NCBI GenBank assembly: GCA_015680685.1
Contig: MNCI01001105.1
Span: 3,213-64,007, forward strand
Direction of reading: 5' to 3'
From: Gnetum montanum
Lineage: Eukaryota; Plantae; Gnetophyta
Length of the DNA: 60,795 nucleotides
Position 1 is the stretch's first letter, and every line of letters starts with the position of its first letter. The notes beneath the pieces are model-generated. The model was not told the origin of the DNA. It searched no databases and saw only the letters and a program-made list of their open reading frames with translations. The translations under genes were made by a program, and so were the position numbers. Positions 1 through 60,795 of the stretch are shown here, one piece after another.

Positions 1-1117
1 GTAAAAGAATACCTTCTGCGCGGTGAAACGCCACAACATTTAACCAACGCGCAAAAGGATGTAGTACGCAAGCGTTCTAAGCAATACACAGTAATAGGGG
101 ATACATTGTGCCGCTGATCCTATGAAGGCATACTGCTAACATGCGTCAACAACACCGAGGTCCAAACATTTCTTGAACAGGTGCACGACGGAATATGCGG
201 GGGACACATCGCACCGAAGCCAATGGCAACCATAATAAGACGCCTAGGCTACTATTGGCCGCACATGGAATACGACTGTCAGTCCAAGGTCAAAACATGT
301 AGTGTATGCCAAAAACACGGTAATCTCATCCACATTCCACCAAACGAGTTGCACACAACACAAATCACATGGCCCTTCCAGAAGTGGGGACTGGACCTCA
401 TAGGCCCGATAACACCTACATCTTCTGCCGGGCATAGCTTTATTATAACAGCGACTGAATACTTTACGAAATGGGTAGAGGCAGCGCCCCTTCATAAAAC
501 TACTTCTAAACAGGTATGCAACTTCATCCTCGAAAACATTGTAACCCGTTTTGGCATTCCCATGGCAATCATCACCGACAACGGGCCACAATTTAGTAGC
601 GTCGAGACCAAAATGTTTTGCGATAGCCTAGGGATCAAGCACTCGTTTTCATCCCCTTACTACCCTCAGAGCAACGAGCAGGCAGAATCAACAAATAAGA
701 CAATCATCACAGTACTCAAAAAGATGCTTGTCCAGAGCAAATGAAGATGGCACGAACAACTGGTGTATGCGTTATGGGCATACCATACCACGCACCTGAC
801 CTCGACAGGTAAAACTCCATATAGTCTTGTTTATGGTTCAGAAGCTGTTTTACCTTTAGAATTGCAGGTACCATCTCTGAGGATCACGCTCTCTGGACTC
901 CTCGACGACGAGCAAAACAATGATTTACGCATCATTGACCTGGACTCGGTGGAGGAGGAACGCGTGCGTGCACTCGATCAGATTGAATGGTATCAGAAAC
1001 AACAACGGCAACGACATCGACATGACATTCATAAGCGTCCCATCAAAGAAGGAGACCTAGTACTTAAAGCTGTTCGGGAACACCCAGATAAATTCTCAGT
1101 CAACTGGGAAGGGCCTT
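1..1117 (+). pseudogene. Ty3/gypsy (Tat-like) retrotransposon integrase, disrupted by in-frame stops and truncated by an assembly gap
   Basis: H2C2 zinc motif (HDGICGGH...YYWPHM...CSVCQKH), rve core (WPFQKWGLDLIGP, ITATEYFTKWVEA, IITDNG, SSPYYPQSNEQAE), then TPYSLVYGSEAVLPLE and KFSVNWEGP. TGA stops at 116-118 and 742-744. Confidence 0.92.
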
Positions 1118-1730
1118 NNNNNNNNNNNNNNNNNNNNNNNNNNNNNNNNNNNNNNNNNNNNNNNNNNNNNNNNNNNNNNNNNNNNNNNNNNNNNNNNNNN
1201 NNNNNNNNNNNNNNNNNNNNNNNNNNNNNNNNNNNNNNNNNNNNNNNNNNNNNNNNNNNNNNNNNNNNNNNNNNNNNNNNNNNNNNNNNNNNNNNNNNNN
1301 NNNNNNNNNNNNNNNNNNNNNNNNNNNNNNNNNNNNNNNNNNNNNNNNNNNNNNNNNNNNNNNNNNNNNNNNNNNNNNNNNNNNNNNNNNNNNNNNNNNN
1401 NNNNNNNNNNNNNNNNNNNNNNNNNNNNNNNNNNNNNNNNNNNNNNNNNNNNNNNNNNNNNNNNNNNNNNNNNNNNNNNNNNNNNNNNNNNNNNNNNNNN
1501 NNNNNNNNNNNNNNNNNNNNNNNNNNNNNNNNNNNNNNNNNNNNNNNNNNNNNNNNNNNNNNNNNNNNNNNNNNNNNNNNNNNNNNNNNNNNNNNNNNNN
1601 NNNNNNNNNNNNNNNNNNNNNNNNNNNNNNNNNNNNNNNNNNNNNNNNNNNNNNNNNNNNNNNNNNNNNNNNNNNNNNNNNNNNNNNNNNNNNNNNNNNN
1701 NNNNNNNNNNNNNNNNNNNNNNNNNNNNNN
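1118..1730. other. Assembly gap (N run)
   Basis: Run of N bases. Confidence 1.
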
Positions 1731-2071
1731 TGATACCACAGAACAGTCCTAGAATCACGACTGTAAACTGATACCACAGAACAGTCCTGGAATCACGACT
1801 ATAAACTGATAGCACAAAACAGTCCTGGAATCATGACTATAAACTGATACCATAGAACAGTCTTGGAATCATGACTACAAACTGATACCACAGAACAGTC
1901 CTGGAATCACGACTATAAACTGATACCACAGAACAGTCCTGGAATCACGACTGTAAACTGAAACCACAGAACAGTCCTGGAATCACGACTATAAACTGAT
2001 ACCACAGAACAGTCCTGGAATCATGACTATAAACTGATACCACAGAATAGTCCTGAGTTACAACTTAAAAC
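1731..2071 (+). repeat. 38-bp tandem repeat array (at least 9 copies) in the retrotransposon 3' region; degenerate copies continue to ~2245
   Basis: Unit TGATACCACAGAACAGTCCTGGAATCACGACTATAAAC starts at 1731, 1769, 1807, 1845, 1883, 1921, 1959, 1997 and 2035. Confidence 0.95.
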
Positions 2072-2245
2072 TGACATCATCATTGTCCTGGTATATGACA
2101 ATAAACAGATACCCTGCAATGTTCGCAAATGACGATAAACTAGCACCCCTCTGGCATGATAGTAAAATGGCACCGTCAGACTCCTCAGAGTCCGCTAAGA
2201 CTATAAACTAGCTCGCCTCTGTATAGTCAGCTAAGACTCAAAACT

Positions 2246-2758
2246 NNNNNNNNNNNNNNNNNNNNNNNNNNNNNNNNNNNNNNNNNNNNNNNNNNNNNNN
2301 NNNNNNNNNNNNNNNNNNNNNNNNNNNNNNNNNNNNNNNNNNNNNNNNNNNNNNNNNNNNNNNNNNNNNNNNNNNNNNNNNNNNNNNNNNNNNNNNNNNN
2401 NNNNNNNNNNNNNNNNNNNNNNNNNNNNNNNNNNNNNNNNNNNNNNNNNNNNNNNNNNNNNNNNNNNNNNNNNNNNNNNNNNNNNNNNNNNNNNNNNNNN
2501 NNNNNNNNNNNNNNNNNNNNNNNNNNNNNNNNNNNNNNNNNNNNNNNNNNNNNNNNNNNNNNNNNNNNNNNNNNNNNNNNNNNNNNNNNNNNNNNNNNNN
2601 NNNNNNNNNNNNNNNNNNNNNNNNNNNNNNNNNNNNNNNNNNNNNNNNNNNNNNNNNNNNNNNNNNNNNNNNNNNNNNNNNNNNNNNNNNNNNNNNNNNN
2701 NNNNNNNNNNNNNNNNNNNNNNNNNNNNNNNNNNNNNNNNNNNNNNNNNNNNNNNNNC
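2246..2758. other. Assembly gap (N run)
   Basis: Run of N bases. Confidence 1.
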
Positions 2759-2909
2759 CTTTCAATACCATCCACCACCGAGCATGGTACAATGATGTTT
2801 GGTCAGGTGACAAAGGATAGAGCTTTTGTCAAGTTGCTTGTGGTATTTTGCGCTTCTTTGCCGACGCTTCTCGGGTCGATTCCTCTAAGCGTCAACAAAG
2901 AGGGGCCAA

Positions 2910-4251
2910 TGAAACACCACAAAAATCTGTGAGTTTAGCATTTGTCCGACAAGAAGCAGATCCCCATGACTCACAGGCCAATCTTGGAAGTCGAAACATC
3001 TGGTTAAGTGTTGTGCCAGCGTTCACGCCCAGCGTCTACGCCCAGCGTCTATGCCCAACGTTCACGCCCAACATCTACGCTCGGCGTCTACGCCCAGCTC
3101 TCCAGCATTCACGCCCCGGTACGGTAAAGGCACACGCTCGACGACAGGATTTCCAATGGCAACATGAAGATTACACCAAAGAGCAAGGATTGAAGCAAGT
3201 GGACATCCTTCGGTGTATACGCCGGCGTATACGCCCAACAATCACCAGCGTATACGCCCCAGCGTATACGCCAGTATCTATCCGTCTACGCTCAGCGTAT
3301 ACGCCGGTCTGTTGTATAATGTATACGTCTGGCGTATATCATGTTTCTAAATTGTAACACCTGGTCTATACGCCACGTGTCTCCCCGTCCGCTCTTCCCG
3401 GTAACCCTACCCCTATAAATAGCCCAGTTTTCCACATTTACCGGGCCTCGGCGGAAATTTACCAAAGCCGACCCAGAGCAATTACGCTGCTGAAACCCTC
3501 TTACACTTATGCTTACGCTGGAAGCCCTGCATGCTGCACACTGAGCAAAGTCCGCGCTTTGCCTACCGTGTCAGCCGCCTGCATCCCTCCATCCACCGGG
3601 GCTTTACGTCCGCCTTGTGTCCCTACACAACTGCGTTAGACCGGTGCACAACATTTTAACTCTATAATCCATTGTTTACGCTTGCTGCAAGTCCTTTTAC
3701 AGTTTTATGTTAATTTGGCCCGTGCCTCGGTTACGGCCATTTGCGTTCGCGCTCCGCGCTCTGTTTGCGTTCGTGGACGCCTGCTGTTTACGCTTGGTTC
3801 AAGTTTTACAGTTTTACGTCAATTTGGCCCACGCTCCGCTTATGCCTGCTTGCATTTACGCTCCGGCAGCGTCCGTTTACGCCCACTGTTTACGCTGTTT
3901 GCATTTGTTTACGCCCTTTGTATTCGGTTACGCTATTCACGCCTATATACGCTTACGCCAGGTCTAGTTCTGTTTACGCTGTTCACGCCCAACGTTGTTT
4001 ACGCCCCTCTACGCTTACGCCGTCTGCGCCTGTTTTGCCCTTTACGCCCTGGTCTACATATAACCCAGCGTATAACACCTCGGTGGCGCTCGGGGAAGTC
4101 CTTGTTTGATCTGCGTGCAGACCATTCAAGGCACTCTGCCTTCGTCCACTCCAGCTCGCCCTCAAGCGGAGGCAGGGTCAACTGTGCTTGCCCGCTGATC
4201 TTTCGGTGCCCGCAACGTTCCAGCCTCGCACCGACGATTTCGGTCGGCACA
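2910..4251 (+). mobile_element. Probable 3' LTR of the Tat-like gypsy element
   Basis: Preceded by the purine tract AAAGAGGGGCCAA (2897-2909). Begins TG (2910) and ends CA (4251), with TATA-like CCTATAAAT at ~3412. GC/CpG content drops abruptly after 4251. The partner LTR is outside the window. Confidence 0.7.
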
Positions 4252-4399
4252 AAAGGTTTAGTCATACAATTCAATCCCACTTAATGTTGATAACTTGTAT
4301 GTGTCCACCGATAATTATTTCTTGATCAGAAATGGACTAGTTCATATTGTCAAAAATCTATTTGGCTTCTTTATATTCCATAATAATATAAGATCATCG

Positions 4400-6274
4400 A
4401 CTTTAAAAGTTGTTTTCAAAGCATTTCTATTGAACCAACTTTTGACTGAAGAAGCATTCTTTAATAAATTATCACTAGCTCTATCCATTGTAACTTCTCT
4501 TTTGATAAGAAAGGTCATGAAACTTTGATCTTTATCAATTTTTTCACTATAATTTTACACAAAACATGAGGGTAAACTTATAATCTTGTTCGTAATTCTA
4601 GTGGGTAAACCATAGACTATGTTATAAGTTGATGTTCCAATAGCCTTTCTAAACCTAATATAGTTGGTCCATAATGCATATTGTAAGTAATCAATCCAAT
4701 TTTCTTGATTTCCACCCACCAACTTTTTAATGTAAGAAATAAGATTTTTATTTATAGATTCAACTTAGACATTTCCTTGAGGATAATAATTTGAAGAAGA
4801 AAATAGAAAGATGGATTTTTTTGATGCCCATGTTACAAAATTCTTTAGATTGAAAAGTAGGTCCAGTAGCATATACCAACACTTTAGGTAGATCAAAATA
4901 ACTTAGAATCTAATATTCTAAGAACTTGATCATGTCTGATGTTGAACTTTTCCTTAGAGCCTTTGCTTCCAACTAATTGGTAAAGTAATTAGTAGCTGTG
5001 AGAATAAACTTATGTCCTTCTCTTGAAGGAGTAATTATGCCAACAAAATTGAAGCCCCATTGCTAAAATGGTTATCTACAATTACCAATTTTAAGGGAGC
5101 TCTAGCCTTTTTGATCTTCAATCCATGAATTTTACATTTGTGACATCTTTAAATCCTTAAAGTAATATTTTTGTACATACTATGCCAATAAAAACCATAG
5201 TGGAGTATATGTTGCATAGTAGACTTAGGGGACTCATAAAATAAATTAGAGAGATCATGGAATTGTTCTAAGATAGGACTAATTTGATCATTCTAGACAC
5301 ATTCCAACAAAATCCCTGTAAAATCCTTTTTGTATAAGATTCCATCTTTAACCACAAATTTATTTGCACTTTTGAAGAAATCTCTCATTTGACTTGCAAT
5401 TAAGTTCTTTGAATCATTTCATGTATTAAAGAATTCTAGAATTTCATCACACCAATTTCCTTCATAAGTCATAAGCACACATATTTCATTATCTTTATCC
5501 CTTAACATGGATAATCCCATTCCTTTAATGGTTTTTCATATCTCTAATGAAAACCTAAAACCTTAAAGCTCTATGAGCCATTTCCCTCCTTTCAATCTAA
5601 TTTCATTTTGAGCTAAGAATTATTTTACTATAGGTTCTATTAGCATAATATGAACTAAGAGCTTTATATGTAATTTTTGAAATGCTGAAGTGCCTTAATA
5701 ACTATGAATGCCTATTTCTCTAAATCTAAATAATTTAGCTATGAATCTTTTAGTTGATCCTTAAAAAGTCAAATTAGTTCAATTTGGCCTTCATATTTTT
5801 GAGTTAAAATAGCAGCAACTAAATCATTTGAAGCAAAAGCATATAACCAAAAGTCTTCTTTCAATTTTGGTTTTACCACATATAAAGTTTCTTGAATGGC
5901 TTTTTAATTTTTTGCTAAAGCTCTCTTTGATTATGGTGTTTTTTCTACTAGCACATCTTTCTTTAGCATATGCATCAAAGGTTTAGTAATTTGTTTGAAT
6001 CCAAGGATAAATTTCTTAACAAAATTTATCTTTCCAAAGAAAGATCTAAGAAATGTTTTACTTATAGGATGCTCGATATTCTATACTACTTGAATTCGGG
6101 AGTTATCTATAGAAATTCCTTGTTGGTAGATTGTGTGACCTAGTAAACTTATATATTTAACCTTGAAGATACATTTCTTAGGATTTAATGAAATACCATA
6201 CTCACAACATTTGTTAAAAATTTATCAAATATGACCAATATGATCTTCCTTCCTTTTTAAAAAGATAGTGATAT
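4400..6274 (-). pseudogene. Decayed Ty3/gypsy pol (RT C-half, RNase H, integrase), truncated by an LTR insertion at 6275
   Basis: Minus-strand translation gives CEYGISLNPKKCIF, LRSFFGKINFVKKFI, QWGFNFVGIITPSREGHKFILTATNYFT, SSNYYPQGN..ESINKNL and YALWT, with many stops and frameshifts. Confidence 0.85.
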
Positions 6275-6868
6275 TGTGAGAGATGTCCCAAATGGTGGTT
6301 CTCCTAGGCTCTCCTCATGGTTCAGGGCCATGGAACACTTTGCGATGTCCTCAGGTGACTCTCAAGTGTTAGAAAACCCCCCAGCTTGGTGGCACCAAGC
6401 TAGCAATAGGACACCCTCTTGGGTTAACTCTCTCTTAAGTCCACTTCATTCCACCCTCACAGTGAAGAACTACATGGCCCTGATTCTATGACGGTTGTAG
6501 ATATGTAGGTAGCCAAGACTAGATAGTTTTGGTGTAGTGACAGGCCACACCTTGTACTAGATCATGAGGGATCTTGGCGTGAGGCACCTTCCCTTGTAGG
6601 TGCATCGTTTCCCCTCCCACCGATGTTGTCTACAGGGTTGCTTGTGTGCTTGTTTGCTTGGTCCTCATTTGGAGTTGATTACCCTTCATGAGGTGCATTT
6701 CCATGCATACATGATAAGAAGCTAGGTTCCTGCTTGCACTCACTTATGAGTTGCTTGCTTGCTTGAGGGGTATTCCCCAAGTCTTCTTCCCTAGATCCAT
6801 TAGATCTTAGTGAATTCCTTTGGGTGCCAGGCAATGTTAAGGGCAATGTTGTTACAGATGGTATCAAA
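6275..6868 (+). mobile_element. 5' LTR (6275-6856) with tRNA-iMet-type primer-binding site; non-coding internal sequence follows to ~8325
   Basis: TG start interrupts the RT just after the YxDD region. Ends ...GTTACA, followed by GA-TGGTATCAAA (canonical TGGTATCAGAGC). No matching 3' LTR seen. Confidence 0.6.
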
Positions 6869-9800
6869 ATGTTTTTGAAATTGCATTGTGATATGCATGT
6901 GCTCTTTGGTTGTGTTACTCCATTGAGGTTGTTTGATTAATGGTCCTGTCGAATTGATACCTAGGTGATCTAGGATCATATCCTTATGTATTCTTTGAAG
7001 AGTTGCCTTATGGTAATGTTTTTATGCTCTTTAGGAGGGGATAGATGTTAAATTGTGAGCAATTGATGTATGTTTCTCTCCTTGAGGATGTAAACGATTG
7101 TGTTGTGTTTATGTCATCCACTTGTTTACTTGTGGTTTAACTAGTTGTGATTGTATGTGATATCGTAGAGAGAAGTTCTATTGACAACTCAAGAATTTTG
7201 TTGCTCAAGGAGCTCATCTTTGATCTCTAGTGATTGATTAGGGATGAATCGGCCCGAGTCTCCACTTCGGTTTCCACCCAGATAACATGTTTTGAGATGG
7301 CATTGGTTTAATTGTGCAGGATAGAATATCCTTGCCCTCCCACTCACCCTAGATACAGTGAGTTTAGGCAATACAAATTGGGACAAGATGGTTCCCAAGT
7401 ATCTCAGGATGGAGGGCCTTCAGACATGTGTTCTTGCTGAGCCTTGTTTTGGGTGGATTAAGACCATTGCTGGTAGAATTCGTACATTCATGCTTGCAAT
7501 TGTATGTTTTTCTATTTGTGTATGTGTGTCTTCTTGGTTGCACTTTCAAATTCTGCATACGTATTATCTTCATCATGTCTATCATTTGTAATGCAAGGCT
7601 TTGTGTTCTATGCGATATGATGACTTGTTGGTGGGATTGTTGAGGATGCATTTTGAGGCCATTTGTGCCATCCCAAAGCCAAATGTTGTTGTCTTTTTGT
7701 AATAACCTTTTGTGCATGAGTTAGGATTGCCCTTGTTGCTAATCTTTCATGAGTTGTGCTCCCTTGTTTGAGCTGGTTGTGTTTCCCTTGGGTTTGTGGC
7801 ATCACTCTTTTGATTGGTGACATTTCTTGGTCACTTTGATTCAAAGACTACTAGTGTGGGTCATCCTATTACTGGTTCTTATTGAGACCACATCTCTTTT
7901 GATGAGAGTCTTTCTTGTGGACGCATCCTCCATGATGTTGCTCATCATTGCGAGAATTGGTTTTATGTAGACCTATTGTTGGATAGACCTTGGTCTTTCA
8001 CCTTATTTTTGAGTTGAGATGATGATTCTCTATTGACCATGCTTGTTATGATTGTGTTGAGATTTTGATCCTAGTTGAAACCAGTGTTAGTGGCTGGGAA
8101 TGATTGTTGTATATGAATCTTGGAATTTTGAGAGTGTGCTAGCTCTCTCTTGGTGTGCCTCATGGTGAAATCATTTGTTTGAGTAAATATAATTGACCCA
8201 TCAAGGTTTTGCATGATTGATCTCTATGCATGTTGTTGAGGTCTTACTTTTTATGATGTTGCAAGAGCGATATTACTCTATTATGTCATCATGCTTGATG
8301 GTTGTATATGATGGAAGGATGTCTTTTCTATTTAACAATACTACTTCCTGTATAACAATAGCAATTCTATTTAACAATATCTACTTCCTGTATAACAATA
8401 GTACAGTGTGATGTGTCATAGTTGCATAGAATCTTTGTTCAAGCAAGTTGTACTTGGGCACAAGTTGTAAATAGAAATAAAGATCGAAACTATTTCCCAT
8501 CATTGCAACATTCCCTTAGTTTCTTTATGTTTACTTAGCATTATGTTTACTATTTTCTAAGCTTAACATTTACATTTCTCAAGTACTTTATTTTTACTTG
8601 CTAATAGTAAGCAGAATGGATACAACTAATTTTGAGTGTTAAGTGTGGTCATTTGGTAATCCTAGTAGTATTATCACTTGGTTTTCCTAATAGTGAAATA
8701 CTTGATAATTCCAATAACAATTACATGAGCCCAAGACATGTGTAGTAATTAGGAACAATTATGCATCACCTTAGGCTAGAATAGATTTACTTACTTGTAA
8801 TTGCTTAGACTTAACATTTACTTTCATCTTTATTATGTCTACACTTAGGAGTTATTTGGACCACACAACATCACTTACCATATGCATCATAGAGAGCTAA
8901 ACCATACATTTATACTTTACTAGCTCCATGTGGGAAGACAATGATCATGAGCTTACGTCAATTACTAAGCATAATAATATTGTCCATCCATGGATTATGA
9001 TCAGGTCACGCGTGAACACTCATGACTTGTATGGTTAGGTGTTGGATTGCTCCACCGCTCATCATTGGCACCATTGTCAAGGATATGTCGTTGTGTGATA
9101 AGTAATTCATTTCACAGAGTTCATTGTATGTAGAATTAAAAACTTAAATTTCATAATCTTGATAACACACACTCAAGTGAGCATCCTATTTAGAAACATG
9201 GCTTCAACTATAGAAAAATCACCACCTTCCAAAGAACTGAAAAGGGGCAATGACAAAACTAGTTAGGAAGAAGACTAGGATATGCCCATATAAACAAGAA
9301 TCTCATACACTCACAATGATCCTTACTATCCAGACTTTACTTTCATCTTTCTCCTAGACAAGAAAATGAGATGGAAAGGCATACAAAGCAACATAGTTCT
9401 ACCTCTCAAGCATGTAGCACTTAGCATGCTTCAAATTACCTTAAGAGGGATGAATCTAAACCATGTACATGAGGGGTACCATGTGACCAAGCACATGAAA
9501 AGACCCTACCAACCCACAAAGGCACAAGTGAAGAGAGATGCTACTATGGAAATTAAACATTTACATAACAAGGGGAAGCAAGTTAACTCTCCAATTTTCC
9601 TAAAATAACTCAATGGTGATGCATTTATTGCTGAGAAACTCCACCAAAATCATGAGGCCCATTCCCAAATGCCTATCATTCAACTTGAGGAACTTGTCAA
9701 AGTGCAATTACACTTAGCCTTAGTAGAGACACCTAGAAGGCAAGCAACAAACTCCAAGTATAAGCAGGATTTAAGGCCAAGAGGTTCTACTAGATCCCAA

Positions 9801-10049
9801 AAGGAAGAATATCTAAGTCATAGAAGGATGACTAGCTAGAATCATTCTCCTACCACTTCATCTTCATCGTCAAGATCATCAATGGACTCTAATGGAAGGA
9901 GACAAAGGTATCGACACCATGACAAGAAAGAAGAAAGGACTCATGATCATTATGATCATTTCCTAAGACATTTTGACATGAAAGATGAAGATTATGAACT
10001 AAGAAGACATAAGCATATATGTGAAGATAGAGAAAGGTATGAACATCAA

Positions 10050-12200
10050 AGGGGGCACTGCTACAATAGAGCTTACAAATGATCACCATGAAGAATCCCT
10101 ATTGGCAACCAACAACATGATCAATATCAGGGAAGTTGTCTACATACCAACCAGGCACATAAGGGATAGTCACATAAAGTGGCTAGACATGAATAACATG
10201 TCCAAATTAGAGGGTGGTTACAATGCTAATCCACAACACACCTTCAAGTATTCCATGATGCCTATGCTCTACAAAACATAGAAAGTGACTAGCAAAAATT
10301 GACGTTATTCCCAAGGACACTTTTGAAAGAAGCTAAAATCTAGTACAGATCACTGGAACTAGAATTAGTAAGGAGGTGGAGTACCATGCTGGAACTTTTT
10401 AATGATAAATATTAGACTTATTCCCAAGTGTCCAACCTTTGGAAATAGATCCAAGGATGGAAGCAAGGGATCCATAAACCCCTTAATGTAGCAATGGACT
10501 AATACAACTCACTGTTACATAGGTGCCCATGCCAAGAGTTTTCTTAATAGGAGCAACTAAGGTACATTTTCAATTGGCTAAGCAACAAGACCAAAGAGAC
10601 TCTTGGGGTTTATGCCCAAGGAAGACTATCAGAGATTTCTACCCATCAAATTTAAAGACTTATTGATCAAGTAGCGAAGGAAGAAGGCAAACTAAAGAAA
10701 AGAGAATCAACAAAGAAGTATAATAGAGATCCATCCATTCATAAAAAGGATGCAAGAGTATGTGATCCACAAGAAGAAGAAACCTTGAACTAGGTAATTG
10801 AGAAGAAGACATTGCCTATTCAAAAATCTATTACTAACATAGCAGCTAAATTAGAGAAGATGTGGGATTTAGTAGATGAAAAGTTGACAATAGCTTTAAA
10901 AATTATGGAGGAGAGAACTAAGCAAGCCTTTAACAAAGGTAAGGATAAGAAGAAGAAAAGAGATTTTGGACAAAAAGGGAAAGTAGCTTTAGTGGCTGAA
11001 TGTTTAGAAAAAAGCTCTAAGGATAAGAAAGGATGTGCAGTGTGCCAATATGAACATCCCGAGGGATACTATCATGTGATGGCACATTTACAAAAAATAG
11101 GGGCATATGCACTCGATCCCAAGTTCATCAACAAGTAAATGTTCAAATGATTACCTTACCCTCAAGGTAACTACCAGCAAGCCTTCCAACCAACATACTA
11201 CCCTAGTGGATGCTATCCACAACCACAGGAGTAGTACCACCAGTAGTGGCAGCAACTCCAATCATGGGTGATGCCACCACCATTAAAAAACTATTCATAT
11301 AGGCAACCAAACCCATATGGATACTATGTTCAACACCCAATTTCTCTAGGTAATGCAATAGTTCAAGCTCCACAATACTATCCACCCAAATACCATAGAC
11401 CTACACCACCAAGGACAAACCCTAATCCATACATGCATCCGCAAGTAGCTAGTTCACTAAGTCAACATCCAAATCCTTTACCACCAGTGCCACCACCTGT
11501 AACGTAGGGGGAGCTATCATCTAAACCACAATAGAAAAATGCAACTAGGGTAGTCAACATATAGGAGGAAGTAATCATGCATGAACCATGATCCAAGAAA
11601 TGGCTATTCTTCTAAATGAGTCAATAAAGGGTTTGAAGGATGAGGGGCACATCTACTTTAGCTCCAACCACATCTAACCCTTTGAAAAATAATGAGCTTC
11701 CATCATTGTCCAATGCTAATATGATAACTGTCCTGCTAACAAAACTAGTATCAAACTAGATAAAGGAAAGACCACTGCCAAAGAAATGAATTGATTCAGG
11801 GATTCCTTTGATTTAGTTACAAGCTCTACTAGACTCAGGCTCTAGAGTAAATATGATCTCTCAAGCAACATATAAGGCATGGAACCCACCGCCCTTGAAG
11901 AAGTGCAACATCCGGCTAGAGCTAGCAGACCAATCTATCACCATTCCTTTGAGACAGATAGGAGATGTGGTGACCACTATCAATGGGTAGTCTTATTCAG
12001 TATACTTTCTTGTGATTAATGTGAAGAATGATGATAGGGAATTTCCTATCATTATGAGGAGAGTATGGCTTAGCACAATTGATGCTAAGTTAAGCATGAG
12101 AGATTTATCAACAGAAATCCCTAAGGAGGACACAAGAGGAGCCACACACATGCAAAGGATTCCATGCATTACCAATGATAAAGAAGGGTGCAGTTGTGGA
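10050..12200 (+). pseudogene. Athila-like gag and aspartic protease remnants of element A
   Basis: Retrotrans-gag-like LTLFPRTLLKEAK, zinc motif CAVCQYEHPEG, and protease ALLDSG..VNMIS...LELADQS...FPIIMRRVWLST. Homologous to gag/protease of element B (CEICQYDHPKGC, ALLDSGFGVNLI). Confidence 0.8.
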
Positions 12201-12475
12201 CTGACACTTTAGAATGTCCACACAATACTTACATCAGCCCACAACATAAGAGAGAAACAAGTGTGTGTATGAGAAGAAACCTGAGCCACTAAACAAGAAG
12301 ACACCCAATGACCAAAAATTAAGAACCTAAAATTACCTAAAATATGCATAGAAATATCTAAATCACTTTCTATTCTAAGAGAATGACCCCAACTAAGAGC
12401 TCACAAACGAAAATATTAAACTAGAATCATACACAAGCAAATAGGGAAACTGAGGACTTGAAATTGAAATTTATG

Positions 12476-12815
12476 AATCAACAAGAGTATATAGTTGGAC
12501 CCTCTAAGATGGAAAGACCATCTAGTCCAACAAAATATATATCCTTAGATGATCTCAATTTGATTACCATCAAGATTACCTAGGAAAATAACCAAAAAAC
12601 TAAATCTTTAAGGATGGTAACTAAGAAACCTAGAGTGTATGATCCAATCAACAAGAGAGTATAGTTGGACCCTCTGAGATGGAAAGACCATCTAGTCTAA
12701 CAAAATATATATCCTCAGATGATCACAATTTGATTACCATCAAGATTACCTAGGACAATAACTGGAAAACTAAATCATTAAGGATGGTAACTAAGAAACC
12801 TAGAGTGTATGATCC
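12476..12815. repeat. 170-bp tandem duplication at the site where pol is deleted in element A
   Basis: AATCAACAAGAG...GTATGATCC at 12476-12645 and 12646-12815. Confidence 0.9.
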
Positions 12816-15117
12816 AAGGAATCTAAGGTCCATTTTCTGAACAATTGCCTATGATTTCAGTCATGGGGGAGATGCCTTATCCTAACTTAGGAATTAATAA
12901 GTTCCTTTTTAACATTTTTGTTTTCTCATTTTTTTTTATTTATAATTTTTGTTACACCTCTTTCTTTTCTTAATACTTTTTCACATTCTTTGATATATTT
13001 TCCTATTCTTTTATATATTTTAATTTCTTGATAATTTCTCAATTCTTTGATATTCTCTAATTCTTTGACAATTTTTCATTCTTTTTATTTTTTCTAATTT
13101 TTGACATATTTTCTAATTTTTCATGATTTTCATGTTTTGTCTTATTTTACTTGTACATGTTACTATCAATTTTCTAATAAAACACATCAAATAAGGCAAG
13201 ATGTAGTTCCAATATGGTGAAGCTTCCCTATGTTATCGATCATGAGGGACTAGTGATCTATATAGTGAGACCACAACATCTATCCACCCATTCCAATAAT
13301 AAGAGGCTCTTACCATGGCCATAATGATATTCTTTCCATAATAAGACTAAGAATAAACTTGTGATCATTATGCTTGGACTAATGAGTGAACAACCAAGTG
13401 GGAATGCAAAGGTTGTGACATCAAGGGGATTTGTGGGTTTTTTGGATTCCTACTATAAGTTCTATCCTATTGCCAAGGAGGTATTATATCTTTGTAGATC
13501 TAACAAAAAATGGGAGTAAGAGTACAATAAGTGCTAACTTACCATGTTATTAGAAAGACATGTTATCCATGCCTAAAGGTAGTCCTTTGGTAAGGTTGAC
13601 ACACATAAAAATAAATCCATACACAGAATAAATTTCTAGGGGTCTCACTAGAAAGACATGTTACCCATGCTTGAAGATAGGCGACTTCTTAGAAATTTCA
13701 AAAGTAAAATAATAAAGAAGTGCAATGAATAAACTCCTTCCTTGGACAATATGCCAAGTGGTAATACTCTTTGAAACTATGGTAGTCTTATGGTTGTGAT
13801 CCTAAGAGATGAAACAATGTGATGTCACTAGAACATGGCTTGGACTTGGTTTGAATCTTGAACATAAGGGCTAATGATTACCTTAACCACTAATAACACG
13901 TAAGGATTCATTATGCCTATGGGAAGATACCTCACGTCTCGATTTCAGCAATCCTTTCTATAGTCCATTTCACCTCACTATATATTTAATCACAACTTAT
14001 GGTTTTGAATAACATAACATGATTTTCCCAACTTAGTGATACTAACATGTGTTTTTTGCTAGATAGGTATGCTCTACATTCAACTCGTTGAGGTCCTAAG
14101 GATACTTTTAGATGTGGTTATACAAGGGCACTAAGGGCTGGAACCTGCTTTGGGGAGGACCCACTTATATAACTTGTCTTTCATACCTGGCAAGTAATTC
14201 CACATCATCTTGTGCCTTCTATAAATAGCTAAACATTAATAAATAGTTCCCTTACCATTCAATAATCTGTCCATACAGCAAATATTCCTTACCCATCTCT
14301 CATCCATCTTATATACCCATAACCAACTTTCATAGCTCAAAATTCCTTCTTTATGAACTCTAAACATCCAATTTCTGCACTTTGAGCATCATGGCTATTC
14401 TAATATCCTCTAGAAATGCTTGTTGTATTCCTACCATAAAGTTTGACTCATTTTCTCCATCAAAAAATTGAAAATTTTTGAGGTAACATCATTGATACAA
14501 TGTATGAGACCCTCATACATTGTTGATTCGATGTTGTATCAATAATGCTGTGTGAAAAAGATTCTATATATAGGCATGGGGAGTTGGAAAAAATTTTCGT
14601 TCTTGTCATTTGCCTTAAGAAGAGTTTTTTCTTTTCTTCTTTTGAGCTCTAACATCCTAACTTCCACAAGCTATAACTTTGCTCCTATAGCTCCGATTTC
14701 CAAAATTCCCTAATCTTATTGATCATAGAATGCTCAACTTGTTGTGGGGGGATGACATCGAAGAAAATCTAAGCCAAATTTTTGAAAAATTACCTAACTC
14801 TAAAAGATAGTTTAAGGGTAAGTAAGATAAAATATAAAGAATATTATCATGTATTTAGTACATTCAAGCCAAGTGATTTAATAAACTCTCCTAATAAACC
14901 ATTCCAACCAATTCTAAGGTATTCTAAAGAGATAATAAGTATGAGAGGTTATGCAAACTAAAGACATCATATCTAAGGGGTTTCTTTTTGAAAATTTCTC
15001 TAACTCTACAATCATAATATAATAAATACGTAATCTAACGAAGGGAATGAGCAAGGTAAAGAACTATTTAAAAATGATATGGACATTTTAATAATCTTAA
15101 ACCCTTATGGATTGCAG

Positions 15118-17900
15118 ATGGACTTGAAAAGGATACCAAAAGGAGGACCCTCACAACTGATAAGCAAAAGACCAAGAAGTTGAGGGAGAGGCTGCAATGA
15201 AGAACAAACTCCAATAGTAGAGCACGTAGAGCAGGAAGCCCAATCTTTCAACATTCACTAGCAAACACCTACTATTGAGTAATCTACCCAAGTGGAGGTT
15301 GAAGCACCACAAGCACCAAAACAAGGATAGCACCTCACACTATTGCTTGAATGCCTCCAAGTCATCCAAGAAAAGTCTAGCATGTCTACAATAATTGTGG
15401 AACTTAATTGTGGTCCTTTATGGATATTTCACCAGAGGCCATCAAAACACAACTTCAATCATCTCCCCTATGGCCTACCTTATCAACAAGTGAAGAGTGG
15501 TACTTAGGGAAAATCCTTCAATTTTGGAAAAACAAACAAGCTGGTGCCACAATTAAGATCAAAGGAATTTCTATGTCATATTTAGTGGAGGTGACAGCGA
15601 AAACCCTCAATCTACGAAATGAAGGGGCTAATGTCAAACAAATATCAACATGGTCTTATATTGATATGAAGAGATTGTGGTTACACAGATACCATGGCAA
15701 GGAAGATAAAGAATATAGTGAGCTGACTATACAAGAGAAAATATATTTTAAGACTGGTACTTATCATCTATTCCCAACAAAGCGACTTAATAGAATATCA
15801 ACTTATGTAGCCAAAGGAAGTGCCATATTGATGCAAAAATTCAATGTCAATATCGCCCATCAATACTTCCTTAAAATCAAAAGGCAATTTGAAGAGAATA
15901 CGGTGGAAAAGCCAATGCTATCATTTCCTTGACTGATCCAGAAGCTATGCAAATAAGCAAGCATATTGGATTACACAAATGATGTTTTGAGGAAAGCTCA
16001 AAATGCCTCATATGCTAAAATGTCAAAACCTATGCCTCCAAAGAAAAATCAGTTGGAAAAGCAGGCAGGTACTAAGGAAGCTACTACCTTAAGTCCTATT
16101 GAAACCATCCAGACAACTATTTAACAGCAACAAGCAGGACCCAATAGCCAACAACCAACTGATCAGCAGCAACAACAGCAAGTTCCACCACCGCCGCCAT
16201 AGGATTATAGACCCTTAATGAGCCATATACAACATATTGTAGATACAATTAGCTGGGGAACGAGAGAAGGGGCTAATCTCTATACAGTGATTGATAATGC
16301 AATCAAGCCCACAATTTCCACAAACCCTACCAATGGGTAGATATCATTGTAGCCAGGAGGAGGGGATGAATGGTCACAAAAAATATTAGGGAACACTGCA
16401 TCATTCCAAGTAATGTTGTAGATTGGAGAAGGAGCCACATTAGTGGTAATGCAGCATCAGGATGTAGTGGAAACCATTGAAGTGATCATTGATCACATCA
16501 AGAAGTCTTTTAATGCCCCTATTGTGCCACTAATGGATCTTTCCAAAGTAAGAGACGCTCAAATGCTAGTTGGTTCCTTAATGATCCTTGCTAAACGCAA
16601 AGATGTACTTGGCAAACTACTACAAACATGACAAGTCATGCAAAATCTCTTTGATATCCCCAACGATATCACTATAGTCCAATCTGATTTAATAGCCACT
16701 AAGGGAATGTTGGTCATGGTAGAGACTAGGGTAAAGCATGCTAAGAATGAAGTTCATAGATTACAAGAACAACTCGTGACCCTGAGGGCAGAGAAAAGAG
16801 ATCCAATGCAATTCACTACGTCTAACAAACTTGATCAATTCCAAACAGACCACATCAATCGCCTCATTGATCATAACATGAGGATGGAATATGATAAGGA
16901 AATTTAAGATGCATCAGTAGCAAAGACACAAACATATGCACATGCCAAAGCATTAGTCGTCTTACAAGAAGAGAATAAACAATTAGTTATCAACAATGCA
17001 AGGTTGACCAATGTGGAGAAACAAAAGAATGTCCTCGAGGAGAGTATTCAGCAACTCTGAGAGCAACTGATTTGGGTCAACCAAGACATGAGCTGCTTAA
17101 CCAAGGAAAATAAGACCTTTTCAATGAAGGAAGTTCGTGCAATTGGACAAAAATCTGCAATTGAGATTAGCATATGGCAAAATGAGGTCAAAAAGCATGA
17201 ATGGCTCAAGAAGCATTTTCGTGATTAGGTGGACATGTATCAGCAAATCAATGAGAAAGAAATCCATATGGCTAAAGCCAAGATCAATTCAATTTCAGCA
17301 CAAAATCTAGACTCTTGGATAGCATAGCCCATGTCCACCAAGCTGAAATTGAAAACAAAGACCTACAGATCAAGGATCTCACAGAGTACATGAGATTAGC
17401 TAATATCCAATATGCTAACCTTAGCCATGTTAACAACAGGCATGTCTAGAAATGAGTTAGAACAATAGGTAGCAATCATATATGCTCTATATGAGAAAGA
17501 GTTTGTTGACAGAAAGGATGCACTACAGAAGTTACACATAGAAAATTCAGAAGTAAAAGTTGTTAAGGCTAGCTATCAGGGCCAAAACCATGTGGTAGCA
17601 ACCCTAGCTAGGAAAATGTTTGATTATCAGGAGTTACTAAAGATGGCCAAGGCGTTTGAGAAAGAAAGGCAGTAGTTTACAGCATGGTACATCAAAGCAA
17701 ATAAAATGTTCCTATAGTTACCATGCCCATGGGATGTACTGGCCCCATCACACATTGCACAAGAAGCATGGACAATACATGATCCTAGGACAAAAGAGGA
17801 AAAGCTTCAAGTGTTTCTGAATCGGTATCAATTTAAAAAGCTTGATGATAAGGGGGAAGCAACCAATGGAGGAGCCACCAGCACCGAGAACCTGATCTAC
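15118..17900 (+). pseudogene. Athila env-like extra ORF (Transposase_32-like domain, Q/P-rich linker, long coiled coil), fragmented
   Basis: ORF 15408-15932 carries ...QFWKN...IKIKG...LNL..EG...VNIAHQYF...MLSFP*LIQKLC, matching the family pattern LPFPSLITxLC. It lies between the pol end and the 3' LTR. Heptad-rich fragments at 16443-17700. Confidence 0.72.
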
Positions 17901-18983
17901 ATCAAGCTATTCCAAATTTTGTTTTGTTTTGTTTGTTTTGTCATGAACTCATGTCAAAATTTTGTAAACACCACTGCGAGATTTAGAGTCATGTAAATAG
18001 TTTATCAATCACATATAGTCAAATATACCTCTCAATTTTGTAAGTAACTCCATCCTCATTTTGTTTTAACTTAAGGACAAGTTTCCAATCAGTCGTGAGG
18101 ATATGATAAAATCAATTTTTTTAATCAAAATGATATCGTAGCAACAATGTCATTGATACAATGTCAACACTCTTAATAAGTCATCGTTGATATGAAGTCT
18201 TGGAATGTGTGCACCCCTATAAATACAACACTTGGGTGCACAATGCGCATAACTTTCATTCTCATAGTAATAGAACTCTTGCAATTTGATTTCTTAGCTT
18301 AGAGTTAGTGATAGTAAATGCCCACAGTGTGATGTGTCATTGTTGAGTTGAATCTTTATTTGAGCATGTTGTACTTGGGCACAAGTTGTGAACGGTAATA
18401 AAGATCGAAACTATTTCCCATCATTGCAACATTCCCTTATTTCTTTATGTTTACTTAGCATAATGTTTACTATGTTCTTAGCTTAACATTTACATTTCTC
18501 AAGTACTTTATTTTTACTTGCTAATAGTAAGCAGAATGGATACGACTAATTTCAAGTGTTAAGTATGGTCATTTGGTAATCTCAATAGTATTATTGCTTC
18601 GTTCGCCCAATAGCGAAATACTTGGTAATCCCAGTAGCAATTACATGAGCCCAAGACGTGTGCACTAAATCAGGAACAATTATCCATCACCTTAGGCTAG
18701 AATAGATTTACTTACTTATGATTACTTAGACTTAACATTTACTTTCACCTTCATTATGTCTACGCATAGAAGTTATTTGGGCCACACAACATCAATTACC
18801 GTACACCTCACAGTGAGCTAAACCATACACTTATACTTTACTAGCTCCACGTGGAAAGGCAATGGTCACAAGCTTAACTCAATTACTAAGTATAATAACA
18901 TTGTCCATCCACAGATTACAATTAGGTTCTGTGAACACTCGTGACTTATATGGTTGGGTGTTGGTTTACTCCACCGCTCATCA

Positions 18984-19904
18984 AATAACCTATGAAATAA
19001 CATCTAATTTTTCAATCACAATAGGTCTACATCAAAGGTATGCACTTAGCCCATACTTATTTGCTATTATTATAGATGAATTAACAAATGAAATATAAGA
19101 TGAAATCCCTTGGTGTATGCTATTTGCAGATGATATTGAATTGGTAGATACATCTTAAGAAAATATTGCTACTAAAATGTAGAAGTGTAGACATGCTTTA
19201 GAATTAAAAAGCTTAATATATGAAATGCAATTTAATGACAGCATAAACAATGGTAAAATAGAAGTAACTATTCAAGGAAAAAAAGTCTCTCACTGTAAAG
19301 AATTTCACTACCTAGGATCAATCTTTCAATCAAATGGTAAAATTGATAAGATATTTCAAATAGAATTAAGGGAGAATGATCAAAATGGAGATAAGCCAGT
19401 AGTGTTCTATGTGATAAAAGATTACTAATAAAATTATAAGGAAAATTTTACAGGACAGCAATTACATTCTGCTATCTTATATGGTGTTGAATGCTAGGCA
19501 ATATAAAAGAGGCATGAACAACAAATCAATGTGGTAGAAATGCAAATGTTTCAATAGATGTTAAATGTTACTAGAAGAGATAAACTACATGATCCAAACA
19601 TCAAAGGAAGATTTGGAGTGGCTTTTGTTTCAAATAAGCTACAAGAATGGCAACTTAGATGGTTTGGACATGCGCAAAAAAGATCAAACAATAAGCCTAT
19701 ATGCAAAGGTTACTATATCACTGTTCTAAGAAAGCCACCAAAAAGAAGACCAAAGAAAACATGGAAAAAAATGATCAAAGATTATTTGAAGAAACAACAA
19801 ACAAACAAAGATCTAGTTTTTCATAGAGGCAAATGGCAAAAAGAAACTCATGTAGCCAACCCCATTTGGTTAGAACAAGGCTAGAATGATGATTATGATG
19901 ATGA
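18984..19904 (+). mobile_element. RTE-clade LINE 3' fragment (RT), cut at its 5' side by Athila A
   Basis: ITIGLHQRYALSPYLF..IIDELT..I*DEIPWCMLFADDI, YLGSIFQSNG and LRWFGH; ends GCCAACCCCATTTGG...AAGGCTAG plus a (GAT)n tail. Confidence 0.9.
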
Positions 19905-21342
19905 CTCTTAAAGAATTATAAAACAATACAATAATGCCTAAGTATGACTCTAACTAGTAATCTCTTGCCTATTAATCATTGTCAAACAATGAGCTAACCA
20001 CTTATGCCACCTTTCATTGACAAGCTCATTTAAAGTTAGATAAATCAATTACAACTTATCATGATGCACATTCATTTTATTTGCAATTGTAAGACTGAAA
20101 CTAAATGTATTTAGTTATATCTAATAATAAACCACACCAATTTCACAATTCCTAACAATGGGAATTGAATTCAATTTAAAATATTTGATTGTATTCACAA
20201 TTTTAACTTGTGTATTATTCAATTTAAAATCATATTTTTTATTCAACCTACCATAATTTTTGTTTTCATTGATTGATATCTTTTTCAATCATTATAATAC
20301 CTTTATTTCATAAACATGGCCCAGGAATTCGATGATAATTTTCTATGATCTGAATATACATTTATTCTACAGTTTAGCACATCTAAGCAATACTCTTATC
20401 AAGGCACAAACTGCAACTCCTTTTCTTTAAAATACATTTAATTTTAAGTCCAACACTCCCAACCACAAACTGCATGCTCCAAATGAATTGCTGCTTACTA
20501 ATTAAACTTACCAATTAAACAAGTTGCATGCAAAACCGAGAGTCGAACATGTGATCTGAGATATTGAGGTGGGTTAATAACCCGACAAAAATTAATAAAA
20601 TCTTTTTATTTACTGTATACAAACGAAAAACATATATCATCAACATATGTACCCCGAACTGACTCTTTGTTATATATGCCCTATGCCTAGGTAAACAATT
20701 ATCAACATCAACAGTGATTAAAGATGAACAGCTGTTACTGGCCATGGCCTCCGGAAACGCGCATTTGATAAGAATCATAGCCTCAATAAAAGAATTACGA
20801 AAATTTCACAAATTCTGAATCAGAAATTTATTTTAACCTCAGTACAAGATGCAGGTATTCCCGTAACCTGGATAAAAATTAATAACGGACTGAACTTACC
20901 CTTAAAATAGTTATGATTTTACCAAGACACTATGCTCAGCTTTGAATCCAACATTCACCATGACTTTTCCAAATAATTTGGAGAAGATGAATAGCTCGAA
21001 TGTAAATCTCGAATTAATATTCTCTGCTCAACCTAGCCAGCATTTACAAATTTGCACAAAGTGCATGTGAAAATACAAATGCATTAAACAGTTGCTGATC
21101 CTACATTCCACCCACCAGCATGTTACAGAATTTCCATAAGCTGTGTGTAATATACATTTGCTCAGGCTTAACCAGACCATTCGCACACTTTTGAAAGCAG
21201 AAACATCAAAATATTCTGCCAAAGCAAGAGCTATACATTCCAACATTCTGGCTCTGCCAGAGAAAACTGTTAACATCACTCCTGACGGCCTGCAACTGCA
21301 CCTCCACTTTTGTGGGGAAGAAAAACAAAAAATCGAGGTATT

Positions 21343-24300
21343 TCAATAAAACTTCATTATATCCATTGTAACAGAACTGCGGTCGTTTCCGCTCTGTGGA
21401 CGGCCTCGTGTTGGTGTTGGTGGCCTCTGAACATTCAATTCCTGACAACAAGATGATGATGATGATGATAATCAGTTTTTATGTGGAAACGCAAGATGAT
21501 CATCATCGCAAGAAAATGGGATCGCTGAGACCTAAATGGAAAACAAACAAAATAATAATAATAATAATAATCACCTGCATCCATGTGTCTTCTAAATGAC
21601 CCTCTGCTGAATTCTCTGGAGATGTCATTGCAGGAGGTAATGGATGTATTAATTTTGGAACCACTACAAGGTCTCTGCCAAGCACTAATATTGCTCCCGC
21701 ATTGTTTGCAGTACCTATAAAGTGATGACAAAAGATCTTATTGAAATTTCTAGGAAATGAAAGAAGCTAATGCAAGCTGGGAATGCCATTTACCACAATA
21801 ATTTGTGGCAGAAAACAGGGTTATAAGATGGCCTTGCGCAAAACGCTCGAATCCATCCATCACACATTCATGTGCTCTAACAATCAGCTGTAAATCATTG
21901 TTGTTGCAGAATTCCATTACTCTATCAGGCTGCAGGAAAACAAGTAAACAAACAATACTTCATTCAAATGTACAAATCATAGACGCGAATCTCCAAAAGC
22001 AAACTGGTAGTATCCTCGTAGTAATCATCACACTTAATTCAAAACCACCTCTGCTTATAATATAGCTTCATATAAACGCGTCATTAGCTAATAATACTGA
22101 CAACAGGTATAACACTAACATTAAAAGCTGGTTAATGAAGGAATAGAAACATGGGGATAAATGAATTATTCGAAACTCACCCCAAATGTAACAAGGCCTG
22201 GCCCTCTAGCATTTGGTCGTAATCCTGCTACACTATCATTCTCAGTTGGATCAGACCTGGTAAACCAAAAAATTAGTCACTTTTCACTTCTACAAAAAGA
22301 CAGAAAATGGGCTCCGCAATTAACTAATTCATAAATTGCATGCTCATATTAACCCACCAAAGTATATCCATGAGGATTATTGAGCCTGAATCCATGCTTA
22401 TAGGTCTTTGTATTTTTTCTATTTGTTCAATGTGGTTGATCGACCTGCCAATTCCACCATGCATGCAGATGATTTTTTTCTCTATGAGGGCAGCAAGCGG
22501 TAACCAATTAAACAACTGATTTAACCGATGCCATGCCCAAATACCATCTCTCTCACCCTGCCCATTTTGCCAAATATGTCAATATGTTCCAATATACACA
22601 AAGTGGTCCTCAGGATAAGAAAATAATAATTTCATTATGTACCAATCGTTCAATGCATTCAAGTCGGAATCCAAAAAGGGCATTGATATCTGCAGCTTCA
22701 TGGTTACCCCTTATAAGATGAACATTGTGTGGATACTCAACCTGAGTTTTTTCAACAAGAGAAAGTTGCATGAAATAAGGATATGGATCAACGCTATAAT
22801 AAAAGGGTATCTAAACGAAAAATTTGTAACATGTACCTTCAGTGCAAGCAGAAGACATATTGTTTCCAAACTATGTTGTCCTCTGTCTACGTAATCCCCA
22901 AGGAAAAGGTAATCAATATACCTGGCAAATCATAGTACCTTACAGTAAGCACACAACTGAAAGTTTCAGCGATGCATGAGTGACTGAATGAAATAAAAGA
23001 GTACTCGTACGAGGGAAGCCCCTCCCCTGCCACACAGAAATGCTGTTTCGATAACATAATTCAACGTACCCTGCTAAATGTTGATCATTCTACCCCCTAT
23101 TTCCTCACTACCAAGTCTTACGGAAATGAATGGTAAACATTAAACATGTTATCATGGCCTTCCAACAGAAGATCAGATCCAAAAGCAAGTCTGGATTTAG
23201 CTGATACCATTATGTAATGCTATTTGAAAATTTCTAAGAGTTTCTGCTTCTTACACTCTGAAACGACACTACTTTTAAATCTCTTCATCATCAGTGATAC
23301 TGAATAATATAATTTGAATCCTCTTCATCATCAGTGATACTGAATAATATGAACTGAAGTGGTTATTTATTTGTATCCTTGCAAATGTTTATTGGGCAAT
23401 TCTAATTTCAATGTTAAATGATAAAATATTTATACTAATACCCATAACTCAAAACATCCGTGTCCTATTTATTTTATTTAGAAGTAAAGAATACACAACC
23501 ATTCGTAATTCTAAACAGAAGACATGCATAGCCATGTATTAAAAAGGTTGGACCTTCACATCTACCGGTTAAAATAGGAGAAATCCATCCACAAATGTAC
23601 CAATAACATAATAATTTCACATTTCCTGATGCAATTCATCAAGAACATTTAGGCATACAAACTGTTGCTTAGAAGATTCAAAACCATTTGACCTTTTAAC
23701 CTTTATTGTGATACCCATCAAATCAACCGGCAATAGCTTCATTCATGTTGGATTCCAGCTCTAAAACTCATCTTCGTTACCTACAGGTGCACATTCATTG
23801 CAGACAGCCAGAGCAAAGAGTAGCAAATACAAGCTTGTTCACATCAAAAGCCAGCAAAACACTATTCCCTCACAACCTAAGATGTGCTCACATATGAATT
23901 TTGATTTCAAGTTGCGAAAAATAAAAATAAAAAACAAAACAAAATGGTTTAACCAAAACCAGAAGTAAATCAAAACCGCTAAATAAACCATTCCCACAAA
24001 AGTATATACAACTATTTTCACAATAAATTTCCTCGTCACCATCATCCTACCCTTCTCCTGAATGCATAGGGTTCGATTTATGAGTTCAGTTTTGTATTTC
24101 TTCTTTCCGATACTTCCCATGTTTTTCTTTTTTTTTTTTTTTTCTTTCCCTTTTTTTGCATTCCTCTTTGATGCTTTCAGCAAAAATGGCAAAGCCATCT
24201 ACGACAGCTACCCCTAACCACAGCCACTCTTCCTCAATTATACTACTCAATTTCATCGAAACCAATTCAATAACCTAACCACTGTCACTCTTCCTCAAAT

Positions 24301-27300
24301 ATACTACTCAATTTCATCAAAACCAATTCAATAAAATATAAAAAGGCTCTATCGAATAAAATATTATGTCACATCAACAACAGATTATCTTGTCTACTAC
24401 TCCATTTAGCAACAAAGGGATAAATAAATCCACGAATGGCAACCTAAGGTAACGGATACTTACGAAATGTCTCCAGCGGTTGATGGAGCACCATACTCAT
24501 CAAACAGACGCATGAGATCCCCAAACTGCCCATGTAAATCACCAAATATTTTTACTGGGGCTTTAATTTGAAGAACACTAGGCTCTTGGGAAAATATTCG
24601 CTCTGCACTCTCACAAAGATCTTGGATTTCATTGCAATCGAAAAAGAACTGGCGACGAACTGGTGGCTTCCAACCCCGAGGCTTTAACAAATTTGCCAAA
24701 ATCTGTTTCAAGTAAAAATAGTTACGACAGCATAAATAACATAATACAAACATATTTTTTAGAAATAATTACATCCATAGAGAACAAAATGGACTGACAC
24801 TTACCTTCTTTGGGACACTATTGATAGACATTTGTCTATCTAATAATTTGCGAGCAGCACTAGCATTCTCAGGTGTGCCATAGCTCACCCTCTTACCTTC
24901 ATTTTCAAATTGATCTATGGAGAGGGATCTTACCAAGCCACCAAGGGCCCCACCAGTTTCTGCAGCAACTACCACCTACAAAGGCATAGGAAAAAAAACT
25001 TCACATTCGTTAACAATGAAGAGTTAACTATTCAAATAATCCAAACAGGAAAGCCTCTAGTAGAAGAAAATTATTATTACAGCTCTGTGGTGAAGCCTGA
25101 CACCAACAGGAGTAGCATAGTTGCCAGCAACAGACTCCGAAGGCCTGCTCAGTGAAGATAACTGTTTTCCACTTGGAGTTGCCTCGGCACCACGATCTCT
25201 ATCGGGGTGTTTATCTAAATCTCCATTACTTTGCCGAGCTTTTGCTGCAGCAAGTGTGGCAGCAATGGCCTCTGCTTCAGCTGTTGAGGCCTCGACAAGA
25301 GATTCAACACCTTTGCCTAACCTTCTGTAACATAATTATACACACCTCATCATAATCTGGAAAATTCAAGTAGCAAAGTTCCTTGAAAGTTCAGTAAAAT
25401 GATAGCTAGATAAACAGCATTACTTACAAGAAGGATAGAAAACTACCTTTGCCCAGGAAGAATTGCATTTTCAGTACTAATGTCTCTAAACATATCTCCA
25501 TTAATAGGAGGTGCCACAGGGCTTCCCATTACAATTGAACCTCCATGAACAGGATCAGAAGCTGCATGTCTAGATGGTCCATCAACATAAACATTTTTTG
25601 TGGTATTTCCTCCAGAGTGAGAATTAGCATTAGTTGATGATGCAGCTATTGCTGCTGCATGGGCAGCTGCTGGTGTTGTTTCTGCTGCAGCAAGGTCTTC
25701 AGCTACAAGAAGATCATCTAACAACACACCTGTGTTGCGTAAAAAACAGTTTTATGTTAGGTCTACGAAACAAGAAATGCATGACAAGCTCTTAATATGC
25801 AAACCCTTAAAAGGTATCCATGAAAATAAGATTGATAGCACCACCGACCATTTGGCACTATTAAAACTTTGTTTTTCAACACTTTAGTCTAGGCAAAATC
25901 CCATGATTAAAAACTGATTTACACATGCTATTCATAAATCCTATGTAAAACGCAGGATACTGCAGTCATCATTTAAGGTATACATACACATGCATATATG
26001 CTAGCAGCATGTATATCGTCACGTTCCTTGGCAATTCAAGTTATCCTTAAAATTACAAGTTTATACCTAAATAATAAGGTTTTCAATGAATTGCAATTTC
26101 AAAAATGATTCCCAATTTGACCGAAAGCTGCAATTTCAAATAATGATTCCCAATTTTGACTGAAATTCATGAACAAACATCATTTCGTGATTGTAGAAGC
26201 TAATGTTCATTCTTCACAAATGAGGATGCTGTCAATTAAGGTGCTGATGTAATGTGGATTATGTTATGAAGATGGAAAATCATTCTCATCTTAATGTTAG
26301 GTGTTCAAATTTTGACAAAGCTAGGTCTCGTGTTTGAGTCTCAGTCCAATCAATTTAGTTACTCTTTATAAAACCATTTGTATTTAAAAAGTCTCCAAAA
26401 AAAATAAAGCCAATGAATTCAGCCTTGCGAAAAAAAATAATATTGGGAAAGATACAGAACCTAGTATGGGGACCACCACTTGGAGGAATGGTAAGGTACT
26501 TGCTTCTCAAGTTGTAAGACCTAGGTTCAAGCTTGAGACCTAGGTTCAAGCTTGAATGCAGCAACTTGAAAAAGGTTATGCTTTCACTCATCCACCAACC
26601 CTCCCAGGACTCCACCAACCCTCCCAGGACTCCACCTACCCTCCCAGGACTCCACCTTGGTGGGATGAGCATTAAGACTCTGGGTGATTATGCTCAAAGA
26701 TAACTTATTGCAATACATCTTAGGCCATTTGTTTGCATTAATAAACTTAGCCTCAACTACCTGAACCGTTGACAGTTTTCTGAAAGTCATTTATCATTTA
26801 TCATCCTCTAGCACACATTATCTATCTGTTTATACATTTACCTACCTTGATATCATATTGGGTCAGAGCGTTCATTTATCTTCTATTGTGTTACGGTATA
26901 TCTGGCTTTTTTATATATATTTCTACTCCATTGTGTAGCATCTAACTGTTTCTCTCCTTCATATTGCACCGAGTCACATCTAGAAGTTTCAGCATCTAAG
27001 AATCTCTTACCTGAAGTATTACTTCGGTATATTTCACTAGATCAATGTCATCAAAACTCTGTTTGGTGTTTTCTTTCCATGGACAGCTCTATACCGGTCT
27101 TCTTTATGTTATTTGCCAAAATAAACAGTTAATAAATAGATAAGGATTAATTACGTTGTCTAATGACATGATCGCCACCTTATTCATGCATCCAAGGAGA
27201 CACATAGGAAAACAAAATACTATTGGTGCATGGTCCTCACAGAGTTTCTGGCCCTAGGGCTGGCAAGATAAGAGGTCGCATATGCTAATCACTGGATCAT

Positions 27301-30300
27301 TTTAATTTATTGCAACATTCAGGGAAGGATGAATTACTTGCTAGCAATGTATGCTAAATCAAACACCAACTAAAGGTTTTACACTAGAATTCATTATTTG
27401 GGGTCCAATACCGAAAAATAAAAATCCTTGCAGATATCAATCAATCAAAACAATTTTAGGTAATTGTTTTAATAACGTACCTCCACGTAAACCACCGTAA
27501 ATGAAAATATGGTCTCCAACTGCTGATGCTGCATGACGACATCGCCTCGTCAGTTCACTTGATGCATCACCTCCAGCAGCATCTGCACTATATCGTCCTG
27601 TATGAGCACTAGTAACAACACCCTTTATATCACACCAAACTCCAGCTGCTGTGTCGAGTACTGCAATTAGAAGTAAGATTTTGTTATAAAGTCATTTTGT
27701 GAAAAAAAAAAAAAAAGCGATTAACAGCATTGGATAGATCTTATTACAGGAAGCACTAGTTATAACAACTCAAAGAAAATAGATTGAAACCAAAATGAGA
27801 TCTACCTGCAACACTAGAAGAATCTTCCACCATTCGACCCCCTCCAAGGGCTCCACCAGATACATGAAGTCTAGCATTGACAAAAACCTGCTAAAAACAA
27901 TTATTAGCTAGAAAGCCACTTCATAACTTTTGTTTGATGAAATATGGTTTTACAAACTCACAGCTGCATGTTGATATCGGGGAGAAGGAGAAACACCAGG
28001 TGCAATAGCCCATTCCCAACGACCGTCCCGGTGTTTTGCAAGACCATATGCACTGGATAGTGGCTAAAAACATCAATGAAAACAACCATATGCACTCCAT
28101 TAGATTAGTATGCATCCATTTCACTATAATTTGAAAGTACATATATGGATTACACGAATAGCATTCGACTTAATAAGAAAAAACGAAAACAAGTTACCTT
28201 CATAAAGATCTCTGATTTCTGTTATTATGTATAGCTTTCTAGTCTTGCATAGGAATTTCATATAGCTCCGAATAAATCAGAAAATTCATTAAGAAAAAAG
28301 GTACTATGTACAACGTTGGGATATGAAAGGCCAAATCTAATTTAGTCATTAACATGCCATTTCTTTTTCACATAATTAACCAGATAAGCTCGTAAATTTT
28401 TGTTATTAGTGGTTTCTCTATTTTATAGAAGATCCAATTAGCATAACTAAAAGAAAAAAGAGAATACAATTATCAGGAAGCTGTCTAAATGTTGTCCCTT
28501 CTTTTAATATATGATGTTTCATAGATTTTGTCCTTCCCACCAAAATATCGGTGTACTCACCATGTTTCTAGATTCTTTTCATACATGATAAACATTGATC
28601 CTGTACACGTGCTCTCCAAATAATATACAAGTTGCAAAGCCTCGTTTGTTGCTGCAGTTAAGGTATCCCAAAATGTTTTTTAATTATTTTGTATCAAGTA
28701 TGCTAACCAGACGACAACCTAATGCCATTCAATTGCTCTCTATCGAGTTAACGCCCTAAAATAGCCCGTAGCCTGCATTATACTATGTTCCCTTTTATGT
28801 TTTTCCATTTTCCTTTACAGAAAAAAACCCTTTTGCTTTGAAAATCGTAAAACACCCACAATTATTTCTTTAACATCCACAAAAACCATAGGCTATAAGA
28901 TGAATTCCAAGGCACCAAACTGTACTGTGGGTTCCAGATCAGGCAGCAAAATGGCAGTAAATGAAAGCAGACTTTCCATCGACTTGTCCCAGGGTCATCC
29001 AAGCATACCCATAGTGTGGTCAGTAACCACATCCCTGCTGCATCCCGACACATCTGAGGACCCATCCCCACCCTAGGGACATCCCAACCATCCAAATGCC
29101 TGTGAGGACTCGTCCATTCGTAAAAATATAAAATCCTATCAATAATACAAAAACCAAAAATTTTCCTACCGTGTAAATAGTACCAATATTTGTAGCAAAC
29201 AAACATGTTACTCATAATTCCATTATCATACCTCATTTCAAGATTAGAATTGGATTGGTGATTTCCTATGTTGCCAAGGCCATATTGGGGGTTGTATTGG
29301 GGACGCGGCTGCTGCTATCTCTGGTGGTGACATCATGGATCATGGCATTTTTGTTGCTGGTTTGCAATACACATTAAGGCAGGCCTTGGAAAGTAAAAGT
29401 GGCAGCAAATTCCAATGAAATTTGAGGTGGGCACTAACAGAGCTTGTGCACTGCATGACGACATCCAAGTTCACCACAATGCACAAGGGAAGAAACAACT
29501 CTGACACTGTATATGTCATTGCTAAGTGCCACAATAAGGCAGCATTGGATTAGTGCTCAATCAGACTTGTGCACATAGATTAAAAATGCAGAACAGCATC
29601 ATGGATTACCTTTTCAGGAAAAATATTCTATAACGTGAATCGCTTGAAATTGCAACCAGAACCACGTGAAATTGTACAAGTACAAAACAATTTAAAACAA
29701 AATGTCAAAAACTTTTGCAATAAACAAACAATTTTGTTAACAAAAATATTCAAAAAACAGAGAGTAAGAAATCAAGTATTTAACATGTTCAATAATTCAA
29801 TGGTATCCAAAAGGCGGAACTTTTATTTAGCCTTAGCATGTTCATTATTTATCTAGACATAAAATAACCAATAATATAACTCTTCAAAAAAAAGTTTCAA
29901 TGCAATGCACCCAGGGTAAGAAGTGCCCACACAAGCCAGCCCAAGAGACACAACGCGACAAAGCAGAGTATAAAAGAAATATATGTACACAAGCAAGGCT
30001 TCTTATGTTCATGTTACTTGTTTCTACTGTTGGGCAGCCACATTTGGAACATGGCATCCATTAAGGGGCACAAGTATGGATAGACTGCATCCACAACTAT
30101 GGAAAATAAGCAATACTAAAATCAAATACTTATATATTGGTTTTACAACCAAAGGCTTCAACGTTGCTAGCAGCATCAGTGGACAGCCATAGTCACACTT
30201 GTATTGCACTGCCTATGAATGCACACTGCCAAGTAAGAACACATGGACTATCACAGGTGCCGAATTCTAACAATCCTCACCATCAACTTACCACCAATGT

Positions 30301-33300
30301 GGTTGAAAATGGTGCCAAATCTACTGATGCACCGGTCAAGGTGCCACTACCACCAGGGACATTCATGTTTCACTCAATTTAGCTGGTTTTGTTGGATGAA
30401 AACTGCAGGAAGATGCAAATGCACATGGCCATGATAGCAGAGTAGAGAACTATGGAATTGTGTAGATTATGGTATACTTGCAATCATGATACCAATCAAA
30501 TTCAATACTTCCTTTTAATTCACTATGTTTTTTTTTTTAAAATCGCAATCTAGATGATTCCAATCTGCATTTTTAATTTATACCTGTGTAAGCCAAGGTC
30601 AAGCTCAATCCATTAATGCCCTTGCTTTTGTGGAGACTAAGGACATGGTCAAGAGACGTGGTCAAATTTGACCATATCCCTGTCATGTCCCCGCATATCT
30701 AGTGATGAATCCCCATCCTAAGGATGTTCCAGACAGCAAAATTTTTGGAGGGTCACATCCCCACATAACAGTCAATTTTTTAATTGGGGATCGGTTCCGT
30801 AATTTAAAAAATTTAGGATTTGAGCTTTGATTTGATATTTAGCATTCACTTGCTTGGTGGGCGATTTTGTTTCATAATTTATACATGGATGCAGATTAGA
30901 ACATACTTCACCAACTTCAGACTTGCTAGGGTTACATATTCAACCCTTGGGTTTCAGTAATTAAAACCAATGTGAAAGTCCAACCATTTCAACATGTAAC
31001 ATGGAACCCATTTCTACAATGTTGTCATCAAGACAAACTTTGCAACACTCAACATTTTAACTAAAGCAGCAATGCCAGGAGCAAGGCATCTAGAAAGATG
31101 TTTTCAAGTTCATGAAGGGATGGATTTCCTTGACAGACGGTGCAGCACATATTGAACTCCAAGACACATGTCACTGCAACAATTTCTTCCTACTTTCATG
31201 GTGAATAATTGGTGATCTTGCTTTATGGTTTACACTTTACAATCTATGCTCCAAATGTTAAGCAATACAAGCCAAGTTTCTTAAGTAACTTATTTATAGC
31301 CAGAGCTGTAATAATATATAACCCACTTGACCTTAAACTACTTACAGAAAAAAACATAAGTTACATGGGAATTTGTTGTTAGATCCGGTATCTTGCTACA
31401 AATTTCAGCAGCTCTTTAGACTCAAATTGCAGAAAAAAATCATATAGCCAATTTCATGTAGTTCGAATAAAGCTAGGATAATAATGATTTAGGTGCTGCT
31501 AATAGCCTAGCACAAACCACATTTGCACCTTTGCAGAGGCCATTGGGTTTCTCCATAGACATGTTGGAGTAAACAGCAATACCAACATTATCAGCCACAA
31601 GACTTTCCTGGAAGTTTTTACAAAATTGGTTAATTGTCCAAGTTCAACAAACATTGGGTTAGCTTGTAGGCAACCAAATGTATATAATAAGATGCAAGGT
31701 AATGGAATTGATTGCTGGAGTGTTTGCGCCTTTTTTTAAGGGATTAGAACTTACTATACGTTACTTTCTTTTCCATTATAGCTTCAGATATGTGGTTGGT
31801 TGGTTTCAATTTTATTGTACTAATATTAATTTCTAATTGCATAATTTGCAATTGTCGATGGGCCCCTGACAGTAGTATTACAGACCGTGATTCAACATTT
31901 GCAACAAGGGTATGTCATTGCTGCAAAGAAGAAGAATGCTAATCAGGATTTCGCTACTAATTTATCACACTCTAACTCATGTAAAATGCATGCATACAAA
32001 AGAGAGCTCCATTGATGATCTGCAACAGTCTGGTGCAGATGAGGATTTTACACCAGTAAACAAAATGCTCATGTAGAGTGGCAAAGGAGGTATGGTTCTG
32101 ATGCAAGTATCAAACACAGTCACAATATTAATGACATGCCTAATCCTCAAAACCAGCAAGCAAGGATTTTAGCAAGCAGTTTAACACTAAGACCAACACA
32201 ATTTCAGGGTTTCAACAACTGGTGACAAGTAGGGTCATCATTGTGATAGAATTTGCCATTAACTCAATCAGCAACAGCAATGGTAAAACAAGAGCTACAA
32301 GAGTACAAGAACATGATGTTGAATGTTAAAATGAAGCCAAATCAAAAAGAAACGGAGCGTTACGCTGGGTGTAGAGAACTGGGGTGTTTGAAAGATTCTG
32401 ACGGAGGACATTCTCTGCTAAAAGGAGTGTGATATGAAATTGCAAACAAAAAATGCAGCAACGGTTGCTTCACAGTTGTCTGATGCAGGAAGTATTAAAG
32501 AATGTAAAAGATAAGACAAAAAGACTCTGATAACCGTCATGTTTGGGCAACAGAATTCTTCAGTCGCGTAGTTAAATTTCTTCAACACATGAACTTCGGC
32601 GGATTTTAAAGCAATGGTATGATTACCCATCAAGTATGAATTAATATTGTAATCTTAACACGATTTTAAAAATGAAAACGAAGGAATGTGCATTGCTACA
32701 AGTCCGTCTAGATGGAATCAGTAATCCATTTGAAAAGTTAAATAATCCTAAAGTAACGTGTAAAAAAAAATTTAAGGTTATTGCAGTTCTTACAACGTTG
32801 ATAACAATTTCAAACACTAGGCCAAGTGTCAACACCATTATCTGGAAGTTGTTGAAAGCAAACAAACCTAGGTCTACAGAATCTATTAGAGATGCCCTAG
32901 CTATTCAGAGAGAATGATCTCAAACTAATGATGAAGAATGTCGTACAAGCCAAAGCAGAGGAGATTCCAAAAGCAAAGACATGGGAGTGTTGGTTCTGTA
33001 AGAAGGGTCAATTTAAAAAGGGTTCTAACGCTTATAAAACATGGAAGAAGAAAAAGGGAAAAGAGGTTAAAGGAAACAAGACTGAAGGATCAAATAAGTC
33101 AAAAGGGCATGTTAGATTGATGCTTGCCTGCTTAGATCCACATACAAATTTGTTTGAAAATTCTGACAATGTATAGATATTGGATAGCAATACTTCTTTT
33201 CATTTTTGTCAAACTGCAGGTATTTCAGTTCATATAAGAAATGTTCACCAGATACTGTTTGTGTTGCTCATAATAGAAAGTTCTAGGTTCATGGTATTGG

Positions 33301-36300
33301 AACTGTTGTGTTGAATGAATCAATAAGATGGACAATGGGTGATATGGGTGGGAATGCACGCAATGGAACCAAGGCCGATGGGAGCAACGGCAGTGAGGAC
33401 GGAGGAGCAACAGCGGCTGCCGGTGCGCCGAAGGGTGGAGTGAAGCAAGGACTGTGGGAGCATCCATCTGGTGGATTGGTTGGCCTTCCAAGGGCCAACA
33501 GTGTGGTAGGGAAGTCATTGGACCTATCGGGAGGCTCCACTGGGCAAGTGTGTGAGGAGTCGTGCTTGAGGGATGTTTGCATGAAGGAGGGATGATGCGC
33601 TTAAAGGTGGGACAACTACCAGAGGAGACAATCCAGGCGTTGAAGTTGTGCCTGTTGGGAAAATTCGTGTCAGAGGGCCCTAAAATGGACCTTATCCGAC
33701 GGTGGGCCAAGGTGGCCTAGGGTTTAGAGGAGGTGAAAGTGCACAACCTTGCGGATGATAGGCTACTCTTCACGTTTAAGACAAAGGCAAACAGAGAATG
33801 TGGGCTTTTTTTCTTCTTTTTTTGGGGGGGGTGGGGGTGGGGGTGGGGGGTGGGCAGGCCACACAAGGTTTGGCACTCGCGCCATGGCAGCGAGGTGCCC
33901 ACCGTGATGCCAATCTCTTTGACCAAGCGCCCATCTGGGTCAAGATCTTGGACCTGCCCCTAGAGTTCTAGACACCTAGTTTCCTGAAGTCGCTAGTTGG
34001 ATTATTTGGAGACTTCATCAAATTTGATGCTTTCACCATGTCAATGGATAGGATGGGCCATGTGTGCTTCTGTGTGTGGTGCTCGCTCAGATCGGAAGAC
34101 CGTGTCAATGAAGTAATCCTGGACATGGATGACGGAGAGGTACAAGTCAAAGTATAGTTTGAGAATCTACCACTTCTGGATCAAGGGTAGAAAGCTATGG
34201 CCGCGCCAACATGCTCAACCTGCGAAAAGGGGCACCTAAAGAAGGACTGTTGGGTCAAAACCAAAGAGCCTACACCCAAGTCACGAAGTGGATGGAACCT
34301 GGTCGGGAAAAAGGAAGGGTTATAAAAATGGTGGCACAGGACAAACAAACAAAGACGGGAGCCAAAGGATCCACAGCGAGCAAAGCCATCATAGAGCCAC
34401 ATCAATACTCTCAAAAGGGACGGATGGTTCGAGACCCAGCGGAGGGGTCAACAAAACAATTGCTAGGAGTAGTAAGCCCAATCCCTAGGGTGACTGGAGA
34501 GGTGGAAGGGTCAAGGGTGGAGACAACAGCAGTCCGGTCCCCTCCCACCAAGGACACCTTGAAGCACATGTCGAACAGGCAACATTTGGAATTGCCCCCT
34601 CTCGAAGATTAGATCACGCTTGACAGAGGGTCTTCCAGGCCAAAAATGGCAAATCTGGCTACAACCCGATCAAGGCCAGAAGGTGATGTGGAATACTCAA
34701 GCGAAAACAAGGTGGGCCGGTTGGATGCATCGACAGGAAGGAAACAGCTGATGTAATTGGAGGTGGACCTCAAGGTGCAGAGGACTCTGAGGGAGGTCTA
34801 TCACAAGTGTATGTCTATGTCTCCATGAAGATTCTATCCTAGAATTGCAGGTGACAAGGTACCCCATACAAGCATAATACCCTAAAAACGATTGTTTGGA
34901 ATGAGGGATGTGACATTGTTTGCCTGCAAGAAATGAAGCTGCAGGTGACTAAGGAAAACCTATTATGATGGGAAGGTTGGAATCTGATGAGCATTCCATG
35001 TAGGGGATGTGCTGGTGGGCTTGCTATTTTGTCAAAATTCCTTGTTAGTTAGGTGGACGGATCACAATAACGATGTACTTACCCCAAGAACGAATCTAGT
35101 TAACCAATGTTTCTGGGGTGCAAAGCTAGGAGGTGAGAATGCAAGAGCTACAGAGGGTGGTGCACGTGGTCCTAGCTGCAAACAAATGGCTGCTAGTAGT
35201 AGACTTCAATGAACGCTTGTACCCATGGGAAAAAACAGGCACGGACACCACCGAACCCCCTAGCAATGAAGAGTTCGCTGATTTCTTGCTGGAACACAAC
35301 CTAGCAGATTTAGACATTGAAGGTTCCAAATTTACCTAGAGTAACAAAAGATAGGGGCCTGGTCGAGTTCAATCTAGGATTGACAGGGTCTAGGTGAGTA
35401 CATGGCTACTGTTGGAGTTGGGCATACAGGTGATGGGACAAGAGCAACAAGCCTCTGATCATAGGTCGATTGTTTGCTGGCTCGGAGGGGCGCTGGACCA
35501 AGCACCCAAACCATTCTATTTGAAGTGGACTTCATTGAGCAAGCCCTAGCTCCACCCACTGGTACAAGAAATATGGCAAGATCACTTTGAGGCTCAAGAT
35601 CCGAGAGAATTCCTAAATAGGGGGCTGAAATTACTGAAACAACAAATCAAGGCTAGGACCTCGAAGGAGAAATAGAGATTCAAGGCTTACCAGTAACAAC
35701 TACAAGCTAGCCTACAGGACATGCAAGAGCGGCAGGAAGCTAGGGCCAACCTGACGAATGAAAAGCAGGAACTACTCCAAGAATTACAAGAGCTGGACAA
35801 GGAGGAAGAAGCTTATTAGCAACAGAGGGCTCAAGGGGAAAGAGGGCAAGAAGCTCCACTTCATCTAGTCCGAGGAGAAAGAGGGCAAGAAGCTCCACTT
35901 GGTTTGTTGGTAGCTGACTGCAAGGCCGTGGGTGGTAACAGGAATTGGGGTGCTGACCTTTATGGATGAGGTCATGATCAGCATGCAACACTTAGTGAAT
36001 AGAATGTTGATGCAGCCCGGGGAGCACACTCCATGGATGAGGATTCTGCAACAAAAAACATCATAGATGGGAGGCTATCACTAGGAGATCACACTTATGG
36101 AAGAACATTTGCGAACATGTCAGAACAATGGAGGCCAAAGGACTGCTGGGCAAACCCCCATCCGAGGTAATCAAGAATCTGCACCCAACAAAGGTGGGGT
36201 GGAAGGAGTTGTGGAGAGGAAGACTAACAAGGTGAAGGCATTTGGCTAGCTCATTAGGCACAATTCCTTACCAGTACGGGCAACCTTAAGGATGCAGGGA

Positions 36301-39300
36301 ATCAGCACCAATACTACTTGCCCTCTTTGTAATGAAGCAGTGGAAACATTAGCGCACTTTATCAGCCAATGTCTGTTCATGCGAGAGGTTTGGAGAACGG
36401 CTCTACTTCCCCCCCCCCCCAATGGCAACTCCTAAGCATTAGCTATATTATGGTCTGCTTGGAAATGCAAGAACCATTATCTCTTGTGGACACCCTCTAC
36501 GATCATTAGGATTAGAGTTTTCTTGTGGACAAAAGCAGCACAAGCCATGGGATGGGGGCCAACTCACGAGCAAGCAATCATTGAATTTACTGAAGATGCA
36601 CAACTTTGGCTGCTGATTACAAGACTAGGATGGGAGGGTATGCTTCGGAGCGTGGAAGGGGAGCCAGGGTTGCCGAAGAAAAGTTTCTTTGGGAATGGGA
36701 GGGGGAGGAAACTTAGTTCAAGAGCAGAAAGATAACGCTAACTGAGGCAACTTTGGAGGCGGTTTTGGGGATGCCAACGAAAGGGGAGATTATTGCTCCA
36801 ACAATACACTCCCAAATGTTCACGGCTGAATTTTTCTGAGGCGCTATCCCACGGACTGCTAGTGGCCACATACGTAAAGACAAACTGGCAAGGGTTTGGT
36901 AGGTTGCGGCTGTCTTCGTCAACCAGTTTTTCATTCAGTTAGGGTCACTACATAGACTCGTGGGGGTCCATTTTGTGTTCCTCCGATGCATCCAACATGG
37001 CATTCAAGTCAACATTCGTCATTTTTTCCTTGATTCTCTCAGGCACAAAAAAGCCAAAAGACAATCTAGAGTTATCTTGGCACCTCTAGAGGGCAAGGCA
37101 ACCGGAGATTCCAACGCAAGTGAGGACTGCACCAACCCTGGTTTACCATAGGAGGTCTCAATGACAAGAAGAGGGGACTCAGATGCTTGAGGGACAGACC
37201 AAAATTGTTGAGGCAAGGCAAACATCTGGCAATAGCATGCAAGAGATGGAGCCTGACAGTTCGAAAGGAGGGCAAGCCACACCAGCCGATTGTGTGCAAG
37301 ATAAGCTTGTTGCGGCATGTTAGTCTGCAACTAAGCGGGAAAGGGCAACTTGGCAATCCTACTGGGAAGCAATGCAGACCGAGATTCAAAGGGAGGCGAA
37401 TGCACAAAGGATGAAGGATCTGCAACTCATGGAAGACTTGTTAAAATGCCACACAACCAGTATGCTCAAATGGTTGAACAACACAAGGAGAGGCAAGAGA
37501 GTTGCATGCTTCAAGGGCTTCCAGGGGTCGAAAGCGAGGCACAATGGGTTACAACCAGGACGGCTACACACGAGGAGATCTCGAAGCAAACACCAACAAA
37601 ATGGACAACGGCCTCAGGTGCGTTGGGTGTGGCAATGTCAATCATCGAGGAGGGCTCGACGGGTGCCAACCAAGCATAGGTGGCGAAAGACTAATCTCCA
37701 TTTGGGGCCATGCTTTTGTTTGGGGGAATTAGGGGGGGTGTTGGGGCTGTCCTAGCGATGGTTGTTTGGGCCTTTGCTTGCCATCTAGCAGGGTCTTGCT
37801 TTGGGGCTGCGGGCTGGAGTTGCGGAAGCTGACACAAGTTTTTTTGCTTCCTTGTTGGTGTCCATTATACTTATCTTTTAATCAATCTCAAATTTTCTTC
37901 AAAGAAAAAATAAATAAGATGGACAACATATTACTATTAGAGTTGCTCAACATGTTAAAGAAATTACAAAAAACGTATTAGAAGTGTTGTCTAACGAACG
38001 CCTTAATGAGGTTGGTTACAAGTTTTCTTTTTCTAACAGCACATGTGAAATTAACAAAGACACAATAACTCTAATGAGTGGAACAAAGGACGGTTCCTCA
38101 TGTATTTTGCATGTTGTTGTCATCAAGAAATTGGGAGAGGGTGTTGCTACTTCTGGTGCACCTGTAACAGAAACTGTCAATTTATGGTATAGATGCTTAG
38201 GACATATTGGATAAACAGAGTAAAGTTACAAGTAGTTGTTCCTAATTGCAAATTATAAGGATTTGCAGTTGAATTAATAAGATTTATGGTTTTGCAAGAG
38301 TACAACAAGTATATTATAGGTTTCTCCTGCAAGCTCACTGCTTTGCAAGGCAGGTTTCTCATGCAATTTCATTGTTGTTTCACAGAATAAATTGTTCTTG
38401 CAAGGTTCATTGCTATTTTATAGGATAGACTGTTCTTATGGGTTCATTGTTGTTTTTGCAAGATGAATTGTTATTGCATGTTTGTTGATATTTTACATGA
38501 CAAGTTGTTCTTGCAGTTCAAGTATCTTCACAAGACATTATTCTTGCAGGTTTGTTGCTAGTATCCTGGGAGCTTGCTGAATCAGAATCACAATCCAGAC
38601 AATTCTAGATCACGATATGGAGAAAAAAATGTATTAAAACACATCATAATCCTGATCGTAAGTGCATCACAATTAATAAAAAAACAAGTATTTTGAAATT
38701 GCAAGTTTGAAATCGAATGTACATGATTTCGCAATTGTGTACTCTGTTATCATAACCTATCTGTATCTATGTCCTCCTGCAATTAGTTTCATCAGACAAA
38801 ACTGTGAATATGCATGGCAATAGTGGCACTTCCAATGATGTATCAATGCTTTTGGCACCATTTTCAACTGTGTTGGTGGTAGTCCAGCAGTAAGGACTAT
38901 TAGAATTCGGCACCGGTGATATTCTACATGTTCTTACTGGAAAGTTCAAGCATTCATAGGTTATACAATACAAGTGTAACTGTGGCTGCCCACTGATGCT
39001 ACTAGCAATGTAAAAGCCTATAGCTGGAAACCCATTAATGGAAGTATTCGACACCTACTAACAGCCTGACATAATTGAGGATGCAATCCATGTAAACCCA
39101 GCCATGTGTATGCCCCTTATTAGATGCCAAATTCTAAACGAGACACCCTACCATGCTTCTACCCAACAACAGACGCATGAAAACAAAAAATCTTGCCTCC
39201 CGTTTGTGAACGTACTTGTGCATATACATTTCTTTTATACTCTACTCTGCAACACTGTGCCTATTGGGTTGGCTTTTGTAAGCACTTCCTGCCCTACTGC

Positions 39301-42300
39301 GCTAGCTCCATTGTATTAAGCCTTATATTTGAAGGCTTATAATCTTTCTTATTTTATGTCTGGATAAATAATGAGAACACTGAGACTAAAAAAAATTCCT
39401 CCTTTTAGATCCCACTGAATTGCCCATGGTATTTTTGGTAGTTACGTGATTTCTTACTGTATGTTTTTTTGAATGTTTTTGTTAACATAAGTGTTTATTT
39501 ATTACAAAAATCTTTAAACGCTTTGTTTTAAATTGTTACTTTTAAAATTTCATATGATTCCGAATAGTGATTCCAAGCAATCTACGACCCAGAATCTTTT
39601 GTCTGAAAAGTTAATCCACAATCCAATCCAAATTTCCAATCTATGGGTTTTATTCAAAAGTACATTATTCCTAGAGGACCATTGGTAGGATGTATCATTT
39701 TGCATGTATTTCTCAAATGTGACATGATATTGAATAGTGCACATTTTGAGATAGAATCTAGGTTGAGGGCGTGTATTCCCATATTTGTTTCTCATGTTGG
39801 CTCCAGAATCAAAAGGCTTAAAAATTAGCGAAAGTAAGATAGAATATATGGAATGCAATTTCAATAACAATATAAATAATGGTTAAATAGAAGTAACAAT
39901 TCAAGGTCAAAAAGTTTCCCACTGCAAACAATTCCGCTACCTAGGATCAGTGCTCCAATCACATGGTGAATTTGATAAAGGTATAAGAAATCAAATTGAG
40001 GCAGGATGATCATGATAGAGACAAGCTAGTGGTATTCTATGTGATAAAAGAATACTAATAAAACTGAACAGAAAAGTTTACAGGACAGCAATCAGGCATG
40101 CTATCTTATATGCTACTAAATGTCAGGAAGCACAAAGGAGGAATGAACAACAAATCAGTATAGCAAATATGCAAATGCTTAAATGTTGAATGTTGAGTGG
40201 CTTCTATTTCAGATAAGTTACAAGAATGACTACTTAGACGGTTTGGGCATGTGCAAAGAAGATCAAACAATAAGCCTATAAAAAAAGTTGCTACATTACT
40301 ATTCCAAAAAAACCACAAAATGAAGACCAAAAAAGACATGGGAGGAATGAACAACAAATCAGTATAGCAAATATGCAAATGCTTAAATGTTGAATGTTGA
40401 ATGTTGAGTGGCTTCTATTTCAGATAAGTTACAAGAATGACTACTTAGACGGTTTGGGCATGTGCAAAGAAGATCAAACAATGAGCCTATAAAAAAAGTT
40501 GCTACATTACTATTCCAAAAAAACCACAAAATGAAGACCAAAAAAGACATGGGAAAAAATATCGAAGATGATCTGAAGAAATTGCAAATAAACAAAGATC
40601 CAACTGTTCATAGAAGCAAATGGTGAAAAAGAACTCATGTAGCCAACTTCATTTTGTTGGGACAAGGCTAGGATGATGATGATGTTAACATTTAGGAGCA
40701 GGATTGTTGAAGTAAATAGCAATGCCATAAGAAACCAGATGTATAAATTCAAATAAAATGCAGTAAACTTGATTATTTGAGCATTTGCCCCACTTCAATA
40801 GGGGCTCAAGGCTTACTTTTAGTTCCCTTGCTTTTTCATTGTGACTGTGGATATGTGTTTGGTTTTTTATTTCTTGGCACTAAACCATTGCATTAATATT
40901 TGTTTTTTATTGCAAAATTTCTTATTGTTGATGGGGCCCTAACAATACAATGTAGGTGATATATGGTGCCTAATCTTCTTGAGTTACTATCTTTAGTACT
41001 TACCAACAAGAAATATGTGTTCCCTAATTTCAAAATTTAGGATTTTAAGGTAAGCATGTTTATGTGTATCTGTATTAGAATAGATAGTGTATCACTACCA
41101 ACGTGCAAACTCGGCCTGTGCTTTAATGATATGGAAAAAGTACACCAATCATATTAACTAAACAACACCAGGGTTTACACTGCTCCCAATCATTAATTTT
41201 GGGCTCTATTAACTCAAATAGAAAAGTTAAGAATTTTTTTCAGCAACTCTTTAAACTTGGCTGTTGTAGTTTTGGTACAGTTTTGTGAGGTCATGCTGTG
41301 AAGTTTAATAACCTTTTATCATTGTTTTCTTTTTTCATTTTATTTTTCCCTTTTTTAGAGAGCAAGTGGATGTATCATATGCATAAACAGAAACCACTAA
41401 CACTCTATAGATTTACAGATAACTATAAGATTTAGCATTGGGGGCATCATTTAGAATAATGGTAAGCTGCTTGCTTTGAAAATCACATGACCTGGGTTCA
41501 AATCTGGGCACAGCCACTCAAAGAGGTTAGGCTTTTGTTCATCTACTGATCCTCAAAGGACCCTCCCTTGCAGGATGAGCATTACGCCTCCTAGTGATGA
41601 TCCTATTATATGATTTAGCATTGAAAATCAAAGCTTAAAGCTATGTACTATCATTTATTTTCTTTTTAGCAAAGATGTTTTGAATTATGCTAGATTTATG
41701 ATCAGTTATAATTGATTTCTGAAAGACTTGAGAGAATGAAAAAACATTACAGTAAACAGATAATTGATATGGCAAAGAACTGATAAAACAAGAATGTGGC
41801 TAATCTAATAGCAAAGCCTGCTTTATGTCTCTTATTAATTTTCATGGCCACGCAAAAAACAGCTTAAGTCCATGTCTACTACTATTGCAAGACAAATCTG
41901 CTGGAAGCTCATTAAACAAACACATCTACGAACTAGTGCGTGCTAACGATTACATCTCATCATATAGATGGCTGTAGCTCTAAATATACAACATGATGCT
42001 AATTTTGGGAATGAATAAAGAAACTAAGTCAATTACCACACTAGTTGCATCTCTTCCACCACACAACAAAAGCAGGCCATCTGAACGAGCACTTGCAGTT
42101 GCATACCTGAAAAAGAAATCGCCATAATTGTTATAACTTCTAACCTGCATTTCACATAAGCATGACCGAGAACTACAATAACAAGTAAAAAAAATTTAAA
42201 AAGCTCCTTCACAAAATTGAAAAAGTAACATAAAAACACAACCAAATTTGATTAGCCTTCATACAATACATGCCTCCTTCAATTCTGAACATGGCAAAAA

Positions 42301-45300
42301 CTTCTATAAAATACTATTCAGCACAGGTAATGAATACAATTATGATAATTCTGTGATTTTCTGAGCAACTTGCATCTAGGTGGCTCATCAAAAACTATTA
42401 ATTGAGCAACAGAAATCATAAGAGAAACATTGTTCAACCCACATGCATGGAGGTGGTCCATCTCCTTCAGGTTCTAGCTTACGCCATTCATACGGTTTTG
42501 CAGCAGTGTCAAGAGCCCATACATCTGATAATGGCCTTTTACCTGAAAATAATACATAGAATACATACTTCGATTTATTTATAGAATACTAAATATAAAA
42601 GCATACAAATATAAATATCCTTCAAACGGAAAATGTAAAATCAACAATAAAAGGCTTCCCACTCTTACCATCATTACCACCAATTGCTAGCAAATATCTT
42701 TGTCCAACCAGAGCCATAACATGACCGTAGCGAGGCCCAGGACCAGGTCCCTGGACAATTACCCTGAAGAAACAAATAGTTAGTAGCCATGACATTAAAT
42801 TTTATAAATATAAAAGCAATGTCTTAAAAAATCAAGGTCTTTCTTGAATCACCTGTGCCATTTTGGCTGAGGACCTGTTAAATCAAGAACATGCAAGTCC
42901 TCAGACGAAAGACCAGTAGGACCAATGCCTCCCTGTAAAAGATTTACATGTTTGAACAACATACAAGTTAGGCAATCGAAAACATATCAGCAAAGATTCT
43001 GCTGAAAAATAGATAACAATTGTTTCAGTGTGCACGCATAGCAAAAATAAAAACATTAAATCATGTTCAAATACGGATATACCTGAATGACAACCATTGT
43101 ACCAACAGCAGTAGCAACATGGGCTGCACGAGGAGATGGTGGTTCTCCTATAGGAGTAAGTCTAAAATGCAAGTAAATACAAAGATATTTAGAAAATACA
43201 AATATCTTTGGTTATATTGAAAAATAAAATCTAGGCAAAAGTACATCTCAAATTTCAAGACCATCAGATATGCCTGAGTAAATGCTAGTTTACCTATATA
43301 TTTATTATATATATATCTATTATTTGGCTAAGAGAATCTTTCTCTTTTTCAAATTAATGAAAGTAGAATAGTTGATTTACTGAGAATTGATTTTCATGTT
43401 GGGAAAAGAAAAACAAATCCAGTATGAAATACTTCGTGCCATTGCAGTTGTTTAGCTTTAAATTCTGTGTTGGTGATTGACCAAGCCAAGTGAAAAGTTC
43501 ATCTCTTAGCTCCATTACATACCCATAATCCCATGAAAATAAAGATAAAAAGTTCATCTCTTGGCAATTATTTATTCTCCATGATAAAGTCTAGCTAATA
43601 CATACCCATAATAATTCCCATGAAAATGTTCATGTCTTCACCCACTATTTATGACATTTTTATTTATTTTCGATGCCAAAGTCCAGCCTCTCGGCCAAAA
43701 CAATTATTCCCATGAAAAAGTGCTGTTACAACAATAATAATTTTATTTTCCATGACAAAGTTCAGCCAACTGGTAATTGGCCTCTCAGCCAAAGTCATGG
43801 TATGAATCTAGAGAAACATATATCTCCATGTTACTCAGATTGCTCAGAAGTACTATAAGTGGTGTTTTCAACCATTTTGAACGTCACACCTATGATAAAG
43901 GCATTTATTAAAAAATACGTATGGCATACCTATCTAAGCATCAAAAAAAAAACACACACGCTGGAAAGGATTTAATCAACTAAATGGACCAAAGGAAATT
44001 TGTTAGGCCATTAACTCTGCTAATGGCTAGAAAGTGTCATTTGTTGTACAACCATGCTTACAAAATTTTGAACTAAGAACTCATATTAATAAAAATAGTA
44101 ATTAAGATGCCACTGTTATGAATCATATTTTTGAATCAAAATGAGTTAAAATTTAAAAAAAAATGTTTTAAATTTCTTATTAATAAAATTTGTTTAAGAT
44201 CACTGTGAACAGATAAAAACTTCTCTATATAAATATTTCCTTTATGGTTTACAACCATCATCATAATCTAACGCCACTAGAAAGTCTAAGGGCAAAGTTA
44301 TAATTATGGCAGAAATGTTAGGGCAGCAGACGATCTAAGGGTGTGGGCAGACTTGAAGCCTAAAAAAGTGTTGTGCTGTTCAAGGGAGTGCAATGACATA
44401 TTGCATGTAGCAACAATGCCTTGCAGAAGCAGCTGTGCTGGACGTAGGTTGAAACCCTGAGGAACCATCAGGATTTGTTGGGGCAGCATCCGCAACAGCA
44501 GGCTGTCAAAGAGGTGTCCATCAAGGAGGCTGCAGGTACAGGAGGTGTAAATGGCAGACGGGTTGGTGGTGCTTGGTGATGCCATTGCCACTGCAGACAA
44601 GGCACACACCAGCTATGTATCAAACCAATTTCAGGTTGGCATAGCAATGTAGCAATCAACAAAAATCTTTTTCAATCAAATGGATATTTACAGTGTGTTG
44701 CCTTAGCCTCATTTACATACCAATCTTTGTTTAATGTTGATTTTTCTTTTTTTTTATTGCATGCATTTTGAAAATGGTTAAAATTCAATTTTTTTATGGA
44801 TCATTATTATGTTAAAAACAAGTCACGATCTGATCTGACATCTGGACCAAGCCATTTAAGACATTAATCTTGCAAATTTTCTGCAAAAGGAATCACTACA
44901 CTCATTCGGTAATATTTCTATTACAGAAGTTACCACTTTTTGTAACAGTCAGCATCCATCTAAGCATTCACATTTCTGACACACTAATTTGTTGTTCATG
45001 CTCGTTTTTACAAAATATATAAGATTTAATTTTTATAAAAAGCATAAATAGTAGAGAAATAGAAGTAAAAATTCAGGGCCAAAAATTGCCTAGCTAGAAA
45101 CAATTCCACAAACTGGGATCAATGCTCTATTCATGTGGTGAAAGTAATAGAGGTATAAGAAATAGATATATGAAAGGATTGTTGAAATGGAGATAGGTTA
45201 TTGGTGTTTTATGTGATAAAAGAATGTTAATAAAACTAAAAGGAAAATTTACAAGACAGTAATCAAACTTACTATTTTATATTTTGCTAGATGTTGACTG

Positions 45301-48300
45301 TACAAAAGAAGAATGAACAACAAATTAGTGTCACAAAAATACAAATACTTAGATGCATGTTAAATGTTACAAGAAGAGATAAACTATGCAATGCAGACAT
45401 TAGTCTGAGATTACAAGACAAATGCCTGAAACCAAAAAAGCAATTTAAAATACAGAAATAACTAATAAAAGAAGTCTTCTCTCTATAAAAATGCTTTGGA
45501 AAGCTTGGAGTAGCTTCTATTTCAAATAAGATATAAGAATGGTGACTTAGATGGTTTAGTCATGTGCAAAGAAGATCAATTAACAAGCCTATCAAAAAAG
45601 GTTGTCACATCATTGCTCCAAGAAAGTTACTAAAAGGAAAACCAAAAAAGACATAGGAAAAACGATTGAAGATGTTATGAAGAAATTGGAAATACATAAC
45701 GATCTAGTTCTTCATAGAGATGAATGGTGAAAGAGAACTTAGATAGCCAACCCCATTTTGTTAAGATAAGGCTAGATGATGATGGCACTACTTTTTACAG
45801 CCCAACATTCAGTGCAATATAGAATAGAAGACCTGAATACTATAATATAAAATTATCTTTTTTAGTTTTATTGGAATCCCCATAAAACGCCACTAGCCTG
45901 TCTTCATTTTAACTTTTAACCACCTTGTCTTAATCCTATTCTTATAGTATCCTTACCAATTTCACCAACCGTCTCCACTAACATGTCTGCATTTTGACAA
46001 CCCATGTTCTCTGCTATACCCTGATAATCTACAAGATCTAACAAATGACTCAAAGTTTTTCCTCTCCATTAGTGAGAATAATTTCAATGACTACTGCAGC
46101 CGAAAGCAGCTGCAAGGGCCAATAATCCTAATGAAAAAAAACTCTTTATGATTCAGAAAAGATAAGATTGAAGACCTGTAAAGTAGGATGTTAATGCACT
46201 TCAGATATTCCAATGCTGCATACAGTTGATACTCATTGTCAACTATATTTTTTGCTTGTTGGACATGTATCTTAAATATCATTTATATGTTGCCAATCAT
46301 AGCTTCATTTAAGGAGGAAGACTGACCTACAATACGTTAGACTAGCTTATTCCCATCCATGTTTGTTGGGGCACAATACAAGTACACATTTATGCTTGTG
46401 TCAGGCAAGGAGAAACTCTGTTGCTTTGCATCTAGAAATTCCCTGCAGTTTCCAGGAAAAAGGGAATAGCCAACCATATATCTCCAAATCCTAATCGCAA
46501 TGCTCCTTTCAAATTAATAGGACAAACAATAAGAGGCTCATTCATCTCAAATATGCTATCATTCTTATCATTAAATGAATATTTGGTTGAGTGCTTTGAA
46601 AATATTTCATCTGTTAAAAAGCTCTGATATGTCTCCATCTCTAGATATTCTATAAAACTTAACCTGTGATTAATGTGCATAGTTCAAAAGGTAGAAGGAT
46701 GAAGGATGGAGACCTTAGAGAAATGTTGGACAAATTCAATTTCAGCCATTATCTTTTTGCACAATATCTTCAGCATAATCCTTTGGGATCAACCCCGTGA
46801 ATCACAGGACGCAAGTCACAAGCCTTAGGATACAAGACAATTATGTTTGGGTTATTCTGGGAATGAGTAACGAAGATGAATTCCATAAAATTAAACAGGT
46901 CAGAAAATTAACAATAAAGAGGAACACATGTATCAAAGCAATATCAATGAAACCCAGAACTGCTAACATAACAGTGAATTCATGTCTCTACTATAAAACC
47001 TGTATAGAACACTGAAAAGAAAACAACACAATAGATTTTCAGCATAAGAAATTTCAATTTTAACCATTTCAAAGAAAAATGGCCTTTACCTAGTCCATTT
47101 ATTTGCAAGTATATCGTAACAATGAACATCAGCAGTAGCACCTGCTAGCCCTGAAAATAAAAAATGGAAACCATTCTGAGGGATTAATCTTAGAAATTAA
47201 AACACCATAATGAGAAGATATTAATGTTTATAACAATTGTCTATTTTTAGGAAAATAAAAAGGTAAAAAATACATTATGAACTGCCAAACTAGACAATTT
47301 TCATAGCAAGAACAATCTAGGTTTCGACTACATGATGTGATCCCTTGGAAGACATACTTTCTCTTTAACTGAAAACAGAAGAAGAAAGTTAAATCTCATC
47401 TGTCCAAAATTATTGAATGCATGTGCCTATTAAAAGGACCAAAACATATGTACAAATTGACTTCTTCATTCCATAAATGTTACATCATAATAACTTGGAG
47501 TGATGATAAGGTGCTTGTTTCTCAAGTTGAAAAAGGTTAAGCTTTCATTCATCCACCAACATTCCCAAGACCCCAGCTTGGTGGGATAACCATTGAACCT
47601 CTGGGTGATGATCCTTGTTATATAATAACTCATAAACCCAGAAATAAAGACAAACCATATTGATTAACATATAGCATTCACATAAATATCTTTCTGTTAA
47701 AGATTTTTCTCTGTAAAACTTGTATTCTTGCTTCTTGCTACTCACATGAAATTTGAGACAGATAGCCAGCAACTTTGTTTCAATGTTTATTTTATGAATT
47801 TAGTTTATGTCAGATCAAATCCAGATAAACCTTTAAAATATGTCCCGCAAGTCAGTTCACTAAGCAAGATCCCATACCATTATTTATGGAGGTTTTACTA
47901 TGTATCTTTTGCAACCAGTCATGGCATGCATTCATCTTTCTGCATCATTATCTATATTAGACCTTGCATGTTGGGAATTGACCAGTTTGTAATAATATGG
48001 TTGTTCTGCATACCAACCTATGAGCTCCTATCAATGAAGAGGTAGCTCAACTGGTCATTTGTTGGTTTCTCAACCAAGAAACTGTAAGTCTGGTAAAGGA
48101 AGGGTGGGGAAATGGGCTTGCTTTATGCCTGTCATCTTTTTTTGCTGTTTCCTTTTTTTCTCTTCTTCTTTTGGTTTTAAGGGAGAGAGTGGGAACTTGG
48201 ACAGAATATAAAGGCACCTCAAGTGTTAACTCAAACTAGCACCCTAATACCTGCATAATACTAGTCAGACAATGAGCTAACCAATAGAGTCACCTCTTCT

Positions 48301-49714
48301 TATATGGTTTGCACTATGCATCTTCTGCACCTAGTCAAGTTATGCACGCATCTTTCTACATCATCTTCTATATTGCATCTGTATATTTGTAATTGTCTTA
48401 AAAGCAATTTTCAAATATCAGTACCTGCTGTGAAATTTCAAAGAGTTTCTGTCAATGACATTGTAGCTCAACTGGTCATTTGTTGGTTTCTCAACCAAGA
48501 AATTATGAATCTGACCTTGACGTAGCAGGTAAATTGGGCTTGCTCTGTGCCTTCCATCATATGGTAACTTTTTGTTATTTGGGAGAAAGAAAGAGGTGTC
48601 ATAGAGTAGGCAGCATGGGTATGCTGTGTGCTTGGCATTGTAAAGTAATTTTTTGTTATTTGAAGAAGGGTGTCATAACCTGAAACTTTTCTTCCTTTTG
48701 GTTTTCTTTAACTATATGCATCCTAGAACATATAGCTAACAGCACGATACTTAGGTAGAATTTAGATAACATGTAACCATCTCATGTGTAACTACCCAGT
48801 CAGATAATGATGTAACTAACTGAGCCACCTGTCAATGGCTCTCCTAATAAGTTTTTATTATTGAGTTTCGTGCATATTTTTCTATTCAAGCACTGTTCTC
48901 CATGGTAATTTATTCACCATTTTGATCACGTTTTGTGAAAGCTAGAGGCCTTTGTTGTTTGTGTTGACTAACCGATGATACCTCATGTACTTTTTTAATT
49001 GTTCTCCGCTGAAATCACCGGTAAAGTAACTTTTCAGAAACAAGTAAAATCCATTTTGTTTCGACAAATCCTTCTCTATTATTTGTAACAGTTCTAAATC
49101 TCCTATGCTTTAAGAGCCTAGCATCCCATATCACCCACGCAGGGTTCTAAATTCTCCTTGCCGATACAGCAAGGGGGAGACAGCAACCTTACAGATACGT
49201 TTTGGCGTTTCAAAACTCTCACAGACTCACCATCAAAATCTAAACCACTGTAACCAAAATTTGAAAAATTCAAATTGAACCAAATGAGTCAAAAAGAAGT
49301 CAAGAACAACTCACTGATTCCTGCGCTACCACCTGACGACGGAGGACCCGTGGCTGCGGAATTGCCCTCAAGCGCCGTGGCACCGCCGAACAATATCAAC
49401 CTCGGTCCTACGTATCCAGGCGAGCCTTCTTCGCCTACAGCGGCTACGGAGGTTAGCGTGTGACCACATCGAGATTTCGGTCCATCCTCTTCCTTCTCTA
49501 TTATGGCCTTCAAGACTCTGTAAGAAGGGGCAGGGCGGGGCCCTTGCTGCTGTGGTTGATGATGAACATGATTATTCGTATTATGCTGCTGCTGCGGCTG
49601 CTGCGATTGAGATGACGCGGCAGGCTCCTGCGCGTTCGCATTGGCCTGCGTGTTCTCGTGATCCGAATCCATCGCCATTCCGGAATCCACCTCCATTTGC
49701 TCCGTCGTCGTCAT
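21343..49714 (-). CDS. BSL2/BSL3: Serine/threonine-protein phosphatase BSL2/BSL3-like (BSU1 family, Kelch repeats plus PPP catalytic domain); 21 exons, 1006 aa
   Basis: Exons, minus strand: 49315-49714, 47090-47150, 43083-43161, 42853-42932, 42669-42763, 42443-42542, 42037-42106, 27962-28063, 27806-27887, 27481-27660, 25447-25729, 25081-25324, 24805-24975, 24464-24702, 22837-22921, 22643-22741, 22358-22557, 22181-22256, 21794-21929, 21575-21714, 21343-21441. All introns are GT-AG with consistent phases, total 3021 nt. Kelch motifs (RCGHTLT, PRAAHVA, PRYGHVM, PRYQHAA) and PPP motifs (GDLHG, GDYVDRG, RGNHE, HGG, RAHE, SATNYC). [14 protein letters not shown] and [15 protein letters not shown] indicate the BSL2/3 clade. 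Alternative start at 49696 (MEVDS). Confidence 0.96.
26468..26695 (+). mobile_element. tRNA-derived (Au-like) SINE with internal duplications, BSL intron 10
   Basis: A-box-like TGGAGGAATGG and a duplicated B-box segment AGACCTAGGTTCAAGCTTG. The body matches the copies at 41441 and 47490 (AAAGGTTAxGCTTT...GGATGAGCATT...GTGATxAT). Confidence 0.7.
28975..29310. mobile_element. Degenerate non-autonomous DNA-transposon (hAT-like) remnant with (A/G)TCCC subterminal motifs; related copy at ~30630-30820
   Basis: GTGGTCAGTAACCACATCCCTG...ATCCCCACCCTAGGGACATCCCA at ~29016 resembles GTGGTCAAATTTGACCATATCCCTG...ATCCCCATCCTAAGGATGTTCCA at ~30658. No TIR or TSD established. Confidence 0.4.
29625..30480. 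repeat. ~0.9-kb dispersed repeat, copy 1 (inverted relative to 38690-39600)
   Basis: Shares blocks with the reverse complement of 38690-39600, e.g. AACAATTTAAAACAAA, GAGTATAAAAGAAAT, GCATCAGTGG(A/G)CAGCCA, GGTGCCGAATTCTAA and GTTGAAAATGGTGCCAAA. Confidence 0.85.
33336..37912 (+). mobile_element. L1-clade LINE, near full span but RT deleted, inserted in the copia protease region
   Basis: 14-bp TSD AATAAGATGGACAA (33322-33335 and 37913-37926) and A-rich tail. ORF1 DUF4283-like (LCLLGKF...[13 protein letters not shown]) with knuckle [16 protein letters not shown]2 endonuclease MKILS*NCR at 34825, then DIVCLQE, DFNE, GSKFT*SN and RIDRV. zf-RVT HNSLPV..TL...CPLC...ETLAHF..QC..REVW. Confidence 0.92.
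38690..39600. repeat. ~0.9-kb dispersed repeat, copy 2 (inverted relative to 29625-30480), nested in the copia element
   Basis: Reverse complement aligns by eye along copy 1. Confidence 0.85.
39803..40685 (+). mobile_element. RTE-clade LINE 3' fragment with an internal ~205-bp tandem duplication
   Basis: [37 protein letters not shown] and FGHVQRR; (GAT)n tail. Duplication at 40137-40340 / 40341-40551. Confidence 0.88.
41441..41611 (+). mobile_element. tRNA-derived Au-like SINE with TSD
   Basis: A box (TAGAATAATGG), B box (GGTTCAAATC), CAGCC...AGGCT body, and 12-bp TSD GATTTAGCATTG at 41429-41440 and 41612-41623. Confidence 0.8.
43323..43793. mobile_element. Probable Tourist/PIF-Harbinger-type MITE in BSL intron 2
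   Basis: Inverted termini TTTGGCTAAGAG / CTCTCAGCCAAA; internal reiterated (TT)CCCATGAAAA and AAAGTTCATCTCTT motifs. Confidence 0.5.
45050..45784 (+). mobile_element. RTE-clade LINE 3' fragment in BSL intron 2
   Basis: [26 protein letters not shown] and [10 protein letters not shown]; ends GCCAACCCCATTTTG...AAGGCTAGATGATGATG. Confidence 0.85.
46400..46870 (-). pseudogene. Possible highly decayed L1 RT fragment
   Basis: [13 protein letters not shown]...[10 protein letters not shown] and VCP...LGFGDI resemble L1 RT motifs; the match is weak. Confidence 0.3.
47490..47615 (+). mobile_element. Internally deleted copy of the same SINE family (B box lost), BSL intron 1
   Basis: CTTGGAGTGATGATAAGGTGCTTGTTTCTCAAGTTG joined directly to AAAAAGGTTAAGCTTTCATTCATCCACCAAC...CTGGGTGATGATCC. 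Confidence 0.65.
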
Positions 49715-50112
49715 TCATTCCCCGCCTCAGATTCCTTCGTCACTGCAACAACAACATCATTTAAACACTCAAAGGATTCGGACCGGCCAGAAACCCTAGC
49801 GGTTCCTTCCTCACGCAGCTCGGCCGATAAAATTGACGCGAAGAAGACTTCTCCCTCAATTCGCAGAACCAATCCGGTCTGCAGCCAATTCGCGAAACCC
49901 TTGCAAGTCGTCGAAGGAAAAAACAAAAAAATCAAATCCGCGTGGCGCCGACAGAATCCGAATCCGCTCGACAACAATTCGAAGAATACAATGGCACTGA
50001 GAGCGCCAAGATCTGCGCAGAGAGATGAAGTGAAAAGCGATAAACGGCTTCAGTGCTTTGTTCTTGGAAAGCCAGATTCCCTCAGGAGAGAAAATCCGGT
50101 ATTTGTGTGTGT

Positions 50113-50247
50113 GAGCAGAGAGAGAAAGAGAGAGAGACACGAAGACAAAGGCTGAAACTGCCCTCTAATCAAGATTTGTGCTGAGGAGCATTGATTATGC
50201 GAAGGCAGAACAGCAAAGGAAAGAGGGGCTGACCTGGTATTTATGAG
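50113..50247 (-). promoter_or_regulatory. Probable BSL core promoter / 5' UTR start
   Basis: Minus-strand TATA-like CATAAATA at ~50238-50245 and a (CT)n pyrimidine tract at 50113-50138, 0.4-0.5 kb upstream of the ATG. Confidence 0.35.
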
Positions 50248-50834
50248 TTGACTGGCTGGCCCGGTTGCAGTTGCAGGAGATATTTGCCGGATTTAAATTT
50301 GTTATTATTTGTTATGTTGTTTAAGTTAATGTATTTTAGTGGTCCGAGAAGATTGTGCTCCGCCAATGTGCTGTCGTCACTATTAGTGTCCTCTGGTTCG
50401 TTGGGTGGCTGCCTCATTCATGCTTTGTATGGAAATAGATGGATCCCAGATTTTGGAAATTACGATGAATGGGCAGAGTGACGCACCACCCTGAATCACA
50501 TCCCCAGCTTAAAATAGAATTTGGTGGGTTGAAGTGGATGAAGTTGTTAATGGTGGTTGTTGGAACATACTTTCCTTGAGTGAAAACAAATCGGTGTTCT
50601 GTTTACGCTTCCGATCAAATCTATGGTTTGGACTAGAAGAAGTCAAATGTTGTATTTGTCTCCATATTTTAGTGTGTGTTTTTGAAATTAGCCCCAAAAA
50701 TAAGGTAACAATGGAAAATACCAAAGTCAACACCATCATTATAATCATCATTTTACCATTATCCTTAATTACAAAGATGAATTGTATAAACTAGGTTAGA
50801 TGTATATAGATATATATATAGATGACTTTAAATA

Positions 50835-51231
50835 AGATGATTTTAACAAAGCCCCACCAGACAAGGTAACAAGATATCTAAAAACAAAATCACTCATCCA
50901 TCCTCTGTTTCTCTACCCCTTTCCCAATTTAGTTTTACCTTGTCGGTTAAGTTTGTTCTGTCTTTGTTTGTTGTTCATGGCATTTTTGACCATTATTTAT
51001 GCAAGAGATTTGTTCTGTCTTTGTTTGTTGTTCATGGCATTTTTGACCATTATTTATGCAAGAGATTTATTTCTCAAAAACGCAATGAACAACAAACAAA
51101 GACAGAACAAACTTGACCAAAAGGGTAAAACTAAATTGGGAAAGGGGTAGAGAAACAGATGATGGGTGAGTGATTCCATTTTTAGATAACTTGTTACCTC
51201 ATCTTGTAGTTGGGCTTAGTTAAAATCATCT
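50835..51231. mobile_element. Foldback MITE (~155-bp imperfect TIRs) between (TA)n tracts, with an internal 57-bp tandem duplication
   Basis: 50835-50988 is the near reverse complement of 51074-51231 (CTGTTTCTCTACCCCTTTCCCAATTTAGTTTTACC / GGTAAAACTAAATTGGGAAAGGGGTAGAGAAACAG). Duplication at 50952-51008 / 51009-51065. Confidence 0.85.
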
Positions 51232-51450
51232 CACCCCATTGATATATATATATAAGTAAGTTATTTATATACATGAATGTTTTCATTTTGTTTGAAAACC
51301 AATGCTCTAACGTGGCAATGTTGACAAACTTCACCCCTCTCCCACCCACCATTGCGCAATATGGGTTGGCCTCTTTACCAAAATTATTTGTCATTATTAT
51401 CTTTTATTAAAGAAATAAAATAAAATTGAAGCTTTGGTATGTTTGAAGAC

Positions 51451-54400
51451 TGATGAGCGGCGAGGTACCCCTACGCCCAACCATACGAATACGAGCATTC
51501 ACGTGCGATCCAATTGAACTCCGAGGATTAAGTGCTTATGCACCTACACAGAACAAGGATGAGTTATGCAATCATTGTCTTCCCAAACTTACTTGTAAGG
51601 CACAATTGTATGGTTAAGTAAACTCAAGGTATATGATTTTTATGTGTTTTTTTATATTTTCTATCTTGGTCTCCTAAGTGTGTGCAATGAAAAGATTTAG
51701 TTAACTAATGGGTTTTTGTAACTCTAATGTGAATCAAATCCTAACACCAGCATTCATTCCCACTCTCCAGACACATCCTGAACTAGTGTAACACTACTGG
51801 GATTACCAAATGCTAGTCGTTACTAGGTTACCAAGCGTTCCACATATGCTCGAAGTGGTTGTGCTAAGTGTGCTAATTCATTGATAATTGATAATTAATA
51901 ATCTTATAGAAATAACATTAATCAACTAACGAAAGCGTCAAATAACATTAAATGTAATAATTAAGCTATTCTAAATGTTCCAAGGTTTATGACAAAGTTC
52001 GTCTTTATTTCCAGGCACAAGGTGTGCTCAGTACACAATGCTCAAATAAAGATCCGTTCACTTTATGACTCCTACTACGGGCACTCAGAAATAATTCTAA
52101 CTCTGGAAGAGAAAAACTACAAGAGTTTGACTAAGGGATTGAAAAATTACTCTCCAAAACCAAATGCCCTTGTCTCTTATTTATAGCCAATGAGACAAGC
52201 TCTGACATCGCGTGTTCGACGTCACTTGGCCCATCTGATATCGAGGGTCCGATATCATAAGTCTGATATTGGGTCAGTTATTTGGTGACTCATCATACCC
52301 CCATGACTAAATGAAAACTCATCCTCAAGTTCCTTACAAAATATTGGGAAGATATGGGATTATTAACTAAATGACAACTGACAATGACATGGAATGACAG
52401 ACTCAAAGTGCCCAATGAACAAATTGACAAATGTATTACAACATCGGTGTTCATAACCATTGTGGTGAACACTGTACATAGATGACATTCAGACCCTCAT
52501 TTGACAGCTTGAAGAGAGAGAGAAAAAATAAAATGAGGCGCGTTGCTGCCAATATCAAAAATGTGCACACTGTTGTTCATTCATGGCCACATGACTATGC
52601 GTGTTCCTTGCGTCAATGCTCTAGCTCCAGTCCATCCTGAGTGCTCCCTCCTATCCTAGTCCATTATTTATGTGATCTTCATCTGCACACACAGCACAAT
52701 CATGAATTAGCAAGGATAGATAAGATATAATACAGTTGATACCTTGCTTCGATATGAAGCACATCGGCTAGGTTGTGGGTATGGCAGATACTGGGTTAGA
52801 GGTTTGTAAGTGATAACTACCCAAGGTGTAGGGGTGAGATAAGTAATGGAATGAAAAAGTTTGTGACAGGCCCCCACGACTAAGAGCAAACCTCCAATAG
52901 CAATAGGATGGAAAATGAAAGAAAAAAGGAAGATAAGAGGAATAACAATGGTGAAGCCAATAAAAATGTATAGAATAGATGTCATGGCTAGGATGAAATG
53001 AGAAATAGTTGATTACAAAAAATGTTTAAGGAAAAATAACTTAACAATTGCACCAAAAAGGAATGCCAGTGGGTCCTTCCCAAAGCAGGCTCATGCCCTT
53101 TATACCCTGACAAACCCACAAACCAAAGAGTCTGTAGGTTCTAGGAATGACATATGGAGACAATAGTTAAAAATTCACCCACAAGAATTTACCAAAGAAT
53201 AACAATGTGTCAACTAATATATAGACTAATCATAAAATCGGCAATGAGGTAGAATATGGGAAGCAACATGGAAAGAGAAAAGAGAATGGAATGGAATCCC
53301 GAAATCAAGGTTGTGTAAAGTTCCTTATAGATTATGTGGTTAAGGTGACTTAATAAAATTCAGTCCAAATCCACATTAAAACTAACCACATCCAATGACC
53401 TCACATCAACATACTTGACCAACCCATCCTTCTAAAGCAACAAGAATGCTTTCATAGAGCAACCACCATCCCAAAAAGAGAAGAATAGAGAAGTAGGAAG
53501 TGAGAAAGGGCCTTAGTTAGAGAAAACCTTCAGGCATGGGAAACATGTCTTTCTAGTACCATAACCAATGCTTGTTGCCCATGTTTCTTTATTATGTCTA
53601 AAGGGTGTGCTTTGAATTCCCAGCAGTTTTGTTTTTTTTTTTAGTGGGAACCACACCATACAAAGACTTATTCGATTCATTCAACTTCTTGATATTAGCT
53701 GACAACGGAATGGCAAAAAACCTATGAAAAACATCCAAGTACCCAAGAGAATAGCCAGCACAAATGCGTTGAATCCCTTTGAAGTCACATCCTTTTCAAT
53801 CCATTTGAATTTTTCCTTGGTTTGAAGAATGCCAAGCCACAAATTCATTAACAGGTTTGATTAGAAAAAGGGACAGTACATTTTCAAAACAGAGGGAGAC
53901 CATAGAGTTGAATGGATGATGCAGACTCATTACCTTTTTATCAAAAGAAACCATATATTGCATCAACATTAAAAGTCAAAGGTAAAAACCAAACACTAGT
54001 AATCAACACCATCATAGTACAACCCATCATCATGAGCACTTATTATGTGACAAATAAGAATAAATTAAACAAAATGTAATAGAGAAGGAAATAGTAAAAA
54101 TGTTAACGATGGTGTAAAACAAAAATAAGTAAAAATGAAAAATGTGTAAAACAAAAAAAAAAAGACAAAAGAAACCCGAGGCTTAGAATAATTAGCATTG
54201 GTGGCCATCTCCCCCACGACTGAGTTGGAAGGAGGAGATCCGAAATAATGAACAGGGCTATTTATTAATAGAGGTAGTGTTAGTACTGGCTATTTTTGGC
54301 TCATGGAAAGGTTTGGTTTCAACACATTGTTTCAGTACTTGCTCTAATTGGTCCAATGCTTATTCAAATTCCACTCCATAGGTGGAGAAATCATCCATAA

Positions 54401-57400
54401 AAACCTCCATACCATTCCTTATTTATTGTTGAAATATACTGAGAACCAAATGTTAAAACGTTGTTGGAGCATTGCACAAGCCAAACGACATCTACCTATA
54501 TGCAAATGTCCCCTAAGGACTTGTGAATGTAGTTTTCACTTGGTCTTCTAGTGTTATTTGGATTTGATTATACCCACTGTAACCATCTAGAAAACTATAG
54601 TAACAATGCCCTGTAATGGTATCTAAGACTTGGTCAACGAATGGCAATGGGAAATGATCTTTAAATGTTGCCATGTTTAATAGCTTAAAGTCTATACACA
54701 CCCTCCATTTTCCACCTTTTTTAGGCACAATGACTAATGGACTAACACATTCACTGTCAGCAATGGGGTAGATGAACTCAACATTCAAAAGTTGTTCAAT
54801 TTCTTCCTTAACTACTTGCTTAAGCTTTGGGTTCAATCATCTTTGCAGTTGTTGTCAAGGCTTCATAGGTCAGTGTAAATTATATGTTGGCATATCCTAG
54901 GATCTATTTCGATTAATTCGGGATATGACCAAGCAAAGGCTTTTGACCATTTGTTTGCCATCTTTAGTAGTCTTTTTTTTTGTTAAGGAGTGAGCTTAGC
55001 ATTAATGATTACCAATTTTCCATTCTTAAGAAATGCATACTCCATACCAGTGGGCAACAATTTTAATTCAAGGGGCTCTTGCTTAAACTTGTTAGGGATT
55101 TCCAACCTCCCCCAATTGATATATTCGGTGTCAATACTTGGAAGTTGGTGATGGACTTGCTCTAATGCATCTATGCTATTGATATAGGTGCAAGTTAAGC
55201 TCTCAGTTGGTTCCATGCATAAAGTTGAATTGCTCTCTAGGTCAACTGTCAGCCACTGGGTGCCTTCCTATCTTATGGTTGCTGCATACAAGCATCTTTG
55301 TATGTCGAATATGTATGCACACTAGTTACATGCAGGCAATGTTAAGCATTGTACAAACCAGAACTTCTGCAAGTCATTGCACCCTGTGTCACTATATGCG
55401 ATGCATGGAACTTTCTTTTTCTCGACCTTCCCAAACACATTTTCTTTTGATATCTCTAGGGAAAGATCACATATTCCTAGGCATACATCAATCGTACTTA
55501 GCCATGCTCTTCCCATTATGATTGGGAAGTCCCCATTGCAGTTGTTAACTTGAATCACTAGGAAATTGGCTGGATATGACCACCCACAAATAGTGGTGAC
55601 AATATCCTCCACTAGTCCCAATGGAACAGTGATGGATTGGTTGACCAACTCTAAATGAATGTTACTCTTCTTTAGTAGAGGCAGGTTCTAGGCTCTATAC
55701 ATTTCTTGGAAGATCAAATTAACACCAAAACCTGAATCCAAAAGAGCTTTACAAGGTTCATTTCCAATGATTTGCAAAGAAATAAGAGAACTTCCAGGAT
55801 CAAAGAATTTCCTAGGAAGATGGCCAGCTTTAATCCATTTAGTGATGGCATGAGTTAACATGACAGTATGCATTGAGTGTGGTTTTTGGTTTGAAGGAAG
55901 CTTCGAAGATTTAAATGATGATGAGGTATTTAGATAATTAGCCGCTTGTGGTTGTAAGGACTTGGTTGGACTGTTGGTTCTAAAGAAAAGTCTCTTCTTT
56001 GATTGGTTGTCTGAACCAATAGTAGGTTGAAGATTGACAGCTCTTGTAGTGTTACGTTGTTGCAGCTAGGCAGGAAGCTCACCCTGCATAGTTGGAGTAG
56101 GTGGTAATAGAGCCGAGGGTGGAAGAGATGCAAATAGATGAGAAGGATAGTACATATGTGGAGCATCACCCCTAGAAGAAGAAGTTCTATAGTACTCAGG
56201 GGTCTGGTAGTGAGGTTGAAGAGCGATGTGACTAGTAGAGTTACATGGAGAGATCGGTTGTTGAACATAATACTTGTATGGATCAAGTTGATGGTAAGGG
56301 TATTGTTGACGTGGTGGTGGTATTCCCCATGATTATGGGTGTTGCCACTGTTGATACTATTCATTTGGTTGTGGTGGAGCTCCACTCAGATAATACGTCA
56401 AGGGTTGGTGGAACTGCCTTGGGTTGCCTTGAGGATAAGGTAACCTTTTGGGTGTTTTTAATCTATTTAATTATGGGTTTAGTGTATACACCCTAGACTC
56501 TTGCAGATGTGACACCACTAGGCAACATCCCTTAGGATGGTCATATTGGCAAATCTCACATTCACCATCATTGTCTATGTCCGAATCCACAACCTCTTCA
56601 ATGACGGCAACCTTGCCCTTACCCTTGTTACATGCATACTCAGCTTCTTTCTTTTTCCTTCTCTCTTGGTCACTTCTTTGTTCTCTAGACTTCTCTACTA
56701 TTTTTAGGACAGTTTGAAATTTGTCATCTAGGGAGTTCCACATTTGATCCACCTTTGCTGATACTTCTGATGCAAATTTTTGAATGGGCAAAGTCTTTCT
56801 ATTCACCATCTCTTCAAGTGGTGACTCTTCTTCATCTTCGCAAAATCTAATTTCCTTCTTTTAGAGGGAAGGATCTCTGTTGTACTCCTCTGCACTTTCT
56901 CTTTTCCTCAAATACCTTCCTCCTTGGCAACTTGCTCCAACAATCTTTGTATTTGATGGGCTCAGAGCTCGGATAGCCTTCCTTGGGCATAAGTCCCAAG
57001 GGTTCTTTGTGTTTCATACCTAAGCCCATCTACAAGATGGCATAGTTGTTCCTTTTGCCAGTAACCATGACTAGGGCAATGATGTAATACTGAATAATAT
57101 CGGCCCATGGCAACATCCAAGGGTTCGTGTCCTCCTTATTTCCATCCTTAGATTTGCTTACGCAGGTTGCACACTTGGGAGTACATTTGATACTTATCAT
57201 TGAATAGCTCTAACATGGTACTCCAACGAATGGATTCTAGTTCTAAGGACCAGTACCAACTTTCTGCTTTCTTAATTAGTGTCCATGGAAACAACTTTAG
57301 CTTTTACCACTCATTTTCTATATTCTACAAGGCACGTGCATCGTGGAATGCTTGTAAATGGTTTTAAGGATTAGCATTGTATCCCCCTTCAAATCGTGGG

Positions 57401-59193
57401 ATGTTATTCATGTCTAGTCTTTTGATCCTACTATCTTTTTGGTGCCTTGTTGGGATCCTAACTACCTTTGTTTTATTTAACATACTTTGGGTGGCGAGTA
57501 GGGGTTCATTGTAATCATGCTACCTATGGTGTCTATGATGCCTATGTTGTTCCCTACTCTCCCTTCTTTCGTCATGTGTCTCTTTGGAATGCCCTTGTTC
57601 CCTTTCTCTACTATTTTGTTGGTGATTTCTATTTTTCATACCATTGTCCTCATGGTCTCACCCTCTACGATTATGGTTAGATCCTGAAGAAGAGGGGGAA
57701 GAAGATGATGAAGGTGAAGAGGAAGGAGAACTGGCATCATGATGGTGCTTGTTACCTTCTCTTTGGTGGTCGTGGCCTCGGTCACAATTACGATCGGAAT
57801 GTCCATCATTGTCATGTGTTCATGTTCCTTTTCTAGATCCTTTGTATTTGTTACTACCAGAACCTGGGTTATGAATAGTTGAGTGAAGATTCGGATACTC
57901 AACTCCTTGATCGAAGTCAAAGAGGGGAACATCGTTTTGTGGAAAACCTCTTGAGATAGGTTCACCACTGTCATTTTCACTTAGGACATATGAGACATCC
58001 TAAGACCCCTTCCCCTTCATGGATTCATAATGTCTTTCCTGTTGTAGATCCCTCTAGCATTGTGCCTCCGTGGATTGATACTCTCTCAAATCTTGTTCAT
58101 GCACAACATACTTTGACTGTAAGTGTTACATACTAATTCGTGTGAGAGCACGAAGAAGCATGCTCAGGATTGAGCGATAGGGAGGTAACACTATGTTACC
58201 TTCTAAATCATGCCATTGCAACTATTCATCCTGGTGGAGGATAAAGGTAAAGTTTGGTACATACTCATCAGGATGAGCATATACCATGCGAAATTGTTGG
58301 GGCATTGGTAGATCATCATGTGCACCCTGNCACCAACGATGAGTGGCGAGGTACCCCTACGCCCAACCATACGAATACGAGCATTCACACAAGATCTGGT
58401 CAAACTCTGAGGATTAAGTGCTTATGCACCTACACAGAACAAGGATGAGTTATGCAGTCATTGTATTCCCAAGCTTACTTGTAAGGCACAATTGTATGGT
58501 TAAGTAAACTCGAGGTATATGATTTTTATGTGTTTTTTTTATATTTTCTATCTTGGTCTCCTAAGTGTGTGCAATGAAAAGATTTAATTAACTAATGGGT
58601 TTTTGCAACTCTAATGTAGATCAAATCCTAACACCAGCATCTGTTCCCACTCTTCGGACACATCCTGAACCAGTGTAACACTACTGAGATTACCAAACAC
58701 TAACTGTTACTAGGTTACCAAGTGTTCCACGTATGCTCGAAGTGGTTGTGTTGAGTGTGCTAATTCATTGATAATTGATAATTAATAATCTTATAGAAAT
58801 AACATTAATTAACTAACGAAAGTGTCAAATAATAGTAAATAACATTAAATGCAATAATTAAGCTATTCTAAATGTTGCAAGGTTTATCACAAAATTCATC
58901 TTTATTTTCGAACACAAGGTGTGCTCAGGTACACAATGTTCGAATAAAGATCCGTTCATTCTATGAATCCTACTGCAGGAACTTAGAAATAATTCTAACT
59001 CTAGAAGAGAAAAACAATAAGAGTTTGGCTAGGGGACTGAAAAATTACTCCCCAAAACCAAGCGCCCCTATCTCTTATTTATAGCTAACGAGACAGGCTC
59101 TGACATCGCGTGTTCGATGTCGCTTGGCCCATCCAATATCGAGGATCTAATATCGTCAGTCCGATATTGGGTTGGTTATTTGGTGACTCATCA
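51451..59193 (-). mobile_element. Athila-like Ty3/gypsy element B: two LTRs and TSD, internally deleted (gag, protease, partial RT)
   Basis: LTRs at 51451-52295 and 58337-59193; 5-bp TSD AAGAC (51446-51450, 59194-59198); PPT (minus strand) AGTCATGGGGGTA adjacent to 52295; PBS start TGGTG interrupted by N at 58330. Confidence 0.93.
54300..57500 (-). pseudogene. gag-protease-RT remnants of element B; RT C-terminus, RNase H and integrase deleted
   Basis: PKKGGKWRVCIDFKLLNMATFKDHFPLPFVDQVLD...YSFLDGYSGYNQI...FGLCNAPTTF...MEVFMDDF, then a jump to pol-end-like KPFHEP. Protease ALLDSGFGVNLI. Confidence 0.88.
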
Positions 59194-59313
59194 AAGACCT
59201 ATACGATCTATTGGACATATATTACATTTTCATGAAAATTAAAGATACACTTTACAAATTGACCAAGCACCAATGAGGGCATAAAAAATTCATACAAGTA
59301 TTTTGTTGTAACA

Positions 59314-60169
59314 TGATAATGTTATCTCGAATGGGTAGTCACATTATAAGAGATAAACACTAAACATGTAACTCATCTTAAAAGGCTCATAACTTACATA
59401 ACCTACAAATGCACTATCCTTGAGGGAGTTTGCATCTAATCATGACAATTGTTGTCTTCTCAACTATACTTGTGGAGCTTGATTGTATGGTTAAGTATAA
59501 TTGAGGCACATGATTTTTATTATTTTATATTTTATTTGTCTATGATTAAGAATAGGTTGAAACTTAATTTATGAACCAATGTAACTAATCTAGTTGCTAA
59601 TTAATAATTAACTACCCTAACATAAGTATTTAGACCCATTTTTCATGCACATCCTGAACAAATATAACATTGTTGGGATTACCAAACATCATACGCATGC
59701 TTGAAGTGGTCGTACTTATGTGTTTACTTAATTACTATTTAGCTTATCTTGCTTAATTACTTAATTAACTTAATTGCTTGAAGAACATTGAATAAATAAC
59801 TAAAAACATTAAATGCATAAATAAAATATTTAAGCTAGGGAAGGTGTTGCAAGGTTTGCTCAAAAAGTTCATCTTTATTGTCGCACACACTATCGTGCTC
59901 AAGTACAACAGTGCTCGAATAAAGATCCCTATGATCAACAGCTCTTATTATGGGCACTTTGGAAAATATTCTAGCTCTAGAGAAAAGAAATTGCAAGAGC
60001 TCTGCTATGCTATGACAAAAACTATATGGAAATTATGTGCCAATGGCTAGATTTATAGGTCGACACATAGCCCATGATATCAGATATTCGACATCACATC
60101 TTGGGGTCTGATATCATATACCCGACATCACGGCTCCGATATTGGAGCCTTCCTAAATGCGATTCATCA
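59314..60169 (-). mobile_element. Diverged solo LTR related to element B
   Basis: Shares blocks ATTGTATGGTTAAGTA, CACATCCTGAAC, GGGATTACCAAA, GAAGTGGT and AATAAAGATCC with the B LTRs; similar length; ends TCATCA. Left boundary uncertain and no clear TSD. Confidence 0.65.
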
Positions 60170-60713
60170 CACATATAAGCATAACATAAGGCATTTGCCT
60201 TGTATTTTTTTGTAAATATTTGCATATATTTTATAGGAAAAATGTGTCCAAACTTTTATCATATGTTAAATGTTAAAACTTAAATAACTTTTATAATGAA
60301 ATACTCTAGTCAGTTAAGTCACTTCCACATTTTATAAACAAACTCTACCCTTGTTTTGTTCCCTTGAGAACAAGTTTTTACTTAGTCATGGTGGCACGAT
60401 GAATAGACTTAAGTTGACTGCATCAATAGTGCATCAACATCAATGTTTGGTTAACTATGTCATCATTGACACAGAGGTAATAAATGCTTATATAAATGCA
60501 CATATCAACTACATTTATGTCACGATTTGGTTAGTACTCTTTGTAAAACTCTTGTATTTTTTCATGATAACACTTAGAATAGTCAACAAGTTCTCATAGT
60601 GCAGTTTTAAGTGATTGTCCAAAGTCTTTATTCGAGTGCCATGTACCTAGATATATTGCATGAATGACAATAAAGATCAAGATTATTTCATTTCATTATA
60701 GTACTTTGACTTA

Positions 60714-60795
60714 TGATGAGTGGCGAGGTACCCCTACACTCAACCATACGAAACGAGCGTCGCACGCGTGATCCGGTCGAACTCCGCAGATGGAC
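60714..60795 (-). mobile_element. End of another LTR of the element-B family (runs off the window)
   Basis: TGATGAGTGGCGAGGTACCCCTAC...CAACCATACGAA matches the sequence at 51451 and 58337. Confidence 0.85.

Follow-up and report, generated by a model that had tools for sequence, protein, structure and literature searches.

A decayed L1 element of Gnetum montanum from a family whose ORF2 likely continues past zf-RVT into a helical tail, probably of Athila-accessory origin

Plant L1 LINEs often carry an archaeal-type RNase H after the CCHC/zf-RVT domain (PMC5203782, PMC4408406). In insects, ORF2 of the R1/TRAS LINEs ends in a viral SF1 helicase, for which a counter-silencing role was proposed (PMC4686597), and in bdelloids accessory ORFs are common to LTR elements, Penelope-like elements and non-LTR ORF1 (PMC5408684). 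Among LTR retrotransposons, Athila-type elements possess accessory ORFs of the PF20167 and PF03078 families (PMC11728184, PMC13547354, PMC7264820). Predictions for the Athila domain include pentamers held together by coiled coils and many host contacts (PMC13547354), the PF20167 ORF of sunflower Athila is predicted to be nuclear (PMC11728184), and the function of plant "env-like" accessory ORFs is described as a long-open question (PMC7264820). 

The window, a stretch of 60,795 nucleotides of Gnetum montanum (contig MNCI01001105.1), contains a decayed L1 inserted into a Copia-type pol gene, with the following anatomy.

33209-33316, + strand: host of the insertion, Copia-type pol, Pol_BBD (PF22936, E 3.3e-4), resuming after the L1 towards gag_pre-integrase at 38152-38211 (PF13976, E 0.038)
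33322-33335, unstranded: 5' target-site duplication (TSD), 14 bp, identical to 37913-37926; empty-site joint from 33313 to 37909 in contigs of runs X6 and X7
33336-37912, + strand: L1 LINE, decayed, RT region deleted (domain matches, TSD, translation)
33601-34827, + strand: ORF1 region, broken, outer limits approximate (Pfam and translation)
about 33870-34055, + strand: DUF4283 of ORF1 (PF14111, E 1.9e-8)
near 34215-34250, + strand: zinc knuckle of ORF1 (by eye in the translation)
34828-35471, + strand: APE endonuclease of ORF2, broken (PF03372, E 6.7e-5; PF14529, E 2.9e-6)
35832-35900, + strand: junction of the internal deletion that took out the RT, with a 28-nt direct repeat (35834-35861 and 35873-35900); alignments of other copies end at 35817 or begin at 35879-35887
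36256-36393, + strand: zf-RVT (CCHC) domain of ORF2 (PF13966, E 5.3e-10)
36394-36519, + strand: indel-prone linker that includes a poly-C run, the stop at 36433 and ILW..N (36445-36474), a conserved helix motif of L1 elements also present in the canonical L1 used as comparator (L031)
36520-36696, + strand: segment A, which continues the reading frame of the L1 motif (origin addressed by profile tests)
36695-36716, + strand: frameshift and stop (36714) of the window copy, a break confirmed by own-locus contigs; in most other contigs across this point an additional base is present and the stop is absent
36717-37088, + strand: segment B, helical domain, probably Transposase_32/Athila-accessory-like on suggestive end-to-end profile tests, other tests being negative or borderline; window-copy stops at 36837 and 36900
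37089-37323, + strand: low-complexity linker in which the frame of the window copy changes; summed depth is low in the bin 37071-37247, and a 98%-alike contig is one base shorter
37324-37694, + strand: predicted amphipathic, coiled-coil-like helix and tail, with a window-copy frameshift at 37458 (one more base behind it in contigs of all four runs) and a stop at 37692 that likely ends the ORF
37695-37900, + strand: G/T-rich 3' UTR (G or T at 142 of 218 bases over 37695-37912)
37901-37912, + strand: short A-rich tail (A at 10 of 12 positions)
37913-37926, unstranded: 3' target-site duplication, identical to 33322-33335

The element bears the marks of the plant L1 clade, namely a TSD of the variable-length type, an A-rich tail, absence of LTRs, an ORF1 with DUF4283 and a zinc knuckle, and an ORF2 with APE endonuclease and zf-RVT. 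The exact duplication and the A-rich end agree with an earlier note on this DNA, in which the L1 was described as TSD-bounded, A-tailed and free of an LTR, a PBS or a nested-insertion repeat. Repeat comparison inside the element revealed no LTR-sized repeat; besides the TSD and the 28-nt pair at 35834 and 35873, only short or imperfect pairs were found. The Athila-type PBS pattern occurs twice in the window, at 9066 and 30300, and is absent from the L1.

The window copy is dead, its RT having been lost. The interval from the end of the endonuclease-RT linker to the zf-RVT cysteines measures only 517 nt, and 35817-36253 gave no Pfam match in three frames; the copy is therefore a non-autonomous L1 derivative. 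The deletion junction differs in other copies represented by the DNA-run contigs. Downstream, zf-RVT, the L1 motif, a 14-residue stretch (36604-36645) and FFGN (36685-36696) share a reading frame interrupted once, by the stop at 36433, as had been noted earlier, and the second frame likewise runs as described from FKSRKITL (36717) to VILAPL (37071-37088) with stops at 36837 and 36900. The frame breaks nevertheless outnumber those in the earlier note: the single frameshift assumed there does not suffice, since the helical segment lies in a third frame position and a further break follows at 37458. A CxxC..H motif (37619-37645), formerly assigned to the fused protein, is in yet another frame than the helical segment, other copies, with their additional base at 37458, pass into the third frame, and the motif was thus rejected as part of the protein.

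Four DNA runs, bearing the labels of four organisms, supplied contigs in which other copies were assessed. Copies diverged by 15-20% join zf-RVT to the 3' extension; one contig of 718 nt, about 80-83% alike, spans zf-RVT and the domain, and the same joint occurs in three of the four runs. Summed contig depth, which gives no copy number, was 74-200 over 36540-37070 in runs X1, X6 and X7; zf-RVT reached 171-257, and own-locus contigs about 5-10. The extension is a multi-copy family trait and, as the earlier note had supposed, not a one-off chimera, the tail being present in many diverged copies linked to zf-RVT. The extra base behind 36695 was carried by 30.9 of 40.7, 30.7 of 50.9 and 8.2 of 19.5 units of depth, the stop at 36714 was missing in 70 of 83.8, 53.7 of 72.3 and 37.7 of 55.2, and loose contig ends showed no stop at 36900. 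Because diverged copies link zf-RVT to the extension and most covering contigs lack both the 36695 frameshift and the 36714 stop, about 400 extra codons past zf-RVT likely continue ORF2. That the domain shares one ORF with ORF2, as formerly claimed, is borne out by these contigs only in part: no intact copy was found among the contigs of the four runs, and among the listed contigs the linkers from zf-RVT to segment A are in frame in three and out of frame in five. One of four listed diverged records crossing 36695 is net in frame over its length. Between the L1 motif and segment A, one record carries an additional 15 nt, and five extra in-frame codons were read by eye in the loose ends of nine and five contigs. 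Eight listed diverged records lying wholly within segment B show 262 substitutions and no gaps, gap-free records being a length-selected 24 of 540 rows. Six of 19 majority differences are synonymous, against an expected fraction of 0.33, with no sign of selection; these counts are uninformative because the differences mostly reflect the window copy's own decay. One oligo-dT run, of which 26 in 100 was read, yielded 34 reads over 36190-36990 from both strands, 26 of them less than 90% alike, numbers too small to speak to expression. The family very probably represents a new L1 variant in which ORF2 is extended at its C-terminus.

The extension occupies the position of RNase H in the canonical plant L1 used as comparator, with which the window L1 shares the DUF4283-containing ORF1, APE endonuclease, zf-RVT, ILW..N motif, TSD, A tail and an extra domain at the ORF2 C-terminus. 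In contrast to the RNase H elements, the slot of the window L1 holds a longer, apparently helical domain followed by the linker and the coiled-coil-like helix. No Pfam match to RVT_3/aRNH was found after the ILW..N helix, and end-to-end alignment of the extension with RNase H scored at chance level (129 of 500 and 66 of 500). Judged by these profiles, no whole RNase H is present in the extension, and the earlier proposal that the tail stands in its place agrees with the slot comparison. Segment A matched the N-terminal part of Transposase_32 no better than chance (166 of 1000). Its score against the first 45 RNase H states, a post hoc comparison, was reached by nine of 500 and two of 500 shuffles and is ordinary among real proteins (70 of 600 and 28 of 600). 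By eye, its W-x-P, T-E-D-A and G...LR...GE spacing resembles the RNase H start of the comparator L1. Segment A may consist of the L1 helix plus either a remnant of the RNase H start or the N-terminal part of a captured domain.

The origin of segment B was examined against the accessory ORF of an Athila-type element within the same window:

8403-9064 and 18324-18983: LTRs of the Athila-type element, 87.6% alike, with a PBS at 9066-9083
15408-16022, + strand: its Transposase_32-like accessory ORF (PF20167, E 5e-5; own profile, E 6e-7)

The Transposase_32-like nature of this ORF, proposed earlier, is supported by the Pfam E-value, although its 23.7 bits lie under the PF20167 gathering cut-off of 45 bits. 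Segment B, though it spans about the profile range matched by the Athila ORF, had no Pfam match at E<=1, and its pieces none at E<=10. Neither Transposase_32, ATHILA ORF (PF03078) nor the plant mobile domain (PMD, PF10536), the families suggested in the earlier note for the frame-corrected peptide, was matched by the extension in Pfam; three assemblies yielded no ATHILA or PMD members, and NCBIfam gave nothing bearing on any piece. A phmmer search of 1.84 billion representative proteins returned no homologue, its sole match being a 61-residue tandem-repeat artefact. Word-index protein searches (0 of 196, 0 of 6 and 0 of 307 candidates), a metagenome scan (0 of 135 stretches), viral contigs (no matches), PDB sequences (nothing relevant) and the Atlas (no result for either protein) were likewise negative. 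One of 96 stretches in a second metagenome scan gave an 18-residue match, located in 53%-GC DNA without L1 features and attributed to chance. The Athila element and the L1 show no similarity at the DNA level (best non-self E 0.82).

Pairwise, the extension resembles the Athila ORF no more than expected by chance (BLASTP E 46 and 11; shuffle z between -1.0 and 0.05 in all 18 settings), and the parallel in motif order proposed in the earlier note fails at this level. End-to-end alignment to a profile of genuine Transposase_32 members places VNIRHFF at model states 151-158, next to the Athila VNIAHQYF at 152-159, and VILAP at 173-177, next to LSFP at 175-178. With profiles of 9, 14 and 15 rows, the score of segment B (36717-37139) was reached by 41, 3 and 1 of 3000 shuffles, by 9, 0 and 1 of 813 window decoys, and by 3, 0 and 0 of 409 real-protein pieces. 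These tests, in the register of the earlier note, correspond to p of about 0.0003-0.05, varying with model and null; every end-to-end bit score of the L1 segment is negative, and the profile, from which two unpublished genomes were excluded as they were from the nulls, represents about four lineages. The lowest p-values were obtained with a model truncated ahead of the C-terminal helix; this truncation was picked after the L1 was seen to lack that helix, and scores fall with the fuller model that includes it (8 of 300 shuffles, 14 of 300 decoys). Addition of the same-host Athila ORF to the profile increases the end-to-end score and leaves the null unchanged. Of the local profile tests, one gave E 0.014; in another the score was reached by 327 of 2000 shuffles and 76 of 813 decoys, and in a third by 559 of 1000. 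A nearly gap-free match of 70 columns was obtained with hhalign (E 0.011), at a probability of 3.7% versus 51% for the Athila ORF. Single-sequence structure models were unusable (pLDDT 36.0 and 45.8).

Genuine members with a complete 3' end display a domain, a low-complexity linker and an amphipathic helix in the same order as the L1 tail, although the helix itself is not significantly similar to that of one member (L030; E 0.20). The C-terminal FP-x-LI helix of fetched members and of the Athila ORF is absent from the L1, in which the linker follows VILAPL directly; this may be specific to the window copy. The Met-led basic N-terminus of stand-alone accessory ORFs is also lacking. The extension is predicted to contain no membrane segment, the maximum 19-residue hydropathy being 0.76 for segment A, 1.49 for segment B and 0.90 for the Athila ORF, so that the term "env-like" is not supported in any membrane sense. 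Relative to the published Athila accessory ORFs, the tail likely shares the core domain, the domain-linker-helix order and the lack of a membrane segment; it differs in belonging to a non-LTR element, in being likely fused to ORF2, in scoring below every curated cut-off, and in lacking the basic N-terminus and a recognizable C-terminal helix motif. The Transposase_32 homology claimed earlier thus keeps a weak end-to-end signal in register and loses the support of Pfam, phmmer and local tests; the likeness is suggestive, and the extension probably, if not provably, comes from an Athila-type accessory ORF.

On balance, the reading preferred here is somewhat better than an even call: the window L1 is a dead, RT-deleted member of a multi-copy plant L1 family in which ORF2 extends about 400 codons beyond zf-RVT, through a helical domain and a linker to a predicted coiled coil, and this tail was acquired from the accessory ORF of an Athila-type element and took the place of RNase H. 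Given the fusion, an Athila-type donor is fairly likely. The broader statement, that a plant L1 lineage in several related species swapped RNase H for a nearly whole Athila accessory protein (Transposase_32-like domain, linker and coiled coil) translated as the C-terminus of ORF2p, is marginally favored. Capture could have occurred by template switching or recombination within the old RNase H region with the L1's own 3' UTR and tail kept, because no LTR, PBS or second TSD accompanied the tail. The fused non-catalytic, helical, oligomerizing module might then anchor the L1 particle on chromatin or on host factors and skew the choice of insertion sites, while host RNase H would substitute for the lost domain; even granting the donor, this proposal is tentative and rather doubtful. 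Tethering is favored because ORF2p binds its own RNA and acts at the nicked target, and anti-silencing in trans is less likely because ORF2p is scarce and cis-acting.

A LINE forms no virus-like particle and has no envelope, and retention of the domain on ORF2p through family expansion would therefore speak for a function in the nucleus, at or close to integration. If the capture is real, cross-class module transfer has put an "env-like" protein on a non-LTR integration complex, a setting in which an envelope function would be meaningless and chromatin tethering is testable; insertion sites of tailed L1s and of sister RNase H L1s in the same genome offer the natural comparison, and plant L1 would possess a second C-terminal module beside RNase H. 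Such an arrangement was not found in the literature searched, the scope of which did not extend to Heitkam 2014, Smyshlyaev 2013, Steinbauerova 2011, Repbase or a supplement with ORF2 domain tables to PMC5203782. R1/TRAS elements are alike in that a LINE ORF2 is extended by a domain from another replicon type and differ in being insect elements with an enzymatic domain of RNA viruses and clear sequence homology; the bdelloid accessory ORFs likewise share modules across retroelement classes, but as separate ORFs with enzymatic or fusion functions and no plant-L1 ORF2 fusion.

The negative Pfam, phmmer, pairwise and local profile tests, together with the missing C-terminal helix motif and the unmatched segment A, would also suit an in-frame, family-wide orphan helical domain of host or other mobile-element origin, a non-catalytic ORF2p appendage whose Transposase_32 likeness is a coincidence of amphipathic helices. 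This is a less probable, though not negligible, account: in the register that the earlier note had proposed, end-to-end scores exceed those of almost every shuffle, decoy and real protein, the same-host Athila ORF raises the score and not the null, and the order of the tail agrees with stand-alone accessory ORFs. Translation of a captured ORF apart from ORF2, as an ORF3 by reinitiation or splicing, or out of frame in a subfamily, is improbable. It would accommodate the net indels that are not multiples of three in the zf-RVT-to-A linkers of five of eight listed contigs, but these lie at different places, mostly between zf-RVT and ILW..N, which share one frame in the canonical L1, whereas the step from the motif to segment A is in frame in most contigs read and the tail has no Met-led N-terminus of its own.

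Still less probable is a heavily diverged, catalytically dead RNase H with an unrelated tail. The by-eye spacing and the low shuffle counts of segment A speak for it, but the same score is ordinary among real proteins, the whole domain aligns at chance and RVT_3 is unmatched; segment A may at most be an RNase H remnant, which would fit a junction inside the old RNase H. A non-coding passenger or one-off nested LTR fragment, amplified by chance, is equally hard to credit. Two stops in 144 codons of segment B are not rare in themselves (P 0.37), but no LTR, PBS or DNA match accompanies the tail, and copies about 16% apart, from runs labelled as four organisms, keep the extension colinear, mostly gap-free and without the breaks of the window copy.

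The 3′ extension of ORF2 lies in an L1 element at the following positions of the window:

33336-37912, plus strand: L1 LINE whose 3′ end carries the extension, with an exact 14-bp duplication at both ends
33322-33335 and 37913-37926, no strand assigned: 14-bp target-site duplication, exact by sequence comparison

We are inclined to regard this L1 as a member of a plant family with a long ORF2 extension that is not an RNase H and probably derives from an Athila-type accessory ORF. DUF4283, an endonuclease and zf-RVT were found in it by Pfam, and its A-rich tail is 12 nt long. The window copy is dead, having lost its RT and kept both ORF1 and ORF2 only in broken form; the zf-RVT cysteines follow the endonuclease-RT linker after just 517 nt. 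At the RT deletion junction lies a 28-nt direct repeat (35834-35900, period 39), possibly the trace of a repair event or of template switching with slippage. In contigs of four DNA sequencing runs (X1, X6, X7 and X17), the alignment of other copies ends at 35817 or begins at 35879-35887, and these breaks would be compatible with an RT in those copies. The insertion splits a Copia-type pol frame, with Pol_BBD upstream (E 3.3e-4) and gag_pre-integrase downstream (E 0.038); 33313 is joined to 37909 in contigs of X6 and X7, which reflects either an unoccupied insertion site or a Copia paralogue. The Copia fragment and the L1 lie between long inverted arms (29707-30365 and 38805-39515, 73-86% complementary), possibly those of a long-TIR DNA transposon that received both.

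The extension stretch was found in at least 19 runs with 8 organism labels from 11 studies. Contigs of the four DNA runs, which carry four labels, were aligned over the whole L1, and those of three of these runs again over 36190-36990. Summed contig depths, which are not copy numbers, were 74-200 (X1, X6, X7) and 14-20 (X17) over 36540-37070, compared with 171-257 and 58, respectively, at zf-RVT and approximately 5-10 for own-locus contigs. Because the majority of contigs over 36190-36990 are less than 90% alike (139 of 193, 120 of 157 and 97 of 153 in the three runs), many diverged copies exist. Furthermore, zf-RVT and the domain are bridged by one 718-nt contig, 80-83% alike, and the same joint occurs in three runs. 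A one-off chimera, the alternative named in the earlier note, is therefore very unlikely in view of the depth, the many diverged copies and the bridging joint. Between two well-covered blocks, the summed depth drops to 3-35 over 37071-37247, a linker that has either diverged rapidly between copies or changed in the window copy; either process may account for the absent C-terminal helix motif.

The motifs that the earlier note had assigned to ORF2 and its tail were located in the sequence at their positions and in their frames. The single frameshift assumed for the tail is insufficient, as further frame changes are needed around 37090-37165 and at 37458, and the CxxC..H motif, which had been counted as part of the protein, sits in a frame other than the one in which the protein would be read. 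The break near 36695 is genuine in the window copy, where own-locus contigs show 2-3 differences and no gaps. In other copies, one additional base is present behind 36695 (depth 30.9/40.7, 30.7/50.9 and 8.2/19.5 in three runs) and the stop at 36714 is absent (70/83.8, 53.7/72.3 and 37.7/55.2), so that segments A (36520-36696) and B (36717-37088), the core of the extension, are joined. A sense codon replaces the stop at 36900 in contig loose ends at 36899 and 36915, as read by eye. Between the conserved ILW..N helix motif and segment A, one record is longer by 15 nt, loose ends of 9 + 5 contigs contain, by eye, five extra in-frame codons, and one contig shows +8. Downstream, 36875-37321 is one base shorter in a 98%-alike contig and an extra base follows 37458 in contigs of all four runs, so that the linker and helix would stay in frame to the stop at 37692, the predicted end of the ORF, approximately 400 codons past the ILW..N motif. 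Among the contigs listed, three linkers from zf-RVT to segment A are in frame and five are out of frame, and among the matches listed only one of four diverged records bridging 36695 has a net in-frame length from end to end. Eight diverged records among those listed, a length-selected part of 540 rows, contain 262 substitutions and no gap in segment B. Of the majority differences, which mostly reflect decay of the window copy itself, 6/19 were synonymous against an expected share of 0.33, and they thus carried no information on selection. A family-wide in-frame fusion of the extension to ORF2 is highly probable.

Searches of Pfam, NCBIfam and PDB, and of 1.84 billion proteins, gave no relevant match for the extension. 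The direct likeness to the accessory ORF of the Athila-type element in the window, on which the earlier note had based an env-like identity, was at chance in pairwise comparison. This ORF (15408-16022), with X at its stops, matches Transposase_32 in Pfam below the cut-off (E 5e-5, 23.7 bits). The element itself (8403-18983) has LTRs 87.6% alike and an Athila-type PBS at 9066. Besides gag (PF03732, E 0.0075), it contains a frame that by eye looks protease-like, and its 3′ part holds the long accessory ORF. Neither an RT nor an integrase frame was seen, the profile scans lying outside 12250-15100, and the element is probably non-autonomous.

Transposase_32 profiles were made from 9 full-length and 5 partial domains of about four lineages (28-95% identical), which were located by a PBS pattern scan in plant DNA inside prokaryote assemblies. 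Three such assemblies (G001, G002 and G029; L015 and L019-L038) hold plant retroelement DNA, namely Transposase_32 ORFs, an Athila-type LTR end with PBS, and L1 zf-RVT and RNase H pieces; this DNA is host contamination and a useful source of family members. The profiles clearly detected the Athila ORF (E 6e-7, 0/2000 shuffles). For the L1 extension, one local test gave E 0.014, a second gave a score reached by 327/2000 shuffles and 76/813 decoys, a third gave 559/1000, and hhalign gave E 0.011 with a probability of 3.7% over 70 columns; this local evidence for Transposase_32 is weak or null. End-to-end comparison gave a more favourable picture, with the reservations that every L1 bit score was negative, several scoring schemes were tried, and the shorter of two models was adopted only after the L1 was seen without the C-terminal helix. 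Under the fuller and shorter models, the score of A+B with X at the break was reached by 8/300 and 1/300 shuffles and 14/300 and 2/300 decoys. The corresponding values for two models were 8/1000 and 6/1000 shuffles and 18/594 and 8/594 decoys with the 14-row profile, and 3/1000 and 1/1000 shuffles and 9/594 and 4/594 decoys with the Athila ORF added; of 276 real bacterial protein pieces, a null of different composition, 1, 1, 1 and 0 scored as high. The signal resides in segment B, which alone was equalled by 41, 3 and 1 of 3000 shuffles, 9, 0 and 1 of 813 decoys and 3, 0 and 0 of 409 real pieces (9-, 14- and 15-row profiles), and not in segment A, which was at chance against the N-part of the profile (166/1000). 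Along the best path, a 21-residue motif and VILAP occupy model states adjoining those of the matching Athila motifs, the same register that the earlier note had proposed without tools. Genuine Transposase_32 ORFs are composed of a basic N-terminus, the domain, a low-complexity linker and an amphipathic helix, and the latter three recur in this order in the L1 tail, with no sequence similarity between the helices. Single-sequence structure models reached pLDDT values of 36.0 and 45.8, too low for use. Given the fusion, these comparisons make an Athila-type accessory ORF a fairly likely donor; the domain is not filed as a PF20167 member.

In a canonical plant L1 fragment (L031), the order is zf-RVT, ILW..N, helix and RVT_3. 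The extension scored at chance end to end against 28 archaeal-type RNase H sequences, profiled alone or together with 3 plant fragments (129/500 and 66/500 shuffles). Segment A against the first 45 states was equalled by 9/500 and 2/500 shuffles and by 70/600 and 28/600 real proteins, a post hoc indication of a possible junction within the former RNase H. Hydropathy revealed no segment of the extension hydrophobic enough to cross a membrane, and the designation "env-like" used in the earlier note is hence a positional name only.

In the proposed origin, the portion of an ancestral L1 that encoded RNase H would have been exchanged, through template switching or recombination, for the greater part of an accessory ORF, and the L1 would have retained its own 3′ UTR and tail. 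As the earlier note had observed by eye, the L1 contains no LTR, PBS or inner duplication, which repeat and PBS pattern scans confirmed. L1 ORF2p works in cis, on the RNA that encodes it, at the nicked target site, and a module fused to it would therefore act on the integration complex. As a putative mode of action, we favour a module that tethers the L1 particle to chromatin or host factors, because predictions give the Athila domain a pentameric assembly via coiled coils and many host contacts (PMC13547354) and a sunflower PF20167 ORF is nuclear by prediction (PMC11728184). The only known target of the L1 here, a single anecdote, is the Copia element. Host RNase H would stand in for the lost activity, for which a precedent in human L1 has reportedly been described (PMC6068448).

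Plant L1s with RNase H at the same ORF2 position are known (PMC5203782 and PMC4408406), whereas a non-RNase-H extension is found here instead. Viral helicases that extend the ORF2 of LINEs (PMC4686597) and ORFs common to several retroelement classes (PMC5408684) have also been described, and where plant LTR accessory ORFs come from and what they do is treated as an open question in PMC7264820 and PMC11963269 (cf. PMC10508981). The literature searched, the scope of which lay outside Smyshlyaev 2013, Heitkam 2014, Steinbauerova 2011 and Repbase, yielded no description of a domain of this kind in a plant L1. We lean slightly towards an L1 lineage of several related species in which RNase H was replaced by a nearly whole Athila accessory protein, translated as the C-terminus of ORF2p.

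Elsewhere in the window, a second related LTR element occupies 51452-59700 on the minus strand, with a gag region 68% alike to that of the first (8403-18983), an RT (PF00078, E 2e-17) breaking off near 54300, and a repeat pair at 51452-52304 and 58338-59202 with weaker third copies near 59446-59686. An open frame at 49289-49714 (minus strand) had no Pfam match but looks similar to exon 1 of a BSU1-like kelch phosphatase. A Gypsy-type integrase frame was recognized by eye at 118-1100, and a 38-nt tandem array at 1693-2110 adjoins N gaps.
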